This document shows, piece after piece, positions 1-64,000 of a DNA stretch of 64,000 nt (positions within the stretch are counted from its first letter, which is position 1; the number at the start of each line of letters is the position of its first letter). The notes beneath the pieces are model-generated. The model worked only from the letters and a program-made list of their open reading frames with translations. It did no database searches and was not told where the DNA came from. Source of the DNA: an uncultured Solirubrobacteraceae bacterium (GTDB lineage: Bacteria > Actinomycetota > Thermoleophilia > Solirubrobacterales > Solirubrobacteraceae); NCBI GenBank assembly GCA_963697795.1, contig OY969097.1:3138972-3202971 (forward strand), read 5' to 3'. A program made the translations under genes and the position numbers.

Positions 1-460
1 GCCCGAAGCGGGCGTTCTCGGCCGCGATCGTGAGGTCGCAGACGAGGTGAAGGACGTGCCCGCCGCCGATCGCATAGCCCGCGACCATCGCCACGACGGG
101 CTTGGGCAGGCGGCGCATCTGCACGTGCAGGTCGGTGACGTGGAAGCGGCCCACGCCCGTGTGGGTGGGATCGGATATCTCGTCGTCGTTGAGGTAGCCG
201 GAGTCGCCGCGCACGCGCTGGTCCCCGCCCGAGCAGAAGGCGTCCGGTCCCTCGCCGGTCAGCACGATCACGCCGACGCTCGTGTCCTCCCGCGCCACCT
301 CAAGCGCCTGAGAGATCTCGATCACCGTCCTCGGCCGGAAGGCGTTTCTCACCTCCGGGCGGGCGATCGTGATCTTGGCTATGCCCGCGTCCTCGCCCGT
401 CGAGAGCTCGTAGCGGATGTCCTCGTATGTGCCGGTTCCGGCGATCCATTGGGTGCTCAT
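1..460 (-). CDS. menB: 1,4-dihydroxy-2-naphthoyl-CoA synthase (crotonase fold); N-terminal ~153 codons, the rest runs off the left window edge
   Basis: My own reverse-strand translation from the ATG at 460-458 gives [89 protein letters not shown]...[32 protein letters not shown], a typical MenB/enoyl-CoA hydratase sequence. It is absent from the ORF track because no stop lies inside the window. It is divergent from menE. Confidence 0.85.
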
Positions 461-494
461 CGCGGGAAGGCTAGCTGCAGCTAGCCTGTGGGCA

Positions 495-1832
495 ATGCCA
501 ACCAGTGGATGGCTGGACCGTGCCGCCGGCTGCGCACCCGACCGCACGGCCGTCGAGACCCCCTCGGGGAGCCTCTCCTACGGGGAGCTGCTGAGCCGCG
601 CCCGGGCCGGCGCGGCGGCCCTGCGGGAGCGCGGCGTGCAGCCGGGCCAGGCCGTCGCCATCGCCCTTCCCGCGGGCCTGGACTTCGTCAGCGCCCTGCA
701 CGCCTGCATGCTGCTCGGCGCCCCCGCCCTGCCCGTCGACCTGCGCCTGGCCGCCTCCGAGCGCGAGCGCATATCCGCACCGGCCTCCGTCGTCGTCGAG
801 GAGCCGCTGCCCGGCGAGGGCGTCGAGCTGCCCCCCTCGCTGCAGGCTCCCGCCCGCCACGACCTCGACGCGACCGCCCTGATCGTCCACACCTCCGGGA
901 CCACAGCCGCCCCCCGCCCTGTCGAGCTGACCTACGGCAACCTCTTCTGGAGCGCCATCGGGTCGGGCGTGGCGCTGGGCATCGACCCGGGCGAGCGCTG
1001 GCTGTGCGCCCTGCCGCTGTCCCACGTCGGCGGCCTCTCGATCCTGATCCGCTCCGTCATCGGCGCGACCACGGCCGTCGTGCACGAGCGCTTCGAGACC
1101 GACCGCGTCCTGCAGGCGCTGATGGAGCAGGACGTCACCCTCGTCAGCCTCGTCGCGACGACCCTCGCCCGCCTATTGGACGCCGGCCTGCAGGCCCCGC
1201 CGAAGCTCCGCTGCGCCCTCACGGGCGGCGGTCCTGTGCCGCTGGCCCTGGTCGAACGGGCCCGCGAGGCGGAGGTTCCGGTCAGCACCACCTACGGCCT
1301 CACGGAGACCTGCTCGCAGGCCACGACGCTGCCCGTGGCCGTGCTGGAGGAGCCGCCGGTCCACACGGCCGGCCCGCCCCTCTTCTGTACCCGCCTGCAG
1401 ATCGCCGAGGACGGGGAGATCATGATCTCCGGCCCGACCGTCGCCCGCTCCGCCGAGCTGACCAACGGTTGGCTGGCCACGGGCGACCTGGGCAGCCTCG
1501 ACGAGCGCGGCTGGCTGACCGTCGTCGGCCGCAAGGCCGACACGATCGTCAGCGGCGGCGAGAACGTCGCCCCCGCCGAGGTGGAGGCCGTCCTGGAGGC
1601 CCACCCGCACGTCGCCGAGGCGGCTGTCGTGGGCCGCCCCGACGAGCAGTGGGGGGAGGCCGTGACGGCCCTGCTCGTCATGCACGAGGGAGAGGACATG
1701 GACGAGCAGGCGCTGGCCGAGCACTGCCGCACCGCCCTGGCCCCCTACAAGGTCCCCAAGCGCTTCACCCGCCTGTCCGACCCCCTGCCCCGCACGCCAT
1801 CGGGCAAGCTGCTGCGCAGGGAGCTCGTGTGA
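495..1832 (+). CDS. menE: o-succinylbenzoate-CoA ligase / AMP-dependent acyl-CoA synthetase
   Basis: AMP-binding family motifs are present ([24 protein letters not shown]...[33 protein letters not shown]). It is divergent from menB. I place the start at the internal ATG 495 (MPTSGWLDR) rather than the ORF-track start 417, which would overlap menB. Confidence 0.75.
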
Positions 1833-2689
1833 GCACGAGCTTCGACGCCGAGCGCTACAGGGCGGAGAGCATCGAGGGCTGGGAAGCAGCCGCCGCCGGC
1901 TGGGTGCGCAGGCGGCAGCAGATCGCCCACTGGGCCGCGCCCGTGGCGCACTGGCTCGTCGAGGCGGTCGCGCCGCAGCCGGGGGAGAGGGTGTTGGAGC
2001 TGGCCGCGGGACTGGGGGAGACAGGCATGCTGGCGGCGGAGCTCGTCGCCCCCGCCGGCAGCGTCCTCATCTCCGACCAGACAGAGGCGATGCTGGAGGG
2101 CGCCCGCGCCCGCGCCGCCGAGCTGGGCATCACAAACGTCGAGTTCAAGGTCCTCAACGCCGAATGGATCGACCTGCCGCTGGCCGGCGTCGACGCCGCC
2201 CTCTGCAGGTGGGGCTTCATGCTGATGGCCGACCCCGGCGCGGCCCTGTCTGAGACGCGCAGGGTGCTGCGCTCCGGCGGGCGCCTGGCCCTGGCCGTGT
2301 GGGACGCCATCGAGCGCAACCCCTGGGCATACCTGCCCGTCAGGGCGCTGATCGAGCACGGCCACACGAGCGCAAGCGGCGCCGACGGGCGGCCGGGCCC
2401 GTTCGCGCTCGGCGACGCCGGGCTCCTGGCGGAGACCCTGGCCGGGGCCGGCTTCGTCGAGCCTCGCATCGAGACGATCGAGCTGACCCGCCGCCACGAC
2501 TCCTTCGGAGAGCTGTGGGACTTCCAGCTGGACGTCTCGCACACCTTCCACGAGGCCGTCATGTCGCTTCCCGAGCAGGAGATCGAGGCCGTCCAGGCGA
2601 CGCTGCGGGAGCTGCTGGCCCCCCACACGGACGCAACCGGCGCGATCGAGCTGTCGGGCGCCACGCTCGTGGCGCTGGCCGAGGCCTGA
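1829..2689 (+). CDS. class I SAM-dependent methyltransferase
   Basis: The GTG start overlaps the menE stop (GTGTGA). The SAM-binding motif [12 protein letters not shown] and post-I/II motifs ([25 protein letters not shown]) are present. Only the 3' part of ORF 488..2689 is the real frame. Confidence 0.7.
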
Positions 2690-2726
2690 CCCTGGAGAAG
2701 GGCCCGCTTCGGATAGCCTGCGGCCA

Positions 2727-3716
<990 letters not shown>

Positions 3717-3772
3717 TGGGCGACCCGGCGGCCTCGCGACGGCGCCGCACCGTCTAGGGCAGGCGCGAGTCG

Positions 3773-4411
3773 ATGCTGGCCTACGTCTTCTGGCACCGGC
3801 CCGCGCCGGGCGTCGCACCCGACGCCTACGAGCAGTCCCTCGAGCGCTTCCACCGCTCCCTGGCCCACCGGCCCCCGGCCGGCTTCAGGGGCTCGGTGAC
3901 GCTGCGGGCGCCCGCACTGCCCTGGCTGCCGGTTCCCGCCGGCGAGGACCCCGCCGGATACGAGGACTGGTACCTGCTGGACTCCTGGGACGCCGTCGGC
4001 GTGCTGGAGAGCGCGGCCGTCTCCCACGGTCACGCGACAGCGCACGAGCAGGCGGCCCGCCATGCCGGCGCCGGCACTGCCTCGATATACCGCCTGCAGG
4101 AGGGCCGGGGGATGCCGGCGCAGGCCCGCACGGCCGTCTGGGTCGAGCGGGCTCCAGGCAGCGCCCACGGTGCCATCTCGGACCTGCTGGAGGACGGCAT
4201 GGACGGGGACAGCAGCTCCCTGTGGCGGCGCTGCCTGGTGCTCGGACCCGCGCCTGAGCTGTGCCTGCTCGCCGGCGAGCGGCAGATCGACCTGGAGACG
4301 GGCATCTCGCCGAGCCGGCTGCCGGGCGGCTGGAGCGCCGAAGTCGCCGCCCGCGAACCGCTCGAGGACCCCACTGCAGGCGAGCCGGAGCAGCCCGCGG
4401 GCGATGGCTGA
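3773..4411 (+). CDS. hypothetical protein
   Basis: A 212-aa ORF in the expected GC3-rich frame with no motif I recognise. Its 3' end overlaps the next gene by 8 nt. Confidence 0.45.
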   Translation: MLAYVFWHRPAPGVAPDAYEQSLERFHRSLAHRPPAGFRGSVTLRAPALPWLPVPAGEDPAGYEDWYLLDSWDAVGVLESAAVSHGHATAHEQAARHAGAGTASIYRLQEGRGMPAQARTAVWVERAPGSAHGAISDLLEDGMDGDSSSLWRRCLVLGPAPELCLLAGERQIDLETGISPSRLPGGWSAEVAAREPLEDPTAGEPEQPAGDG

Positions 4412-5390
4412 CAGCGACAGGGTCATGGGCGAGGAGCTGCAGAGCGGCGAGTTCCGCCGCCGGCAGAGCCGCTTCCGCGACTGGGTGGGTCCCGACCACC
4501 GCCCCGGCCACGAGAACGACACACCCCGCTACACCCCCGAGCCCGGTCGCTACCACCTCTACGTCTCGCTGGCCTGTCCCTGGTGTCACCGCACCGCCAT
4601 CCTGCGCGAGCTGGCGGGCCTGCGGGAGGCGGTGCCGATTCATTACCTGGCGCCCTTCCGCGACGCGCGCGGGTGGGCCTTCAGCGGGGAGGAGTTCTCA
4701 GACGGACCCGGCGGACGCTACGTCGACTCCCTGCACGGCTGGAAGTTCATGAGCGAGGCATACCGCCTCTCCGACCCCGCCTACGCGGCCCGCGTCACCG
4801 TTCCCGTCCTGTGGGACGAGCAGACGGGCTGCATCGTCAACAACGAGTCCAGTGACATCGTGCGCATGATGGCCGCGCCCGACTCGCTCGGCGGGATCGG
4901 CACGAGCGGCGGCCTGGATTTGTACCCGCCGGAGCTTCGCGAGCAGATCGTCGCGGTCAACGAGCGGGTCTACGAGACGGTCAACAACGGCGTCTACAGG
5001 GCCGGCTTCGCGCGCCTGCAACCCGCCTACGAGCACGCCTTCCAGCGGCTGTTCGAGAGCTTCGCTTGGCTGGAGGAGCTGCTGTCCGAGCGCCGCTACC
5101 TGATGGGCGACGCCGTCACGGAGGCCGACTGGCGGCTGTTCCCGACGCTGGTCCGCTTCGACGAGGTCTACAACCTGCACTTCCGCTGCAACTACAGGAG
5201 GCTGGTCGACTACCCGAGCATGTGGGGCTACGCCCGCGAGCTCTACCAGCAGCCGGGAGTGGCGCCGACCGTCGCGATGGACCAGATCAAGCGCCACTAC
5301 TACACGACCCACGACGAGCTGAACCCGAAGCGGATAATCCCCACAGGCCCCGGCTACGACTGGCGCGCGCCGCACGGCCGCGGGGCTTGA
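4404..5390 (+). CDS. glutathionyl-hydroquinone reductase (Xi-class GST, YqjG/ECM4-like)
   Basis: It contains the Xi-class signature YHLYVSLACPWCHRT (CPW motif) and matches the family in length and C-terminal GST fold (NGVYRAGFA, RHYY). Start is at internal ATG 4404 (MADSDRV). Confidence 0.8.
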   Translation: MADSDRVMGEELQSGEFRRRQSRFRDWVGPDHRPGHENDTPRYTPEPGRYHLYVSLACPWCHRTAILRELAGLREAVPIHYLAPFRDARGWAFSGEEFSDGPGGRYVDSLHGWKFMSEAYRLSDPAYAARVTVPVLWDEQTGCIVNNESSDIVRMMAAPDSLGGIGTSGGLDLYPPELREQIVAVNERVYETVNNGVYRAGFARLQPAYEHAFQRLFESFAWLEELLSERRYLMGDAVTEADWRLFPTLVRFDEVYNLHFRCNYRRLVDYPSMWGYARELYQQPGVAPTVAMDQIKRHYYTTHDELNPKRIIPTGPGYDWRAPHGRGA

Positions 5391-5412
5391 GTCCTCCGGG
5401 ACGTCCGATTCA

Positions 5413-5485
5413 TACACCAGGCGGGGCTCGAACCCGCATCAACGGCCGCTAAAGCCGCCCCATTGGCCATTTATGGTACTGGTGC
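5413..5485 (-). tRNA. 73-nt class-I tRNA with anticodon UAG (Leu-type) but no long variable arm; atypical/orphan
   Basis: Hand-folded from the reverse complement: GCACCAG TA CCAT AAATGGCCA ATGG G GCGGC TTTAGCG GCCGT TGAT GCGGG TTCGAGC CCCGC CTGGTGT A. U8, A14, G18G19 and the T-loop are canonical. G1-U72 is a wobble pair and A73 is the discriminator. Position 37 is C, which is unusual. No CCA is encoded. Confidence 0.75.
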
Positions 5486-5692
5486 GCGTCACAACCAATC
5501 GTGGGGTGGATTCTCGCCAGTCGGGCGGGGAATTGCCACCCATATTTCCGTTAAATTTGGGAATCGCCGCATTCCACGGGACATCCGGAAAGCGAGGATC
5601 GTCGAGATGCAACTCCGTGTCTCCTACAGGGCTCGGCCCGGCGCCGCCCGGGGCGCATTTCGGAGAATTTGTTTTCTACTCACATGATTTTC

Positions 5693-5721
5693 TTGTCACT
5701 CGCACGCTGAGACGCTAGCCT
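5693..5721 (+). promoter_or_regulatory. putative sigma-70-type promoter for ArgRS-like paralog 1
   Basis: TTGTCA (5693-5698), a 17-nt spacer, then TAGCCT (5716-5721, TAnnnT). It lies about 30 nt upstream of ATG 5753 in an AT-richer intergenic stretch. Pattern match only. Confidence 0.3.
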
Positions 5722-5752
5722 CGGCGAAGTCCGGGGGAGCGGTGTGTGAGCT

Positions 5753-7423
5753 ATGAACCTCTTCGATCATCTGGAGGCAGTGGCGGCGGGCGGGGCCTCA
5801 CCCCCGTGGTGGTCGGCGCGGTCGCTGAGCGAGCCCCACCCCGAGTTCGACGCGAAGCTGATCTCCCGCGTGGACTGCTGGCAGGACAAGCGCCGCGCCC
5901 GCGAGGCACTGGAACGGGTCGAGCAGAACCCCGCCGTCGAGCGCCTGCGGCCGGAAGGACGGGAAGTGTGGGTGCGCCTGAGTGAGAGCCTGCTGGAAGG
6001 GCTGGGGGAGCGCTTCGAGGACCCTTCCGCCGGCCTGCCCGACAACGGCGACCTGCTGGCGGGCAGGCGCTTCGTCGTGAACTTCTGGTGCGCCAACGCG
6101 ACCAAGGCCCTGCACGTCGGGCACCTGCGAAACCTCGCCGTGGGCAACGGCCTGGCCGGCGTCTTCAGGGAGTCGGGAGCGGAGGTCGAGCGTCACAGCC
6201 TGATCTGCGACGTCGGGCGCAGCATGGGGGAGGCGATGGCGGGGGTCGCCCGCAGCGGCCCGCAGGCAGGCCCGGAGCTGGAGAAGCCCGACCACTTCGT
6301 CGGGCGCTGCTACCTGGACTACCTGCGGGCCACAGCCGAGCGCGTCACCCCCGACGTCGGCTCGCGCGAGATCGCGAGGGGGGAGATGGAGGAGCAGGAC
6401 GGGGCGGACGACCTGACGCTGCGGCTGCTGGCCGGCGACCCGGCGGCCAGGGAGCTGTGGCTGGCGACCCGCTCGTGGGTGATGGAGGGCCAGGAAGAGA
6501 CGCTCGGCCGCCTGGGCGTGGACTTCGAGCGCGTCTACTACGAGTCCGACTACCTGGCCAGGATGCGCGAGCTGGAGCAGGCCGGCCTGCGCGCGGGGGT
6601 TCTGCGTCGTGACGGCGACGGCGTCGTCGTCTACCCGACGGGGCTCAGCGAGCTGGAGGAGATGCCGCTGGTCCGCAGCGACGGCGTGCCGACCCAGCAC
6701 ATGCGCTCCCTGGCCTTCTGGATCGACCCACCGGATCTCGAGGGAGCCCTCTCGATTCAGGTCTCGGGCGCCGAGTGGGTCTCACACGTCGCCTGCCGGC
6801 GCAGGCTGGCGGCTGCCCTCGGCGCCGACGGCAGGGCCGTCGCGACCAAACCCACCCACGACGTCTTCCACGGCATGGTCGCCGTCGAGAAGCGGGCCAT
6901 GGCCTCCAGCGTGGAAGGGGCCCTGCTGATCGACGACATCCTCGACTGGCTGGACGCCCAGATCGACAGCGACGAACACGCCAAGCGAGTGCTGGAGTCG
7001 CACCCCTGCCCCGAGCGCGTCCCCGCGCAGGTCGCCCTGGCCTGCTTTTCCCTGCGGCAGGTCGGCAAGACCGTCGACTTCGACCCCTTGTCGCTGCTGG
7101 ACGTCTCGCGCAGCCCCGGCTGGGCCCTGGCGTGCGCCCGTGCCGGCAGCGGGCGTCCCGTCGGGGAGGCGGACCTGCGCGCGGCCACGGGCGACCCCGA
7201 CTACCGCTACGCGCTTGTGCAGTCGGAGATGTACCGCCGTCACCTGCTGCGGACGATCGGGACGCGCGACCTGGAGATGCTGGCCCGCTACGCCTTCCGG
7301 CTGGCGGGCTGGTATCTGCGCGAACCGAGGGCGGCCACGGTCGAGCGTGTCGTGGGGGCGACGCTCGGCCAGGCCGCCCGCGGGCTGGGTCTGGAACCCG
7401 CGCAGGCGGAGCGGGTCGGCTGA
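5753..7423 (+). CDS. arginyl-tRNA-synthetase-like class-I aaRS paralog 1 (specificity unknown)
   Basis: 556 aa. The HIGH region FWCANATKALHVGHLRNLAVGNGLAG...CDVGRSMGEAMAG aligns by eye with ArgRS ([21 protein letters not shown]...HVGDWGTQFG). The KMSKS position is degenerate (KRAMASS). The C-terminal DALR-like helical region contains RYAFRLAGWY. About 60-65% identical by eye to the paralog at 51755..53419. Confidence 0.8.
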   Translation: MNLFDHLEAVAAGGASPPWWSARSLSEPHPEFDAKLISRVDCWQDKRRAREALERVEQNPAVERLRPEGREVWVRLSESLLEGLGERFEDPSAGLPDNGDLLAGRRFVVNFWCANATKALHVGHLRNLAVGNGLAGVFRESGAEVERHSLICDVGRSMGEAMAGVARSGPQAGPELEKPDHFVGRCYLDYLRATAERVTPDVGSREIARGEMEEQDGADDLTLRLLAGDPAARELWLATRSWVMEGQEETLGRLGVDFERVYYESDYLARMRELEQAGLRAGVLRRDGDGVVVYPTGLSELEEMPLVRSDGVPTQHMRSLAFWIDPPDLEGALSIQVSGAEWVSHVACRRRLAAALGADGRAVATKPTHDVFHGMVAVEKRAMASSVEGALLIDDILDWLDAQIDSDEHAKRVLESHPCPERVPAQVALACFSLRQVGKTVDFDPLSLLDVSRSPGWALACARAGSGRPVGEADLRAATGDPDYRYALVQSEMYRRHLLRTIGTRDLEMLARYAFRLAGWYLREPRAATVERVVGATLGQAARGLGLEPAQAERVG

Positions 7424-7427
7424 GCCC

Positions 7428-8381
7428 ATGGCCGAGATGGTCGCGATCGAGCAGCGCCCCGTCGGCAGAGACGCGGCGCCGTGGGTGCGCGAACGGGGCC
7501 TCTTCACGCTCGGCCACGAGAACGACAGGCGCATCGCCGAGCTGCGCAAGGGCCTTCTAGGGCACCGGCGGGTGCGCATCGAGGCAGCCCAGGCGCACGA
7601 CGACGAGGTCGAGGGGGTCCTGGACCGCCTGCACGAGCCCGACTACCTGGCGGCGATCCGCTCCGTGGCGAGCGACAGGCCGGTCGTGCTGGAGACCGTG
7701 GCTGCACCCGGGACGATGCCCGACATCCCCGTCAACGCCGGGCTCGTGGCGGCCGCGCACGAGGGCATCAGGGTCTCGATCACGGCCGCCAGGCGCCTGC
7801 TGGCCGGCGCCCGCTACACCTACGCCCTGTGCAGGCCGCCCGGCCATCACGCCGGGCCCGCCTGGTGCGGCGGCTACTGCTATCTGAACAACGCGGCCGC
7901 GGCGGCGCAGGTGCTCGGCGAGGCCGGCCTCACCGGCGTCGCGCTAGTCGACCTCGACCTGCACTACGGCAACGGCACGGCCGCGATCGTCGCGGGGATG
8001 CCGAGCACGGCGATGTGGTCGCTGCACGAGCAGCGCAACGGCACACCGCCGCCCGAGCCCTTCAGCCCACGCGAGCACCAGATCGCCTTCACGAGCGTCC
8101 CCAGCGCCGAGGACTACCTGCGGGCCCTCGCCGGAGCCATCGCCGAGTTCCCCTCCGACACGCAGGCCGTCGTCGTCTCGCTCGGCTACGACACGGTCGT
8201 CGGGGACCCTCACGGCGCCTGGCGCTTCCCGCCGGGCATCTTCGCCAGCATCGGGCGGCTGCTCAGAGAGACCGGCCTGCCGCTGTGCATCGTTCAGGAG
8301 GGCGGATACGCGCTGCGGGCGCTGGCACCCTGCAGCCGGGCTTTCGCCGGCGGACTGCTCGACGATGATCCGCTCCAGTGA
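7428..8381 (+). CDS. histone-deacetylase-family (arginase/deacetylase fold) amidohydrolase
   Basis: Catalytic motifs LCRPPGHHAG and VDLDLHYGNGT are present, plus a C-terminal QEGGY. The start is 5 nt after the paralog-1 stop. Confidence 0.8.
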   Translation: MAEMVAIEQRPVGRDAAPWVRERGLFTLGHENDRRIAELRKGLLGHRRVRIEAAQAHDDEVEGVLDRLHEPDYLAAIRSVASDRPVVLETVAAPGTMPDIPVNAGLVAAAHEGIRVSITAARRLLAGARYTYALCRPPGHHAGPAWCGGYCYLNNAAAAAQVLGEAGLTGVALVDLDLHYGNGTAAIVAGMPSTAMWSLHEQRNGTPPPEPFSPREHQIAFTSVPSAEDYLRALAGAIAEFPSDTQAVVVSLGYDTVVGDPHGAWRFPPGIFASIGRLLRETGLPLCIVQEGGYALRALAPCSRAFAGGLLDDDPLQ

Positions 8382-9669
8382 CCTGCTCGTAGTCGGAGCG
8401 GGAGCCAAGGCGGCCGCGCTCGCCGCCAAGGTTCACGCCCTTAACACGCTCGGCGTCGCCTCGCTGAGCATGACTATCGTCGAGGCCGTCGAGCCGGCCG
8501 CCTCCTGGCTGGGACTGGGCGGTGCCACCTCCGGCGCGGAGCCCCTGGCCCAGGCACCCGTCAAGGACGTCGGTTTCCCCTACCAGAGCCGGCGCAGCTT
8601 CGACGGCTACGGCGAGGCGATCGACGGTCACGTCCTCTCCCTCTCCTGGCAGTCCTACCTGATCCACGAAGGCCGTTACGCCCGCTGGGTCGACGCGGGC
8701 TCCCCCACCGTCACGCACGGCGACTACGGCCGCTACCTGGCCTGGGTCCTCTCCAGGGCCACCGCCGGCGTGCGCCTGGAGCGAGGACGCGCCGAGCGGG
8801 TCCTGCTCGAACCGGACGACGAGCACTGGGAGGTCGAGGTGGGGGAGGACACGTTCACGGCACGAGCGCTCGTCCTGACGGGACCGGGCGTCCAGGCCCC
8901 GCTTCCCCACGACGAGGCGGTCGCCTCGCGCATCCTGCACAGCGGAGGGCCCCGCGCCCGCTTCACGGTCATCCCCGAGACGCCCTGCTGCGAGGTGGCG
9001 ATCGTCGGCGGCGGCGACAGCGCCATCGCCTGCGTGGCCTACGTGCTGGCGCTGCGCCCGCGGGTGCGCCTGACGATCTACACGCCCGAGCTCCCGGCCG
9101 GCCGCGGCGAGAGCTTCCTGGAGAACCGCGTCTTCTCGACACCGGACGAGGTCGCCTGGAGCAGCCTCGGCCTCGAGCAGCGCCGGACCTTCGTGCGCCG
9201 CGGCGACAGGGGCGTGTTCGACCCCCTGGCCCTCTCGGAGATCGCCTTCGACGACCGCTGCACGTTCGTGCGCGGCCGCGTCACCCGGCTCGTCGCGGCG
9301 GCGGACGGCCGGGGTGTCGCCGTGGAGCACACCGGCGGCCCGCCGGGCACCCACGACTTCGTCGTCAACTGCACCGGCGCGGACATGCGCCTGCAGATCG
9401 AGGAGCTGCTGGGGCGGGACGTGCGCCGAGAGGTGGCCCGCCGGATCGGGGTCGACTGGGAGACGGCGATCGGGCCCGACGCCCACTTCGGGTACGCGCT
9501 GGAGATCCCCGGCCTCGCCCCGGCTTTGCACGTCCCAGCCCTGGCGGCCCTCAGCCAGGGCCCAGGCTTCGCCAACCTCGGCTGCCTGGGCATGCTCGCG
9601 AACAGGGTGCTGGAGCCGCTCGTGAAGAGCTCGCGGCGCGCGGCCGCCAAGCTCGTGCAGGTCCGCTAG
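8365..9669 (+). CDS. FAD/NAD(P)-binding oxidoreductase (possibly N-hydroxylating flavin monooxygenase-like)
   Basis: N-terminal dinucleotide motif LLVVGAGAKAAA and a second motif VAIVGGGDSAIA indicate a two-Rossmann flavoprotein architecture. It overlaps the deacetylase gene by 17 nt. The monooxygenase subfamily guess is weak. Confidence 0.6.
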   Translation: MIRSSDLLVVGAGAKAAALAAKVHALNTLGVASLSMTIVEAVEPAASWLGLGGATSGAEPLAQAPVKDVGFPYQSRRSFDGYGEAIDGHVLSLSWQSYLIHEGRYARWVDAGSPTVTHGDYGRYLAWVLSRATAGVRLERGRAERVLLEPDDEHWEVEVGEDTFTARALVLTGPGVQAPLPHDEAVASRILHSGGPRARFTVIPETPCCEVAIVGGGDSAIACVAYVLALRPRVRLTIYTPELPAGRGESFLENRVFSTPDEVAWSSLGLEQRRTFVRRGDRGVFDPLALSEIAFDDRCTFVRGRVTRLVAAADGRGVAVEHTGGPPGTHDFVVNCTGADMRLQIEELLGRDVRREVARRIGVDWETAIGPDAHFGYALEIPGLAPALHVPALAALSQGPGFANLGCLGMLANRVLEPLVKSSRRAAAKLVQVR

Positions 9670-12578
<2,909 letters not shown>

Positions 12579-12618
12579 AACGACGCGGGACGGGCCGTCG
12601 GGTAGGCTGCTGGGCGCG

Positions 12619-13617
12619 ATGCGGGCGGTCGTCATAACCAAGCACGGCGGTCCTGGCGTGCTGCAGGTGCAGGAACGGCCGGACCCGCAGCTCGGGCCCG
12701 GGCAGGTCCGCATCCAGGTCGCGGCGGCGGGCATCAACTTCGCCGACGTGATGGCTCGCATGGGGCTCTACCAGGACGCCCCCAAGACGCCCTGCGTGGT
12801 CGGCTACGAGGTCGCGGGCACGATCCTCGAGCTGGGGGAGGGCGTCAGCGGCCTGACACCCGGGCAGCGGGTGCTGGCGGGCACGCAGTTCGGCGGTTAC
12901 GCCTCCCAGGTCGTCGTGCCTTCCGGCGACGTCGTCGAGCTTCCCGACAACCTCAGCTTCGAGCAGGGCGCCGCGGTCCCGGTCAACTACGCGACGGCCT
13001 GGGCGGGCCTGATCGGCTACGGCTCCCTGCAGGGGGGCGAGCGGGTGCTCGTGCACTCCGCTGGCGGGGGCGTCGGCATCGCCGCCACCCAGATCGCCAA
13101 GCGCTTCGGCGCGGAGGTCTACGGGACGGCCTCGCCCTCCAAGCACGAGCGTATCCTCGAGCTCGGCGTGGACCGCGCCCTGGACTACACGAAGCCGGGC
13201 TGGGAGCGGGGGATCGGGGACTTCGACGTGATCCTCGACGCGGTCGGAGGGCGCAGCTTCCGCACCAGCTACTCGCTGCTTCGTCCCGGCGGGCGCCTGG
13301 TCGCCTTCGGCGCCTCCTCGGTCGTCTCCGGCGAGCGACGCAACCTCGTGACGGCCCTGAAAGCAGTCCTGCGCATGCCCCGTTTCAACCTGATCAAGCA
13401 GCTGCAGGAGTCCAAGGCCGTGATCGGGCTGAACATGCTGACGCTGTGGAAGGACCGCGGCACGCTGGAGCCGTGGATCGATCCGCTGCGGGGGATGCTC
13501 GAGGACGGCACGATCAGACCGGTCGTCGCGGGCACCTTCGAGTTCGAGCGGGCCGGCGAGGCGCAGAGCATGATCGTCGAGCGCCGCAACGTCGGCAAGG
13601 TCGTGCTGGTGCCCTGA
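12619..13617 (+). CDS. zinc-type alcohol dehydrogenase-like / NADPH:quinone oxidoreductase (MDR superfamily)
   Basis: MRAVVITKHGGPGVLQVQERPDP...AAGINFADVMARMGLY...VLVHSAGGGVGIAATQIAK. This is the typical quinone oxidoreductase/VAT1-like pattern. Confidence 0.85.
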   Translation: MRAVVITKHGGPGVLQVQERPDPQLGPGQVRIQVAAAGINFADVMARMGLYQDAPKTPCVVGYEVAGTILELGEGVSGLTPGQRVLAGTQFGGYASQVVVPSGDVVELPDNLSFEQGAAVPVNYATAWAGLIGYGSLQGGERVLVHSAGGGVGIAATQIAKRFGAEVYGTASPSKHERILELGVDRALDYTKPGWERGIGDFDVILDAVGGRSFRTSYSLLRPGGRLVAFGASSVVSGERRNLVTALKAVLRMPRFNLIKQLQESKAVIGLNMLTLWKDRGTLEPWIDPLRGMLEDGTIRPVVAGTFEFERAGEAQSMIVERRNVGKVVLVP

Positions 13618-13640
13618 GCGGGTGCTACCCTCCGTCTCGA

Positions 13641-13700
13641 ATGTCGCACCGCATCTCGCTCCTGCTCTCCCTTCTCCTGCTCCCCCCTCGGGGGGAATAG
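13641..13700 (+). promoter_or_regulatory. Leu-rich leader peptide ORF (MSHRISLLLSLLLLPPRGE) upstream of leuA; putative transcription attenuator
   Basis: A 19-codon ORF with 8 Leu, including LLL and LLLL runs, 70 nt upstream of leuA. GC-rich self-complementary segments overlap and follow its stop (CCCCCCTCGGGGGG, GTGCGTGGCGGCCGCAC). Confidence 0.55.
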
Positions 13701-13769
13701 TGCGTGGCGGCCGCACAGCCGCAAACCCAACGAGAGGAAGAGCAACCGAGATAGAGAAGGAGCAGCGAC

Positions 13770-15359
13770 ATGAGCAATGACAGCCATTCCCCCCGTGACC
13801 CGGCCGACCGGGTCCTGATCTTCGACACGACCCTGCGCGACGGTGAGCAGTCGCCCGGGATCTCTCTGAACAAGCAGGAAAAGCTCGAGATCGCCCACCA
13901 GCTGGCACGCTTGGGGGTGGACGTGATCGAGGCCGGCTTCCCGATCACCTCCCCGGGCGACTTCGAGTCGGTGCAGGCGATCGCTAGGGAGGTCGAAGGC
14001 CCCATCGTCTGTGGCCTGGCCCGCACGAGCAAGCAGGACATCGAGGCGGCCTGGAACGCTGTCCGCGACGCCCAGCGCCCGCGCATCCACACCTTCATCG
14101 CGACCAGCGACATCCACATCGAGCGCAAGCTGCAGACGACCCGCGAGGACGTGATCGGGCAGGTCAGGGCGGCGGTGGCGCAGGCGCGGGAGTACACGGA
14201 GGACGTCGAGTTCTCCCCCGAGGACGGCTCGCGCTCGGACGTCGCCTACATGGCTGAAGTGATCCAGGTGGCCCTGGATGAGGGAGCGACCACGATCAAC
14301 GTCCCGGACACCGTCGGCTACACGATGCCGACCGAGTACAGGGCCATGTTCGAAGAGCTCTACAGGCTGGTCCCGGACCTGCGCGAGGTGACGGTCTCTG
14401 TGCACTGCCACGACGACCTGGGCCTGGCCGTTGCCAACTCGCTGGCGGGCCTTGAAGCGGGCTGCAGGCAGGTCGAGGGTGCCATCAACGGCATCGGCGA
14501 GCGGGCCGGAAACGCCTCCATCGAGGAGGTCGTGATGCTGCTGCACACGCGCGAGCCCAGCCTGGGCTTGTGGACGGGCATCGAGACGACCGAGATCGCC
14601 CGCACGAGCCGCCTGGTCTCCCGTCTGACCGGATACCCCGTCCAGCCCAACAAGGCGATCGTGGGACGCAACGCCTTCGCCCACGAGGCCGGCATCCACC
14701 AGGACGGCGTCCTGAAGGAGCGCACGACCTACGAGATCATGGACGCGACCACCGTAGGGCTGCGCAGCAACTCGATCGTGCTGGGCAAGCACTCGGGCCG
14801 TCATGCTCTGCGCAAAGCGCTGGAGGAGATGGGCTTCGAGGTGAACGGCCAGGCATTGAACTTGGCGTTCAAGCGCTTCAAGGAGATAGCGGACCGCAAG
14901 AAGCAGGTCACGGCGATGGACCTGGAGGCGCTCGTGACCGACGAGCTGCGCGACGAGGAGCTGCAGGGTGGCTACCAGCTCGAGTGGTTCGAGGTCGAGT
15001 CATCCTCCAGGCGATCCCCGCACGCGAAGGTCGGCGTGACCCTGCCCGACGGCAGCTCCGTCATGGGCGACTTCATCGGCGACGGCCCGATCGACGCGAT
15101 CTTCCAGGCGATCAACGCGGCGACGGCCACCAACCCGGTCCTGAGCGAGTTCACGATCGGTGCGGTCACGGAGGGCCAGGACGCACTCGGCGAGGCGTCG
15201 GTGGTGCTCGAGCTGGGCGGCGCGACGGGCGCCGGGCAGGGCGTCTCGACGGACATCATCGACGCGGCGGCACGGGCGTACGTGCGGGCGCTGTCGGTGG
15301 CGCTGGCGCGTTCCGAGGCGAGTGACGCTGTGGGGCTGCCCGAGACTGCCGCTCCCTGA
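13770..15359 (+). CDS. leuA: 2-isopropylmalate synthase
   Basis: 529 aa with IFDTTLRDGEQSPG, VHCHDDLGLAVANSLAG, GERAGNASIEE and AHEAGIHQDG. The C-terminal LeuA dimerisation/regulatory domain is present. Confidence 0.93.
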   Translation: MSNDSHSPRDPADRVLIFDTTLRDGEQSPGISLNKQEKLEIAHQLARLGVDVIEAGFPITSPGDFESVQAIAREVEGPIVCGLARTSKQDIEAAWNAVRDAQRPRIHTFIATSDIHIERKLQTTREDVIGQVRAAVAQAREYTEDVEFSPEDGSRSDVAYMAEVIQVALDEGATTINVPDTVGYTMPTEYRAMFEELYRLVPDLREVTVSVHCHDDLGLAVANSLAGLEAGCRQVEGAINGIGERAGNASIEEVVMLLHTREPSLGLWTGIETTEIARTSRLVSRLTGYPVQPNKAIVGRNAFAHEAGIHQDGVLKERTTYEIMDATTVGLRSNSIVLGKHSGRHALRKALEEMGFEVNGQALNLAFKRFKEIADRKKQVTAMDLEALVTDELRDEELQGGYQLEWFEVESSSRRSPHAKVGVTLPDGSSVMGDFIGDGPIDAIFQAINAATATNPVLSEFTIGAVTEGQDALGEASVVLELGGATGAGQGVSTDIIDAAARAYVRALSVALARSEASDAVGLPETAAP

Positions 15360-15427
15360 AGTTCGGATTTCGGAAACATTTCTCGGATTTGCTTGACCGC
15401 CCGCGCGAGGCGTGACTAGCTTGCGCC

Positions 15428-17044
15428 ATGACTTCCGCCCGGCGTGCCAAGGATCGGCGGACGGCCAGGGCCCATCAGGCCGCATCGGCACGCTCGAGTC
15501 GGACCCCGCCCCTCCCCGGCATGTCGCGCGGGGCGCTGCTTGGGGTGGGCGGGGTCGCGGTGGTCGTCGTCGCGGCGGTCGTATTGATCTTGGTCTTGGG
15601 CAGCTCGACGGCCAAGTCCCACCATCTGACGGGCAGCGCCTACCCGAACGTCGACACTTCCAACACCAGGGACGTGGGCGGGCCGATCAGCTCCACGAAC
15701 GTGAGCACGCTGCATCAGGCCTGGGCGCTGCCGGTCACGGGCAAGGGCGAATACGGCACCTACGCGGCCACGCCGGTCCTCAGCAAAGGCGTCGTCTACT
15801 CCCAGGATTTGGCCTCCAACGTGCAGGCGATCTCGCTGCGGACGGGAAAGGTCCTGTGGTCGACGCCCTACAACGCGCCCAGTCACGGCCCCAACGGCGT
15901 CGTCGTGGCCGAAGGACGCGTGTACGGGACGACCCCGACAGATGCGTTTGCCCTTGAACAGAGCACGGGCAGGCAGCTGTGGAAGGTTCACCTGACGGGA
16001 GGGGAAACGCCCGGTATAGACATGGCCCCGGGCTTCCACGACGGGATCGTCTACGTCTCGACGGTCCCAGGCGACCAGCACGAACCGGCGGCGGGCGAAA
16101 ACGTCGGCACTCTGTATGCCTTGAGGGCCTCCAACGGCGAAAAGCTGTGGAAGTTCCAAACAGTTCCCGAAGACACCTGGTCCAATGGCCAGGTCAACTG
16201 GGGCGGGGGCGTGTGGTACACGCCGGCCTTCGACGAACACGGCTTCATGTACTTCGGCGTCGCCAATCCGGAGCCGGCGCCAGGGACCCCCGAACAGCCG
16301 TGGGCGGCGAGCCGTCCGGGCCCGGACCTCTACACGGACTCGCTGATCAAGATGAACGCTCGCACCGGGAAGCTCGTGTGGTACTACCAGCTGACCCCGC
16401 ACGACGTCTACGACTGGGATCTGCAGGATCCCCCGATCCTGCTCGACAGCAACGGCACGCCGATGGTCGTCACGGCCGGCAAGGCGGGCACGGTGATCGC
16501 TCTGAACCGCGAAACGGGCAAGTTGATCTGGCGCCGTGACGTGGGCATCCACGACGGCCACGATCTCGACTCGCTTTACGCGATGAAACACGAATACTCG
16601 AAGCTGACACTGCCCGAGGTCGTCTACCCGGGTCGGCTCGGGGGCGTGATCGCCCCGATGGCCACGAACGGCACGACCGTGTTCGCGCCGGTCGTCAACC
16701 TGGCGCAGGAAATATCCTCCAGCTTCACCGTCACCGAAAAGCAGCTGGACGGCGAACTGGTGGCGCTCGACGTGGCGACGGGCAAGGTGCTGTGGACGCA
16801 CAAGTTCGCTACGCCCGCGTTCAGCGGCGTGACGGTCGTCAACGACCTGGTCTTCACCGAGGACTTCGAAGGGACCGCCTACGCCTTCGACGCGAAGACG
16901 GGCAAGGTCATGTGGGAAAGCAGCCTTCCGGCGGGGACCAACGCGGGCGTGGCTGTCGAAGGGAATACCGTCCTTGCTCCTGCGGGACTGCAGACCGCAG
17001 CGGGGCAGGAAACGGCGCTCACGGCGTACAGGCTGGGCGGCTGA
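15428..17044 (+). CDS. membrane-anchored PQQ-like beta-propeller repeat protein (quinoprotein-dehydrogenase-like)
   Basis: N-terminal basic segment plus a TM helix (LLGVGGVAVVVVAAVVLILVLG), then repeated G.LW/ W motifs (GKVLWST, GRQLWKV, GEKLWKF, GKLVWYYQ, GKLIWRR, GKVLWTH, GKVMWES) typical of PQQ propellers. Confidence 0.65.
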   Translation: MTSARRAKDRRTARAHQAASARSSRTPPLPGMSRGALLGVGGVAVVVVAAVVLILVLGSSTAKSHHLTGSAYPNVDTSNTRDVGGPISSTNVSTLHQAWALPVTGKGEYGTYAATPVLSKGVVYSQDLASNVQAISLRTGKVLWSTPYNAPSHGPNGVVVAEGRVYGTTPTDAFALEQSTGRQLWKVHLTGGETPGIDMAPGFHDGIVYVSTVPGDQHEPAAGENVGTLYALRASNGEKLWKFQTVPEDTWSNGQVNWGGGVWYTPAFDEHGFMYFGVANPEPAPGTPEQPWAASRPGPDLYTDSLIKMNARTGKLVWYYQLTPHDVYDWDLQDPPILLDSNGTPMVVTAGKAGTVIALNRETGKLIWRRDVGIHDGHDLDSLYAMKHEYSKLTLPEVVYPGRLGGVIAPMATNGTTVFAPVVNLAQEISSSFTVTEKQLDGELVALDVATGKVLWTHKFATPAFSGVTVVNDLVFTEDFEGTAYAFDAKTGKVMWESSLPAGTNAGVAVEGNTVLAPAGLQTAAGQETALTAYRLGG

Positions 17045-17397
17045 CCCACATCCGATCCGGGCCTGCTCGCTGCCCGTCTGTCGCCCACGTCAACCAGATG
17101 GAGCAGGGGACATCGCCGGACGGACGCCACAGCGGCGCTGTTGTCCTCGATGGCCGGCAGGCAGGTCTTGGGGCAGGCAGCCAGGAGCTGCAGCCCGTGC
17201 GACGTCGGCAGCGTGGATCGCCCCCCGTTCGCGTCCAGTGTCCATCCGGTGGAATGAGTCCTATGCCTTGCCGTTTGTGGCCAGTGGCACGACTTGATCT
17301 CGAGTTGAAAGGAGTCGCGGTGGCGAGAGAGCACAGGGTATATTCGGCGCGGAGCGCAGCGGGCTGTGGGAGCGTTGGAGGTAGGGTGAGACGATCA

Positions 17398-17800
17398 ATG
17401 ACCGAGCGCGGCGGTGTCGCTTCGCAAGCGTCGGCCGAGGTCAACGACCGCGCGCTCCCCGGGCACTGGGAGGGAGGTCTCCCCGCGGGAGCGGCCAACA
17501 CACATATCGCGACGCTCGCCAAGCGCCACTCGCGGCTCGTGGCGCTCGTCCGCGTTGAGGGCAAGGACACGCAATCGGTGCACGGAGCCTTAACTCGCCA
17601 GATTGGTGCTCGGCCCGTTCAGACGGCAGGTCCCTGACATGGGACCGGGAACCGAGCTCGCGTCTGATGCGCAGTGCACGTCGCGACGGACCTGCGGGTT
17701 TACTCTATGACCCTCGGAGCCCGTGGCGGCGGGGCTCAAAAGGGGGTCCCCCGCATTTAAGCGGAGGACCCCACAACTCACGTCAGACGCATCGTCCAAC
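17398..17800 (+). pseudogene. IS30-family transposase remnant (DDE region, frameshifted and truncated)
   Basis: Across two frames I read ALPGHWEGGLPAGAANTHIATLAKRHSRLVALVRVEGKDTQSVHGAL, then SLTWDRGTELA, then LLYDPRSPWRRGS. This matches the IS30 Tnp pattern HWEGDL..SHIATLVDR.SR...GKDS.SV..AL...SLTWDRGMELA...VYFCDP.SPWQRG. It has no intact ORF and no N-terminal half. Confidence 0.6.
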
Positions 17801-17813
17801 GCGTGTCAGCGAA

Positions 17814-18743
17814 TCAGAATTTTTCGCTGGCGATCACGTTCGTCGCTTCGGCGGACCAGAGCGTCCCGTTCAGGATGGCCGTGTTGTGGCCGGCTGCTGC
17901 AGGAAGTCCGATTTTGCCGTTGACGATCGGGTCGATGATGAAGGAGAAGAATTCGCCGCAGCCCGACGCTTCAGGTGCGGAGAAGGAGTTGTCCACCAGG
18001 GAGTTTTCAGACACCTTGGTGAGTTCGTAGCCTTTTTCTTCTTCTTCCGAAATGGTGCCGCGTTTGCCTTTGATCGGTTTGTTCGGCGAAGGCGGTTTGG
18101 TTTCGCCGGTCGTCAGGTTCAGCGTGACCGGGCTGCCTTCGGACCCGATGTAGCAGGAGTTCCCGAGCAGCGGGTTTTTGAGGTGCACCCGCACCGGCAG
18201 CTTCAGCGCCGTGCCTTCGCTGAACGCGAGGTTCGAAAGGTTGAGCACCGCTGGGTCTTTTTCGTTGGCGACGAGTTCAGTCGTCGCCGTGACGCCGGTG
18301 GAGTTCGGGTTTTCGAACGTCGCTTTGCAGAGGCCGCGGATCGCTTTTTCGAACAGGCCTTCGCCTTTGATTTCTTCGCAGTTGACGAAATTGAGAAGCC
18401 CGCCCGGAACATTCAGTTCCGTTTTTGACAGGCTTTCGCCGTTCTTGGCAGGCACCAAATAGTATTCGTTCAGGTGCACGCCGGTCGGAATGCCGCCGCC
18501 TTGCAAGGTCACCGTCTGGTTGATCGGGACTTTCGTCGTACCGACGACGAATTCCCCACCTGTCGTCTGTGCGTACTGACACAGAGACACGCCCGGCACT
18601 TCTGTCGGGCACTGCGCAAAGCGCGCGAAGATGCCTTTGGGCGTGGCGGCGGCGGTGCCGGCAGCGGCCAGCGAAACCGCAATCGCCAGCACCGCGGCGA
18701 ACATGGCGCCGCGTACGCCCCTAAGACGCCTGCTTTTGCTCAT
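17814..18743 (-). CDS. secreted protein of unknown function (cassette protein A)
   Basis: Signal peptide MSKSRRLRGVRGAMFAAVLAIAVSLAAAGTAAA, then TPKGIFARFAQCPTEVPGVSLC. Paralog at 33969..34907. Start chosen at the second ATG by analogy with the paralog. No recognisable domain. Confidence 0.7.
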   Translation of the reverse strand: MSKSRRLRGVRGAMFAAVLAIAVSLAAAGTAAATPKGIFARFAQCPTEVPGVSLCQYAQTTGGEFVVGTTKVPINQTVTLQGGGIPTGVHLNEYYLVPAKNGESLSKTELNVPGGLLNFVNCEEIKGEGLFEKAIRGLCKATFENPNSTGVTATTELVANEKDPAVLNLSNLAFSEGTALKLPVRVHLKNPLLGNSCYIGSEGSPVTLNLTTGETKPPSPNKPIKGKRGTISEEEEKGYELTKVSENSLVDNSFSAPEASGCGEFFSFIIDPIVNGKIGLPAAAGHNTAILNGTLWSAEATNVIASEKF

Positions 18744-19088
18744 CTGTATTCCCACTTTCTAATCGAGATTAGAGCCAGTGATTACGCAGGCAGAGCCTGC
18801 ATCGTCAAGCTAACGACGGGGCGCGGAAGCTCGCAAGGATTGTTTCCAATCCCAGGCGTGAGGCGTCCTCGGGCGGAGCTCCATCGTCAATCGCTGTTTC
18901 TGACTTCGCCGCCGTCCTTCGCGTGGCGAGGGTCCGCGCACGAAGGACAGCCGTGTAGAGATATGCCGGGGCGCCAAGGCAGCGCGATAGGGCGCGGCAT
19001 GACCCGGTAGGCTGAGCCCGATGCGACGCTCGCTCTGCATGACCGGGCACCCGTTAGAGCGATCCACGAGGGAACAGGGAGTAGAGGC

Positions 19089-22000
19089 ATGAGCAGCGAC
19101 AGGGGTAAGAGGATTGTGGTTGTTTGTGTTTTGGTGGTTGTGTGGTGTTGTGTGTGGTGTGGGGTGGTGTGGGGTTTTCGTGGGCATGAACGGGTTGCTG
19201 GTGGTGTGTTTGGGGTTTCTGGGTCTGGGGTGTTGGAGTTGGATGAACCGGTGGGTGTGGCGGTGGATGAAGGGTCGGGTGTGGTGTATGTGGTGGATCG
19301 TGCTGGTGGTCGGGTTGAGGTGTTTGATGGTGTGGCGGGGGATATTGGTGAGTTGGTTGGTAGGGGTTTGGCGTCTGGTGAATTTGATGGTAGTGGGTTG
19401 TTGGGTGAAGGGGTGGAGGCTGGTGGTGGTGGGTTAGCGGGTGAAGTGGTGACGGGTCGGTTTGTGGATCCGTCGGGGGTGGCGGTTGATAATGGGTGTC
19501 GTGATCATCGTCCTGAACCGTTGTCGGGTGCGGCGTGTGAAGCGTTTGATCCTTCGAATGGTGATGTGTATGTGTTGGATTCGGGTCATGAGGTGGTGGA
19601 TAAGTACACGGCGTTGGGGCGTTATGTGGGTCAGATCAACGCGGGAACGTTGGGTGTGGAAGAACATGTTCGGCTTGAAGGTGTTGCGGTTGAAGGTGAT
19701 GGGGATGTTCTGGTGAGCACGCAGACCACGGTGGAGGCGTTGAGGACGTCTGAGGAAGGTGTGTTCCGGTTGTCTGATGGTGTGCGGAATGTGGTGTTGG
19801 GGTCTGGTGTGCCGACGGGGTTTACGGCGGCGGCGCAGTTAGGGTTTGTTGAAGGTGGGTTGGGTGCGGCGGGTGGTCGGGTGTTTGTGCCGCAGGGGTT
19901 TGCGGAAAAGGATGTGGCGGTCTATAGTTTGGCGGGGGGTTTTGTTGAAGAATTGGGTACGGGGCATGTTGTGGGGTTGGTGGGTGAGGTGTGTACGGGG
20001 GATGTGTATGTGGATGTGCGTGAAGCTGGTGTGGTGAGGCGGTTTGGGGTTGGTGGGGGGTTGGTTGAAGAATTGGTTGCTGGTGGTGGTGGTGGGGTTG
20101 GTGTTGATTGTGTTGGGTCGGGGGGGACGGTGTTTGTGGCGTTACCGTCTGGTGGGGTTGTGGCGGTGTATGGGCCTGAAGCGCCGAAAGCTCCTTTGGT
20201 GTCGGGGTTGGCGGTGTCGGGTGTGACCGCGGGGTCGGTGCGGTTTAGTGCGGAAGTTGATCCGCGTAGTGAAGTGGGTGAAGCGGCGACTGAGTTTGTG
20301 GTGGAATATGGGTTATGTCCGGCGGTGGGGTCGTGTGAAGGTGTGGGGTTTGAACAGGAACGTTCGTTGACGGGTAGTGTGGGTGCGGTGTTTGAAGGTG
20401 TGGTTGTGTCGCGTGAAGTGTCTGGGTTGGTGGCGGGGGGCCGGTATCATTTCCGGGTTGGTGCTCGGAATTCGCATAGTGTTGGTGGTTTGTCTGGTGA
20501 ATATTCGTATGGTGTGGGGGAAGATGCTGAACGGGTGTTCGTGATGGAGGGTTTGTCGTCTGGTGGTGGGGCGGGGTTGTTGGATGGGCGTGGTTGGGAA
20601 CTTGTGTCGCCGGTGGATAAGAATGGTGCGCTGGTTTTGCCGGTGCTTGAAACGGGGTTGATTGAGGCGGCGGCGGGGGGTGGGGCGTTTACGTATTTGG
20701 CTTCGACGGCGACTGAAGCCGGGGCGTTGGGTAATTCGAATAAGATGCAGGTGTTGGCGCGGCGGGGGTCGGGTGGTTGGGCGTCGTGTGATGTGGGGTT
20801 GCCGAATGGTGAAGCGACGGGCGTGTCGGTTGGGCAGGGGCAGGAGTATCAGGGGTTCAGCGCGGATTTGGGGACGGGTTTGGCGCGGCCGTTGGGGCGG
20901 GTCGTGCGGGGTCTTGTGGGTGGGGAGCGGGAAGTGAGCCCGTTGCTGGTGGGGTTCTCGGGGGCGTGCGGGGCGGGGGGGCTGTCTTATGATGCGTTGT
21001 TGTCGGGGTGTCCGTTGACGGGTGAATGTGAAGCTGTGGTGCGGGAACACGCGGATGTCGAACCGGGCATCGAAGTTGCCGAGGAAGGTTTGTGCGCGCA
21101 TGAAGTGCCGTTTTGTGATGGGGAACCGTTAGCGGCTAATGAATCGTTGTCGGGGGTGGTGTTGCGTTCGATGACGCCGTTGGTCGCGGGCGCGCCGGTG
21201 GAAGCGTTGTATGAGCCTTATGGTGGGCGGGTGTATCCGGTCAGTGTGAGACCGAACGGGACGGTGGTGGGTACTGTCGCGCATGAGCCGGTGGCGGGGA
21301 CGCAGGCGCACGGCAACGCGTTGCGTGGTGTGGTCTCAGCGGATGGTTCGCGGGTGGTGTGGTCAGAAGAAGTGCCGAATGGGCATTTGTTTGTGTGGGA
21401 TCGTGGGTTGGAACGGAGTGTGCAGGTTGATGTGGTGCAGGCGGGTGGGTCGGGGACAGGGCCTGTTGGGGCTGTTTTCCAGTACATGACCGGGGATGGG
21501 TCGAGGGTGTTTTTCACGGATACGCAGCAGTTGACGGCGGGGTCTGGTGCTGAAAATGATTCGCCGGATTTGTATGTGTGTGAAGTGGTGGTGGAAGGTT
21601 CGTCGGGGAAGTGTGTTGTGAGGGATTTGACGCCGATGGTGGGTGGGCAGCATGCGGATGTGTTGGGGCAGGTGATCGGCGGCTCGGAATCGGGCGGGTT
21701 AGTGTATTTCGTAGCGAATGGTGAGTTGACGAAAACACCGTCCGCGTCGGGAGAAGAACCGGTCGCGGGAGGGTGCGGGTTGGAATCGTCGCCGGGGAAG
21801 TTGTGTGATTTGTATGTGTGGAGTGAAGGTGCCGCGGAACCGGTGTTGGTGGGTGTGCTGTCGGGTGAAGACGTGGATGATTGGGGTGGCGGTAGCGAGC
21901 AGTTGACGAATTTGACGGGGCGGGTCGCGGGTGGGGGTGAATGGTTGGTGTTTATGTCGGATCGGTCGTTGACGGGTTATGACACGCGGGATGCGGTCGT

Positions 22001-22850
22001 TTCGGGGGTGCGTGATGAGGAGGTGTATGAGTACAGGTTCGGGGGCGGGTTGGTGTGTGTGTCGTGTGATCCGTCTGGTGAACGGCCGCATGGGGTGGAA
22101 TACGCGAAGTTGAACGAAGGTGCGGCGGCGGGTACTGGCGTGTGGCCGGAAGGGGCACGGCTGGCGGGGTTTGTGCCTAGTTGGACTCCTTACCGGAAGC
22201 AAGGGGCGTTTTATCAGTCGAGGTTTTTGGGTGGGTCGGGGCGGGTGTTTTTTGATTCGTCTGATGGTTTGGTGGCTGGTGATAGTGATGGTGTGGTTGA
22301 TGTGTATGAGTTTGAGCCGGTTGGGGTGGGTTCGTGTCGGGTGGGTGGTGTGGGGTTCGTGGCGGTTGATGATGGTTGTTTGGGGTTGGTGTCGTCGGGT
22401 GAAAGTGGTCAGGAATCAGGGTTTTTGGATGCGTCTGAATCTGGTGATGAAGTGTTCTTTTTGACTACTTCTCGGTTGTCGGGGCGTGATAGGGACACGG
22501 CGTATGATGTGTATGATGCGCGTGTGGGTGGCGGGGAACCCGTGCTGTCGGGGGTTGGTGTGTGTGGGGGTGGGTTTTGTCAGGAACCGGCTGGGGAACC
22601 GTCGGCTCCGGTGGCGGGGTCGGAGGGGTTTGAAGGGCCGGGTAGTCCGTTGGTGGAAGCGATCGTGCCGCCGGTGAAGGTGTTGACGCGGGCGCAGAAG
22701 TTGAAGGCCGCGTTGAAGGCGTGTGGTAGGGATCGTGTGAAGCGTAAGCGGGTGGTGTGTGAACGTGGTGCGCGTAGGCGGTATGGGCCGGTGAAGAAGA
22801 AGAAGGGTGTGCGAGGGGCGTCTGTGGTGCGGGTTGGGGGGCGAGGCTGA
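19089..22850 (+). CDS. large V/G-rich membrane-anchored or secreted repeat protein, NHL-like and PD40/TolB-like beta-propeller repeats (cassette protein B)
   Basis: 1253 codons. Hydrophobic N-terminus (VVVCVLVVVWCCVWCGVVW). NHL-like motifs are PVGVAVDEGSGVVYVVDRAGGRVEVFD and PSGVAVD...NGDVYVLDSGHEVVDKY. PD40-like motifs are SADGSRVVWSE, GDGSRVFFTD, GGLVYFVANG, GEWLVFMSDRS, SGRVFFDSSD and GDEVFFLTTS. The C-terminal tail is basic. The ORF is far longer than the 60-120-codon chance ORFs in the other frames of this stop-poor region. Confidence 0.75.
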   Translation: MSSDRGKRIVVVCVLVVVWCCVWCGVVWGFRGHERVAGGVFGVSGSGVLELDEPVGVAVDEGSGVVYVVDRAGGRVEVFDGVAGDIGELVGRGLASGEFDGSGLLGEGVEAGGGGLAGEVVTGRFVDPSGVAVDNGCRDHRPEPLSGAACEAFDPSNGDVYVLDSGHEVVDKYTALGRYVGQINAGTLGVEEHVRLEGVAVEGDGDVLVSTQTTVEALRTSEEGVFRLSDGVRNVVLGSGVPTGFTAAAQLGFVEGGLGAAGGRVFVPQGFAEKDVAVYSLAGGFVEELGTGHVVGLVGEVCTGDVYVDVREAGVVRRFGVGGGLVEELVAGGGGGVGVDCVGSGGTVFVALPSGGVVAVYGPEAPKAPLVSGLAVSGVTAGSVRFSAEVDPRSEVGEAATEFVVEYGLCPAVGSCEGVGFEQERSLTGSVGAVFEGVVVSREVSGLVAGGRYHFRVGARNSHSVGGLSGEYSYGVGEDAERVFVMEGLSSGGGAGLLDGRGWELVSPVDKNGALVLPVLETGLIEAAAGGGAFTYLASTATEAGALGNSNKMQVLARRGSGGWASCDVGLPNGEATGVSVGQGQEYQGFSADLGTGLARPLGRVVRGLVGGEREVSPLLVGFSGACGAGGLSYDALLSGCPLTGECEAVVREHADVEPGIEVAEEGLCAHEVPFCDGEPLAANESLSGVVLRSMTPLVAGAPVEALYEPYGGRVYPVSVRPNGTVVGTVAHEPVAGTQAHGNALRGVVSADGSRVVWSEEVPNGHLFVWDRGLERSVQVDVVQAGGSGTGPVGAVFQYMTGDGSRVFFTDTQQLTAGSGAENDSPDLYVCEVVVEGSSGKCVVRDLTPMVGGQHADVLGQVIGGSESGGLVYFVANGELTKTPSASGEEPVAGGCGLESSPGKLCDLYVWSEGAAEPVLVGVLSGEDVDDWGGGSEQLTNLTGRVAGGGEWLVFMSDRSLTGYDTRDAVVSGVRDEEVYEYRFGGGLVCVSCDPSGERPHGVEYAKLNEGAAAGTGVWPEGARLAGFVPSWTPYRKQGAFYQSRFLGGSGRVFFDSSDGLVAGDSDGVVDVYEFEPVGVGSCRVGGVGFVAVDDGCLGLVSSGESGQESGFLDASESGDEVFFLTTSRLSGRDRDTAYDVYDARVGGGEPVLSGVGVCGGGFCQEPAGEPSAPVAGSEGFEGPGSPLVEAIVPPVKVLTRAQKLKAALKACGRDRVKRKRVVCERGARRRYGPVKKKKGVRGASVVRVGGRG

Positions 22851-25800
22851 TGCTCGCGGGACTGTCAGCGGGTAGTGAGGGTGGCGTGAGGTGTGGTGTT
22901 GGTGGTGTGGTTGTGTGGCGTGTTGTGGTGTTGGTGGTGTGTGTGGTGGTGTTGGGGTTGTGTGTGGGGGTTGGTGTTGGTTGGGGTGCGGGTGGTTCGG
23001 TGGGTTGGTGGCGGTTGGGTGTTGGTGCGAGGCCGGTGGTGTTGGGTGTTGGTAGTGAAGGTGAGGTTGTGGGGTTTGCTGAGAATGTTGGGTATGGTCC
23101 GGTTGATGGTGGGATTGTGCCGGTGAGGGTTGGGATGGTGTTGCCGGCTGGGTTGAGGGCGGTTGGCGTGGCTGGTGCGGTCCCGTTTGCGAATACTCAG
23201 ACGGTGGTGCCGGGTTGTAAAGTGCTGGCGGGTGGTGGGGAAGTGTTGTGTGAATTTGAAGGTGGGTTGCCTGCTTTTGACGGGATCGAAGTGCGGGTGA
23301 AGGTGGATGTTGAAAGTGTGGTGTCGGGGAAGGTTGGGTTGGTGGTGTCGGGTGGGGAAGTGTCGGGAGCGGAAGTGCAGCGCGGAGTGAGGGTGGGGTC
23401 TGAAGAACCGGCGTTTGGGGTTGAAGAATTCGGGTTGGCGTTGGAAGAAGCTGGTGGCGGCCCGGTGTCGCAGGCGGGCGCGCATCCGTTTCAGATGACG
23501 GCGTCGGTTGCGGTGAATTCGGGGCCTGATCCGGGTTCGCTTGCGGAAAAGCCCGGGCAGCAGCCGGTGGTGTTGCCGAAGGATATTGTGACGGGGTTGC
23601 CGGCGGGTTTGGTGGGTGACCCGAACGGGGTGCCGACGTGCAGTCTCGCTGATTTTTTGCGGATCGTGAATAATGTGGATTTGTGTACGGCCGCGACGCA
23701 GGTTGGGGTTGTGTCCACGACCGCGAATGTGAAGAGCGCGATCGGGTCCGCGACGTTCGTGTTGCCGTTGTTCAATCTCGAACGTGGTCCGGGGGAGCCG
23801 GCACGGTTCGGGTTCATGATCCCTGAAGACAAACTGCCGGTCGTGCTTGACCCGCAGTTGCGTGATGAAAAGGGCGGGGATTATGGGATCGATGTGCACG
23901 CGAGCGATTTGTCCCAGACGGGTGGTGTGACGTCCGCGAGGGTGACGGTGTGGGGTGCTCCGGGTGATCCGCGTCATGATGCGGAGCGTGGCTGGTCTTG
24001 TATTTATGTGTTGAACGGTACGCCGCCGCCGAGCCCGTGCGAGATCCCCGAAGGCGAAAGCAATACGGCGTTCTTGCGGTTGCCGACGCAGTGCGAAACG
24101 CTGCCGGAATTCACGTTGCGGGCGGACTCGTGGGATAAACCGGGCGAGTTTCTGTCGTTCACGCCTGATGAACCGTTGCCGTTGTTCACGGGTTGTAACC
24201 GGTTGCAGTTCGCGCCGAGCGTGAGCGTGCTGCCGTCGACGAGCACGGCCGGGGCCGCGTCGGGTTTGGATGTGACCGTGGAAGACCACAACGAAGGGTT
24301 GACGGCCGGGGAAGGCCGCTCGCAGTCGGATGTGAAGGACACCACGATCACGCTGCCGGAAGGCATGACGGTCAACCCGTCCGCGGGCAACGGGCTGGGC
24401 GCATGCTCCCAGGAACAGTTCGAAGACGAAACGCTTGAGCGTCAGGAATGTCCGGCTGACTCGCAGATCGGGGAACTGGAAGTAGAAACCCCGCTTTTGA
24501 ACAAGGTGTTGCACGGGGCGGTGTATGTCGCTGAACCGTATGGCAACCAGTTCCACTCGTTGCTCGCGATGTTCTTCGTGGTCAAGGACCCCGAAACCGG
24601 GGTACTGGTCCGGATCCCCGGAGAAGTCCAGGCCAACGAAACGACAGGGCAGCTGACAAGCACGATCAAGGACCTGCCCCAGCTGCCGTTCTCACGCGTC
24701 AGCGTGCACCTGCGCGAAGGACCCCTGGCACCGTTGATCACCCCGCCCGGATGCACCAGCGAAGCGCAGACCACCGGTGCGCTGATCCCGTGGGCCAACC
24801 CGCAGAGCAGCACCCCGGTATCCACGAGCTTCCAGATCAACAACTGCCCCGGCAGCCCGTTCACCCCCGGCCTGACCGCGGGGACCGAGAGCAACAGCGC
24901 GGGCTCGTTCAGCCCGCTCGTCCTGCGCCTGACGCGGAGTGACCGCGAAAACGAAATCTCGACGATCACGACCAGCCTGCCCGGCGGGCTCAGCGCCGAT
25001 CTGAACGGTGTGCAGTTCTGCAGCCAGGCACAGATCGAAAACGCGCGGGCCGTCAGCGGCCTTCAAGAGAAAAACATGCCCTCCTGCCCGGCGGGCAGCC
25101 AACTCGGAGAAACGCTCGTCGGCAGCGGTGTCGGTGCCAGCCTGACCTACGTGCCCGGGAAAATCTATTTCGCAGGCCCCTACCGTGGCGCACCATTCTC
25201 GCTGGTCAGCATCACCCCCGCAGTCGTCGGCCCGTTCGACCTCGGAGATGTCGTGCTCAGATTCGCTTTGCAGATCAACCCCGAAACCTCCGCGGCGACA
25301 GTCGAACCGACCCCCGGAGAACCATTGCCCCGGATCATCAAGGGCATCGTCACGCACGCCCGCGATATCCGCGTGATGATCACCCGGGCCGGGTTCACGC
25401 TGAACCCAACCAACTGCAACCCCACCCAGATCACCACCACGATCACAAGCACCCAAAACCAGACCAGCACCCCCACGGCCCGCTACCAGGCAGCCAACTG
25501 TCCAGGCCTGAAATTCGCGACCAAACTCACCGCCAGCACCCAAGGCCAAACCTCCCGCGCCAACGGCGCAAGCCTGACCGTGCACGTCAGCCAACCCAGC
25601 CTCCCCCTCGGCACCTTCACAAACCTCAAATCCGTAAAGACCGAAATCCCCAGAAGCCTCCCCGCACGCCTTGAAACCCTCAAAAAATCCTGCCCAGCCC
25701 CCACCTTCAACACCAACCCCGCCGGCTGCCCCAGCACAGCCATCGTCGGCCACGTAACCGCGAACAGCCCACTCGTCCCCGAACCCCTCCAAGGCCCCGC

Positions 25801-26146
25801 CTACCTCGTAAGCCACGCCGGCGAAGAACTCCCCAACGTCATCTTCGTCCTGCAAGGCTACGGCATCACCATCCACGCCACCAGCACCACCCACATCCAC
25901 AACGGCATCACCACCAGCACCTTCAACACCCTCCCCGACCAACCCCTCACCAACCTCACCGCAACCTTCCCCGAGCAACGCTACAGCCTCCTCGGCACCA
26001 TCTACAACCTCTGCACCCTCCCCAAAACCCAACTCACCATGCCCACCACCCTCACCGCCCAAAACGGCACCCAAACCCACCAAAACACCACCATCACCCC
26101 CACCAACTGCCCCAAACACCACACCAAAACCAAACACAAACACTAA
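22850..26146 (+). CDS. large membrane-anchored protein of unknown function with T/P/N/H/K-rich C-terminus (cassette protein C)
   Basis: 1098 codons. The start ATG overlaps the B stop (TGATG). N-terminal TM helix VVVWRVVVLVVCVVVLGLCVGVGVGW. Many conserved Cys. The tail is ...TITPTNCPKHHTKTKHKH. Nucleotide composition flips from G+T-rich to C+A-rich inside this ORF. Confidence 0.75.
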   Translation: MLAGLSAGSEGGVRCGVGGVVVWRVVVLVVCVVVLGLCVGVGVGWGAGGSVGWWRLGVGARPVVLGVGSEGEVVGFAENVGYGPVDGGIVPVRVGMVLPAGLRAVGVAGAVPFANTQTVVPGCKVLAGGGEVLCEFEGGLPAFDGIEVRVKVDVESVVSGKVGLVVSGGEVSGAEVQRGVRVGSEEPAFGVEEFGLALEEAGGGPVSQAGAHPFQMTASVAVNSGPDPGSLAEKPGQQPVVLPKDIVTGLPAGLVGDPNGVPTCSLADFLRIVNNVDLCTAATQVGVVSTTANVKSAIGSATFVLPLFNLERGPGEPARFGFMIPEDKLPVVLDPQLRDEKGGDYGIDVHASDLSQTGGVTSARVTVWGAPGDPRHDAERGWSCIYVLNGTPPPSPCEIPEGESNTAFLRLPTQCETLPEFTLRADSWDKPGEFLSFTPDEPLPLFTGCNRLQFAPSVSVLPSTSTAGAASGLDVTVEDHNEGLTAGEGRSQSDVKDTTITLPEGMTVNPSAGNGLGACSQEQFEDETLERQECPADSQIGELEVETPLLNKVLHGAVYVAEPYGNQFHSLLAMFFVVKDPETGVLVRIPGEVQANETTGQLTSTIKDLPQLPFSRVSVHLREGPLAPLITPPGCTSEAQTTGALIPWANPQSSTPVSTSFQINNCPGSPFTPGLTAGTESNSAGSFSPLVLRLTRSDRENEISTITTSLPGGLSADLNGVQFCSQAQIENARAVSGLQEKNMPSCPAGSQLGETLVGSGVGASLTYVPGKIYFAGPYRGAPFSLVSITPAVVGPFDLGDVVLRFALQINPETSAATVEPTPGEPLPRIIKGIVTHARDIRVMITRAGFTLNPTNCNPTQITTTITSTQNQTSTPTARYQAANCPGLKFATKLTASTQGQTSRANGASLTVHVSQPSLPLGTFTNLKSVKTEIPRSLPARLETLKKSCPAPTFNTNPAGCPSTAIVGHVTANSPLVPEPLQGPAYLVSHAGEELPNVIFVLQGYGITIHATSTTHIHNGITTSTFNTLPDQPLTNLTATFPEQRYSLLGTIYNLCTLPKTQLTMPTTLTAQNGTQTHQNTTITPTNCPKHHTKTKHKH

Positions 26147-26544
26147 AACCACCCAACCACACCCCCACCAGCAACCCGCCAACCACACCTCCACCAGCAA
26201 CCCGCCACCCCCCCGCCAACCCACCCCTCACAAAGCACAGCACCGCGCCGAGTCGCGAGGTCCTGTGGGCGTCCGGTAACGAACACGGCAGCCCAGTATC
26301 TACCCCGTCCTGGTGGTTGTGGTGGTCGTTCCGGAAGTGGGGGAACGATGCTCGCGAACCCGTGTAATCAAAAACACGGCCTGTGGTGGGAGACAAACCC
26401 GTCAAACGCTTGACCGGCCCGCAGCACCTCGGGCACACTGACAGGGTCCTAAACACTCCTCCCCGTCTTGACCAAGCAACACCAACAACCGGTCAAGCAC
26501 ACAACCAGGGAGGAGGAAAACCAAAGCAAGGGAGCAAGGACCCA

Positions 26545-27258
26545 ATGAAACACATCAAAACGCTCGGCCTCGCCCTGCTCGCACTCTTCGCGATCAGCGC
26601 GATCACCGCAGCAGCGGCGAGCGCAATCACAAACGCAGAATTCTTACCCGCACCAACAGTCAGCAGCCCACTCAACGCGAGCGTCACCGGCGGCAAAGGC
26701 AAGCTCGTCACCGTCGGCGGCAAGGTGGTCAGCTGCGAAGGCTTCAAAGGCAGTGGGAAATTCACGAGTGCGACGTTAGGGGAAGGCTCGATCGAATTCA
26801 CGACGTGCTCGAGTGAAGGCTCGAAATGCACGACCGGCTCAGACGCCAAAGGCACGATCTTAGCGCCCACAGTCGACCTGTTAGCCGTCTCGGTATCGGA
26901 AGCATCCAAACTATTACTTGGACTTCTAATCACTCCGACCGCGAATGTGACTTTCACATGCGGCGTCCTGAAATTCGAAGTCAAGGGCTCAATCGTCGCT
27001 GAAGCCGGGCAACTAAGAGAATCATCCCTGACCGAAACACTGAAAACAGTACCGATGCCCGCCGAAGGCACCAAAGAATTAATCTTAGCCGTACTACTGA
27101 CCCTCGTGCTCAACGAGACGAATGGCAAACCGACATTCGGTCCTGACCACCTCGAAACAACCGACAACGGGACCACGTTCGAAGAATCCGGGATCAAGTC
27201 CGAAGAAACGATCACGGTGACCTTCAGCAACCCCGAAAAGGTCCACATCGACTACTAG
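26545..27258 (+). CDS. small secreted 4-Cys protein, tandem paralog D1
   Basis: 237 aa. Signal peptide MKHIKTLGLALLALFAISAITAAAASA. The mature part begins ITNAEFLPAPTVSSPL and ends SNPEKVHIDY. The true start is inside ORF 26383..27258. I counted 7 TTA and 4 CTA among 28 Leu codons. Confidence 0.8.
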   Translation: MKHIKTLGLALLALFAISAITAAAASAITNAEFLPAPTVSSPLNASVTGGKGKLVTVGGKVVSCEGFKGSGKFTSATLGEGSIEFTTCSSEGSKCTTGSDAKGTILAPTVDLLAVSVSEASKLLLGLLITPTANVTFTCGVLKFEVKGSIVAEAGQLRESSLTETLKTVPMPAEGTKELILAVLLTLVLNETNGKPTFGPDHLETTDNGTTFEESGIKSEETITVTFSNPEKVHIDY

Positions 27259-27286
27259 CCACACCGCAACACAACACAAGCAGAAA

Positions 27287-27315
27287 GGTGGGGCCGCCTC
27301 CAAGGCGGCCCCACC
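27287..27315 (+). terminator. GC-rich intergenic stem-loop after D1
   Basis: GGTGGGGCCGCC-TCCAA-GGCGGCCCCACC, a perfect 12-bp stem with no U-tract. The same element follows D2 and both D1/D2 homologs in copy 2. Confidence 0.4.
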
Positions 27316-27475
27316 ACACTCCACACCAAAAAGAGAACAGCCAGACCTTAGAGAACCTCACACCACGCACACGACACAAACCAGACACAAAACGCAGGGC
27401 ATGTGGGGACCAACAACACAGCGGGCATCGACCCGTCCGTGCCCAACAACAACAGTCCACACAGAGGAGCCCACA

Positions 27476-28189
27476 ATGAACCACGCAAAGGCAACACTCC
27501 TCGCCCTGCTCGCACTCACCGCGACCAGCGCGATCACCGCAACAACAGCAAACGCGGTCACAAACGCAGAATTCTTACCCTCACCAACAGTCAGCAGCCC
27601 ACTCAACGCGAGCATCACCGGCGGCAATCTCAAACTAGTCACTGTCGGCGGCAAGGAAGTCAGATGCACAGGCTTCAAAGGTAGCGGTAGCTTTACGAGT
27701 GCGACGTTAGGGACGGGCTCGATTGAATTCACGACGTGCACGAGTGAAGGCTCGAAATGCACGACCGGCGCAGACGCCAAAGGCACGATCTTAGCGCCCA
27801 CGGTCGACCTGTTAGCCGTCTCGGTATCGGAAGCATCCAAACTATTACTTGGACTTCTAATCACTCCGACCGCGAACGTGACTTTCACATGCGGCGTCCT
27901 GAAATTCGAAATCAAGGGCTCTGTCGTCGCTGAAGCCGGGCAACTAAGAGAATCATCCCTGACCGAAACACTCAAAACAGTACCGAGGCCCGCCGAAGGC
28001 ACCAAAGAATTAATCTTAGCCGTACTACTGACCCTCGTGCTCAACGAGTCAGGTGGCAAACCGACATTCGGTCCTGACCACCTCGAAATAACCGACAACG
28101 GCACCACCTTCGAAGAATCCGGGCTCAAGTCCGAAGAAACAATCACGGTGACCTTCAGCAACCCCGAAAAGGTCCACATCGACTACTAG
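27476..28189 (+). CDS. small secreted 4-Cys protein, tandem paralog D2
   Basis: 237 aa. GAGGAG lies 7 nt upstream of the ATG. Starts MNHAKATLLALLALTATSAITATTANA, then VTNAEFLPSPTVSSPL. I counted 7 TTA and 5 CTA codons. Confidence 0.8.
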   Translation: MNHAKATLLALLALTATSAITATTANAVTNAEFLPSPTVSSPLNASITGGNLKLVTVGGKEVRCTGFKGSGSFTSATLGTGSIEFTTCTSEGSKCTTGADAKGTILAPTVDLLAVSVSEASKLLLGLLITPTANVTFTCGVLKFEIKGSVVAEAGQLRESSLTETLKTVPRPAEGTKELILAVLLTLVLNESGGKPTFGPDHLEITDNGTTFEESGLKSEETITVTFSNPEKVHIDY

Positions 28190-28212
28190 CCACGCAACAC
28201 AACACGCAGACA

Positions 28213-28242
28213 GGTGGGGCCGCCTCCAGAGGCGGCCCCACC
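28213..28242 (+). terminator. GC-rich intergenic stem-loop after D2
   Basis: GGTGGGGCCGCC-TCCAGA-GGCGGCCCCACC, 12-bp stem. Confidence 0.4.
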
Positions 28243-28404
28243 ACGCTCCAGACCAACGGGAGGACGGCCAGACGTTTAGAGAACGTCGGCCACGAACACG
28301 ACACAAACCAGACACAAAGCGCAGGGCATGTGGGGACCAACAGCACAGCGGGCAGAGCCCCGCCGGTGCCTAAACTACAAAAGTTCCACACCGAGGAGCC
28401 GACA

Positions 28405-29118
28405 ATGAACCACACAAAGGCGACACTTCTTGCCCTGCTCGCACTCACCGCGACCAGCGCGATCACCGCAGCAACAGCAAACGCGGTCACAAACGCAGAA
28501 CTGTTACCCGCACCAACAACCAGCAGCCCACTCACCGCGAGCGTCACCGGCGGCAAAGGCAAACTCGTCACCGTCGGCGGCAAGGAAGTCAGCTGCACCG
28601 GCTTCGCGGGTAAAGGGAAATTCACGAGTGCGACGTTAGGGACGGGCTCGATCGAATTCACGACATGCTCGAGTGAAGGCTCGAAATGCACGACCGGCTC
28701 AGACGCCAAAGGCACGATCTTAGCACCCACCGGCGACCTGTTAGCCGTCTCGGTATCGGAAGCATCCAAACTATTACTCGGACTGCTAATAACCCCCACC
28801 GCCAACGTGACCTTCACATGCGGCGTCCTGAAATTCGAAGCCAAGGGGTCCCTCATTATTGAAGCGAGTGAACTAAGAGAATCATCCCTGACCGAAACAC
28901 TCAAAACAGTACCGATGCCCGCCGAAGGCACCAAAGAATTAATCTTAGCCGTACTAATAACCGGTACGCTCAACGAGACGGGAGGAAAACCGACCTTCGG
29001 TCCCGACCACCTCGAAATCTCCGACAACGGCACCACATTCGAAGAAGCCGGCGCCAAGTCCGAAGAAACGATCACCGCAACCTTCAGCAACCCCGAAAAG
29101 ATACACATCGACTACTAG
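28405..29118 (+). CDS. small secreted 4-Cys protein, tandem paralog D3
   Basis: 237 aa. MNHTKATLLALLALTATSAITAATANA, then VTNAELLPAPTTSSPL, ending SNPEKIHIDY. Most similar to 45937..46650. Confidence 0.8.
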   Translation: MNHTKATLLALLALTATSAITAATANAVTNAELLPAPTTSSPLTASVTGGKGKLVTVGGKEVSCTGFAGKGKFTSATLGTGSIEFTTCSSEGSKCTTGSDAKGTILAPTGDLLAVSVSEASKLLLGLLITPTANVTFTCGVLKFEAKGSLIIEASELRESSLTETLKTVPMPAEGTKELILAVLITGTLNETGGKPTFGPDHLEISDNGTTFEEAGAKSEETITATFSNPEKIHIDY

Positions 29119-29147
29119 CCGACCACAGACGAGGAGGTCGATGACCA

Positions 29148-29182
29148 CTGCTGGGGCCGCGCCAAGTCTGCGGCCCCAGCAG
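29148..29182 (+). terminator. stem-loop at the right end of cassette copy 1
   Basis: CTGCTGGGGCCGC-GCCAAGTCT-GCGGCCCCAGCAG, 13-bp stem. Confidence 0.4.
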
Positions 29183-29461
29183 GTCAAGAATCGTGCGGGA
29201 AGGCGCAGCATGTGATAGGGCACGACGACCAGGAGAGGCGGGAGTCGGACTGTCCCGTCGTGGTGGAGGGAGAAGAATGAGGGTGGAGTGGACCGGGTCG
29301 TCCGGAGTGTGCCTAGGATTCCTGTGCTGCGGTCATCAACGCCGCGCTTTTCGGCGACTCGGGCGACGTAATCCCGCCCGCGCGGCACGGGTTCTGCGGG
29401 GGGGTCGAGTGGTTAGAGACAAGGCTGAACGGCGTGGGGTCAGGTGCGTAGTCTGCACGAG

Positions 29462-29974
29462 ATGAGAGGCGCCTGGATCATGCTTGTATTCGCGTGCGGC
29501 CTCCTTGCCGGCGGCTGCAGCGAAGGGGCCGGCCCGCCGTCCGGTCCGCAGATCACAAGCCCCCCCACGACTGCGACCTCGACGTTGCAGCCGACGACCA
29601 CGACGGAGGGTCGGTCTTCGACGGTGGTCGCTACTTCCGACGCCGGCTTCAGGACCGCCGCAGGTCTCGCATGCCGGACGGCGTCTCGTCGGCTTGGCAT
29701 GATCATCGTGGCCCGCATTTCCGCGGCCCCAAGGGCGCGGAAGTCCGAACTGCGTAGCCGTGGGCGCGCCGCGGTTCTCTCGCTCTCGAGGTTGAGCCCG
29801 CCGCCAAATATGAGCGTGACGTGGCGGCAGATAGCGACGGACTGGGTCGAAGCCTCCTTATGGCTCATCGAGTCTGGAAGCGCGCGTCCCAGCGCTCCGT
29901 CGAAGGCTTTCTCGGATCGGCTGCAGAGTCTCGCCGCGTCCGCCGGCTTGCCGTCCTGCGCTCACGCCGAATAG
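29462..29974 (+). CDS. putative lipoprotein
   Basis: MRGAWIMLVFACGLLAGGCSEG (lipobox-like LAGGC), followed by a T/P-rich linker. No recognisable domain. Confidence 0.45.
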   Translation: MRGAWIMLVFACGLLAGGCSEGAGPPSGPQITSPPTTATSTLQPTTTTEGRSSTVVATSDAGFRTAAGLACRTASRRLGMIIVARISAAPRARKSELRSRGRAAVLSLSRLSPPPNMSVTWRQIATDWVEASLWLIESGSARPSAPSKAFSDRLQSLAASAGLPSCAHAE

Positions 29975-30141
29975 GTTTCCGGCGTCGCTGTCCGCCGCGA
30001 CGCTTGTCCCCGCGAGGCCTCTGCTCGCTGTAGAATCGGAGGATCAAGGCTCGTCGTCGGCGCTGTCTGGGACAGCGAGGGGCAGGGGATACGGCTCTCC
30101 GTCGATGGGTTTTCGTAGACCCCTACCAGGAGCGCGCCAAC

Positions 30142-31125
30142 GTGGATCCCACCGACTTCATCTGGATGAACGGAGAATTCCTCGCCTGGGAGGACGCCAA
30201 GGTCCACGTCCTGACCCACGGCCTGCACTACGGCACGGGGGTCTTCGAGGGGGTGCGCTGTTACGAGACCGAGCTCGGACCTGCCGTGTTCCGCAACTCC
30301 GAGCACATCGAGCGCCTGCTGTGCTCTGCCGAGCTCTACTACATGCAGGTGCCTTTCAGCGCTGAGGAGCTGCGCTCGGCGACTTGTGAGCTGGTTGCCC
30401 GCAACGGGCTGAGCTCCTGCTACATCCGTCCGATCGTCTACCGCGGGTACGGGCAAATGGGGCTGAACCCTCTGGACTGCTGCGTGGATGTGACGATCGC
30501 CTGCTGGGAGTGGGGCGTCTACCTCGGCGAGGAGGGGCAGCGTGAGGGCGTGCGCGCGAAGGTCTCCTCGTGGCGGCGGCTCAGCCCGGACTCGCTGATC
30601 CCCCATGCGAAGGCCTCGGGTCAGTACCTCAACAGCGTCCTGGCCAAGATCGAGTCCTCCAAGGCAGGTTATGAGGAGGCGATCTTGCTCGACGACCACG
30701 GCTACGTCTGCGAGGGCACGGGCGAGAACATCTATCTCGTCCGCGACGGGAGGATCTTCACCCCCGGCCAGAGCAACTCGATCCTCGACGGGATCACCCG
30801 CCGCTCGGTCTTCCAGCTTGCAGGCGACCTCGGCTATGAGGTCCTCGAGCGCGACGTGGCCCGTGCCGAGCTGTACCTGGCCGATGAGGTCTTCATGTCG
30901 GGTACGGCCGCAGAGATCGTGCCCGTCCGCGAGATCGACGATCACCCGATTGGCTCGGGTCGACCGGGCGAGGTCACGAAGGTCCTGCAGAAGGCCTTCG
31001 AGGATGCGGTGCACGGTCGTAGCGAGCGCTATCGGGAGTGGCTCGACGTCGTGCGGCCGCAGCCGCTGCAGCCGGCTGCAGGCGACGGGCAGAGGCCGGC
31101 GGGCGCTCCCACGGCAGCCGGCTAG
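30142..31125 (+). CDS. ilvE: branched-chain-amino-acid aminotransferase
   Basis: 327 aa with HGLHYGTGVFEGVRCY, SCYIRPIVYRG, the PLP-lysine region KASGQYLNSVLAK, EGTGENIY and GITR. Fold-type IV class. Confidence 0.9.
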   Translation: MDPTDFIWMNGEFLAWEDAKVHVLTHGLHYGTGVFEGVRCYETELGPAVFRNSEHIERLLCSAELYYMQVPFSAEELRSATCELVARNGLSSCYIRPIVYRGYGQMGLNPLDCCVDVTIACWEWGVYLGEEGQREGVRAKVSSWRRLSPDSLIPHAKASGQYLNSVLAKIESSKAGYEEAILLDDHGYVCEGTGENIYLVRDGRIFTPGQSNSILDGITRRSVFQLAGDLGYEVLERDVARAELYLADEVFMSGTAAEIVPVREIDDHPIGSGRPGEVTKVLQKAFEDAVHGRSERYREWLDVVRPQPLQPAAGDGQRPAGAPTAAG

Positions 31126-31128
31126 GCG

Positions 31129-32760
31129 GTGTCGACCGTGGAGATATACGACGCCACCCTGCGGGACGGCATGGGCGGCGGCGGCATGACGCTGACGGCC
31201 GGCGAGCGTCTGCGCGTCGTACGGGCTCTTGACCAGCTGGGCGTGGACCTGATAGAGGCCGGCTTTCCCGCCTCCAACCCCAAGGAGCAGGAGCTCTTCG
31301 AGCTGCTGGCGGAAGAGTCCCTTCAGAGCGCCGAGATCGTCGCCTTCGGTATGACCCGTAGGCGTGACGTCGCCGCTGAGCACGACGAGGGACTGCGAGT
31401 TCTGGCCGAGTCCTTCGTGCCCGTCTGCACGCTCGTGGGCAAGGCCTCAGTGCTTCACGTCGAGAAGGTCGTGAAGGCCACACGTGAGGAGAACCTGGCC
31501 ATGATCGCCGACTCGATCGCCTTCCTGGCCGGGCAGGGCAAGCGTGTCCTGCTGGACGCAGAGCACTTCTTCGACGGTTTCGCGCTGGATCCGGGCTACT
31601 CCCTCGACTGCCTGCGGGCAGCGGCTGAGGCCGGCGCCGAGCGGCTCGTGCTCTGCGACACCAACGGGGGCAGCCTGCCGCCGCAGATCCGCACCGCCCT
31701 CGCTGTCGTGACGGAAGCGCTGCCGGGGGTCGCGTTGGGCATTCACGCGCATGACGACTCGGGCTGCGGCGTCGCCAACACGCTGACAGCGGTGGAATGC
31801 GGAGCCACCCAGGTGCAGGGCACGATCAACGGGATCGGAGAGCGCACCGGCAACGCCAACCTCGTCACGATCATCGCTGACCTGCAGCTGAAGATGGGCT
31901 GCAGGGTGCTCTCAGACGAGCAGCTTGGCGGTCTCACCGCGACGGCCCATTTCGTCGATGAGCTGCTCAACAGGGTCCCCGATCCCTCCCAGCCCTACGT
32001 AGGCAAGCACGCCTTCGCCCACAAGGCGGGATTGCACGCGGCCGGCATCCAGTCGGACGCGAGCACCTTCGAGCACGTCGACCCTGCGCTCGTCGGCAAC
32101 GGGCGCGAGGTCCTGGTCTCCGAGCTTGCGGGGCGGGCCAGCATCATCGAGAAGGCCGAGCAGGCGGGGATCCGGTCTGATCTGAGCCTTCATGAGCTCG
32201 CCAGGCGCATGCTCGAGCAGATCAAGGCGCTCGAGCATGAGGGTTTTCAGTTCGAGGCCGCCGACGGATCGCTCGAGCTGCTGATGCGCAGGGAGGCGGG
32301 CGTCTACGAGCCACTGTTCCGGCTGGAGTCCTGGCGTGTGATCGTCGAGAAGCGGGCAGACGGGAGGGTCGAGACCGAGGCGACGGTCAAGATCTGGGTT
32401 GGCGCCGAACGCTACGTGCGTACGGCTGAGGGCAACGGGCCCGTGAACGCGCTTGACAAGGCGCTGCGTGAGGCGATCGGGGAGATCCACCCCCACCTGC
32501 GCGCCATCGAGCTCGTCAACTTCAAGGTGAGGATCCTCGACGAGGCCAAGGGCACAGGCGCGATCACGAGGGTCCTGATCGACGCCTCCGACGGCCGGCA
32601 TATGTGGGGATCCATCGGTGTCTCCGAGAACGTGATAGCGGCGTCCTGGGACGCCTTGGTCGATTCGCTCGAGTACGGCATGCAGAAGGCCTCGGGCTCC
32701 CGAACCGAGGAGGACGGCCGGGAGTCGGCGAGGGCACTGCCCGCACGCGGACAGGCATAG
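31129..32760 (+). CDS. cimA: citramalate synthase / LeuA-family synthase
   Basis: GTG start. VEIYDATLRDGMGGGGMTL, GIHAHDDSGCGVANTLTAV, GIGERTGNANL and HKAGLHA. The C-terminal LeuA_dimer-like domain and overall length fit CimA-type enzymes. Confidence 0.75.
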   Translation: MSTVEIYDATLRDGMGGGGMTLTAGERLRVVRALDQLGVDLIEAGFPASNPKEQELFELLAEESLQSAEIVAFGMTRRRDVAAEHDEGLRVLAESFVPVCTLVGKASVLHVEKVVKATREENLAMIADSIAFLAGQGKRVLLDAEHFFDGFALDPGYSLDCLRAAAEAGAERLVLCDTNGGSLPPQIRTALAVVTEALPGVALGIHAHDDSGCGVANTLTAVECGATQVQGTINGIGERTGNANLVTIIADLQLKMGCRVLSDEQLGGLTATAHFVDELLNRVPDPSQPYVGKHAFAHKAGLHAAGIQSDASTFEHVDPALVGNGREVLVSELAGRASIIEKAEQAGIRSDLSLHELARRMLEQIKALEHEGFQFEAADGSLELLMRREAGVYEPLFRLESWRVIVEKRADGRVETEATVKIWVGAERYVRTAEGNGPVNALDKALREAIGEIHPHLRAIELVNFKVRILDEAKGTGAITRVLIDASDGRHMWGSIGVSENVIAASWDALVDSLEYGMQKASGSRTEEDGRESARALPARGQA

Positions 32761-33899
32761 TGCTCGATGAGCCGATCCCGCTGGCCCGCCCGGTGTTGGG
32801 TGGGCAGGAGGAGCAGGCCGTCATCGAGGTCCTGCGCTCGGGGCAGCTCTCACTCGGGCCTCGCCTGGCGGAGTTCGAGGCGCTGTTCGCCGCCAGGATC
32901 GGCGCAGAGCACGCCAGCGCCGTCTCGAGCGGCACGGCCGGTTTGCATCTCGCGCTGCGGGCGATAGGCGTCGAAGACGGCGACGAGGTGATCACGAGCC
33001 CGCTGTCCTTCGTCGCCTCGGCCAACGTGATGCTCTACGAGCGTGCCGTCCCGGTGTTCGCCGACATCGACCCGATCACGCTCAACCTCGACCCGGCGGC
33101 CGCAGAGGCGGCAATCACGGCCAGGACGAAGGCGATTCTCCCGGTGCATCTGTTCGGATATCCGGCGGACATGCCCGCATTTGAGGCGATCGCCGGGCGC
33201 CATGATCTCGCCGTGCTCGAGGACGCCTGCGAGGCGCTGGGGGCACGCCACGCCGACGGAACCCAGGTCGGCGGGCGCGGACACCCCGCGGTCTTCGGCT
33301 TCTACGCCAACAAGCAGATGACGACCGGCGAGGGGGGCATGGTGACGATGGGAGACCTGAGCCTCAAGGAGCGCATCGACTCCGAGCGAAACCAAGGCCG
33401 GGCGGCGGACATGGGGTGGCTCGATCACGACAGGCTGGGCTTCAACTACCGCCTCTCCGAGCTGGCCTGCGCGCTCGGGATCGTTCAGCTCCAGCGCCTG
33501 GACGGGATGCTGCGGGAGCGAAGGAGCCTAGCGGCGCTCTATCGTTCCGCTCTCGAGGGCATCGAGGGTCTCGATCTGCCTTGTGAGGACCAAGCCGGAA
33601 ACGTCCGTGGCTGGTTCGTATTCGTAGTGCAGCTGCCGGCGGGCGTCGATCGCGACGAGGCAGTCGTGCGGCTGGCGGTCGAGGGCATACAGAGCAAGCC
33701 CTACCTGCCGGCGATACACCTGATGAGCTTCTACAGCGCTCGGTTCGGGCATCGCGAGGGTGAGTTCCCGGTCTGCGAGGCGACGGCTGCGCGCTCGCTG
33801 GCGTTGCCGTTCTTCCCGGGAATGACCGCTGGCCAGGTAGAACGGGTAAGTGCGGCTCTCAAAACGCTCTGCGAGGCGTCGGACGGCGCCTCGGGTTAG
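32760..33899 (+). CDS. DegT/DnrJ/EryC1/StrS-family PLP-dependent aminotransferase
   Basis: The GTG start overlaps the cimA stop by 1 nt. Sequence IPLARPVLGGQEEQAVIEVLRSGQLSLGPRLAEFEALFAARIG...FGFYANKQMTTGEGGMV...GFNYRLSELACALG. Confidence 0.85.
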   Translation: MLDEPIPLARPVLGGQEEQAVIEVLRSGQLSLGPRLAEFEALFAARIGAEHASAVSSGTAGLHLALRAIGVEDGDEVITSPLSFVASANVMLYERAVPVFADIDPITLNLDPAAAEAAITARTKAILPVHLFGYPADMPAFEAIAGRHDLAVLEDACEALGARHADGTQVGGRGHPAVFGFYANKQMTTGEGGMVTMGDLSLKERIDSERNQGRAADMGWLDHDRLGFNYRLSELACALGIVQLQRLDGMLRERRSLAALYRSALEGIEGLDLPCEDQAGNVRGWFVFVVQLPAGVDRDEAVVRLAVEGIQSKPYLPAIHLMSFYSARFGHREGEFPVCEATAARSLALPFFPGMTAGQVERVSAALKTLCEASDGASG

Positions 33900-33968
33900 C
33901 CTGGGAATATGAGTGGGCTCGCCGTGGTTGACGGCGAGCCCACTGTCAGCCTCTGCTCCCGTTGGGGA

Positions 33969-34907
33969 TCAGAATTTTTCGCTTGCGATCACTGCGGATG
34001 CTTCCGCGGACTTCAGCGTCCCGGTGAGGATCGCGGTGTTGTGGCCGCTTGCCGAGGGCAAACCGAGTTTGCTGTCGACGAGCGGGTCGATGATGAAGGA
34101 GAAGAATTCGCCACAGCCCGACGCGGCAGGCGCGGAGTACGCGTTGTCTACCAGCGAGTTTTCTGACAGTACGCTGAGTTCGTACCCTTTTTCTTCTTCT
34201 TCTGAGATTTTCCCGCGGTTGCCTTTGATCGGTTTGTTCGGCGGCGGCGGGGCCGTCGTACCCGTCGTCAGGTGCAGCGAGACGGGGCTGCTTTCAGACC
34301 CGATGTAGCACGAGTTCCCCAGCAGCGGGTTTTTCAAGTGCACCCGAACCGGAAGGGTCAGAGCCGTGCCTTCTTCGAAGACGAGGTTCGAAAGGTTCAG
34401 AATGGCGGGATCTTTTTCGTTGGCCACGAGTTCCGTGGTCGCTGTCACGCCGGTCGTTTTGTTTTCGAAGATCGCTTTGCACAGGCCGCGGACGGCTTTT
34501 TCAAACAGGCCTTCGCCTTTGATTTCTTCGCAATTGACGATGTCGAGCAGCCCGCCCGGCACGTTCAGTTCGGTTTTGGACAGGCTTTCGCCGTTCTTCG
34601 CGGGCACCAGGAAGTATTCGTTGAGGTGCACACCCGTCGGGATACCGCCGCCCTGAAGCGTGATCGTTTTGTTGATCGGTACTTTCGTGCTACCGATCGA
34701 GAATTCGCCGCTCGTCGTCTGCGCATACTGGCAAAGTGCCACACCGGGCACTTCCGTCGGACACTGCGCAAAGATGGAGAAGATGCCTTTCGGCGCAGCT
34801 GCCGCCGAGCCGGCCCCCACCATCAGGATCACGCTAGCAAGCGCACCGACCGCCGCTGCGGAAAGCACACGGTGCGGCAAGCGCCCGTGGCGTCTAAATC
34901 TACTCAT
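33969..34907 (-). CDS. secreted protein of unknown function (cassette protein A, copy 2)
   Basis: MSRFRRHGRLPHRVLSAAAVGALASVILMVGAGSAAAA, then PKGIFSIFAQCPTEVPGVALC. Collinear with 17814..18743 to the shared C-terminus ...VIASEKF. Confidence 0.7.
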   Translation of the reverse strand: MSRFRRHGRLPHRVLSAAAVGALASVILMVGAGSAAAAPKGIFSIFAQCPTEVPGVALCQYAQTTSGEFSIGSTKVPINKTITLQGGGIPTGVHLNEYFLVPAKNGESLSKTELNVPGGLLDIVNCEEIKGEGLFEKAVRGLCKAIFENKTTGVTATTELVANEKDPAILNLSNLVFEEGTALTLPVRVHLKNPLLGNSCYIGSESSPVSLHLTTGTTAPPPPNKPIKGNRGKISEEEEKGYELSVLSENSLVDNAYSAPAASGCGEFFSFIIDPLVDSKLGLPSASGHNTAILTGTLKSAEASAVIASEKF

Positions 34908-35152
34908 CGCTGTATGCCCACTTTCGTTGTGTTGGATCAACCCGTCAGCGATACATGGTCCGACAAGGCAGAACAGCCTCACCGGACTGCTACGAACGCA
35001 ACGTAGCCGGAGGTCAAGCGGGCCGACAACATCTGTCTCCGACTGGGCGCACCACCATCGGTAGCGGAACGCAACGGCTGCAAGGCATGTTTCCTACTGC
35101 GAGGGCGCGGCGAACTCTCGACCCATCGAATGGGGGCCGCCCAACGGGCTAT

Positions 35153-38100
35153 ATGCTGATGACCATGCTGACATCCAGACTCGGTGGCTCATGCCCCATC
35201 GCGGCACGTGCCTGCGAACACGCGGTTCGACTCGCTCTTGTTTGTGTTTTGGTGGTTGTGTGGTGTTGTGTGTGGTGTGGGGTGGTGTGGGGTTTTCGTG
35301 GGCATGAACGGGTTGCTGGTGGTGTGTTTGGGGTTTCTGGGTCTGGGGTGTTGGAGTTGGATGAACCGGTGGGTGTGGCGGTGGATGAAGGGTCGGGTGT
35401 GGTGTATGTGGTGGATCGTGCTGGTGGTCGGGTTGAGGTGTTTGATGGTGTGGCGGGGGATATTGGTGCGTTGGTTGGTAGGGGTTTGGCGTCTGGTGAA
35501 TTTGATGGTAGTGGGTTGTTGGGTGAAGGGGTGGAGGCTGGTGGTGGTGGGTTAGCGGGTGAAGTGGTGACGGGTCGGTTTGTGGATCCGTCGGGGGTGG
35601 CGGTTGATAATGGGTGTCGTGATCATCGTCCTGAACCGTTGTCGGGTGCGGCGTGTGAAGCGTTTGATCCTTCGAATGGTGATGTGTATGTGTTGGATTC
35701 GGGTCATGAGGTGGTGGATAAGTACACGGCGTCGGGGCGTTATGTGGGTCAGATCAACGCGGGAACGTTGGGTGTGACGGAACTGCATGCCATTCAGGGG
35801 GTGGCGGTTGAAGGTGATGGCGATCTTCTGGTGAGTACGTATACGGCGTTCGCGGAGGAGGCGTCCGGGGAAGGTGTGTTCCGGTTGTCTGATGGTGTGC
35901 GGAATGTGGTGTTGGGGTCTGGTGTGCCGACGGGGTTTACGGAGGCGGCGCAGTTAGGGTTTGTTGAAGGTGGGTTGGGTGCGGCGGGTGGTCGGGTGTT
36001 TGTGCCGCAGGGTTTTGCGGAAAAGGATGTGGCGGTTTGGGATTTGGCGGGGGGGTTTGTTGAAACGTTGGGTACGGGGCATGTTGTGGGGTTGGTGGGT
36101 GAGGTGTGTACGGGGGATGTGTATGTGGATGTGCGTGAAGCTGGTGTGGTGAGGCGGTTTGGGGTTGGTGGGGGGTTGGTTGAAGAATTGGTTGCTGGTG
36201 GTGGTGGTGGGGTTGGTGTTGATTGTGTTGGGTCGGGGGGGACGGTGTTTGTGGCGTTACCGTCTGGTGGGGTTGTGGCGGTGTATGGGCCTGAAGCGCC
36301 GAAAGCTCCTTTGGTGTCGGGGTTGGCGGTGTCGGGTGTGACCGCGGGGTCGGTGCGGTTTAGCGCGGAAGTTGATCCGCGTAGTGAAGTGGGTGAAGCG
36401 GCGACTGAGTTTGTGGTGGAATATGGGTTATGTCCGGCGGTGGGGTCGTGTGAAGGTGTGGGGTTTGAACAGGAACGTTCGTTGACGGGTAGTGTGGGTG
36501 CGGTGTTTGAAGGTGTGGTTGTGTCGCGTGAAGTGTCTGGGTTGGTGGCGGGGGGGCGGTATCATTTCCGGGTTGGTGCTCGGAATTCGCATAGTGTTGG
36601 TGGTTTGTCTGGTGAATATTCGTATGGTGTGGGGGAGGATGCTGAACGGGTGTTCGTGATGGAGGGTTTGTCGTCTGGTGGTGGGGCGGGGTTGTTGGAT
36701 GGGCGTGGTTGGGAACTTGTGTCGCCGGTGGATAAGAATGGTGCGCTGGTTTTGCCGGTGCTTGAAACGGGGTTGATTGAGGCGGCGGCGGGTGGTGGGG
36801 CGTTTACGTATTTGGCTTCGACGGCGACTGAAGCTGGGGCGTTGGGTAATTCGAATAAGATGCAGGTGTTGGCGCGGCGTGGGTCGGGTGGTTGGGCGTC
36901 GTGTGATGTGGGGTTGCCGAATGGTGAAGCGACGGGCGTGTCGGTTGGGCAGGGGCAGGAGTATCAGGGGTTCAGCGCGGATTTGGGGACGGGTTTGGCG
37001 CGGCCGTTGGGGCGGGTCGTGCGGGGTCTTGTGGGTGGGGAGCGGGAAGTGAGCCCGTTGCGGGTGGGGTTCTCGGGGGCGTGCGGGGCGGGGGGGCTGT
37101 CTTATGATGCGTTGTTGTCGGGGTGTCCGTTGACGGGTGAATGTGAAGCTGTGGTGCGGGAACACGCGGATGTCGAACCGGGCATCGAAGTCGCCGAGGA
37201 AGGTTTGTGCGCGCATGAAGTGCCGTTTTGTGATGGGGAACCGTTAGCGGCTAATGAATCGTTGTCGGGGGTGGTGTTGCGTTCGATGACGCCGTTGGTC
37301 GCGGGCGCGCCGGTGGAAGCGTTGTATGAGCCTTATGGTGGGCGGGTGTATCCGGTCAGCGTGAGACCGAACGGGACGGTGGTGGGTACTGTCGCGCATG
37401 AGCCGGTGGCGGGGACGCAGGCGAATGGTAGTGCGTTGCGTGGCGCGGTCTCAGCGGATGGTTCGCGGGTGGTGTGGTCAGAAGAAGTGCCGAATGGGCA
37501 TTTGTTTGTGTGGGATCGTGGGTTGGAACGGAGTGTGCAGGTGGATGTGGTGCAGGCGGGTGGGTCGGGGACAGGGCCTGTTGGGGCTGTTTTCCAGTAC
37601 ATGACCGGGGATGGGTCGAGGGTGTTTTTCACGGATACGCAGCAGTTGACGGCGGGGTCTGGTGCTGAAAATGATTCGCCGGATTTGTATGTGTGTGAAG
37701 TGGTGGTGGAAGGTTCGTCGGGGAAGTGTGTTGTAAGGGATTTGACGCCGATGGTGGGTGGGCAGCATGCGGATGTGTTGGGGCAGGTGATCGGCGGCTC
37801 GGAATCGGGCGGGTTAGTGTATTTCGTAGCGAATGGTGAGTTGACGAAAACACCGTCCGCGTCGGGAGAAGAACCGGTCGCGGGAGGGTGCCGGTTGGAA
37901 TCGTCGCCGGGGAAGTTGTGTGATTTGTATGTGTGGAGTGAAGGTGCCGCGGAACCGGTGTTGGTGGGTGTGCTGTCGGGTGAAGACGTGGATGATTGGG
38001 GTGGCGGTAGCGAGCAGTTGACGAATTTGACGGGGCGGGTCGCGGGTGGGGGTGAATGGTTGGTGTTTATGTCGGATCGGTCGTTGACGGGTTATGACAC

Positions 38101-38965
38101 GCGGGATGCGGTCGTTTCGGGGGTGCGTGATGAGGAGGTGTATGAGTACAGGTTCGGGGGCGGGTTGGTGTGTGTGTCGTGTGATCCGTCTGGTGAACGG
38201 CCGCATGGGGTGGAATACGCGAAGTTGAACGAAGGTGCGGCGGTGGGTACTGGCGTGTGGCCGCTTGGGGCGCGGCTGGCGGGGTTTGTGCCGGGGTGGG
38301 TTCCGTATCGGCTTGCGCAGTCGTTTTATCAGTCGAGGTTTTTGGGTGGGTCGGGGCGGGTGTTTTTTGATTCGTCTGATGGTTTGGTGGCTGGTGATAG
38401 TGATGGTGTGGTTGATGTGTATGAGTTTGAGCCGGTTGGGGTGGGTTCGTGTCGGGTGGGTGGTGTGGGGTTCGTGGCGGTTGATGATGGTTGTTTGGGG
38501 TTGGTGTCGTCGGGTGAAAGTGGTCAGGAATCAGGGTTTTTGGATGCGTCTGAATCTGGTGATGAAGTGTTCTTTTTGACTACTTCTCGGTTGTCGGGGC
38601 GTGATAGGGACACGGCGTATGATGTGTATGATGCGCGTGTGGGTGGCGGGGAACCCGTGCTGTCGGGGGTTGGTGTGTGTGGGGGTGGGTTTTGTCAGGA
38701 ACCGGCTGGGGAACCGTCGGCTCCGGTGGCGGGGTCGGAGGGGTTTGAAGGGCCGGGTAGTCCGTTGGTGGAAGCGATCGTGCCGCCGGTGAAGGTGTTG
38801 ACGCGGGCGCAGAAGTTGAAGGCCGCGTTGAAGGCGTGTGGTAGGGATCGTGTGAAGCGTAAGCGGGTGGTGTGTGAACGTGGTGCGCGTAGGCGGTATG
38901 GGCCGGTGAAGAAGAAGAAGGGTGTGCGAGGGGCGTCTGTGGTGCGGGTTGGGGGGCGAGGCTGA
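35153..38965 (+). CDS. large V/G-rich NHL/PD40-like repeat protein (cassette protein B, copy 2)
   Basis: Near-identical to 19089..22850 from VCVLVVVWCCVWCGVVW onward, except for a few clustered divergent patches. The N-terminus differs, so the start (ATG 35153/35159/35165) is uncertain. Confidence 0.7.
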   Translation: MLMTMLTSRLGGSCPIAARACEHAVRLALVCVLVVVWCCVWCGVVWGFRGHERVAGGVFGVSGSGVLELDEPVGVAVDEGSGVVYVVDRAGGRVEVFDGVAGDIGALVGRGLASGEFDGSGLLGEGVEAGGGGLAGEVVTGRFVDPSGVAVDNGCRDHRPEPLSGAACEAFDPSNGDVYVLDSGHEVVDKYTASGRYVGQINAGTLGVTELHAIQGVAVEGDGDLLVSTYTAFAEEASGEGVFRLSDGVRNVVLGSGVPTGFTEAAQLGFVEGGLGAAGGRVFVPQGFAEKDVAVWDLAGGFVETLGTGHVVGLVGEVCTGDVYVDVREAGVVRRFGVGGGLVEELVAGGGGGVGVDCVGSGGTVFVALPSGGVVAVYGPEAPKAPLVSGLAVSGVTAGSVRFSAEVDPRSEVGEAATEFVVEYGLCPAVGSCEGVGFEQERSLTGSVGAVFEGVVVSREVSGLVAGGRYHFRVGARNSHSVGGLSGEYSYGVGEDAERVFVMEGLSSGGGAGLLDGRGWELVSPVDKNGALVLPVLETGLIEAAAGGGAFTYLASTATEAGALGNSNKMQVLARRGSGGWASCDVGLPNGEATGVSVGQGQEYQGFSADLGTGLARPLGRVVRGLVGGEREVSPLRVGFSGACGAGGLSYDALLSGCPLTGECEAVVREHADVEPGIEVAEEGLCAHEVPFCDGEPLAANESLSGVVLRSMTPLVAGAPVEALYEPYGGRVYPVSVRPNGTVVGTVAHEPVAGTQANGSALRGAVSADGSRVVWSEEVPNGHLFVWDRGLERSVQVDVVQAGGSGTGPVGAVFQYMTGDGSRVFFTDTQQLTAGSGAENDSPDLYVCEVVVEGSSGKCVVRDLTPMVGGQHADVLGQVIGGSESGGLVYFVANGELTKTPSASGEEPVAGGCRLESSPGKLCDLYVWSEGAAEPVLVGVLSGEDVDDWGGGSEQLTNLTGRVAGGGEWLVFMSDRSLTGYDTRDAVVSGVRDEEVYEYRFGGGLVCVSCDPSGERPHGVEYAKLNEGAAVGTGVWPLGARLAGFVPGWVPYRLAQSFYQSRFLGGSGRVFFDSSDGLVAGDSDGVVDVYEFEPVGVGSCRVGGVGFVAVDDGCLGLVSSGESGQESGFLDASESGDEVFFLTTSRLSGRDRDTAYDVYDARVGGGEPVLSGVGVCGGGFCQEPAGEPSAPVAGSEGFEGPGSPLVEAIVPPVKVLTRAQKLKAALKACGRDRVKRKRVVCERGARRRYGPVKKKKGVRGASVVRVGGRG

Positions 38966-41900
38966 TGCTTGCGGGACTGTCAGCGGGTAGTGAGGGTGGC
39001 GTGAGGTGTGGTGTTGGTGGTGTGGTTGTGTGGCGTGTTGTGGTGTTGGTGGTGTGTGTGGTGGTGTTGGGGTTGTGTGTGGGGGTTGGTGTTGGTTGGG
39101 GTGCGGGTGGTTCGGTGGGTTGGTGGCGGTTGGGTGTTGGTGCGAGGCCGGTGGTGTTGGGTGTTGGTAGTGAAGGTGAGGTTGTGGGGTTTGCTGAGAA
39201 TGTTGGGTATGGTCCGGTTGATGGTGGGATTGTGCCGGTGAGGGTTGGGATGGTGTTGCCGGCTGGGTTGAGGGCGGTTGGCGTGGCTGGTGCGGTCCCG
39301 TTTGCGAATACTCAGACGGTGGTGCCGGGTTGTAAAGTGCTGGCGGGTGGTGGGGAAGTGTTGTGTGAATTTGAAGGTGGGTTGCCTGCTTTTGACGGGA
39401 TCGAAGTGCGGGTGAAGGTGGATGTTGAAAGTGTGGTGTCGGGGAAGGTTGGGTTGGTGGTGTCGGGTGGGGAAGTGTCGGGAGCGGAAGTGCAGCGCGG
39501 AGTGAGGGTGGGGTCTGAAGAACCGGCGTTTGGGGTTGAAGAATTCGGGTTGGCGTTGGAAGAAGCTGGTGGCGGCCCGGTGTCGCAGGCGGGCGCGCAT
39601 CCGTTTCAGATGACGGCGTCGGTTGCGGTGAATTCGGGGCCTGATCCGGGTTCGCTTGCGGAAAAGCCCGGGCAGCAGCCGGTGGTGTTGCCGAAGGATA
39701 TTGTGACGGGGTTGCCGGCGGGTTTGGTGGGTGACCCGAACGGGGTGCCGACGTGCAGTCTCGCTGATTTTTTGCGGATCGTGAATAATGTGGATTTGTG
39801 TACGGCCGCGACGCAGGTTGGGGTTGTGTCCACGACCGCGAATGTGAAGAGCGCGATCGGGTCCGCGACGTTCGTGTTGCCGTTGTTCAATCTCGAACGT
39901 GGTCCGGGGGAGCCGGCACGGTTCGGGTTCATGATCCCTGAAGACAAACTGCCGGTCGTGCTTGACCCGCAGTTGCGTGATGAAAAGGGCGGGGATTATG
40001 GGATCGATGTGCACGCGAGCGATTTGTCCCAGACGGGTGGTGTGACGTCCGCGAGGGTGACGGTGTGGGGTGCTCCGGGTGATCCGCGTCATGATGCGGA
40101 GCGTGGCTGGTCTTGTATTTATGTGTTGAACGGTACGCCGCCGCCGAGCCCGTGCGAGATCCCCGAAGGCGAAAGCAATACGGCGTTCTTGCGGTTGCCG
40201 ACGCAGTGCGAAACGCTGCCGGAATTCACGTTGCGGGCGGACTCGTGGGATAAACCGGGCGAGTTTCTGTCGTTCACGCCTGATGAACCGTTGCCGTTGT
40301 TCACGGGTTGTAACCGGTTGCAGTTCGCGCCGAGCGTGAGCGTGCTGCCGTCGACGAGCACGGCCGGGGCCGCGTCGGGTTTGGATGTGACCGTGGAAGA
40401 CCACAACGAAGGGTTGACGGCCGGGGAAGGCCGCTCGCAGTCGGATGTGAAGGACACCACGATCACGCTGCCGGAAGGCATGACGGTCAACCCGTCCGCG
40501 GGCAACGGGCTGGGCGCATGCTCCCAGGAACAGTTCGAAGACGAAACGCTTGAGCGTCAGGAATGTCCGGCTGACTCGCAGATCGGGGAACTGGAAGTAG
40601 AAACCCCGCTTTTGAACAAGGTGTTGCACGGGGCGGTGTATGTCGCTGAACCGTATGGCAACCAGTTCCACTCGTTGCTCGCGATGTTCTTCGTGGTCAA
40701 GGACCCCGAAACCGGGGTACTGGTCCGGATCCCCGGAGAAGTCCAGGCCAACGAAACGACAGGGCAGCTGACAAGCACGATCAAGGACCTGCCCCAGCTG
40801 CCGTTCTCACGCGTCAGCGTGCACCTGCGCGAAGGACCCCTGGCACCGTTGATCACCCCGCCCGGATGCACCAGCGAAGCGCAGACCACCGGTGCGCTGA
40901 TCCCGTGGGCCAACCCGCAGAGCAGCACCCCGGTATCCACGAGCTTCCAGATCAACAACTGCCCCGGCAGCCCGTTCACCCCCGGCCTGACCGCGGGGAC
41001 CGAGAGCAACAGCGCGGGCTCGTTCAGCCCGCTCGTCCTGCGCCTGACGCGGAGTGACCGCGAAAACGAAATCTCGACGATCACGACCAGCCTGCCCGGC
41101 GGGCTCAGCGCCGATCTGAACGGTGTGCAGTTCTGCAGCCAGGCACAGATCGAAAACGCGCGGGCCGTCAGCGGCCTTCAAGAGAAAAACATGCCCTCCT
41201 GCCCGGCGGGCAGCCAACTCGGAGAAACGCTCGTCGGCAGCGGTGTCGGTGCCAGCCTGACCTACGTGCCCGGGAAAATCTATTTCGCAGGCCCCTACCG
41301 TGGCGCACCATTCTCGCTGGTCAGCATCACCCCCGCAGTCGTCGGCCCGTTCGACCTCGGAGATGTCGTGCTCAGATTCGCTTTGCAGATCAACCCCGAA
41401 ACCTCCGCGGCGACAGTCGAACCGACCCCCGGAGAACCATTGCCCCGGATCATCAAGGGCATCGTCACGCACGCCCGCGATATCCGCGTGATGATCACCC
41501 GGGCCGGGTTCACGCTGAACCCAACCAACTGCAACCCCACCCAGATCACCACCACGATCACAAGCACCCAAAACCAGACCAGCACCCCCACGGCCCGCTA
41601 CCAGGCAGCCAACTGTCCAGGCCTGAAATTCGCGACCAAACTCACCGCCAGCACCCAAGGCCAAACCTCCCGCGCCAACGGCGCAAGCCTGACCGTGCAC
41701 GTCAGCCAACCCAGCCTCCCCCTCGGCACCTTCACAAACCTCAAATCCGTAAAGACCGAAATCCCCAGAAGCCTCCCCGCACGCCTTGAAACCCTCAAAA
41801 AATCCTGCCCAGCCCCCACCTTCAACACCAACCCCGCCGGCTGCCCCAGCACAGCCATCGTCGGCCACGTAACCGCGAACAGCCCACTCGTCCCCGAACC

Positions 41901-42276
41901 CCTCCAAGGCCCCGCCTACCTCGTAAGCCACGCCGGCGAAGAACTCCCCAACGTCATCTTCGTCCTGCAAGGCTACGGCATCACCATCCACGCCACCAGC
42001 ACCACCCACATCCACAACGGCATCACCACCAGCACCTTCAACACCCTCCCCGACCAACCCCTCACCAACCTCACCGCAACCTTCCCCGAGCAACGCTACA
42101 GCCTCCTCGGCACCATCTACAACCTCTGCACCCTCCCCAAAACCCAACTCACCATGCCCACCACCCTCACCGCCCAAAACGGCACCCAAACCCACCAAAA
42201 CACCACCATCACCCCCACCAACTGCCCCAAACACCACACCAAAACCAAACACACCAAAACCAAACACAAACACTAA
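38965..42276 (+). CDS. large membrane-anchored protein (cassette protein C, copy 2)
   Basis: The translation is identical to 22850..26146 except for an extra TKTKH unit (1103 versus 1098 aa). It has the same TGATG overlap with B. Confidence 0.75.
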   Translation: MLAGLSAGSEGGVRCGVGGVVVWRVVVLVVCVVVLGLCVGVGVGWGAGGSVGWWRLGVGARPVVLGVGSEGEVVGFAENVGYGPVDGGIVPVRVGMVLPAGLRAVGVAGAVPFANTQTVVPGCKVLAGGGEVLCEFEGGLPAFDGIEVRVKVDVESVVSGKVGLVVSGGEVSGAEVQRGVRVGSEEPAFGVEEFGLALEEAGGGPVSQAGAHPFQMTASVAVNSGPDPGSLAEKPGQQPVVLPKDIVTGLPAGLVGDPNGVPTCSLADFLRIVNNVDLCTAATQVGVVSTTANVKSAIGSATFVLPLFNLERGPGEPARFGFMIPEDKLPVVLDPQLRDEKGGDYGIDVHASDLSQTGGVTSARVTVWGAPGDPRHDAERGWSCIYVLNGTPPPSPCEIPEGESNTAFLRLPTQCETLPEFTLRADSWDKPGEFLSFTPDEPLPLFTGCNRLQFAPSVSVLPSTSTAGAASGLDVTVEDHNEGLTAGEGRSQSDVKDTTITLPEGMTVNPSAGNGLGACSQEQFEDETLERQECPADSQIGELEVETPLLNKVLHGAVYVAEPYGNQFHSLLAMFFVVKDPETGVLVRIPGEVQANETTGQLTSTIKDLPQLPFSRVSVHLREGPLAPLITPPGCTSEAQTTGALIPWANPQSSTPVSTSFQINNCPGSPFTPGLTAGTESNSAGSFSPLVLRLTRSDRENEISTITTSLPGGLSADLNGVQFCSQAQIENARAVSGLQEKNMPSCPAGSQLGETLVGSGVGASLTYVPGKIYFAGPYRGAPFSLVSITPAVVGPFDLGDVVLRFALQINPETSAATVEPTPGEPLPRIIKGIVTHARDIRVMITRAGFTLNPTNCNPTQITTTITSTQNQTSTPTARYQAANCPGLKFATKLTASTQGQTSRANGASLTVHVSQPSLPLGTFTNLKSVKTEIPRSLPARLETLKKSCPAPTFNTNPAGCPSTAIVGHVTANSPLVPEPLQGPAYLVSHAGEELPNVIFVLQGYGITIHATSTTHIHNGITTSTFNTLPDQPLTNLTATFPEQRYSLLGTIYNLCTLPKTQLTMPTTLTAQNGTQTHQNTTITPTNCPKHHTKTKHTKTKHKH

Positions 42277-42336
42277 AACCACCCAACCACACCCCCACCA
42301 ACCACACCCCTCACAAAGCACAGCACCACGCCGAGT

Positions 42337-43779
42337 GAGGGCGTCCGTTTTTCTGTGTAGGCGGGTTGGTGGTTTCAGTTGGGTAGCCGGTTGCCGAAGT
42401 GGATCTTGAATGCGAGCATTGCCTTTGTCCAGCCGCGGGTTCGGGTCCATCGTGGCCCGGCGTTTTGGATGGCGAGGTAGATCAGCTTGCGGGCGGCGTC
42501 CTCGCTGGGGAAGCTTCCCTTGGTCTTGATCGCCTTGCGTAGCTGCCGGTTCAGAGCCTCGATCGCGTTGGTGGTGTAGATCACCCGGCGGATTTCGGGC
42601 TCGAACGCCATGAACGGGGTCACGTACTCCCAGGCTGACCGCCATGCCTGGCCGATCACGGGCAGCTGCTGCCCCCATTTCTCCTCGAATGCCGCTAGCG
42701 CCACGAGTGCAGCGTCGGCATCGATGGCGGTGTAGATCGGCCGGAGGTCCTTGGTGACCTGCTCGTATTGCTTGCGGGGTACGTACTTCAGGCTGTGACG
42801 AATCAGATGGACGATGCACGTCTGGACTGTCGTCAGCGGGAACGTTGCCTCGATGGCCTCGGGGAAGCCCTTCAGCCCGTCCACGCAGCAGATCAGGATG
42901 TCCTGCAGGCCCCGCTGGCGCAGGTCGGTGAGGACTTGCATCCAGAACTTGGCGCCCTCGTTGGCCTGAAACCACATGCCGAGCACTTCGCGCTCGCCGT
43001 CCAGGTTGATCGCCAGAGCGAGATAGCAAGCCCTGCGCTGCACCGACCCGCCATCGCGGATCTTGAGCACGAGCGCGTCGAGGAACACGACCGGGTAGAC
43101 GTCGTCAAGCGGCCGGGTCTGCCACGCCCTAGCGTCCTCCATCACGGCGTCGGTCACGCGGCTGATCAGGTCCCGGCCGACACTTCATGCCGTAGATCTC
43201 GGCCAGATGCGCTTCGATATCCCGTGTTGAGAGGCCGCGGCTGTAGAGCGCGAGGATCTTCTCGTCGAACCCCTCAAAGCGCCGCTGACGCTTCTTGACG
43301 ATCTGCGGCTCAAACGTCCCAGCACGGTCTCGAGGAGCATCGATCTGAACCGGCCCGTGCTCGGTGATCAGCGTCTTGGGCGTGGTCCCGTTCCTGGCGT
43401 TCCCCGCCCCGCCGGGCGGCTCCAGATGCGGCTCGTAGCCGAGGTGATCGGTGAGCTCGACCTCCATCGCGCGCTCCACCAGCCGCTTCGTCAGCTGCGA
43501 CAGAAGCCCACCCTGGCCAACGATCTCCTCCTCGCCCCGGGCGCCAGCTAGTAGCTCATCGAGCACCTCATCCGGCAACAGCTTCTTGACCCGATCCGGC
43601 AAATCCGCCACCCCGTGAGGGATACCAGCATCGCGCCCGGCGGCGTTTCGCTGCGCTCGCCCTACGGGCTCGCTCCGCGAAACGCCGCCGACAACCTCCT
43701 CCTGCGTCTGTACCTGCGTCGCTGTAGACATGAGCCTCCTTTCGACTCAGTGCCTACACAGAAGACCGGACACTCCCGT
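42337..43779 (-). mobile_element. IS256-family insertion sequence (about 1.44 kb) with imperfect ~26-bp terminal inverted repeats
   Basis: Comparison with the empty site in copy 1 (...GCGCCGAGT|CGCGAGGTCC...) delimits the insertion. The ends are GAGGGCGTCCGTTTTTCTGTGTAGGC and, reverse-complemented, GGGAGTGTCCGGTCTTCTGTGTAGGC. Composition is ordinary high-GC, unlike the surrounding C+A-rich arm. I could not define a clean target-site duplication. Confidence 0.85.
42375..43731 (-). pseudogene. IS256/mutator-family transposase, split by a frameshift near 43160-43180
   Basis: The N-terminal ORF 43129..43731 ends ...AHLAEIYGMKC then goes out of frame. Shifting one frame restores GRDLISRVTDAVMEDARAWQTRPLD, which continues as ORF 42375..43157 (YPVVFLDALVLKIRD...CVDGLKGFPEAI...QTCIVHLIR). 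This is either a real frameshift or a sequencing error. Confidence 0.8.
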
Positions 43780-44069
43780 CGCGAGGTCCTGTGGGCGTCC
43801 GGTAACGAACACGGCAGCCCAGCATCTACCACCTCCTGGTGATTGCGTGGTCGTTCCGGAAGTGGGGGAACGATGCTCGCGAACCCGTGTAATCAAAAAC
43901 ACGGCCTGCGGTGGGAGACAAACCCGTCAAACGCTTGACCGGCCCGCAGCACCTCGGGCACACTGACAGGGTCCTAAACACTCCTCCCCGTCTTGACCAC
44001 GCAACACCAACAACCGGTCAAGCACACAACCAGGGAGGGGGAAAACCAAAGCAAGGGAGCAAGGACCCA

Positions 44070-44783
44070 ATGAAACACATCAAAACGCTCGGCCTCGCCC
44101 TGCTCGCACTCTTCGCGATCAGCGCGATCACCGCAGCAGCGGCGAGCGCAATCACAAACGCAGAATTCTTACCCGCACCAACAGTCAGCAGCCCACTCAA
44201 GGCGAGCGTCACCGGCGGCAAAGGCAAGCTCGTCACCGTCGGCGGCAAGGAAGTCAAATGCGAAGGCTTCTCAGGTAAAGGGGAATTCACGAGTGCGACG
44301 TTAGGGACGGGCTCGATCGAATTCACGACGTGCACGAGTGAAGGCTCGAAATGCACGACCGGCTCAGACGCCAAAGGCACGATCTTAGCGCCCACGGTCG
44401 ACCTGTTAGCCGTCTCGGTATCGGAAGCATCCAAACTATTACTTGGACTTCTAATAACCCCCACCGCGAACGTGACCTTCACATGCGGCGTCCTGAAATT
44501 CGAAGTCAAGGGCTCAATCGTCGCCGAAGCCGGGCAACTAAGAGAATCATCCCTGACCGAAACACTGAAAACAGTACCGATGCCTGCCGAAGGCACCAAA
44601 GAATTAATCTTAGCCGTACTACTGACCCTCGTGCTCAACGAGACAGGTGGCAAACCGACATTCGGTCCTGACCACCTCGAAACAACCGACAACGGGACCA
44701 CCTTCGAAGAATCCGGGATCAAGTCCGAAGAAACGATCACGGTGACCTTCAGCAACCCCGAAAAGGTCCACATCGACTACTAG
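44070..44783 (+). CDS. small secreted 4-Cys protein, paralog D1 of copy 2
   Basis: 237 aa with the same signal peptide as 26545..27258 (MKHIKTLGLALLALFAISAITAAAASA). Internal start within ORF 43911..44783. Confidence 0.8.
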   Translation: MKHIKTLGLALLALFAISAITAAAASAITNAEFLPAPTVSSPLKASVTGGKGKLVTVGGKEVKCEGFSGKGEFTSATLGTGSIEFTTCTSEGSKCTTGSDAKGTILAPTVDLLAVSVSEASKLLLGLLITPTANVTFTCGVLKFEVKGSIVAEAGQLRESSLTETLKTVPMPAEGTKELILAVLLTLVLNETGGKPTFGPDHLETTDNGTTFEESGIKSEETITVTFSNPEKVHIDY

Positions 44784-44811
44784 CCACACCGCAACACAAC
44801 ACAAGCAGAAA

Positions 44812-44840
44812 GGTGGGGCCGCCTCCAAGGCGGCCCCACC
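44812..44840 (+). terminator. GC-rich intergenic stem-loop
   Basis: GGTGGGGCCGCC-TCCAA-GGCGGCCCCACC, identical to the element at 27287..27315. Confidence 0.4.
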
Positions 44841-45002
44841 ACACTCCACACCAAAAAGAGGACAGCCAGACCTTAGAGAACCTCGCACCACGAACACGAC
44901 ACAAACCAGACACAAAACGCAGGGCATGTGGGGACCAACAGCACAGCGGGCAGAGACCCGTCCGTGCCTAACAACAACAGTCCACACACAGAGGAGCCCA
45001 GA

Positions 45003-45716
45003 ATGAACCACGCAAAGGCAACGCTCCTCGCCCTGCTCGCACTCACCGCGACCAGCGCGATCACCGCAGCAACAGCAAACGCGGTCACAAACGCAGAATT
45101 CTTACCCGCACCAACAACCAGCAGCCCACTCAAAGCGAGCATCTCCGGCGGCAAATTGAAACTAGTCACCGTCGGCGGCAAGGAAGTCGGCTGCACAGGC
45201 TTCCAAGGCAAAGGTGAATTCACGAGTGCGACGTTAGGGACGGGCTCAATTGAATTCACCGGCTGCACGAGTGAAGGCTCGAAATGCACGACCGGCTCAG
45301 ACGCCAAAGGCACGATCTTAGCGCCCACGGTAGACCTGTTAGCCGTCTCGGTATCCGAAGCATCCAAACTATTACTCGGACTTCTAATAACCCCCACCGC
45401 CAACCTGTCCTTCGCATGCGGCGTCCTGAAATTCGAAATCAAGGGCTCTGTCGTCGCTGAAGCCGGGCAACTAAGAGAATCATCCCTGACCGAAACACTC
45501 AAAACAGTACCGAGGCCCGCCGAAGGCACCAAAGAATTAATCTTAGCCGTACTACTGTCCCTCGTGCTCAACGAGTCAGGTGGGAAACCGACATTCGGTC
45601 CTGACCACCTCGAAATAACCGACAACGGGACTACCTTCGAAGAATCCGGGATCAAGGCCGAAGAAACGATCACGGTGACCTTCAGCAACCCCGAAAAGGT
45701 CCACATCGACTACTAG
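45003..45716 (+). CDS. small secreted 4-Cys protein, paralog D2 of copy 2
   Basis: 237 aa. MNHAKATLLALLALTATSAITAATANA, then VTNAEFLPAPTTSSPLKASISGGKLKLVTV. Confidence 0.8.
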   Translation: MNHAKATLLALLALTATSAITAATANAVTNAEFLPAPTTSSPLKASISGGKLKLVTVGGKEVGCTGFQGKGEFTSATLGTGSIEFTGCTSEGSKCTTGSDAKGTILAPTVDLLAVSVSEASKLLLGLLITPTANLSFACGVLKFEIKGSVVAEAGQLRESSLTETLKTVPRPAEGTKELILAVLLSLVLNESGGKPTFGPDHLEITDNGTTFEESGIKAEETITVTFSNPEKVHIDY

Positions 45717-45744
45717 CCACACCGCAACACAACACAAGCAGAAA

Positions 45745-45773
45745 GGTGGGGCCGCCTCCAAGGCGGCCCCACC
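45745..45773 (+). terminator. GC-rich intergenic stem-loop
   Basis: The same 12-bp-stem element as at 27287 and 44812. Confidence 0.4.
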
Positions 45774-45936
45774 ACACTCCACACCAAAAAGAGGACAACC
45801 AGACCTCAGAGAACCTCACACCACGAACACGACACAAACCAGACACAAAACGCAGGGCATGTGGGGACAACAGCACAGCGGACATTAGACCCGCCCGTGC
45901 CCAACAACAACAGTCCACACACAGAGGAGCCCCACA

Positions 45937-46650
45937 ATGAGCCACGCAAAGGCAACACTCCTCGCCCTGCTCGCACTCACCGCGACCAGCGCGATCACCG
46001 CAGCAACAGCAAACGCGGTCACAAACGCGGAACTGTTACCCGCACCAACAGTCAGCAGCCCACTCAACGCGAAAGTCGTCGGCGGCAAAGGCAAGCTCGT
46101 CACCGTCGGCGGCAAGGAAGTCAGCTGCACAGGCTTCCAAGGCAGCGGGAAATTCACGAGTGCGACGTTAGGGGAAGGCTCGATTGAATTCACCGGCTGC
46201 ACGACTGAAGGCTCGAAATGCACGACCGGCTCAGACGCTAAAGGCACGATCTTAGCACCCACCGGCGACCTGTTAGCCGTCTCGGTATCGGAAGCATCCA
46301 AACTATTACTTGGACTTCTAATCACTCCGACCGCCAACGTGACCTTCACATGCGGCGTGCTGAAATTCGAAGTCAAGGGCTCAATCATTATCGAAGCTGG
46401 GCAACTAAGAGAATCATCCCTGACCGAAACACTCAAAACAGTACCGATGCCTGCCGAAGGCACCAAAGAATTAATCTTAGCCGTACTAATAACCGGTACG
46501 CTCAACGAGACGGGAGGCAAACCCACCTTCGGTCCCGACCACCTCGAAATAACCGACAACGGCACCACATTCGAAGAAGCCGGCGCCAAGTCCGAAGAAA
46601 CAATCACCGCAACCTTCAGCAACCCCGAAAAGATACACATCGACTACTAG
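45937..46650 (+). CDS. small secreted 4-Cys protein, paralog D3 of copy 2
   Basis: 237 aa. MSHAKATLLALLALTATSAITAATANA. It shares the D3-specific features (ELLPAPT, IIIEA, ITGTLNETGG, EEAGAKSEETITATFSNPEKIHIDY). Confidence 0.8.
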   Translation: MSHAKATLLALLALTATSAITAATANAVTNAELLPAPTVSSPLNAKVVGGKGKLVTVGGKEVSCTGFQGSGKFTSATLGEGSIEFTGCTTEGSKCTTGSDAKGTILAPTGDLLAVSVSEASKLLLGLLITPTANVTFTCGVLKFEVKGSIIIEAGQLRESSLTETLKTVPMPAEGTKELILAVLITGTLNETGGKPTFGPDHLEITDNGTTFEEAGAKSEETITATFSNPEKIHIDY

Positions 46651-46687
46651 CCGACCGGGCGGACGCGATATTCAACGTAGGCAGCGT

Positions 46688-46712
46688 GTGGGCGGCGAGC
46701 GGCGCCGCCCAC
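46688..46712 (+). terminator. stem-loop at the right end of cassette copy 2
   Basis: GTGGGCGGCG-AGCGG-CGCCGCCCAC, 10-bp stem. Confidence 0.35.
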
Positions 46713-47326
46713 TGCGCGACAGGGCAGTGGTCAAGACCGGCGCGTCGGAGATACACTCGCGCGCCACGGGCGGCCGCTACACGAATTTGTGTCGCAATGG
46801 TTGGCGGCGCATATGATTGCGGCGGCCGACAGAGAAAAGCGGGCGCAGAAATGTGATGCGTAGCCGGTGTTCTAGGTACTCAATCCGCCGTGACGTTCGA
46901 CGAACGTGGATCTGGCGCGGCCTGATCGCCGGGATGACCGGTGAGGGCTGGTGTCACTGGGCCCGTAGGTCAGTGATCGTGCCGATCGACGAGGGCTGGG
47001 ATGTAGGACCGGCGAGCGCTGCGGCGACGCCGTCGTGCTACGGGCCGTGAACCCGCGCGGCGCGCTGCATGGGTCAATTGATGTTTCTCATTCCTACCGG
47101 TGTTGCATTCGGCTTGAGGGGCTGTAAACGAGCGTGGAGCGGGGCGTCTGGCGGGAGCAGGCCCGGAGGGGCGGCGTACTATGGAGAGGCCTCGGTCGGG
47201 GAGTGGAGGGGGCGCGGCGTACAGGCCGTGGCTGGAACCCAAGCGATCCGCCGGGCGCATGCGTAGAGCGCAGTGGACGCGCTCTGAATGTGTAGTCAAC
47301 CGATGAGAAGAACGAGGAGCGTGTTC

Positions 47327-48157
47327 ATGCTGGGGAAGGTGAGAAGCAAGCTGACCTATGCCAACGTCGCGGCGACGCTGGCTTTGCTTATGGGGATGAC
47401 AGGTACCGCCTACGCGGCGAAGTACCTCATCACCTCGACGAAGCAGATCAAGCCGAGCGTCCTGGCGTCGCTGAAGGGCAAGGCTGGTCCTGCCGGACCT
47501 GCCGGTGCGAACGGAGCCGCCGGCGCCCCGGGCGCGAAAGGCGAAAACGGCGCCCCGGGCGCGAAAGGCGAAAACGGCGCCCCCGGAACGAACGGAACGT
47601 CGGTCACGATGGCGACGTTCACGGGCAAAAAAGGCTCGTGCGAAGAAGGTGGCACCGAACTGAAAGGCACGAGCACGGTTCTCGTGTGCAACGGCAAGCC
47701 TGGACCGACGACTGAAAAGCTTCCGTCCAAAGACACCGAGACCGGAACCTGGGCCGTCGCGGGGTTGGAATCCGCGAGCGACTTCGCCCAGGCGGCTATC
47801 TCGTTCGCGATTCCGCTCGAACAGGAATTGCCGGGCTTCGAAGAACCGTCGGCAGGCGTGGAAATCCGTGGGCACACGCATTACATCAACAACAAAAACG
47901 AAGAACTCTTCGAAGGTGTTGGAACGACAACTCACCCGGACTGCACGGGAAGCGTCGCGAACCCGACGGCGGCGCCGGGCAGCCTGTGTGTATACGGCGG
48001 GGAAGAAGAAAATGTTCTCACGGGCTCGGAAGAGATCAGATCGCCCGTCACGTCGGCTTCTCAGGAATCGGTGGGCCGAGCCGGGGATGTCTTGCGCCTC
48101 GATGTGACTGCGAAGAACGCGAGGGCCTCGGGCAGTTGGGCGGTGACCGCGGAATAG
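47327..48157 (+). CDS. membrane-anchored collagen-like (G-X-Y repeat) protein
   Basis: AGGAG lies 7 nt before ATG 47327. N-terminal anchor LTYANVAATLALLMGMTGTAYA. A 14-triplet G-X-Y run GKAGPAGPAGANGAAGAPGAKGENGAPGAKGENGAPGTNGTS includes a perfect 27-bp tandem duplication. A Cys-containing C-terminal globular part follows. Confidence 0.75.
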   Translation: MLGKVRSKLTYANVAATLALLMGMTGTAYAAKYLITSTKQIKPSVLASLKGKAGPAGPAGANGAAGAPGAKGENGAPGAKGENGAPGTNGTSVTMATFTGKKGSCEEGGTELKGTSTVLVCNGKPGPTTEKLPSKDTETGTWAVAGLESASDFAQAAISFAIPLEQELPGFEEPSAGVEIRGHTHYINNKNEELFEGVGTTTHPDCTGSVANPTAAPGSLCVYGGEEENVLTGSEEIRSPVTSASQESVGRAGDVLRLDVTAKNARASGSWAVTAE

Positions 48158-48233
48158 CGACGCCGGCGAGTGCGCGACAGAGGGCGGGGACCAGGCCTGG
48201 TCCCCGCCCCCGCGGCCTGTCCAGCCCTGGAGC

Positions 48234-48824
48234 TCAGGAGCGCGCCGCGGAGTCGAACAGGTGGCCCGAGGGTATCCCGATCACGCTGCCGCTGAATCGC
48301 TTCTTGGCTCCGTAGACGACCCACGTCGTGTCCACGGCGCCGTAGCGCTCGACGAGCCGCAGGCGCTCGGGGTTTTCCGCGGCGTGGTGGACGTGCGTGA
48401 GGCCGGCGTCGTAGCGTCCGGCCAGGAGGTTCGCAGCCACGACCGGCTTTGAGGGCTCGTCGATCACCTGCTCCCACGGATCGAGGTCGAGATAGCCGCG
48501 GGTCGCCGAGACGATGCCGAGGCTTCGCGGCTGCTCCACGTCGCGCCTGACGAGCAGGCCGAGCTCCTTGGTCGGGTAGATGAAGGTGTCGATCACGAAC
48601 ACCGATCGGTGGTAGCGCTCGGTGACCAGATGCACCTGCACGTGGGCGCTGCACTGGACGAGGTAGGTGTTATCCCGGTCGCGCACCTGCACGATCGCCT
48701 CCAGCAGGTCGGGGACCAGTTCGACGTCGTAGGACTCGAGCCCCTGGAACTCCAGGTAGTGCAGGAGCGCATTCTCATGACAGGTGCCGCTGGGCCCGAG
48801 GGTGATGAAGGTCGGACGGCTCAC
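48234..48824 (-). CDS. prephenate-dehydratase-fold protein lacking an ACT domain (dehydratase or non-aromatizing decarboxylase)
   Basis: 196 aa. The N-terminal FITLGPSGTCHENAL resembles the PDT motif (LGP.GT.S..A). The GTG start overlaps the stop of the upstream gene (GTGA). Confidence 0.6.
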   Translation of the reverse strand: MSRPTFITLGPSGTCHENALLHYLEFQGLESYDVELVPDLLEAIVQVRDRDNTYLVQCSAHVQVHLVTERYHRSVFVIDTFIYPTKELGLLVRRDVEQPRSLGIVSATRGYLDLDPWEQVIDEPSKPVVAANLLAGRYDAGLTHVHHAAENPERLRLVERYGAVDTTWVVYGAKKRFSGSVIGIPSGHLFDSAARS

Positions 48825-49114
48825 GGCGTCGCTGCCGTGTCGTTGCCCATCAGCTCATCCTCCATCGCGCACGTCGCCGCGATCAGGACGTCGAACAGGG
48901 AGCTCGCGAACCCGTCGGGGAGGCCGGCTTGGCGCCCCCGCTCGGCGTAGCGCGCGCGCACCTCCTGGACGCGGCCCGGCTGCATCATCGGTATCTGGTG
49001 CTCGGCCTTGTAGCGCGCGATCTCCCTGCAAACCTCGAAGCGCTCGCCGAGCAGCCCGACGATACGCTCGTCGAGGTCGTCCAGGCGACGCCGATGTGGA
49101 TCCAGGCCGCTCAT
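48821..49114 (-). CDS. AroQ-class chorismate-mutase-like protein
   Basis: 97 aa. MSGLDPHRRRLDDLDERIVGLLGERFEVCREIARYKAEHQIPMMQPGRVQEVRARY, the typical AroQ helix pattern. ATGA overlap with the upstream GNAT stop. Confidence 0.75.
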   Translation of the reverse strand: MSGLDPHRRRLDDLDERIVGLLGERFEVCREIARYKAEHQIPMMQPGRVQEVRARYAERGRQAGLPDGFASSLFDVLIAATCAMEDELMGNDTAATP

Positions 49115-49602
49115 GAGGGCGCCAGCCGCATCCTCGGTCCGACCGGCACGAACCCGTTGCGTTCGTAGAACGAAGCCGTCGCGGCCAGCGCCCGGAAGCG
49201 CTCGGACGGGAGGCCCACCTCGATGCGCTCGATCCCACGCGTCTTGGCCAGCTCCCGCAGCTCCCCGAGCAGCCGGGCGCCGATCGCTCGGCTGCGCCAG
49301 TCCCAGCGAACCCACAGGTCCTGTATCAGGCAGTAGCGCCCTGCCGCGTGGATCGCCAGTTGCCAGCTGGCGGCCAGCACCCCCACGATCTCGCCTTCGC
49401 ACTCCGCCAGCAGGACGGCGCCCGCCGTCTCGTCGCCGATCAGCTCGCCGGCGGCCCGGCGCAGGAGCGCCTCGCTCGGCGGCGTCGCACCCAGCTCGAT
49501 CAGCAGGTCCCCGACAGCCGTTGCCACCTTCTGCACGTCCGCCGCGGCGGCACGCCTCACCGTCGCTTGCACGGCGTTGCCCTGTCTCGTCGTCCCGGTC
49601 AT
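49111..49602 (-). CDS. GNAT-family N-acetyltransferase
   Basis: 163 aa. Motif A region LIQDLWVRWDWRSRAIGARLLGELRELAK and C-terminal FYERNGF. ATGA overlap with the pabAB stop. Confidence 0.8.
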   Translation of the reverse strand: MTGTTRQGNAVQATVRRAAAADVQKVATAVGDLLIELGATPPSEALLRRAAGELIGDETAGAVLLAECEGEIVGVLAASWQLAIHAAGRYCLIQDLWVRWDWRSRAIGARLLGELRELAKTRGIERIEVGLPSERFRALAATASFYERNGFVPVGPRMRLAPS

Positions 49603-58181: not shown

Positions 58182-59285
58182 ATGCCAGGGGGTCGATGCA
58201 TAGCCGCTGTCGCGTTGGCGGCATTCACCGTTGTGTGGTTGACCGCCTGTGGCGGGGCCGACAGGAGCAACAGCTCGGCACGAACCACATCGGCGCCTGC
58301 TGTCGTACGGATCCCGGCAGGGACCGTCGTGACCTTCAACCAGGTGAAGAAGATCACCGGCCCGGAACTGGAACACTGGATGTCTGTCTTGGGCGAAGGC
58401 GCCGTGCTTGATCCTCCGACCTTCTCGCGCTGCGCTGCGCATGAACGCGAATCCAAGAGCACAGCGGCCAAGGGAGGCCAGGCAAGCCTGCTGCGCCGTT
58501 GCGCCGAAACCTATGAAACGCTTCGCAAGAAGGCGCTCAGCTTCTTGGTCTCGGTGCAGTGGTTGCTTGCCCAAACTGAACTGGAAGGTCACCCGGTCAG
58601 AGAACAGGAAGTGCAGGCCAAGCTCGAAGAAACGCAGAGGGAAGCCTACCCCGGCGGCGCCGCCGAATTCCGGGAATCCCTGGAACAGAGCGGACAGACC
58701 ATCTCGGACTACCGGCTGAAGACCGCGGGAGGACTGGCGGCGGAACGCGTTCATCGTGCCGTCGTGGCTAGTGAAGTACCCATCACCGCGGCACGGATCA
58801 ATGGCTTCTACGTAGCAAAAATGGCTGAATTCCAGATTCCCGAAGTCCGCAGGATCGCAATCATCGAGCGCTACACCAAGCAGGCCGCCATGAAGGCCAA
58901 GAGCGCGATCGAACATGGCAGCACCGTCAAGAGCCAGGGCCCACTGTATGAGTCATTCAAGAGCACAGCCAACATCGAGCCGATCATCTTCTCGTCCCGA
59001 CCGCACACGCTTGTCGGCCCCGTCAAGTTGCCGGCGAGCTGGTCGGTCTTCGAAGTGACCAGTGTCGTGCCCCCGAGCTATGAAACGCCGGCGGAAGCCC
59101 GTGCGGCGATCACCACACGACTGAAGGAAGAAGACAAAGCCCTCGCGCTGAGTCGATTTATGACGAGATTTGCCAACCAGTGGTCCTTCAGCACGCTCTG
59201 CATACAGGGCTTCATCATCCCGCAGTGCTTTCTGTATGGACAGAACCGCACCTCTGCGATGGAAGACCCGTTCAAGCAGGTATAG
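58182..59285 (+). CDS. lipoprotein, SurA-N/PpiC-like
   Basis: MPGGRCIAAVALAAFTVVWLTACGG (lipobox LTAC). Remote resemblance to the 55160 lipoprotein and to parvulin/SurA-type chaperones. Weak call. Confidence 0.5.
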   Translation: MPGGRCIAAVALAAFTVVWLTACGGADRSNSSARTTSAPAVVRIPAGTVVTFNQVKKITGPELEHWMSVLGEGAVLDPPTFSRCAAHERESKSTAAKGGQASLLRRCAETYETLRKKALSFLVSVQWLLAQTELEGHPVREQEVQAKLEETQREAYPGGAAEFRESLEQSGQTISDYRLKTAGGLAAERVHRAVVASEVPITAARINGFYVAKMAEFQIPEVRRIAIIERYTKQAAMKAKSAIEHGSTVKSQGPLYESFKSTANIEPIIFSSRPHTLVGPVKLPASWSVFEVTSVVPPSYETPAEARAAITTRLKEEDKALALSRFMTRFANQWSFSTLCIQGFIIPQCFLYGQNRTSAMEDPFKQV

Positions 59286-59324
59286 GTCGGATCGCCGGCT
59301 CTCCAGGGAGTGGGGCTCGGCGGC

Positions 59325-61712
59325 CTACCCACCTGGACTGACGCCCCCCGTCGGCGAGGCCCCGCCCGCTGCGCTAGGTTCGGAGGAGTTCGGAGCAGCG
59401 GGCGTCTGGGGGGCCGCCTTGGGAGTTTCTTCATGCGAGGGTGTCGGAGGCGCGGTCGCGCCGTGTTCGGTTTCGCCGGCCGCAGCGGGCGCCTTTTCGT
59501 TGCCGGCACTCGGAGCCTGGCCCTTGCTCTGCGCCTTGCCTTCGCTTGGCTTGCCCGCGGACGTCGTCGCCCCCGTTTCCGTTTCGCCTGCGCCGGCGGC
59601 TTCTTCGCCCTTGCCCCTGTCCTTGGCCGCCTTGCCGGCGGTGATCGCTTCCGCCCGGGCCTTGTCGATCCCCAGCGCCGAGACCATGAAGTCGTGCCAG
59701 ATCAACGCCGGGAAGGTCCCGCCCAGGACCGGCTGCCCGCCGAAGTCGCTCGTCATCGGGATCAGCTTGTTCGGGTACCCCACCCACACCGCGACGGTGT
59801 ACTTGGAGTCCCAGCCGACGAACCAGGCGTCGCCGTAGTTGGAGGTCGTGCCCGTCTTGCCTGCCGCGAACTGGCCGATCGCCGCGCTCTTGCCCGTCCC
59901 GTACTGGATCACCGTTTCCAGGACGTTCGTCTCCTCTTCGGCGATGTCCCTGGGCAGGACGGGGATCGTCTTGACGGCGTTGACGTCGACGTGGTGCCCG
60001 TCGGGCAACTGGTGGCTGCCTGCGTTGACTTCCTGGATGCCGACGGGTGCGCCGGCGAGGGCCATCGAGCCCGTCACCCGCTGCCCGCCGTGGGCGATCG
60101 TCTCATAGGCGTGGGCCATGTCCAGGGGCGTCACTCCTATCGTCAGACCGCCGATCGTCATGGCTGCGTTGGTCGACAGGGGCGTCGTGATGCCCATCCG
60201 GTGAGCCAGCTTGGCGATCCTGGCCGTCCCCACCTTCAGGCCGACTTCGGCGTAGATGGAGTTGTCGGAGAAGGCCGTGGCGCCGGTCAGGGTGTTCGAG
60301 CCCGAGTAGGCGCCTTCGTCGTTGTGGACTTCGAACTTTTCCGTGCCGTTGGAAGTGTGGACGTAGAACGTCTTGGGCTTGGAGGTCCAGACGGAGTCCG
60401 GTGAGATGCCGGCCTCCAGGGCGGCGGCCAGGTCGAAGGCCTTGAAGGAGGAGCCCGGCTGGCGCTCGCCCTCGGTGGCCAGGTTGAAGGGGCTTTCGTT
60501 GTAGTTGCGCCCGCCCACCATCGCCCTGACCTCGCCCGTGGCGTTTTCGATGGCAACCAGGGAGGCGGTCGGCCCGCCCGTGTAGGCCAGGTAGTTGTTG
60601 ACCGCCTGTTCGGCTGCCCGCTGCATTTCCAGGTCCAGGGTCGTCTTGATCTTCAGGCCGCCGTCGAAGGCGCGGGGGGCACCGTAGCGTTCTATGACCT
60701 GCTGCTGGACCCAGCTCGTGAAGTAGCCCGTCTGGACGCCTTCCACGGACTGCTCCTGGGGAGCCTGGATCTCGTGCGGGGAGGGGAGGGCCTGATGGAT
60801 GCTTTCGCTGTAGATGGTGTGGGTGATGTAGCCCTGCTGGAGCATCTGCTGAAGGACCGTGTTGCGGCGCTCCAGGGCCAGGCTCGGGTGGGTGACGGGG
60901 TCGTATTCGGTCGGGTCCTGGATGATCCCGGCCAGCAGGGCGGCCTCCCATGGCTGCAGCTGGCTGACGCAGAGTGGATGCCCGGGCATGCCGCATTCCA
61001 GGTGGTTGACGTCGTGGCCGAAGTAGGTCTGGGCGGCCGACTCGATGCCGTATGCGCCGTTGCCGAAGTAGATCGTGTTGAGGTAGGCCGTGATGATCTT
61101 TTCCTTGGACCACTTCTGGGAGAGCTGGTAGGCCAGGGCAGCCTCCCTGAGCTTCTCGAAGATCGTCCTGTGCGACTGGGCCTGCAGGGCGTTCTTGATG
61201 AACTGCTCCTCGATCGTCGAGGCTCCCTGCAGCCCGCCTTTGTGGAACATGTCGTTGACGAAGGCCCGGGCGATTCCGCGCAGGTCCACGCCCGAGTTCG
61301 TCCAGAAGCGCTTGTCCTCGATCGAGATGACGGCCTCCTTGGCGATCTGGGGGATCTGCTTGGCCGTCACGATGACCCTGTTCTGCTGGCTGAGGACCCC
61401 GATCGGGTGACCCAGGTCGTCCAGCAGGGTCGAGCTCTGGGCTTCCTTGTACTGGGCGAAGCGGGTCAGGGACGGCAGCGTGCCGACGATCGAGACGAAC
61501 GTCCCGAAGGCGAAGGAGATCGTGCCGAGCAGCAGCGTCGCCAGCAGGATCGCCAGCAGGCGCAGGCGCTTGAGACGGGTGCGGCTGCGCAGGGGCCGAT
61601 CGGTGCCGCCGGCTGGAGGCTCAGGGGCGGGCGGGTATGTAGGGCGAGCTTCGACGCTCATCGGCGGCTTGACGGCAGGGGAAGGGCCGGCCGGAACGTC
61701 CGATCGCGGCAA
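59325..61712 (-). CDS. ponA: bifunctional class A penicillin-binding protein (glycosyltransferase + transpeptidase)
   Basis: GT51 motifs are AVISIEDKRFW, GASTIEEQ and RKLREA-like. The transpeptidase has QPGSSFK (SxxK), SDN-like FSDNS and KTGTT. There is an N-terminal TM helix and a low-complexity A/G/E/K/P tail. The start could be 61712 or ATG 61661. Confidence 0.88.
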   Translation of the reverse strand: MPRSDVPAGPSPAVKPPMSVEARPTYPPAPEPPAGGTDRPLRSRTRLKRLRLLAILLATLLLGTISFAFGTFVSIVGTLPSLTRFAQYKEAQSSTLLDDLGHPIGVLSQQNRVIVTAKQIPQIAKEAVISIEDKRFWTNSGVDLRGIARAFVNDMFHKGGLQGASTIEEQFIKNALQAQSHRTIFEKLREAALAYQLSQKWSKEKIITAYLNTIYFGNGAYGIESAAQTYFGHDVNHLECGMPGHPLCVSQLQPWEAALLAGIIQDPTEYDPVTHPSLALERRNTVLQQMLQQGYITHTIYSESIHQALPSPHEIQAPQEQSVEGVQTGYFTSWVQQQVIERYGAPRAFDGGLKIKTTLDLEMQRAAEQAVNNYLAYTGGPTASLVAIENATGEVRAMVGGRNYNESPFNLATEGERQPGSSFKAFDLAAALEAGISPDSVWTSKPKTFYVHTSNGTEKFEVHNDEGAYSGSNTLTGATAFSDNSIYAEVGLKVGTARIAKLAHRMGITTPLSTNAAMTIGGLTIGVTPLDMAHAYETIAHGGQRVTGSMALAGAPVGIQEVNAGSHQLPDGHHVDVNAVKTIPVLPRDIAEEETNVLETVIQYGTGKSAAIGQFAAGKTGTTSNYGDAWFVGWDSKYTVAVWVGYPNKLIPMTSDFGGQPVLGGTFPALIWHDFMVSALGIDKARAEAITAGKAAKDRGKGEEAAGAGETETGATTSAGKPSEGKAQSKGQAPSAGNEKAPAAAGETEHGATAPPTPSHEETPKAAPQTPAAPNSSEPSAAGGASPTGGVSPGG

Positions 61713-61779
61713 CGAGCACCGCCTGCAGAAGCGACGTCGAGGACCCCTGGCGCGGCCGAGAGTCTAGCATTGGCCCCCG

Positions 61780-63048
61780 ATGCCGATCGAGGATGAGCAG
61801 GCCGCCGAGAGCGCAGCCAGGCTGGCCCGCAATGCGGTCGACGGCCTGCCCGAGGGCGCCCTGGCCCAGAAGCTGCAGACGGCCTCGCGGGAGGGCCGGC
61901 AGCTGCGCGTCAAGCTCGGCATCGACCCGACTGCACCGGACATCCACCTGGGCCACGCAGTCGTCCTGGGCAAGCTGCGGGAGTTCCAGGAGGCCGGCCA
62001 CAAGGTCGTCCTGATCGTCGGCGACTACACGGCCCGCGTCGGGGACCCCTCGGGCCGCTCGACCCTGCGCCCGATCCTCTCCGGCGAGGAGATCGACGCC
62101 AACGCGAGGACCTTCCAGGAGCAGGCCCTGCGGATCCTCGACGATGATCCTTCGCTCCTGGAGGTTCGCCGCAACGGCGAGTGGCTGGACATGCCGATGG
62201 TCGACCTGCTGGCCCTGACCCGCACTGCGACAGCTGCCCAGATGCTCGAGCGCGAGGACTTCTCCAAACGCTTCGCGGCAGGGGAGCCGATCTCGATCCT
62301 CGAGCTCCTCTACCCGCTCCTACAGGGCTATGACTCCGTCGCGATCGACGCCGACGTCGAGCTGGGGGGCACGGACCAAAAGTTCAACCTGCTGATGGGC
62401 AGGGACGTCCAGCGGGCCTACGGCAAGCCCGAGCAGGCGATCATGACGATGCCGATCCTGGTCGGGACGGACGGCCATCGCAAGATGAGCAAGTCCCTGG
62501 GCAACCAGATCGGGGTGACGGACCCGCCGGGGGAGATGTACGGCAAGACGATGGCGATCCCCGACGAGGCGATGGAGGAGTACTTCAGGCTGCTGATCGA
62601 GCCTCGCAGGAGCGGCGGGCGCGACGGCGCCGCCGGGGGCGAGAGCGACGGAGCCCTGAGGTTCGGCGCCGGGGAGATGTCGGGCAGCTCCGCCAGGGAC
62701 GCCAAGAGGCTGCTGGCGCGCGAGCTCGTGTCCTGGCTTCATTCGCCCGAGCAGGCCGAGCAGGCAGGGCAGGAGTTCGAGCGGGTCTTCGCCCAGCGGG
62801 AGCTGCCGGAGGAGATCGAGGAGACGGTGCTGCCGGCGGGCGAGGGGCCCGTCCACCTGCCGGCCCTGATCGCGGATGAGATGGGGATGTCCCGCTCGGA
62901 TGCGAGGCGGCTGCTGGGGCAGGGCGGGGTCTGGCTTGACGACCGCCGGCTGGGCCAGGACGACCAGGACGTGGATCCGTCCGAGCTGGATGGCAGTATC
63001 CTCCGGGTCGGGAGGCGCCGATTCAGGCGCTTGCGCAGAAGCGGCTAG
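61780..63048 (+). CDS. tyrS: tyrosyl-tRNA synthetase
   Basis: HIGH motif DIHLGH and the KMSKS motif (RKMSKSLGN). A C-terminal S4-like domain is present (SRSDARRLLGQGGVWLD). It has a Gly-rich insertion of about 25 aa before the anticodon-binding region. Confidence 0.9.
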   Translation: MPIEDEQAAESAARLARNAVDGLPEGALAQKLQTASREGRQLRVKLGIDPTAPDIHLGHAVVLGKLREFQEAGHKVVLIVGDYTARVGDPSGRSTLRPILSGEEIDANARTFQEQALRILDDDPSLLEVRRNGEWLDMPMVDLLALTRTATAAQMLEREDFSKRFAAGEPISILELLYPLLQGYDSVAIDADVELGGTDQKFNLLMGRDVQRAYGKPEQAIMTMPILVGTDGHRKMSKSLGNQIGVTDPPGEMYGKTMAIPDEAMEEYFRLLIEPRRSGGRDGAAGGESDGALRFGAGEMSGSSARDAKRLLARELVSWLHSPEQAEQAGQEFERVFAQRELPEEIEETVLPAGEGPVHLPALIADEMGMSRSDARRLLGQGGVWLDDRRLGQDDQDVDPSELDGSILRVGRRRFRRLRRSG

Positions 63049-63388
63049 ACTCGTCGGCCGCGGGAGCGCTATACTCCTTCGTCGGCCCGCAGGCGCCCTT
63101 GGGCGCTGGGCCGGATTGCAAACCTCCACGGAGGAAGCCCCTCCGGACAGGCTTGGCGGTCTTTGAAAACTCAACAGCATGCGCATCTGCGACCCGAGCA
63201 GGGTCGTGGTGTGCGTCCAGGTTCGACCCGTCCGCGGGAGGGTCGGTCGCGAGACCGACTGTCTGCCGTGGGACGGCAAAGAGTCAAGTAGAGAAGTACC
63301 CCGTCATGGGCTGGGGCCACGTGTATAGGCCCCGGCAGCCGACTGTCGCAAGACGCCGGCAACCAATGACAGGCTTTTCGTGAAGTTC

Positions 63389-64000
<612 letters not shown>

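Follow-up and report, generated by a model that had tools for sequence, protein, structure and literature searches.

A probable non-arginine synthetase/tRNA pair with a deacetylase and an N-hydroxylase in a Solirubrobacteraceae genome

The window, i.e. the whole 64-kb stretch of DNA analysed here, carries a short gene module centred on a divergent relative of arginyl-tRNA synthetase (ArgRS) and a tRNA gene of its own. The two probably form an orthogonal synthetase/tRNA pair, which does not handle arginine and serves tRNA-dependent specialised metabolism. We propose, with moderate confidence, that this 'type II' module is functional and consists of a dedicated tRNA(UAG) with C37, an ArgRS-derived synthetase (P1), a deacetylase of the HDAC type and an N-hydroxylase resembling NbtG. 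The host is a soil actinobacterium. In the reading we favour, which rests on a comparison with hundreds of related genomes and which we consider about as likely as not, the module would contribute as a functioning component to a tRNA-dependent pathway of wide occurrence. A search of the literature found no published description of the pair or of its pathway. The features of the window are as follows, those from 48234 to 55092 belonging to the partner module, also called the 53-kb module:

5413..5485, minus strand: dedicated 'type II' tRNA(UAG) (ARAGORN, Rfam, covariation)
5693..5721, plus strand: promoter-like TTGTCA-17 nt-TAGCCT, in the divergent intergenic region (sequence)
5753..7423, plus strand: P1, predicted ArgRS-fold non-arginine synthetase paralog, 556 aa (Pfam PF00750, AF2/Foldseek, dN/dS)
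7428..8381, plus strand: predicted Zn-dependent deacetylase of the HDAC/acetylpolyamine-amidohydrolase type, 317 aa (PF00850, PDB relatives)
8365..9669, plus strand: predicted flavin-dependent amine N-hydroxylase, NbtG-like, 434 aa (PF13434, PDB 4d7e)
15428..17044, plus strand: N-terminally anchored protein with a PQQ-type beta-propeller (56% to the cluster gene of L005 by tblastn; Pfam and NCBIfam)
48234..48824, minus strand: 196-aa protein conserved in 13 loci
48821..49108, minus strand: type II chorismate mutase, PapB-like (PF01817, 72.6 bits)
49111..49602, minus strand: GNAT N-acetyltransferase, the neighbour of HDAC in canonical clusters
49599..51764, minus strand: fused PabA-PabB aminodeoxychorismate (ADC) synthase (Pfam Chorismate_bind 294 bits, GATase 151 bits)
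51755..53419, minus strand: ArgRS-like paralog 2 (P2), 554 aa
53452..53525, minus strand: 'type I' tRNA(UAA), A37, G1-C72, 33 nt upstream of P2 (ARAGORN, Rfam)
53731..55092, plus strand: cytochrome P450, divergent from tRNA(UAA) (PF00067, 175 bits)

The dedicated tRNA and the ArgRS-fold synthetase

ARAGORN reported tRNA(UAG) and tRNA(UAA) in the window, scoring 52.3 and 70.1 bits, respectively, against Rfam RF00005 (gathering score 29). The former is a 73-nt molecule of class-I shape, whose sequence reads as an acceptor GCACCAG/CUGGUGU with G1·U72 and A73, C at position 20, the anticodon loop UUUAGCG (U32, U34 A35 G36, C37, G38), the variable loop UGAU and the T loop UUCGAGC. As the initial annotation had described, it has the 5' acceptor strand, U8-A9, variable loop and T loop in common with the tRNA of the 53-kb module; it differs from it at G1·U72, the D loop, position 20 and the anticodon loop. 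A U32·G38 pair could shrink its anticodon loop to 5 nt. Among the 34 distinct related tRNAs 98.9% of cells were paired and 9 pairs showed compensatory change, a level of covariation matched by none of 500 shuffles. It is this covariation, and not thermodynamics (single-sequence fold z = -0.77), that supports the cloverleaf. None of the 155 related tRNA genes encodes CCA, and T follows A73 in 154 of them.

The tRNA gene and P1 are divergent and lie 267 nt apart, close to the 265 bp estimated previously, and the comparison of this spacer with Rfam yielded no element such as a T-box. The promoter-like site proposed in the spacer is indeed present, and its hexamers are kept as TTGTGA/TAGTCT in the 85% identical ortholog (L001), where the spacer between them has diverged; a consensus promoter scan, however, reported 0 promoter-like sites and did not call it.

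Pfam PF00750 matched only part of the catalytic domain of P1 (34.6 bits), and neither a DALR nor an N-terminal domain was matched in the Pfam search. The AF2 model (pLDDT 84.6, pTM 0.87) retrieved ArgRS structures as all of the top 20 Foldseek hits (TM 0.54-0.75, 12-22% identity), among them 1f7u_A (TMq 0.75 over about 610 columns), followed by CysRS, MshC and MetRS with TM < 0.5. The modelled P1 has the three-domain ArgRS fold together with an intact HIGH motif (HVGH, residues 121-124), and it retains the N- and C-terminal tRNA-binding domains and many invariant residues.

P1 falls below the cut-offs of both argS equivalog models, TIGR00456 (89.2 bits versus 261.65) and NF002446 (71 versus 399). 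A profile alignment to yeast ArgRS (1bs2) gave the replacements E148 to N, D351 to S/A, Y347 to Q and Q375 to W. In P1, N110 and S319 occupy the positions of the guanidinium-binding acids E148 and D351, in an alignment with an identity of only 16-22%; across the superfamily the latter position holds S, A, C, T or G. The arginine-binding acids of ArgRS therefore seem to have been lost. tRNA(UAG) has A35 and C20 in place of the ArgRS identity elements C35 and A20, so that by the usual rules the pair is not an arginine system, as had been claimed earlier for the tRNAs. The tRNA of L174/L175, which adjoins a 35%-identical relative, has the same acceptor and T arm, but its anticodon is UCU and it has C35 and A20. 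By this comparison, the tRNAs descend from tRNA-Arg(UCU), having lost C35 and A20.

All family-invariant residues are present in P1. Its clade, the longest branch in the family tree, bears 29 substitutions at columns at least 90% conserved in the rest of the family, including R248E, K249E, R287D, H516R and R519G/S. The dN/dS of P1 is 0.17-0.31, the lowest value being that between the window and L001. P1 and P2 are 43% identical, well short of the 60-65% judged by eye in the initial annotation.

The enzymes behind P1 and the conserved cluster

The deacetylase gene starts (ATG 7428) 4 nt, rather than 5 nt as first counted, past the P1 stop codon (7421-7423). Its assignment to the HDAC family was confirmed by PF00850 (151 bits, cut-off 27.9) and by its nearest PDB relatives, HDAC6 and APAH, whose catalytic motifs align with it; the motifs PPGHHA and DLDLHYGNGT, already recognised, are accompanied by GYD and EGGY, and all align to HDAC6. 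The zinc site (His-His, Asp-His-Asp) and the catalytic Tyr are intact. The flavoprotein overlaps the deacetylase gene by 17 nt, as noticed previously, and its description as an FAD/NAD(P) oxidoreductase can be narrowed. It matches the L-Lys monooxygenase NbtG (PDB 4d7e) over residues 6-424 with E = 8e-62 and PF13434 with 38 bits (cut-off 21), which points to a full-length relative of this lysine N6-monooxygenase. The dN/dS values are 0.26-0.29 for the deacetylase and 0.30-0.39 for the N-hydroxylase.

The GTDB species genomes contain 457 relatives, nearly all in Solirubrobacterales, and at essentially every locus a 72-76 nt tRNA lies on the same strand, 20-110 nt upstream of the ArgRS-like gene. 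A conserved cluster is present at about 450 Solirubrobacterales loci, and about 150 loci share the following order: tRNA, ArgRS-like, PabAB, GNAT, HDAC, chorismate mutase, P450, N-hydroxylase and PQQ-propeller. HDAC and N-hydroxylase are found in most relatives within a single cluster that also includes ADC synthase, chorismate mutase, GNAT and P450. GNAT adjoins HDAC in about 150 related clusters, which supports the idea that the deacetylase of the P1 module pairs with the acetyltransferase of the other one. Compared with this 9-part cluster, the 53-kb module is without exactly HDAC and N-hydroxylase, and the window contains one of each, both in the P1 module. The P1 and 53-kb modules thus resemble two halves of a single pathway, and what had been taken for a different set of tailoring enzymes is rather the two that the 53-kb module lacks. 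The contig of L001/L086 likewise holds both modules, about 40 kb apart. On the other hand, the 53-kb-type module occurs in many genomes in its reduced form with neither an HDAC nor a type II module close by, so the two modules are not obligatorily coupled.

As for the other members, P2 nests in the tree within the Solirubrobacteraceae UAA clade, the GNAT of the 53-kb module is a single-domain, acetyl-CoA-type (PF00583-type) protein, and the 196-aa protein found no match in Pfam, NCBIfam or PDB. The PQQ-propeller is the final gene of the canonical cluster and in L004 directly follows the N-hydroxylase gene; its counterpart in the window is a possible loose member of the module.

The short module, i.e. 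tRNA(UAG/C37), ArgRS-like gene, HDAC and N-hydroxylase, was found in four lineages, with relatives in L001-3/L090 (85%), in L004 (60%) and, at a different locus, in L176 (42-44%). L001, L004 and L176 all have the same loop, UUUAGCG, although the proteins of the latter two are only 42-60% identical. The deacetylase and flavoprotein thus recur with P1, and the four parts are conserved together and under purifying selection. For P1, HDAC and the flavoprotein alike, none of the other lineages is markedly closer than the rest (48-57%). A recent duplication of the pair was rejected on account of this equidistance and of the four lineages; of the duplicated and diverged pair suggested initially there remains a second, diverged pair with a different anticodon, but not a recent duplicate.

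Proposed function and alternative readings

Based on the genes present, we suggest that P1 would use ATP to charge its private tRNA, through an ester bond, with an amino acid that bears an amine and is not arginine. The likeliest substrate, as the neighbouring genes suggest, would be a 4-aminophenylalanine-type product of the 53-kb module. GNAT would add an N-acetyl group, HDAC would take it off before charging and the flavoenzyme would N-hydroxylate the amine so freed; alternatively, deacetylation and N-hydroxylation might both occur with the amino acid on the tRNA. The aminoacyl-tRNA ester would act in specialised metabolism as a carrier or aminoacyl donor, i.e. as an activated intermediate that enzymes can address, and would not enter general translation, while the differences between the type I and type II tRNAs and the 29 P1-clade substitutions might prevent cross-charging between the two pairs of this genome. 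Amino-acid activation by ArgRS needs tRNA (PMC2034488), and an ArgRS-derived ligase would for this reason keep a private tRNA. In L176 the short module may stand alone; its substrate there could then be a primary metabolite, e.g. lysine or ornithine, and not an ADC product. Among the cluster genes no transferase that uses aminoacyl-tRNA was recognised (Fem-like double GNAT, CDPS, PEARL or LanB-like), and the GNAT has a single domain.

A possible, though unlikely, alternative is that P1 needs the tRNA only as a cofactor for activation and passes the acyl group to a small molecule, e.g. to a hydroxylamine made by the N-hydroxylase, giving an O-aminoacyl-hydroxylamine for N-O or N-N chemistry. 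Analogues would be the valanimycin enzymes VlmL/VlmA/VlmH and the MetRS-like hydrazine synthetases using N6-hydroxylysine, in which a lysine N-hydroxylase accompanies a domain resembling an aaRS (PMC12376268). In the 37%-identical L172 the ArgRS-like gene overlaps a Lys/Orn N-monooxygenase gene, and the two are adjacent also in L176. Other distant relatives adjoin a methyltransferase and an ATP-grasp gene or a second aaRS-like gene, neighbours that look like small-molecule tailoring sets, and MshC is among the structural neighbours of P1. However, P1 retains both tRNA-binding domains, the entire tRNA is conserved beyond the acceptor helix with compensatory changes, and a cupin or Fem-like partner is absent.

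We also consider it unlikely that the ribosome inserts the cluster's non-canonical amino acid at very rare sense codons (CUA in this genome, UUA or ACA in others) by code expansion or ambiguous decoding. The clustering of synthetase, tRNA and amino-acid biosynthesis genes in about 150 loci is a pyl-type architecture, and the tRNAs keep the canonical L-shape toolkit (G18G19, T loop UUCGAGC, U33 and a 7-nt loop), with A37 in the UAA and UGU types. No more than three anticodons occur at the roughly 170 loci; each has U34 and matches a rare codon ending in A. The median share of ACA among NNA codons is 0.0107 at UGU loci and 0.0259 at UAA loci, a raw, 2.4-fold difference that ignores kinship; it is seen in cluster and flanking genes alike. 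The shares of CTA, GTA, CCA and GCA are the same in the two groups, and that of TCA is also lower. Together with the rare-codon anticodons, the ACA depletion suggests that the tRNA meets the ribosome. The RSCU of CTA, again with kinship ignored, is 0.04-0.05 in UAG genomes versus 0.07-0.12 elsewhere, and TTA stands at about 0.1 per 1000 codons everywhere.

The codons themselves argue against such insertion. The CTA codons of UAG-type genomes lie in columns where Leu is conserved, being present in a median of 0.96 of the remaining sequences (n=14). Where the synthetase gene of a UGU genome has ACA codons, all relatives have Thr. In the cluster genes CTA, ACA and TTA fall in Leu, Thr or variable columns with no departure from the standard code, and neither a TTA-to-ACA nor any anticodon-linked column swap was seen. 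The UAA and UGU anticodons have switched several times between close relatives, so recoding would have been re-targeted each time; abundant CUG, ACG and UUG codons would also be read by U34, and C37 with a loop-closing U32·G38 is poor for decoding. The wider proposal that Solirubrobacterales possess natural orthogonal pairs, derived from ArgRS/tRNA-Arg(UCU), which feed pathway-made amino acids to the ribosome at UUA, ACA and CUA, seems quite improbable to us. Were it true, the amino acids might be 4-aminophenylalanine-type and possibly N-hydroxylated, this genome with its two pairs would have two extra amino acids, and the footprint would be a lineage-specific depletion of the codon matching the tRNA's anticodon.

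It is very improbable that the module is a decaying second copy of the cluster, in which P1 and its tRNA are redundant or inactive and HDAC and the flavoenzyme alone retain a role. The gene order, which is the canonical one minus PabAB-GNAT and chorismate mutase-P450, would fit such a remnant, as would the long P1 branch and the lower Rfam score and pyrimidine 37 of tRNA(UAG). Decay is contradicted by the dN/dS of 0.17, by the identity between the window and L001, which is 85% for P1 versus 73% for P2, by the retention of every family-invariant residue, and by the compensatory changes in the tRNA stems and the identity of the odd loop across 42-60%-identical lineages. Finally, that P1 is a housekeeping or antibiotic-resistant ArgRS is scarcely credible: family members are publicly annotated 'arginyl-tRNA synthetase' and the fold is that of ArgRS, but the equivalog scores are far too low, the arginine-binding acids are missing, two paralogs, each with a private tRNA without C35 and A20, lie within one 64-kb window, and about 150 loci have the gene as part of an ADC-pathway operon.

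Comparison with known systems

With canonical ArgRS/tRNA-Arg(UCU) the pair shares the fold, HIGH motif and three-domain layout and, through the tRNA beside L174, which is still UCU with C35 and A20, the acceptor and T arms. It differs in the 16-22% identity of P1, its failure in the equivalog HMMs, the absence of the arginine-binding acids, and A35 and C20 in the tRNA. The pyrrolysine cassette (pylT-pylS-pylBCD) likewise clusters a diverged synthetase, an unusual tRNA of its own and amino-acid genes, and the present pair also looks orthogonal. However, PylRS is a class II enzyme, whereas P1 belongs to class I and derives from ArgRS; the codon read by tRNAPyl is a stop codon, whereas here the anticodons match rare sense codons and vary by lineage. 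Moreover, this genome has two pairs, and the search of cluster genes revealed no recoded target codon.

In the valanimycin pathway, aminoacyl-tRNA is used outside translation by VlmL, a SerRS paralog, and VlmA, a Fem-like transferase, alongside VlmH, an amine N-hydroxylase (PMC12945691). The likeness lies in a pathway-specific aaRS paralog beside a flavin amine N-hydroxylase. VlmL, in contrast, charges ordinary tRNA-Ser and has no private tRNA, the aaRS family and substrate differ, and the double-GNAT transferase has no equivalent here. The same applies to the transferases of the aminoacyl-tRNA-dependent pathway types with which the cluster was compared (Fem-like GNAT, CDPS, PEARL, AcmF and SbzA; PMC12945691).

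The hydrazine synthetases, which combine a cupin with a MetRS-like domain and act on N6-hydroxylysine (PMC12376268), resemble our system in the genetic coupling of a class-I aaRS-derived ligase to a lysine/ornithine-type N-monooxygenase. They are tRNA-independent cupin fusions, whereas P1 has the complete architecture of an ArgRS, lacks a cupin and comes with a tRNA of its own.

An amino acid is modified on tRNA, or used as an activated ester, also by GatCAB, SepRS/SepCysS, SelA and glutamyl-tRNA reductase. These systems feed translation or haem synthesis and employ cognate-anticodon tRNAs, whereas in our case the enzymes are an HDAC, a flavin N-hydroxylase, a P450 and a GNAT, and the anticodon bears no relation to the cargo. 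Finally, PapA/PapB/PapC constitute the p-aminophenylalanine pathway of chloramphenicol and pristinamycin producers. Similarly, the partner module combines ADC synthase with a chorismate mutase of type II in one operon, and amine oxidation and hydroxylation could plausibly come later. The PapA-like and PapB-like genes are present in that module and a recognisable PapC-like dehydrogenase was not found; while activation in those producers relies on an NRPS adenylation-carrier didomain, here it would be carried out by a synthetase/tRNA pair.

The tRNA(UAG) module and its proteins

Module 1 lies in high-GC, actinobacterial DNA and consists of a private tRNA, an ArgRS-like synthetase paralog (P1), an HDAC-family protein and a flavoprotein, arranged as follows:

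5413-5485, minus strand: tRNA(UAG), 73 nt, called by both ARAGORN and Rfam
5753-7423, plus strand, opposite to the tRNA and 267 nt away from it: P1, 556 aa
from the ATG at 7428, 4 nt past the P1 stop: HDAC-family gene
8365-9669, overlapping the HDAC gene by 17 nt: flavoprotein gene

The initial annotation had described here a second 73-nt tRNA with anticodon UAG, C37 and G1·U72, and ARAGORN, Rfam and the sequence agree on it. U32/G38, C20 and A73 can be read from the same sequence, whose parts are listed below. The single-sequence folding energy is uninformative for these tRNAs (z = -0.77).

Parts of tRNA(UAG), 5' to 3'
Acceptor 5' strand: GCACCAG
Positions 8-9: UA
D arm: CCAU-AAAUGGCCA-AUGG
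Position 26: G
Anticodon arm: GCGGC-UUUAGCG-GCCGU
Variable loop: UGAU
T arm: GCGGG-UUCGAGC-CCCGC
Acceptor 3' strand and discriminator: CUGGUGU-A

On the argS equivalog model P1 reaches 89 bits (cut-off 262), and its Pfam match covers only part of the ArgRS catalytic domain (34.6 bits). An AlphaFold model built from 61 homologs (pLDDT 84.6, pTM 0.87) matches ArgRS structures along its whole length (1f7u_A, TM 0.75); the best 20 structure matches are all ArgRS, at 12-22% identity, followed by CysRS, MshC and MetRS with TM < 0.5. The HIGH motif is intact (HVGH). In a profile alignment of low identity, the acids holding the guanidinium group in yeast ArgRS, E148 and D351, correspond to N110 and S319 of P1, and Y347 and Q375 to Q315 and W342. 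Together, model and alignment show P1 as a predicted ArgRS-fold ligase devoid of the arginine pocket. Its identity to the paralog at 51755-53419 (minus strand; P2), judged by eye as 60-65%, was measured as 43%.

In the HDAC the catalytic Tyr, the His-His pair and the Asp-His-Asp zinc site are all retained. The flavoprotein is related over its full length to NbtG, a lysine N6-monooxygenase (4d7e, E = 8e-62). Judging by these residues and the gene layout, the HDAC looks active and shares one putative operon with an amine N-hydroxylase. The 17-nt overlap of the two genes was confirmed; the distance between P1 and the HDAC gene, previously given as 5 nt, is 4 nt. The dN/dS values are 0.17-0.31 for P1, 0.26-0.29 for the HDAC and 0.30-0.39 for the N-hydroxylase, and the protein genes of module 1 are under purifying selection.

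The TTGTCA-17-TAGCCT promoter-like site proposed upstream of P1 is present and its hexamers are conserved in the 85% ortholog, but it fails a consensus scan, which found no sigma-70 promoter. Terminator-like sites were detected by scanning only inside or upstream of P1, and the 267-nt spacer gave no Rfam match to a T-box or other leader RNA. A ZMP/ZTP riboswitch (9676-9758, 58.7 bits) begins 7 nt past the N-hydroxylase stop and is followed by genes for a serC-like aminotransferase and for serA; between the riboswitch and the P1 operon there is no terminator-like site.

Family, recurrence and origin

At 90% clustering the ArgRS-like family numbers over 2000 members; GTDB species genomes give 457 matches, almost all of them in Solirubrobacterales MAGs. 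In about 150 fetched loci, with ORFs called by tblastn and a GC3 heuristic, the gene order is constant: tRNA, ArgRS-like synthetase, fused PabA-PabB (aminodeoxychorismate (ADC) synthase), GNAT, HDAC, type II chorismate mutase (CM), P450, N-hydroxylase and PQQ-type propeller. A Solirubrobacteraceae variant has the N-hydroxylase and P450 moved upstream and an extra 196-aa protein. In practically every locus the synthetase gene is preceded, 20-110 nt away and on its own strand, by the tRNA, whose cloverleaf is strongly backed by covariation and whose acceptor stem, A73 and T arm are nearly invariant. CCA is encoded in none of 155 tRNA genes, and U follows A73 in 154 of them. The anticodons accompanying 171 synthetase genes include UAA (86), UGU (74) and UAG (6).

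Three neighbouring genes deserve mention. In 51 loci (e.g. L123:4934-5833) the gene immediately upstream of the tRNA, and co-oriented with it, encodes an alpha/beta-hydrolase, a candidate for the enzyme releasing or transferring the tRNA ester. The 196-aa protein (48234-48824, minus strand, in the window) closes the Solirubrobacteraceae-type cluster, where it is conserved, and matches nothing in Pfam, NCBIfam or PDB, even at E = 10. Its N-terminal TLGPSGT (GPSGT) motif is, we presume, reminiscent of prephenate dehydratase/decarboxylase-type N-termini; no PapC-type dehydrogenase was found beside it in the cluster. Finally, next to module 2, the partner module at 53 kb, lies an ORF (47288-48157, plus strand) whose short Gly-X-Y repeat is collagen-like (Pfam Collagen below cut-off).

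Module 2 comprises tRNA(UAA), P2, PabAB, GNAT, CM and the 196-aa protein, with a P450 gene divergent from the tRNA. Set against its closest full relatives, exactly two genes are missing from it: the HDAC, usually placed between GNAT and CM, and the N-hydroxylase. The sole HDAC and N-hydroxylase within the window are those of module 1. Module 1 is complementary to this ADC/GNAT/P450 module. A metagenomic contig carrying an 85% ortholog of module 1 (L001) also has the same reduced module 2 (L086), about 40 kb off; between this genome and the window P1 is 85% and P2 73% conserved. No second HDAC of the family was found among the best 120 matches on the 3.2-Mb contig or in the reduced-module genomes.

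The four parts are conserved together, and the unit that they form recurs in four lineages:

Lineages with the four-part unit, identity to P1 and position
Window: 100%; between ilvC and serC
L001-3/L090: 85%; between ilvC and serC
L004: 60%; between ilvC and serC, with a PQQ gene right behind the N-hydroxylase
L176: 42-44%; immediately after the rRNA operon

JGI metagenomes yielded one additional 85% copy of module 1 and no others. The loop UUUAGCG with C37, G38, U32 and C20 occurs in all four lineages, and G1·U72 in all except L176. Because both the loop and the unit recur, we named the module type II, as distinct from type I with its UAA-type tRNA. In a simple NJ tree the P1 clade forms a long branch outside all other clades. 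A recent intragenomic duplication of module 2 was rejected as the source of module 1, because P1, HDAC and N-hydroxylase are each 48-57% identical to those of every other lineage.

Over the 5' part of the 16S, the genome behind the L176 locus (1-13195) shares 98.7% identity with the window. The type II module of L176 lies right behind an rRNA operon whose 16S has an expanded region with a LAGLIDADG ORF and whose 23S gene contains a group I intron. The right end of the window (61780-64000), where a TyrRS-like gene is followed by 16S, shows synteny with the beginning of this locus, so another module could sit just past the window. Between modules 1 and 2 lies a 12-13 kb segment in two copies (17800-30000 and 34000-47000), 16.1 kb apart and with some blocks 100% identical. 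These copies have a GC content of 0.57-0.64 (about 0.70 around them) and extreme strand asymmetry (GC skew +0.5); each copy codes for giant proteins rich in Gly and Val (1253 and 1098 aa) and contains three tandem 931-nt units, with a 262-aa secreted protein per unit.

An exhaustive search for ArgRS-like relatives gave 173 representative clusters at E <= 1e-30, many of them full-length relatives of 30-40% identity. Their contexts vary, i.e. a methyltransferase with an ATP-grasp protein, a PRMT-like methyltransferase or a second class-I aaRS-like gene; in L172 an N-monooxygenase gene overlaps the synthetase gene. At L170 (2234-2293, plus strand) a tRNA-like RNA of 60 nt that lacks a D arm (loop CUUUUAA, 36.1 bits) precedes the ArgRS-like gene by about 30 nt, and L171 has a partial tRNA (10844-10899, minus strand; loop CUUCUAA, 37.7 bits) beside its ArgRS-like gene. 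The synthetases of these two loci are distant members of the family (36-39% identity), and both loci encode a second class-I aaRS-like protein of about 650 aa with an Anticodon_1 domain. L174 and L175 have an adjacent 73-nt tRNA with the acceptor stem and T arm of the window's tRNAs, anticodon UCU, C35 and A20. In L174 this tRNA (7903-7975) precedes a 35%-identical ArgRS-like gene, followed by methyltransferase and ATP-grasp-like genes (8001-11751), an arrangement that is likely the ancestral type. By comparison with the tRNA(UCU) and the other neighbouring tRNAs, the private tRNAs descend from tRNA-Arg(UCU), and those of Solirubrobacterales are stripped of the ArgRS identity elements C35 and A20.

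Anticodons and codon usage

Only three anticodons occur, each with U34 and each matching a rare A-ending codon, which suggests contact with translation. In UGU-type relative to UAA-type loci (L006-L169), ACA is the most depleted NNA codon in a phylogeny-uncorrected comparison, while no change is seen for CTA, GTA, CCA and GCA. Without correction for phylogeny, UGU genomes use ACA 2.4-3 times less than UAA genomes do, with similarly uncorrected RSCU ratios of 0.32 (cluster genes) and 0.41 (flanking genes); the median ACA shares are 0.0107 and 0.0259, respectively (uncorrected Mann-Whitney p ~7e-10, kinship ignored). CTA is about 2-fold low in UAG genomes, few of which are independent (again phylogeny-uncorrected), and TTA stands at about 0.1 per 1000 codons in all loci. 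We read these contrasts as selection keeping a chargeable, ribosome-competent tRNA away from commonly used codons.

The same contrasts keep alive the idea that the private tRNAs deliver a non-canonical amino acid to the ribosome at rare sense codons, which we nevertheless regard as improbable. The few CTA codons of UAG-type genomes fall at Leu positions (median 0.96 of other sequences, n = 14), ACA in the synthetase gene of the UGU-type genomes falls in a Thr column, and no column of the cluster genes swaps TTA for ACA along with the anticodon, as recoding would. Moreover, tRNA(UAG) of the window has C37 and a U32·G38 able to pair, and close relatives switched between UAA and UGU several times with no tracking change in the synthetase. 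Co-variation of synthetase and anticodon did not emerge: the best columns separating UAA from UGU follow phylogeny, not the anticodon, at nested switches, therefore tRNA recognition by the mainstream synthetase probably does not involve positions 35 and 36.

Proposed function and known systems

Unlike most synthetases, ArgRS requires tRNA for amino-acid activation (PMC2034488), therefore an ArgRS-derived ligase with a new substrate must retain a tRNA. We suggest that module 2 produces an amino acid derived from 4-amino-4-deoxychorismate, which GNAT would N-acetylate; the HDAC would strip the acetyl group and the NbtG-like enzyme would then hydroxylate the freed amine. P1 might charge tRNA(UAG) with the resulting amino acid, or with a precursor tailored afterwards on the tRNA, and P2 might charge tRNA(UAA) with an earlier form. 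The D loop (AAUCGGUNA versus AA(A/C)UGGC(C/U)A) and positions 20, 32 and 36-38, here additionally 1-72, systematically set type I apart from type II tRNAs, and in the P1 clade 29 substitutions affect columns that are otherwise conserved, several losing basic residues. Jointly, these changes would render the two pairs orthogonal. The tRNA ester could undergo release, transfer to an acceptor, N-O/N-N chemistry or delivery to the ribosome.

If P1 and tRNA(UAG) do work as a non-arginine pair, a tRNA can serve small-molecule chemistry as a private carrier or activating handle, and a pathway with its own tRNA and synthetase would occur twice in one genome. The loss of C35 and A20, with new acceptor and loop features, would explain the escape from the host, and the link between anticodon and codon rarity would allow the coexistence of non-translational or newly captured tRNAs with the ribosome to be tested. 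Two naturally orthogonal class-I pairs and about 170 diverged clusters would become available for genetic-code engineering. Were the ribosomal reading true, the system would be categorically new. The cluster occurs in hundreds of Solirubrobacterales from soil that are uncultured, so its product probably has ecological importance.

Enzymes that depend on aminoacyl-tRNA were reviewed in January 2026; AcmF, SbzA, GNAT-fold, CDPS and PEARL alone are named there, with no ArgRS-like enzyme and no pathway-encoded tRNA (PMC12945691). Our full-text literature search likewise returned no ArgRS-like enzyme with a private tRNA and no account of this cluster. If P1 and tRNA(UAG) are a working non-arginine pair, they would, to our knowledge, belong to the first specialised pathway bringing its own tRNA and synthetase, pyrrolysine excepted. 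The pyl cassette shares the architecture described here, but its synthetase is of a different class and its tRNA acts on a stop codon. Valanimycin biosynthesis also combines an aaRS paralog with an N-hydroxylase, but uses an ordinary tRNA, whereas the MetRS-like hydrazine synthetases, which likewise pair an aaRS-like protein with a lysine N-hydroxylase, work without tRNA.

What the first reader, a model, noticed from the sequence alone, without database searches (positions are those of the whole stretch)
17814..29118. Mirror-image strand composition: + strand G+T-rich on the left arm and C+A-rich on the right arm, flipping inside one ORF
SEEN by hand counts of 60-nt lines. 19141-19200 has 53 G+T (4 C, 3 A). 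20041-20100 has 55 G+T. 18061-18120, inside the minus-strand gene A, has G21 T22 C13 A4. In contrast 26041-26100 has 54 C+A (4 G, 2 T). The crossover lies between about 24.3 and 24.7 kb, in the middle of the 1098-codon gene C. The N-terminal half of C is therefore V/G/L/W/F-rich and the C-terminal half is T/P/N/Q/H/K-rich. Third-position choices flip accordingly, from GGT/GTT/GAT/TTG to AAA/GAA/CAA/TTA/CTA. The polarity follows the DNA strand and not the coding strand: gene A on the minus strand and genes B/C on the plus strand share the same + strand G+T excess. Flanking housekeeping genes are ordinary. Relative to a ~70% GC background, the left arm looks like C-to-T on the + strand and the right arm like C-to-T on the minus strand. 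ESTABLISHED: Cytosine deamination is far faster in single-stranded DNA. Strand-coordinated C-to-T / G-to-A clusters that switch polarity are the footprint of two-sided 5' resection at a double-strand break in the presence of a deaminase. The same geometry arises where forks converge, or when opposite strands are displaced from the two ends of a linear protein-primed replicon. INFERENCE: The cassette carries the scar of massive, strand-specific deamination centred near 24.5 kb, or it descends from an element with such a replication mode. It has nevertheless kept >1000-codon ORFs, which implies selection on the proteins during or after the process. I have not seen this described for a bacterial chromosomal locus.
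Basis: partly seen in the sequence, partly recalled or inferred. Interest (0 to 1): 0.85.

Follow-up and report, generated by a model that had tools for sequence, protein, structure and literature searches.

The report
Operon-bound mirror-image strand composition skew
A two-gene surface-protein operon of a soil actinobacterium (order Solirubrobacterales) has almost no C in its first 5 kb and almost no G or T in its last 1.7 kb, flipping gradually inside one conserved gene; the pattern is real, follows the transcript rather than a DNA break, recurs in related bacteria, and I found no published description of it.

Summary
Over 19110-24300 the + strand is about 75% G+T, and third codon positions are 85-95% G/T. 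Over 24700-26240 it is 67-97% C+A. The fraction of G/T at third positions falls smoothly from 0.95 to 0.03 inside gene C. One-kb windows lie 5-7.5 sd from 685 background windows.

The break, converging-fork and linear-replicon readings do not fit. The extreme skew runs from about 20 nt inside gene B to 95 nt past the stop of gene C. A 200-nt unskewed spacer holding a conserved promoter interrupts it. Gene A is unskewed at four-fold sites, and the D genes sit near the family baseline.

The same 5'-to-3' gradient, always in this polarity, occurs in about a dozen of about 160 related loci, in five or more separate lineages. Ordinary relatives show it faintly.

My preferred reading (0.35) is long-term directional pressure on the C/G balance of the B-C transcript. 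The main rival (0.3) is transcription-coupled strand-specific deamination, possibly through R-loops. Neither is shown. The anomaly is large, reshapes two proteins that remain under selection, and appears undescribed.

The parts
17814..18755 (-). Gene A, a 313-aa secreted protein of unknown family. It lies outside the extreme skew.
   Evidence: Four-fold sites are G.43 T.09 C.42 A.06. Only Lys/Glu/Gln codons are unusual, 78% A-ending, which is a family trait. It has no Pfam, NCBIfam or PDB match.
18835..18849 (+). Conserved motif AAGGATTGTTTCCAA in the A-B spacer.
   Evidence: Among 81 loci it is found only in the window, L007, L080 (twice) and L081. Its role is unknown.
19089..22850 (+). Gene B, 1253 aa, with an N-terminal membrane anchor and an NHL/beta-propeller-type region. 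It is G+T-rich throughout.
   Evidence: Pfam NHL match. K3 is 0.74-0.93. Four-fold sites are G.66 T.29 C.04 A.02. Gly plus Val make up 35% of residues in B plus the 5' part of C.
19110..24300 (+). C-depleted (G+T-rich) part of the B-C transcription unit.
   Evidence: It starts sharply about 20 nt after the B start codon, and the upstream 333 nt are normal. None of 482 78-nt windows over 19110-24000 has C>G.
22850..26146 (+). Gene C, 1098 aa, a conserved Solirubrobacterales protein. Its start overlaps the stop of B (TGATG). It contains the whole gradient.
   Evidence: More than 740 full-length homologues. K3 falls from 0.95 to 0.03.
24300..24700 (+). Crossover zone, where K3 passes 0.5.
24700..26240 (+). 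G/T-depleted (C+A-rich) 3' part of C plus a 94-nt 3' untranslated tract (26147-26240).
   Evidence: Codons 901-1098 have four-fold sites C.87 A.09 G.03 T.01. The 3' tract is C.60 A.31 G.07 T.02. 139 of 147 78-nt windows have C>G. It ends sharply at 26240.
26241..26440 (+). Unskewed spacer. It holds a conserved box GTGGGAGACAA (26386-26396) and the D1 promoter-like site TTGACC-N18-CACACT (26410-26439).
   Evidence: G+T fraction is 0.40-0.60. The promoter-like site is conserved in both copies, L007 and L080, and in variant form in L079 and L081.
26445..29118 (+). D1 (26545-27258), D2 (27476-28189) and D3 (28405-29118), three paralogous 237-aa secreted proteins. They are moderately C+A-rich. There is a hairpin at 27287-27315 and a terminator-like hairpin at about 29148-29182.
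   Evidence: K3 is 0.19-0.36, which is near the K3 of 0.33-0.37 seen in the short D-type matches of ordinary relatives. Singleton changes among the paralogues show no strand asymmetry. Hairpins.
33969..34982 (-). A', the second-copy gene A.
   Evidence: 81.6% nucleotide identity to A.
35238..42336 (+). Second copy of the skewed B-C block: B' (ORF 34955-38965, probable start near 35154), C' (38965-42276) and the 3' tract.
   Evidence: 98.8% identical to 19120-26138. C and C' differ only at 22855 and by a 5-codon repeat. Upstream sequences are unrelated.
42339..43775 (-). IS256-family insertion in the C'-D1' spacer.
   Evidence: Pfam Transposase_mut, E = 6e-84. Terminal inverted repeats at 42343-42362 and 43752-43771.
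44070..46650 (+). D1' (44070-44783), D2' (45003-45716) and D3' (45937-46650).

Best explanation
The skew is a property of the B-C transcription unit of a multi-copy operon for secreted or cell-surface proteins. Its sense strand, and therefore its mRNA, has lost C and partly A over the first ~5 kb. It has lost G and T over the last ~1.7 kb, including the 3' untranslated tract. Shown: the domain is bounded by the transcript, the polarity is always 5' G+T to 3' C+A, both arms go to the extreme together, and the pattern has arisen repeatedly in this operon family on top of a faint family-wide gradient. Inferred, and my preferred mechanism: long-term directional selection on the C/G balance of the nascent or mature RNA, supplied mainly by ordinary transition mutations. 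Under this reading the C-poor, G-rich 5 kb is a poor substrate for the two C-directed RNA surveillance machines known in this phylum. Those are Rho, which needs C>G stretches with YC dimers, and actinobacterial RNase E, which cuts 5' of C. The C-rich, G-poor end would then be a very strong Rho loading and termination zone in front of the separately promoted D genes. Weakly constrained amino-acid positions were carried along: Gly/Val-rich upstream and Thr/Pro/Asn/Gln/His/Lys-rich downstream.
For: Domain edges. The skew starts 20-45 nt after the B start codon in the window (both copies) and in L007. In L080 and L081 it starts at the beginning of a long untranslated leader. It ends 95-150 nt after the C stop in the window, L007, L081 and L152. 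The unskewed spacer holds the conserved D1 promoter.
Polarity. Besides the two window copies, L007, L079, L080 and L081, 6 of 80 metagenome loci are strongly skewed. All have N-terminal K3 above C-terminal K3, and none is reversed (minimum difference -0.14). The skewed members are scattered over five or more lineages. Eighteen ordinary orthologues show the same gradient faintly, K3 0.60 to 0.39, rho = 0.86 with the window profile.
Both arms go together. In each of the seven strongly skewed loci in this test (C-N K3 0.69-0.82), C-C K3 is 0.36 or lower, whereas the two are positively correlated in ordinary loci.
Codon classes. Four-fold sites look like the family baseline with two letters removed and the rest rescaled. 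The left is G.66 T.29 against an expected .75/.25. The right is C.87 A.09 against an expected .85/.15. GC3 stays at about 0.85 in the right arm, so this is not simple GC-to-AT decay.
C>G windows. 0 of 482 upstream, 139 of 147 downstream, 0.46-0.48 in the flanks.
Established knowledge. Rho needs C>G stretches (PMC6144790). Mycobacterial RNase E cuts 5' of cytidines (PMC10641625).
Against: The magnitude is far beyond any documented selection on Rho or RNase sites: C or G at 3-4% of four-fold sites, and 35% Gly+Val. Untranslated leaders fit pure C>T plus A>G conversion (G.46 T.35 C.11 A.07) better than a rescaled baseline, and the model does not predict loss of A. U is enriched upstream although Rho also binds U. 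Translating ribosomes should mask a C-rich coding region from Rho. Only about 7-10% of family members show the extreme state. No transcript ends, Rho dependence or RNA half-lives were measured. Gene A of L081 is strongly G-poor without an obvious reason under this model.
Confidence: 0.35

Rival explanations
1. Transcription-coupled, strand-specific mutation. G-rich sense RNA forms persistent RNA:DNA hybrids (R-loops) over B and the 5' part of C. The displaced non-template strand then loses C, and more slowly A, by deamination, which raises the GC skew further in a self-reinforcing way. The 3' part would need the template strand to be exposed instead, for example through antisense transcripts or replication conflicts.
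For: Leaders of L080 and L081 match C>T (60%) plus A>G (65%) conversion of the intergenic baseline. In B, T at four-fold sites rises from .06-.13 to .29, and its level per codon family follows the C-ending usage of flank genes. GC3 falls to about .60, and Leu CTG is replaced by TTG. Among isolated transitions between the two copies, C/T outnumbers A/G 7 to 2. Skewed members sit on long branches. The left edge lies close to the start of the transcript. TpC is less over-represented on the C-depleted strand of both arms than in the flanks, but codon structure confounds this.
Against: One transcription unit shows both polarities. The 3' part needs C loss on the template strand. No conserved antisense promoter was found in the C-D1 spacer, and the spacer itself is unskewed, so an antisense transcript cannot have crossed it. 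The right arm keeps GC3 at about .85, with G>C as the commonest inferred change. The local protein-determined skew does not predict the sign: B's value of +0.11 matches the one flank gene I checked by hand, and K3 does not follow local position-1/2 composition.
Confidence: 0.3
2. One reading: repeated double-strand breaks or gap repair in gene C. Two-sided resection, or inward repair synthesis between the paralogous copies, would expose the + strand on the left and the - strand on the right to deamination.
For: The geometry is right. The two copies are homogenised over exactly the skewed block (98.8% against 94% and 82% outside it), with patchy differences typical of gene conversion. The family is multi-copy in many genomes.
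Against: The outer edges are sharp and the skew is strongest at the edges, not near the centre. An unskewed spacer lies between skewed tracts. The homology limits are explained by unrelated upstream DNA and by the IS insertion. The polarity is fixed relative to the operon in about a dozen independent loci. The protein search returned no other C paralogue from this contig, yet both copies have a sharp left edge.
Confidence: 0.07
3. Descent from a linear, protein-primed or otherwise bidirectionally replicated element, or a local zone where replication forks converge.
For: A bipolar skew of this sign is what such replication gives (my own knowledge of adenovirus- and phi29-type genomes).
Against: The arms show no inverted complementarity beyond what composition gives. 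The window has no polymerase, terminal-protein, integrase or relaxase gene, and the flanks are housekeeping genes. B and C are conserved chromosomal genes with normal composition in most relatives.
Confidence: 0.02
4. The composition is simply protein-driven or ancestral: Gly/Val-rich N-terminal parts and Thr/Pro-rich C-terminal parts.
For: The family has a mild N-to-C difference in amino-acid 'keto index' (median +0.074).
Against: The skew is strongest at synonymous sites and in untranslated tracts. Ordinary orthologues have K3 of 0.35-0.65.
Confidence: 0.03
5. Assembly or sequencing artefact.
For: The most similar genomes are nanopore metagenome-assembled genomes, and the window probably comes from the same kind of assembly. 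L007 does carry indel errors.
Against: The same pattern appears in independent JGI and Logan assemblies (L079, L080, L081, L082, L104, L152). ORFs are intact in both window copies.
Confidence: 0.01

Closest known systems
Rho-dependent terminators and rut sites (C>G 'bubbles')
   Same: The last 1.5 kb of the unit and its 3' tract are C-rich, G-poor and weakly structured, and they end just before the next promoter. Regions without C>G bubbles lack Rho signals (PMC6144790), as would hold for the first 4.9 kb.
   Different: Known rut sites span about 60-100 nt and do not reshape 1.5 kb of coding sequence or protein composition. No Rho dependence was measured here.
Transcription-associated mutational strand asymmetry: C>T on the non-transcribed strand in E. 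coli, and G+T excess on the coding strand of mammalian genes (own knowledge; reviewed in PMC10030826 and PMC2927911, which I listed but did not read)
   Same: It is confined to transcribed DNA, and the coding strand is G+T-rich over B and the 5' part of C.
   Different: The effect here is an order of magnitude stronger, and it reverses sign within the same transcription unit.
R-loop-prone GC-skewed regions, such as immunoglobulin switch regions and CpG-island promoters (own knowledge)
   Same: Kilobases of G-rich non-template strand lie downstream of a promoter.
   Different: The sequence is protein-coding and bacterial, and it is followed by an equally strong opposite skew.
Heavy/light strand asymmetry of vertebrate mitochondrial DNA (own knowledge)
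   Same: A G+T-rich versus C+A-rich strand pair, with a positional gradient attributed to time spent single-stranded.
   Different: That case is replication-linked, genome-wide and of one polarity. This one is operon-bound and bipolar.
Strand-coordinated mutation clusters (kataegis) flanking resected breaks (own knowledge)
   Same: C>T on one side and G>A on the other.
   Different: Those are single somatic events. This is a heritable, conserved and recurrent state with edges at transcript boundaries.
Bipolar skew of linear protein-primed replicons such as adenovirus and phi29 (own knowledge)
   Same: The sign of the skew switches in the middle.
   Different: There are no inverted termini and no replication genes, and the locus is chromosomal.

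Membership tests
Replication-linked chromosomal GC/AT skew | The skew extends over a replichore and switches only at the origin or terminus. | tested here: not met
   Flanks on both sides are unskewed. The domain is 7.1 kb and occurs twice in 64 kb.
Transcription-associated strand asymmetry | Confined to transcribed DNA. | tested here: met
   The upstream DNA is normal. The promoter spacer 26241-26440 is unskewed. Leaders and 3' tracts are skewed. Transcript ends are inferred from sequence, not measured.
Transcription-associated strand asymmetry | The coding (non-template) strand is enriched in G+T along the whole unit. | tested here: not met
   This holds for 19110-24300 and is reversed for 24700-26240.
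Rho-dependent terminator (rut) | At least 60-80 nt of C-rich, G-poor, weakly structured RNA upstream of the transcript end. | tested here: met
   139 of 147 windows have C>G. The 3' tract is C.60 G.07. Folding energy is -30 against -53 to -70 kcal per 150 nt in the flanks.
Rho-dependent terminator (rut) | Termination depends on Rho. | not testable with these tools
   This needs Term-seq with and without Rho inhibition.
R-loop-forming region | G-rich non-template strand with G clusters downstream of a promoter. | tested here: met
   G is .46 and C is .13 over 3.7 kb, with runs of G visible in the sequence.
R-loop-forming region | RNA:DNA hybrids are actually present. | not testable with these tools
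   This needs DRIP-seq.
Break-centred deamination clusters (kataegis type) | Contiguous strand-coordinated changes decaying outward from a break, independent of gene boundaries. | tested here: not met
   The skew is strongest at the outer edges, the edges are sharp, and an unskewed spacer lies within the region.
Break-centred deamination clusters (kataegis type) | Deaminase sequence context, such as 5'-TC. | tested here: inconclusive
   TpC observed/expected is 0.95 and 0.74 on the depleted strands against 1.3 in the flanks, but codon structure confounds this. Four-fold sites are saturated in every context.
Linear protein-primed replicon | Terminal inverted repeats plus polymerase and terminal-protein genes. 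| tested here: not met
Repeat-induced point mutation (fungal RIP-like) | Duplicated copies each mutated C>T, diverging from one another, with strong AT enrichment. | tested here: not met
   The copies are 98.8% identical. GC is still .58-.64 and GC3 is .85 in the right arm.
Diversity-generating retroelement | A reverse transcriptase with a template/variable repeat pair and adenine-specific changes. | tested here: not met
   None of the 28 window ORFs I scanned against Pfam matches a reverse transcriptase. The changes are not A-specific.

The most novel reading that the evidence does not exclude
This operon family is subject to a locus-specific, self-sustaining process tied to its own transcription. 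It could be a strand-specific hypermutation, for example R-loop or deaminase driven. It could equally be an 'armoured' mRNA design that evades C-directed RNA surveillance. Either way, the process repeatedly drives the sense strand to a near two-letter alphabet (G/T, then C/A) and rewrites the amino-acid composition of two large functional surface proteins. Neither mechanism has been described at operon scale in bacteria.
Probability: 0.3. Interest if true: 0.9.

Novelty: new variant of a known kind. Interest (0 to 1): 0.75.

Why it matters
If the cause is mutational, this would be a natural bacterial case of targeted, transcription-linked strand-specific hypermutation. It would be strong enough to override codon and amino-acid usage while selection keeps 1100-1250-codon genes working. 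That would make the link between R-loops or single-stranded DNA and long-term sequence evolution directly testable. If the cause is selective, requirements of RNA surveillance (Rho, C-specific RNase E) can dictate the composition of kilobases of coding sequence and of the encoded proteins. That would change how codon usage and compositional 'foreignness' are read in high-GC bacteria. In both cases the graded series of related loci, from none to extreme, is a ready-made comparative system.

Tried and rejected
1. Inverted complementarity, terminal repeats or a panhandle between the arms. The best matches are no better than block shuffles.
2. Consensus promoter and terminator scan. It was uninformative apart from the hairpins in the D region.
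3. A conserved antisense promoter in the C-D1 spacer. Only the D1 promoter and one upstream box are conserved.
4. Amplification of a pre-existing protein-determined skew. B's position-1/2 GC skew (+0.11) matches the one flank gene I checked by hand (codon-position composition), and the window's K3 is a smooth function of position and does not track local protein composition.
5. A genome-wide 5'-to-3' GC3-skew gradient. It exists but is tiny, about 0.05.
6. Deaminase context from dinucleotides. Codon structure confounds it.
7. Polymorphism spectrum from L007 against L082 (99.3% identical). The differences are mostly nanopore indels or errors.
8. D paralogue singletons. There is no strand asymmetry, so D is not part of the process.
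9. Closer relatives for polarising substitutions. The metagenome scan with the single protein found nothing, and the scan with an alignment reached only 48% identity at best.
10. AlphaFold model of D from five paralogues. Mean pLDDT was 28, which is unusable, so no fold search was run.
11. Pfam, NCBIfam and PDB sequence searches for A, C and D. There were no matches.
12. Literature searches for extreme GC skew, Solirubrobacterales skew, and R-loops in bacteria. I found no description of this pattern.

Full report
OBSERVATION. Gene B (19089-22850) is A.13 C.13 G.46 T.27. The 3' part of gene C (24700-26146) is A.25 C.43 G.21 T.12. The flanks are about 70% GC with G roughly equal to C. One-kb windows reach GC skew +0.59 and -0.52. 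That is 5-7.5 sd from 685 background windows taken from the flanks and from ordinary related loci.

The effect is strongest at synonymous positions. I call the G+T fraction at third codon positions K3. K3 is 0.74-0.93 across B. In C it falls monotonically from 0.95 to 0.03 and crosses 0.5 at about 24.35-24.65 kb. The ORFs are genuine. C has more than 740 full-length homologues, B carries an NHL repeat, and the chance of such open frames given the composition is e^-48 and e^-33. The long antisense ORFs lie in the frame aligned with the sense codons, where rare TTA, CTA and TCA codons leave no stops. I treat them as by-products.

ANATOMY. The layout is A(-) B C D1 D2 D3 at 17814-29118 and again at 33969-46650, separated by ilvE, a leuA-like gene and a DegT gene. 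The surrounding genes are housekeeping genes. The B-C block is 98.8% identical between the copies (19120-26138 against 35238-42253), and C is essentially identical. The D region is 93.8% identical and A is 81.6%. The differences within B are clustered in patches. The sequence upstream of B is unrelated in the two copies. An IS256-family element with inverted ends sits in the C'-D1' spacer.

The extreme skew has sharp edges. It begins at about 19110, seven codons into B, after 333 nt of normal spacer. It ends at 26240, 94 nt beyond the stop of C, so the 3' untranslated tract is skewed too (C.60 A.31 G.07 T.02). Next come 200 nt of ordinary composition. This stretch holds a promoter-like site TTGACC-N18-CACACT that is conserved in both copies, L007 and L080, and in variant form in L079 and L081. 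Downstream of it the D unit is moderately C+A-rich. B and C overlap by TGATG, so they are co-translated from one message. The skew domain therefore coincides with an inferred B-C transcription unit.

WHAT HAS CHANGED. Housekeeping genes in the window use G.39 T.06 C.50 A.05 at four-fold sites. They use 10% T at two-fold pyrimidine sites and 9% A at two-fold purine sites. B uses G.66 T.29 C.04 A.02, then 84% T and 36% A. Codons 901-1098 of C use C.87 A.09 G.03 T.01, then 0% T and 92% A.

Ordinary relatives of this operon already have lower GC3 and many AAA/GAA/CAA codons. Their B baseline is G.40 T.13 C.38 A.08, with 30% T and 45% A. Those features are therefore family traits. Relative to that baseline the left arm has lost C and a little A, and the right arm has lost G and T.

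Changes polarised against 18 normal-composition orthologues are not pure transitions. On the left, the per-base rates are C>T .19, A>G .22, C>G .12 and C>A .11. On the right they are G>C .20, G>A .18 and T>C .13. Untranslated leaders of L080 and L081 (G.46 T.35 C.11 A.07) match C>T plus A>G conversion of intergenic DNA almost exactly. The 3' tracts hold more C than transitions alone would give.

Amino-acid usage follows the nucleotides. Gly is 18.5% and Val 16.3% upstream. Thr is 18.5% and Pro 9.7% downstream, with Asn, Gln, His and Lys also raised. Family-invariant residues are kept. Of 18 isolated differences between the copies, 11 fall at third positions. The proteins are therefore still under purifying selection.

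In this window gene A is not part of the phenomenon. Its four-fold sites are G.43 C.42. The D genes sit near the values seen in the few short D-type matches of ordinary relatives (K3 0.33-0.37), and changes among the D paralogues show no strand asymmetry.

RELATIVES. All related loci come from Solirubrobacterales metagenome-assembled genomes or soil metagenomes. Most have K3 of 0.35-0.65 in B and in both halves of C. The same gradient appears strongly in several others:
- L007 and L082, the same species from nanopore and Illumina data. In L082 the C ORF is intact.
- L079, with K3 falling from .93 to .04.
- L081, with B at .71-.95 and C falling from .82 to .17.
- L104, L152, L135 and L096.
- L080 and L126, in intermediate form.

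The polarity is always the same, and no locus is reversed (minimum difference -0.14). On a tree built from the unskewed middle of C, the skewed members fall in five or more separate places, on long branches, next to unskewed relatives. Eighteen ordinary orthologues show the gradient faintly, with K3 falling from .60 to .39 and rho = 0.86 with the window profile. In the extreme loci both arms are extreme together, whereas in ordinary loci the two ends are positively correlated. The state is therefore recurrent and graded, and it looks like the result of a single cause tied to the operon.

In L081 the divergently transcribed gene A is also extreme. Its coding-strand K3 falls from .18 to .01, so its + strand is G+T-rich.

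The nucleotide-driven, mirror-image loss from opposite strands is right, and so is continued selection on the proteins. A break-centred resection scar, converging forks or linear-replicon ancestry is not supported, for four reasons:
- The skew is strongest at sharp outer edges and does not decay outward from the centre.
- It skips a non-conserved spacer.
- It is fixed relative to the operon in about a dozen independent loci.
- There are no inverted termini and no replication genes.
The match between the high-identity block and the skewed block is explained by the limits of homology, namely the unrelated upstream DNA and the IS insertion.

MECHANISM. Two transcript-linked explanations remain, and I cannot separate them decisively.

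(a) Selection on the C/G balance of the RNA. The first 4.9 kb contain no 78-nt window with C>G (0 of 482). In the last 1.5 kb, 95% of windows have C>G, against 46-48% in the flanks. Rho requires C>G stretches (PMC6144790). RNase E, rate-limiting for decay of most mRNAs in mycobacteria of the same phylum, cuts 5' of C (PMC10641625). This single variable accounts for several features:
- the bounds at the transcript ends;
- the inclusion of leaders and the 3' tract;
- the fixed polarity and the coupling of the two arms;
- the retained GC3 on the right;
- four-fold usage that looks like a rescaled baseline.
Against it stand the unprecedented magnitude, the loss of A, the enrichment of U, and the small share of loci affected.

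(b) Transcription-coupled deamination of a displaced strand, with R-loops formed by the G-rich RNA. This explains the transition signature in the leaders, the excess of T, the fall of GC3 in B and the long branches. It requires the template strand to be the exposed one over the 3' part, and I found no evidence for that. It also fits the right arm poorly.

I give (a) 0.35 and (b) 0.30. Recombination or break models get 0.07, and the other rivals listed 0.06 in total. The rest is unassigned.

KNOWN SYSTEMS AND NOVELTY. The nearest known things are rut-type C>G skew, transcription-associated strand asymmetry, R-loop-prone GC-skewed regions, the mitochondrial heavy/light strand gradient, kataegis, and the bipolar skew of linear replicons. 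Each shares one aspect and fails on others, as set out in the membership table. Literature searches found no description of a bacterial operon with this pattern. I rate it a new and extreme variant of transcript-linked strand asymmetry. There is a real chance, about 0.3, that the underlying process is new in kind. Interest: 0.75.

Noticed in passing
window 33969-46650: There is a complete second copy of the A-B-C-D1-D2-D3 cassette. B-C are 98.8% identical to copy 1, but the DNA upstream of B is unrelated. The differences within B are clustered in short patches (19659-19753, 19922-19952, 21309-21331, 22149-22206), although the protein search returned no other C paralogue from this contig.
   Followed up: partly
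window 42339-43775: An IS256-family element with 20-nt inverted ends is inserted a few nt past the right edge of the skew in copy 2. By eye, its transposase reading frame appears split by a 1-nt frameshift near 43160. That could be a pseudogene, a programmed shift or an assembly error.
   Followed up: partly
window 26386-26439 and 43911-43964; L007 13512-13564; L080 about 8720-8774: A conserved promoter-like site TTGACC-N18-CACACT is preceded by a conserved box GTGAGAGACAA (GTGGGAGACAA in the window) upstream of the first D gene. It is shared by loci whose C proteins are only 48-52% identical to the window's C.
   Followed up: partly
window 18835-18849; L007 4247-4261; L080 301-315 and 422-436; L081 943-957: The motif AAGKNTTGTTTCYRA lies in the spacer next to gene A. 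Among 81 loci it was found only in four loci that carry strong or intermediate skew. In L080 and L081 the G+T-rich leader starts right after it.
   Followed up: partly
window genes A, B, C, D and 47288-48157; ordinary relatives: The whole operon family, together with the neighbouring collagen-like gene, uses A-ending Lys/Glu/Gln codons far more often than housekeeping genes do (32-92% against 9-19%). It also has lower GC3. This holds regardless of the skew.
   Followed up: partly
window 27287-27315 and about 29148-29182: A perfect 13-bp GC-rich hairpin lies between D1 and D2, and a terminator-like hairpin lies after D3. This suggests attenuated read-through within the D array.
   Followed up: no
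window 47288-48157; L007 about 4543-5200; L080 616-1425: A collagen-like (Gly-X-Y) secreted protein gene travels with the cassette in different positions. In L080 it lies inside the skewed unit and is itself G+T-rich (K3 .64-.79).
   Followed up: no
L081 3-845 (minus strand): The gene A homologue of this relative is extremely G-poor on its coding strand, with K3 falling from .18 to .01 toward its 3' end. This differs from gene A in the window. It is the one case where the + strand G+T excess spans divergent genes.
   Followed up: partly
window 26096-26146 against 42226-42276: The C-terminal basic tail of C differs between the copies by one extra TKTKH unit (15 nt). In ordinary relatives the equivalent tail is Lys/Arg-rich. 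Here it is built from Lys (AAA), His (CAC) and Thr (ACC), so the positive charge is kept without using G.
   Followed up: no
L007 9900-10310: Apparent frameshifts in B and C of this nanopore assembly are absent from the 99.3% identical Illumina contig L082. They are assembly errors and not pseudogenisation.
   Followed up: yes

Follow-up and report, generated by a model that had tools for sequence, protein, structure and literature searches.

A rare leucine codon conserved in an exported protein family of the Solirubrobacteraceae, and a neighbouring tRNA-synthetase gene cluster

Targets of bldA in Streptomyces carry about one to three TTA codons. Control by bldA is comparable to the situation described here in that TTA is the rarest codon of a high-GC actinobacterium, is absent from housekeeping genes and is confined to accessory or exported functions (PMC4932002, PMC12772374); because of this confinement, expression depends on one UUA-reading tRNA. 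In the window, the stretch of 64,000 nucleotides analysed here, TTA is likewise missing from housekeeping genes (0-1 TTA in about 10,000 codons) and concentrated in accessory genes, with 54 TTA in the genes of two exported protein families, D and B. However, bldA is a canonical class II tRNA-Leu, whereas the tRNA found here is of class I and is paired with its own synthetase, and in contrast to bldA targets the D-family genes carry 6-20 TTA at conserved columns.

Deliberate mistranslation by ProRSx/tRNAProX in Streptomyces and Kitasatospora shares with this locus a duplicated aminoacyl-tRNA synthetase beside an atypical tRNA with the anticodon of another amino acid (PMC10404621, PMC9437257), and in both systems the anticodon varies between lineages. 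Unlike ProRSx, the synthetase here derives from the class I enzyme ArgRS, does not retain the parental amino-acid pocket, stands in an operon with a biosynthetic pathway and occurs across an entire order. The pyrrolysine system pylTSBCD also combines a tRNA, a dedicated synthetase and biosynthetic genes in one cluster, with client codons at conserved positions (PMC11467909). A conserved tRNA-synthetase pair, biosynthetic genes in the cluster and conserved client codon columns (for TTA only) were all found here, but the codons are the rare sense codons UUA, ACA and CUA instead of UAG, there are many per client gene, and incorporation is here a prediction. In the Acidimicrobiales lineage RAAP-2, ACA was reassigned from Thr to Asp; shared with the present case are a codon-capture logic, a rare A-ending codon in Actinomycetota of about 70% GC and a tRNA(UGU) with changed identity elements (bioRxiv 10.64898/2026.05.03.722492). 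There, charging is ascribed to a standard synthetase and the conserved columns are Asp, whereas the present tRNA has its own synthetase and ACA and CTA remain aligned with Thr and Leu.

The enzymes PapABC make p-aminophenylalanine in chloramphenicol and pristinamycin producers. The cluster described below resembles them by a PabA-PabB fusion and a chorismate-mutase-like enzyme, but it lacks a recognisable PapC and adds a GNAT protein, a deacetylase, a P450, an FAD oxygenase, the tRNA and the synthetase. Conserved rare-codon positions have reportedly been linked to co-translational folding or secretion (Pechmann & Frydman 2013 and Chartier et al. 2012 are said to have done so). The D family agrees with this in that non-optimal codons are kept at homologous sites, but its effect concerns a single codon and is as large as an amino-acid difference.

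The D genes of the window encode small secreted proteins and lie in two copies of one island:

26545..27258, plus strand: D1, small secreted all-beta protein of the D family (HMM match E=6e-63), 7 TTA and 4 CTA
27476..28189, plus strand: D2, 7 TTA at residues 34, 78, 106, 113, 124, 177 and 179, and 5 CTA
28405..29118, plus strand: D3, 7 TTA and 4 CTA
44070..44783, plus strand: D4, copy-2 paralog of D1 (96.2% DNA identity), 7 TTA
45003..45716, plus strand: D5, paralog of D2 (93.7%), 7 TTA
45937..46650, plus strand: D6, paralog of D3 (92.6%), 7 TTA

A recount from the start codons at 26545, 27476 and 28405 reproduced the values of an earlier note on this DNA, with 7 TTA in each of D1, D2 and D3 and 4, 5 and 4 CTA among 28, 30 and 28 leucine codons; a fifth CTA of D1 lies in the upstream extension of the reading frame. 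TTG does not occur in any of the three. As the earlier note also read it, all six paralogs have TTA at the same seven columns, which by itself says little because they are 87-96% identical in DNA, and the signal-peptide leucines are spared, being encoded here by CTC, CTG or CTT. TTA reaches about 27 per 1000 codons in the D genes, compared with about 0.15 per 1000 in 79 related loci. From the base composition of the D genes themselves (third-position A 0.30), 7.5-8.4 TTA are expected and 7 observed; the anomalous part is TTG, of which 5-6 are expected and none was found. The AlphaFold model of D2 predicts an all-beta structure (pLDDT 92), and a fold search with this model gave no match in the PDB with E<0.01.

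The D family is a large family of secreted all-beta proteins of about 230 residues. An index search for relatives returned only the copies of this genome and one further protein (P0125), and a metagenome scan returned none; the family was recovered by a full HMMER profile search, and 110 homologs were used for column checks. D-family genes on five other contigs, where strand skew is slight or absent, carry 6-20 TTA and 0-3 TTG. The TTA/TTG counts are 12/0, 12/1 and 12/1 in locus L086, 20/2 and 16/3 in L087, 8/1 in P0125 (L085) and 6/0 in L091, where the gene has 1 ACA and 14 ACG and its protein (P0246) is also recorded on the window's own genome contig of 3.2 Mb. Pairs of these homologs are only 23-38% identical and are therefore not recent transfers of one sequence.

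TTA columns are kept across six genomes, with 27 discordant pairs against 55.5 expected (P<0.0002). The ratio of observed to shuffled discordance between TTA and the other leucine codons is 0.49, close to that of real amino-acid differences (L/I 0.51, L/V 0.51, L/F 0.48), whereas eight synonymous controls gave 0.85-1.15. Lower ratios were obtained for Lys AAA/AAG (0.62, P=0.11) and Glu GAA/GAG (0.53, P=0.03). Unlike TTA, the other synonymous choices in the alignment are saturated. The exchange partners differ as well. Columns with TTA as the only leucine codon swap with T, E, K, S and H and have 23% hydrophobic partners, compared with 56% at CTN columns (OR 0.23, p=8e-9; p=0.0018 without L087), and family-wide the values are 20% and 64%. 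TTA richness is accompanied by an excess of GAA over GAG and of AAA over AAG, and spares the signal peptide. The alignments show TTA richness of the D family to be a conserved and selected property, held at the same columns in distant genomes. To that extent the proposal that TTA is functionally special in the D genes is borne out, as a feature that is real, under selection and family-wide.

The second part of the earlier proposal concerned two flanking tRNA genes whose anticodons match the leucine codons of the island:

5413..5485, minus strand: noncanonical 73-nt class I tRNA with anticodon UAG (ARAGORN, Rfam), divergent to RSx1
53452..53525, minus strand: noncanonical 73/74-nt class I tRNA with anticodon UAA (ARAGORN, Rfam), roughly 33 nt ahead of RSx2, both on the minus strand

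Both carry the leucine-type anticodons ascribed to them and the invariant A73 discriminator, but with 73-74 nt and a 4-nt variable loop neither has the class II architecture of canonical tRNA-Leu (long variable arm, about 85-90 nt), so that the designation as leucine tRNAs does not hold. ARAGORN relies on nothing but the anticodon when it calls such genes tRNA-Leu or tRNA-Thr, and these names are probably wrong. Within the family the anticodon is UAA, UGU (in sister genes) or UAG, each matching a rare A-ending codon (UUA, ACA or CUA). Of the pair cells, 99.3% agree with the cloverleaf and nine pairs are compensated, and the UAG tRNA is conserved in loci L081-L084 with a compensatory change in the T-stem. 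The 13 loci that bear the label Solirubrobacteraceae, the family in which the C and D genes occur, are without exception of the UAA type. Locus L108 has, besides the 73-nt tRNA, an ordinary class II tRNA-Leu(UAG) of 85 nt. In the window and the neighbouring DNA read, the only UUA-reading tRNA seen is the noncanonical UAA tRNA. Judged by their architecture, the two tRNAs are members of a conserved non-leucine tRNA family.

The tRNAs belong to a conserved gene cluster, the members of which are found on both sides of the island:

5753..7423, plus strand: RSx1, ArgRS-derived synthetase-like protein, HIGH motif kept, arginine-binding acidic residues lost
7428..9669, plus strand: HDAC-like deacetylase and FAD/NAD(P) Lys/Orn-oxygenase-like genes, first half of the cluster
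15428..17044, plus strand: membrane-anchored PQQ-type beta-propeller, last gene of the cluster in other genomes
48234..51800, minus strand: PabA-PabB fusion (PapA-like), GNAT, chorismate-mutase-like CM_2 and a 196-aa gene, rest of the tRNA-RSx operon
51755..53419, minus strand: RSx2, 43% identical paralog of RSx1, the ortholog-type copy, operon-linked to the tRNA
53722..55092, plus strand: cytochrome P450 of the cluster, with 2 TTA in an extension of the reading frame upstream of the probable start

The P450 extension is absent from homologs and its two TTA are therefore probably non-coding. RSx scores 89 bits against TIGR00456 (cutoff 262), and in Pfam the catalytic core alone is matched, with DALR_1 and the N-terminal domain unmatched. 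The class I motif is invariant as HVGH or HIGH. In a profile alignment to 1bs2, yeast Glu148, Tyr347 and Asp351, the residues that bind the guanidinium side chain of arginine, are replaced by Asn, Gln and Ser/Ala. The label 'arginyl-tRNA synthetase', given to RSx by JGI in hundreds of metagenome-assembled genomes, is probably wrong. The tRNA gene stands 30-40 nt ahead of RSx in every genome locus that includes the upstream DNA (78 of 80, two being truncated there), and it was present as well in 79 of 80 metagenome contigs. Altogether the pairing occurs in more than 150 loci of Solirubrobacterales, and the system is spread across the entire order with 457 species-level loci. The PabAB, GNAT, deacetylase, CM_2, P450 and FAD oxygenase genes were found by Pfam/NCBIfam matches and synteny. 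In the loci checked, a p-aminophenylalanine-type operon follows the synthetase, with translational coupling to the biosynthetic genes, and this gene content suggests that the product may be a p-aminophenylalanine-type residue. In the literature we found no ArgRS paralog with its own tRNA, no code change in Solirubrobacterales or Thermoleophilia and no natural encoding of p-aminophenylalanine.

In 80 loci of other genomes the cluster is contiguous and free of the island; in this clade it is split, and for this reason the tRNAs appear to bracket the island. One tRNA does lie on either side, but at distances of 12.3 kb and 6.8 kb from the edges with housekeeping genes between. From this gene order the bracketing is incidental and the tRNAs are, by position, unrelated to the island.

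Since the rarest codon stands at fixed sites and the neighbouring tRNAs are not of the leucine type, UUA may be either a regulatory leucine codon or, less likely, the codon of a special residue. The reading we prefer, with a probability of about one half, is that UUA is leucine in the D proteins and that the family has a selected, bldA-like dependence on a rare codon. UUA would be read by an ordinary UUA-reading tRNA-Leu encoded elsewhere in the genome, and the rarest codon would serve the D family to gate or pause translation. This would be bldA-type control taken to an extreme, with the output of exported D proteins set by how much U34-type tRNA is available. Translation of the island would not need the two neighbouring tRNAs, their operon being split around the region by chance. 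Plain leucine is favoured because sporadic TTA in ordinary genes falls on conserved leucines of RSx (L050) and PabB (L074), because TTA swaps with CTA or CTG in several D columns, and because 62-81% of the 110 homologs have L at the TTA columns conserved in the family, V and I being among the more frequent replacements. Sporadic TTA at conserved leucines occurs also in UGU-type genomes, without a UAA-type tRNA at the locus. Against leucine gating stand the conservation of TTA sites, which is as strong as for amino-acid differences, the polar partners and the UAA-type genome L002, in which genes rich in GAA and AAA can do entirely without TTA (17 TTG, no TTA). The polar partners may have a neutral origin, if new leucine codons at K/E-rich sites inherit third-position A and those at V/I/F sites C or G. 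We know of no bldA target that comes near the up to 9% of codons taken by the rarest codon here, which also weighs against gating. Should UUA be plain leucine, we know of no case of rare-codon gating more extreme than this exported protein family, built largely on the rarest codon of the genome at fixed positions; it would also be part of an unexplained GAA, AAA and TTA signature that separates exported from cytoplasmic proteins.

A tentative alternative, to which we give real but lesser weight, is that UUA in D proteins stands for a residue other than leucine, inserted by the dedicated tRNA pair. The Solirubrobacterales might then, with similar reserve, hold a third natural system for an extra amino acid, in which a synthetase descended from ArgRS and a dedicated class I tRNA are joined by an amino-acid pathway starting from chorismate, the anticodon of the tRNA having moved among the rarest sense codons UUA, ACA and CUA; in the Solirubrobacteraceae its clients would be the UUA-rich D proteins, with 7-20 non-leucine residues at defined surface positions. 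The specific form in which tRNA(UAA), charged by RSx with the pathway product, reads UUA in D mRNAs wholly or in competition with tRNA-Leu, at 7-20 mostly surface-exposed non-leucine residues, is rather unlikely. It is supported by the adjacency of tRNA and RSx across loci, the maintained cloverleaf with its compensated pairs, the lost guanidinium-binding residues, the coupling of the operon to biosynthetic genes and the absence from the cluster of aminoacyl-tRNA transferase families (Fem, CDPS and LanB were looked for). The cluster includes the gene of an exported PQQ-type enzyme, gene families differ bimodally in their use of TTA, all 13 Solirubrobacteraceae loci are of the matching anticodon type, and TTA sites act like a separate amino acid at polar positions while signal peptides are free of TTA. 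The anticodon always matches a rare A-ending codon, and in four of four tRNA lineages UGU-type genomes use ACA less, by a factor of 2.6-3.5.

Several results speak against such recoding. In a second sample TCA and ATA are depleted as strongly as ACA, ACA in UGU-type genomes still aligns with conserved Thr, and CTA is not clearly depleted in the UAG clade, where one reading frame of the set is out of frame. The pattern by which Codetta-type analyses recognise reassignment, another residue in conserved housekeeping columns, was not seen, CTA being Leu and ACA Thr; for TTA, which is very rare in ordinary genes, the columns are 2 Leu, 1 Arg and 2 Ser. UGU-type loci contain no genuine ACA-rich reading frames, no ACA-rich gene family was found, and among the 110 D homologs the conserved TTA columns show no L/T dimorphism. 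TTA at conserved leucines of RSx and PabB and its swaps with CTA and CTG also disagree with recoding, the exchange partners are not aromatic, entry of the tRNA into the ribosome would be an assumption, and a noncanonical amino acid at sense codons has no known natural precedent. If the pair does read UUA, no earlier case would be known in nature of sense codons receiving an amino acid made by a pathway, and genetic-code engineering would gain an orthogonal pair that is ready for use. The sole recurrent TTA column in cluster genes, in the C-terminal tail of the FAD oxygenase, was considered as a TTA/ACA correspondence and rejected as uninformative, because it overlaps a TTGACA promoter-like element.

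It is quite improbable that RSx loads a standard, probably polar, residue onto the UAA, UGU or UAG tRNA and so makes UUA ambiguous, as in ProRSx/tRNAProA. The architecture of a synthetase paralog beside a tRNA with a foreign anticodon would fit (PMC10404621), as would the polar partners at TTA columns with T, E and K on top, but RSx has an altered arginine pocket, these columns favour no one partner residue, and nothing would account for so close an operon link with biosynthetic genes. That TTA, CTA and TTG all simply follow the strand composition of the island with nothing selected is hardly tenable. The TTA count agrees with the D base composition and third-position A and C reach 0.30 in D and 0.06 in B, but TTG is missing from D, TTA stays site-conserved where other synonymous sites are saturated, and D genes of other contigs have far more TTA than TTG at normal 4-fold sites.

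For CTA and TTG, composition does account for most of the bias. The suggestion that CTA in the D genes matches tRNA(UAG), or is read as another residue, was not supported, as CTA acts as ordinary leucine. It stands at strictly conserved leucines of argH (HLSRL) and tyrS (YPLLQGYD), where homologs have CTG or CTT; in the D family it shows no site conservation relative to other CTN codons, and its exchange partners are leucine-like and hydrophobic. CTA enrichment differs among D-family genes and fits the pattern of the window, with NNA about equal to NNG at 4-fold sites. Most of the NNA excess in D, including CTA, is a by-product of the unusual strand-specific composition of the island copies.

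The B and C genes precede the D genes in both copies of the island:

19089..22850, plus strand: B1, large NHL-repeat exported protein with a C-depleted coding strand, TTG in 75 of 92 leucine codons
22850..26146, plus strand: C1, in a B-C operon widespread in Solirubrobacteraceae
34955..42276, plus strand: B2 and C2, the island core in its second copy (97.1% identity for B; 1 differing position among 3297 nt for C)

The first 190 codons of B1 contain 11 TTG, 1 TTA and no CTN, as had been counted before, and the whole gene has 75 TTG, 6 TTA and 11 CTN. TTG has its own cognate anticodon, CAA, in the standard tRNA set, and the proposed wobble match to tRNA(UAA) was not supported. The skew changes sign near 24.2 kb, inside C1. 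B homologs on unskewed DNA use normal leucine codons (24 TTG and 30 CTG in L087, 7 and 27 in L088), and at sites where both agree on C, B1 has G 215, T 163 and C 187 times. Because B1 thus replaces C by G or T, the comparison with these homologs shows its TTG bias to be a by-product of the C-depleted coding strand. The caveat raised earlier, that the bias follows from strand skew, is therefore correct for TTG and largely for CTA, but not for TTA: in skew-free homologs the TTG bias of B is gone and the CTA bias of D largely gone, while the TTA bias of D is kept.

The six small secreted D proteins of the two island copies are encoded with seven TTA, none or one TTG and four or five CTA among the 28-30 leucine codons of each gene, which agrees with the counts of the earlier note. 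The seven TTA columns are the same in all six paralogs and the leucines of the D signal peptides are encoded by CTN. The background is 0-1 TTA in about 10,000 housekeeping codons of this Solirubrobacterales chromosome segment (~70% GC) and about 0.15 per 1000 codons across 79 related loci. The main elements of the window are:

5413-5485, tRNA with anticodon UAG
17.8-29.1 kb, island copy 1: A1, B1 (large exported NHL-repeat protein), C1, D1-D3
34.0-46.7 kb, island copy 2: A2, B2, C2, IS256 transposase, D4-D6
53452-53525, tRNA with anticodon UAA
63389, start of the 16S rRNA gene

A profile search for the D family returned 1190 representatives, mostly of 220-245 aa. The AlphaFold model of D2 (pLDDT 92) is all-beta with long antiparallel strands; no significant PDB match was found for it, the best being weak hits to outer-membrane beta-barrels. 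D-family genes in other contigs have a gene-level GC skew of -0.16 to +0.08, compared to up to +0.5 in the window, and they are also rich in TTA.

Codon counts in D-family genes of loci L085-L087 and L091
L085, protein P0125: TTA/TTG 8/1; GAA 35/1, AAA 29/3, ACA 2 / ACG 13
L086, three genes: TTA/TTG 12/0, 12/1 and 12/1
L087, two genes: TTA/TTG 20/2 and 16/3
L091, one gene: TTA/TTG 6/0; ACA 1 / ACG 14

P0246, the protein of L091, also has a record on the genome contig from which the window comes. Two more TTA-rich secreted genes were found at loci with a UAA-type tRNA, one matching the D-family HMM (L050, 6 TTA) and one not matching it (L077, 14 TTA). The third D-like gene of L086 (5553-6270) is split into two overlapping ORFs, which points to either a pseudogene with a frameshift or a faulty assembly.

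Across six genomes with 23-38% amino acid identity, TTA and other leucine codons agree column by column, with a total of 27 discordant genome pairs compared to 55.5 after shuffling (P<0.0002). This ratio of 0.49 is at the level of amino acid distinctions (L/I 0.51, L/V 0.51, L/F 0.48). Eight synonymous controls (CTA/CTB, ACA, ACG, GCA, GGC, GTC, ATA and Ser AGY/TCN) were at 0.85-1.15. Lower ratios were seen for two more controls in which G-ending codons are very few, Lys AAA/AAG at 0.62 (P=0.11) and Glu GAA/GAG at 0.53 (P=0.03). In columns with TTA as the only leucine codon the exchange partners include T, E, K, S and H and are 23% hydrophobic, compared to 56% in CTN-only columns (odds ratio 0.23, p=8e-9; 0.34, p=0.0018 with L087 left out). 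At the D2 positions, compared over 110 family proteins, hydrophobic partners make up 20% at TTA and 64% at CTC/CTG/CTT. Judged by these codon comparisons, the TTA richness of the D family is not a by-product. The earlier note had cautioned that strand skew could explain the leucine codons of the island; since homologs with little or no skew are TTA-rich as well, this caution does not hold for TTA in D, but it does for TTG in B and for CTA.

The first 190 codons of B do contain 11 TTG, one TTA and no CTN, as described before. The coding strand of B and of the 5' half of C is depleted in C (19089-24200 and 34955-40300; C3 = 0.06, GC skew +0.5). At sites with C in the B homologs of both L087 and L088, the base in B1 is G 215, T 163 and C 187 times, a replacement by G and T at similar frequency. 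These homologs use both codons (TTG 24 / CTG 30 and TTG 7 / CTG 27), so the TTG dominance in B is a by-product of strand composition. The C-depletion is not shared by B homologs in other genomes, and the sign of the skew flips near 24.2 kb, within gene C. Special or non-leucine use had also been proposed for CTA in D. In the four-fold families of D, NNA is about as frequent as NNG and CTA fits this pattern. It occurs at invariant leucines of argH and tyrS, lacks column conservation against other CTN (18 discordant pairs observed, 17.8 expected) and has leucine-like exchange partners (54% hydrophobic, compared to 64% for CTC/CTG/CTT). In its behaviour CTA is an ordinary leucine codon.

The anticodons UAG and UAA of the two tRNAs were confirmed, but in architecture (73-74 nt, 4-nt variable loop) neither is a leucine tRNA. 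They have the acceptor stem GCACCAG and the T arm in common. The cloverleaf of the family is well kept (99.3% of pair cells hold, with 9 compensated pairs in 20 distinct sequences). Besides the 73-nt type, contig L108 carries a true tRNA-Leu(UAG) of this clade, which is 85 nt long and of class II. The 73-nt tRNA lies 30-40 nt upstream of a synthetase-like gene, here RSx, on the same strand in each of the 80 fetched loci for which upstream DNA is available. The anticodon is UAA in 43 and UGU in 36 of the 80 fetched loci, and in 80 independent metagenome contigs it is UAA in 49, UGU in 28 and UAG in one, with one 8-nt anticodon loop. This last tRNA (L116, 1232-1306; ARAGORN output 'gtaa') may be a variant of the frameshift type or a defective one. 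ARAGORN labels the special tRNAs as tRNA-Leu or tRNA-Thr, going by the anticodon.

RSx1 and RSx2 (~555 aa each, 43% mutual identity) adjoin one tRNA each. Both are distantly related to ArgRS (TIGR00456 score 89 bits, cutoff 262) with the ArgRS structures 1iq0 and 1bs2 as best PDB matches; the JGI label is arginyl-tRNA synthetase. The HIGH motif is retained. The alignment with yeast ArgRS shows replacement of the residues that bind the guanidinium group there, Glu148 by Asn, Tyr347 by Gln and Asp351 by Ser or Ala. More than 2000 homologs were found, the named ones almost all from Solirubrobacterales, and species-representative genomes contain 457 RSx loci. The genes 3' of RSx are conserved and translationally coupled, in the order PabA-PabB fusion (PapA-like), GNAT, HDAC-type deacetylase, chorismate-mutase-like protein, P450, FAD/NAD(P) oxygenase and membrane-anchored PQQ-type beta-propeller. 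The tRNA, RSx and these genes form a conserved Solirubrobacterales operon, represented by the loci L001-L084 and L092-L171, and parts of it are located in the window at 5413-9669, 15428-17044 and 48234-55092. In the window's clade the cluster is partly duplicated and split. One half consists of tRNA(UAG), RSx1 and the genes for the deacetylase and oxygenase, and the PQQ gene follows farther downstream. This half is conserved in L081-L084, relatives that show a compensatory change in the T stem. The other contains tRNA(UAA), RSx2, PabAB, GNAT and CM_2, with P450 divergent. Housekeeping genes (serC, serA, leuA, ilvE, cimA and others) lie between the tRNAs and the island, and the tRNAs bracket it only because the cluster is split. 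A ZMP/ZTP riboswitch (9676-9758, plus strand, 58.7 bits) is located directly upstream of serC (phosphoserine transaminase), followed by serA. In L001-L080 (about 16.2-16.4 kb) a conserved AT-rich element with TTGACA overlaps the 3' end of the FAD oxygenase gene, which encodes a variable C-terminal tail. The element is probably the promoter that serves the PQQ gene downstream, and it explains the recurrent TTA, CTA and ATA codons in the tail.

As the main reading, with a probability of about 0.5, UUA would be leucine, decoded by a canonical tRNA-Leu(UAA) whose gene would lie elsewhere in the genome, and this rarest codon would serve as a gate or pause in the D family. In RSx and PabB, sporadic TTA occurs where leucine is conserved, and this is seen in genomes of the UGU type too, where the locus has no UAA-type tRNA. 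Some columns interchange TTA with CTA or CTG, and the more frequent alternatives in the conserved TTA columns include V and I. Leucine codons at K/E-rich sites may have inherited a third-position A by a neutral route. The strong column conservation, the polar exchange partners and the unprecedented TTA density speak against leucine. As the second, somewhat less probable reading, the UUA codons of the D family would be decoded by an RSx-charged tRNA(UAA), and the case of a standard amino acid on this tRNA is counted in. In its favour, the tRNA-RSx pair is dedicated and is coupled to a pathway, the cluster showed no aa-tRNA transferase family, and the anticodon is invariably directed to a rare A-ending codon. 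TTA use is bimodal (GAA/AAA-rich genes of L002 have 17 TTG and no TTA), and the signal peptides are free of TTA. UGU-type genomes are poor in ACA (0.69 compared to 1.80 per 1000 codons; 4/4 UGU tRNA lineages, 0/5 UAA lineages, at similar GC3). In a second sample (0.42 compared to 1.49) TCA and ATA fall equally, so that an ACA-specific depletion is uncertain. Over L001-L080 and L092-L171, ACA is 2.6-3.5 times rarer in genomes with the UGU tRNA. Against this reading, ACA still aligns with Thr and CTA with Leu, and an ACA-rich counterpart family was looked for and not found.

Four known systems come closest, namely bldA/TTA control, ProRSx with tRNAProX (PMC10404621), the pyl gene cluster and the reassignment of ACA to Asp that is described for Acidimicrobiales (bioRxiv 10.64898/2026.05.03.722492). 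All of them lack the combination of an ArgRS-derived synthetase, a class I tRNA with a lineage-varying rare-sense-codon anticodon and a chorismate-derived pathway, and our literature search found no paper describing it.

Glutamate codons differ between exported and cytoplasmic proteins, as seen in the whole window, L002 (3916-7762), L022 (6417-7742), L087 and L088. GAA makes up 61-100% in A, B, C, D, the PQQ propeller, a lipoprotein (55160-56053) and a PBP, and 0-18% in 15 cytoplasmic genes; no mechanism behind this split was found. In some genes of exported proteins the AAA/AAG choice follows the same pattern. The divergence between the island copies is mosaic. C1 (22850-26146) and C2 (38965-42276) differ at 1/3297 nt, B is 97.1%, the D pairs 92.6-96.2% and A just 78.6% identical, which suggests a recent conversion of gene C. 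The partial IS256/Mutator-family transposase ORF (42375-43157, minus strand, 260 aa, aligned to profile positions 140-378) is an insertion that only copy 2 has, between C2 and D4. A small protein (47288-48157) that contains a collagen-like repeat adjoins B-C operons in several Solirubrobacteraceae genomes (L087 13556-14293, L088 4615-5382, L089 5014-5868, L090 5242-5955).
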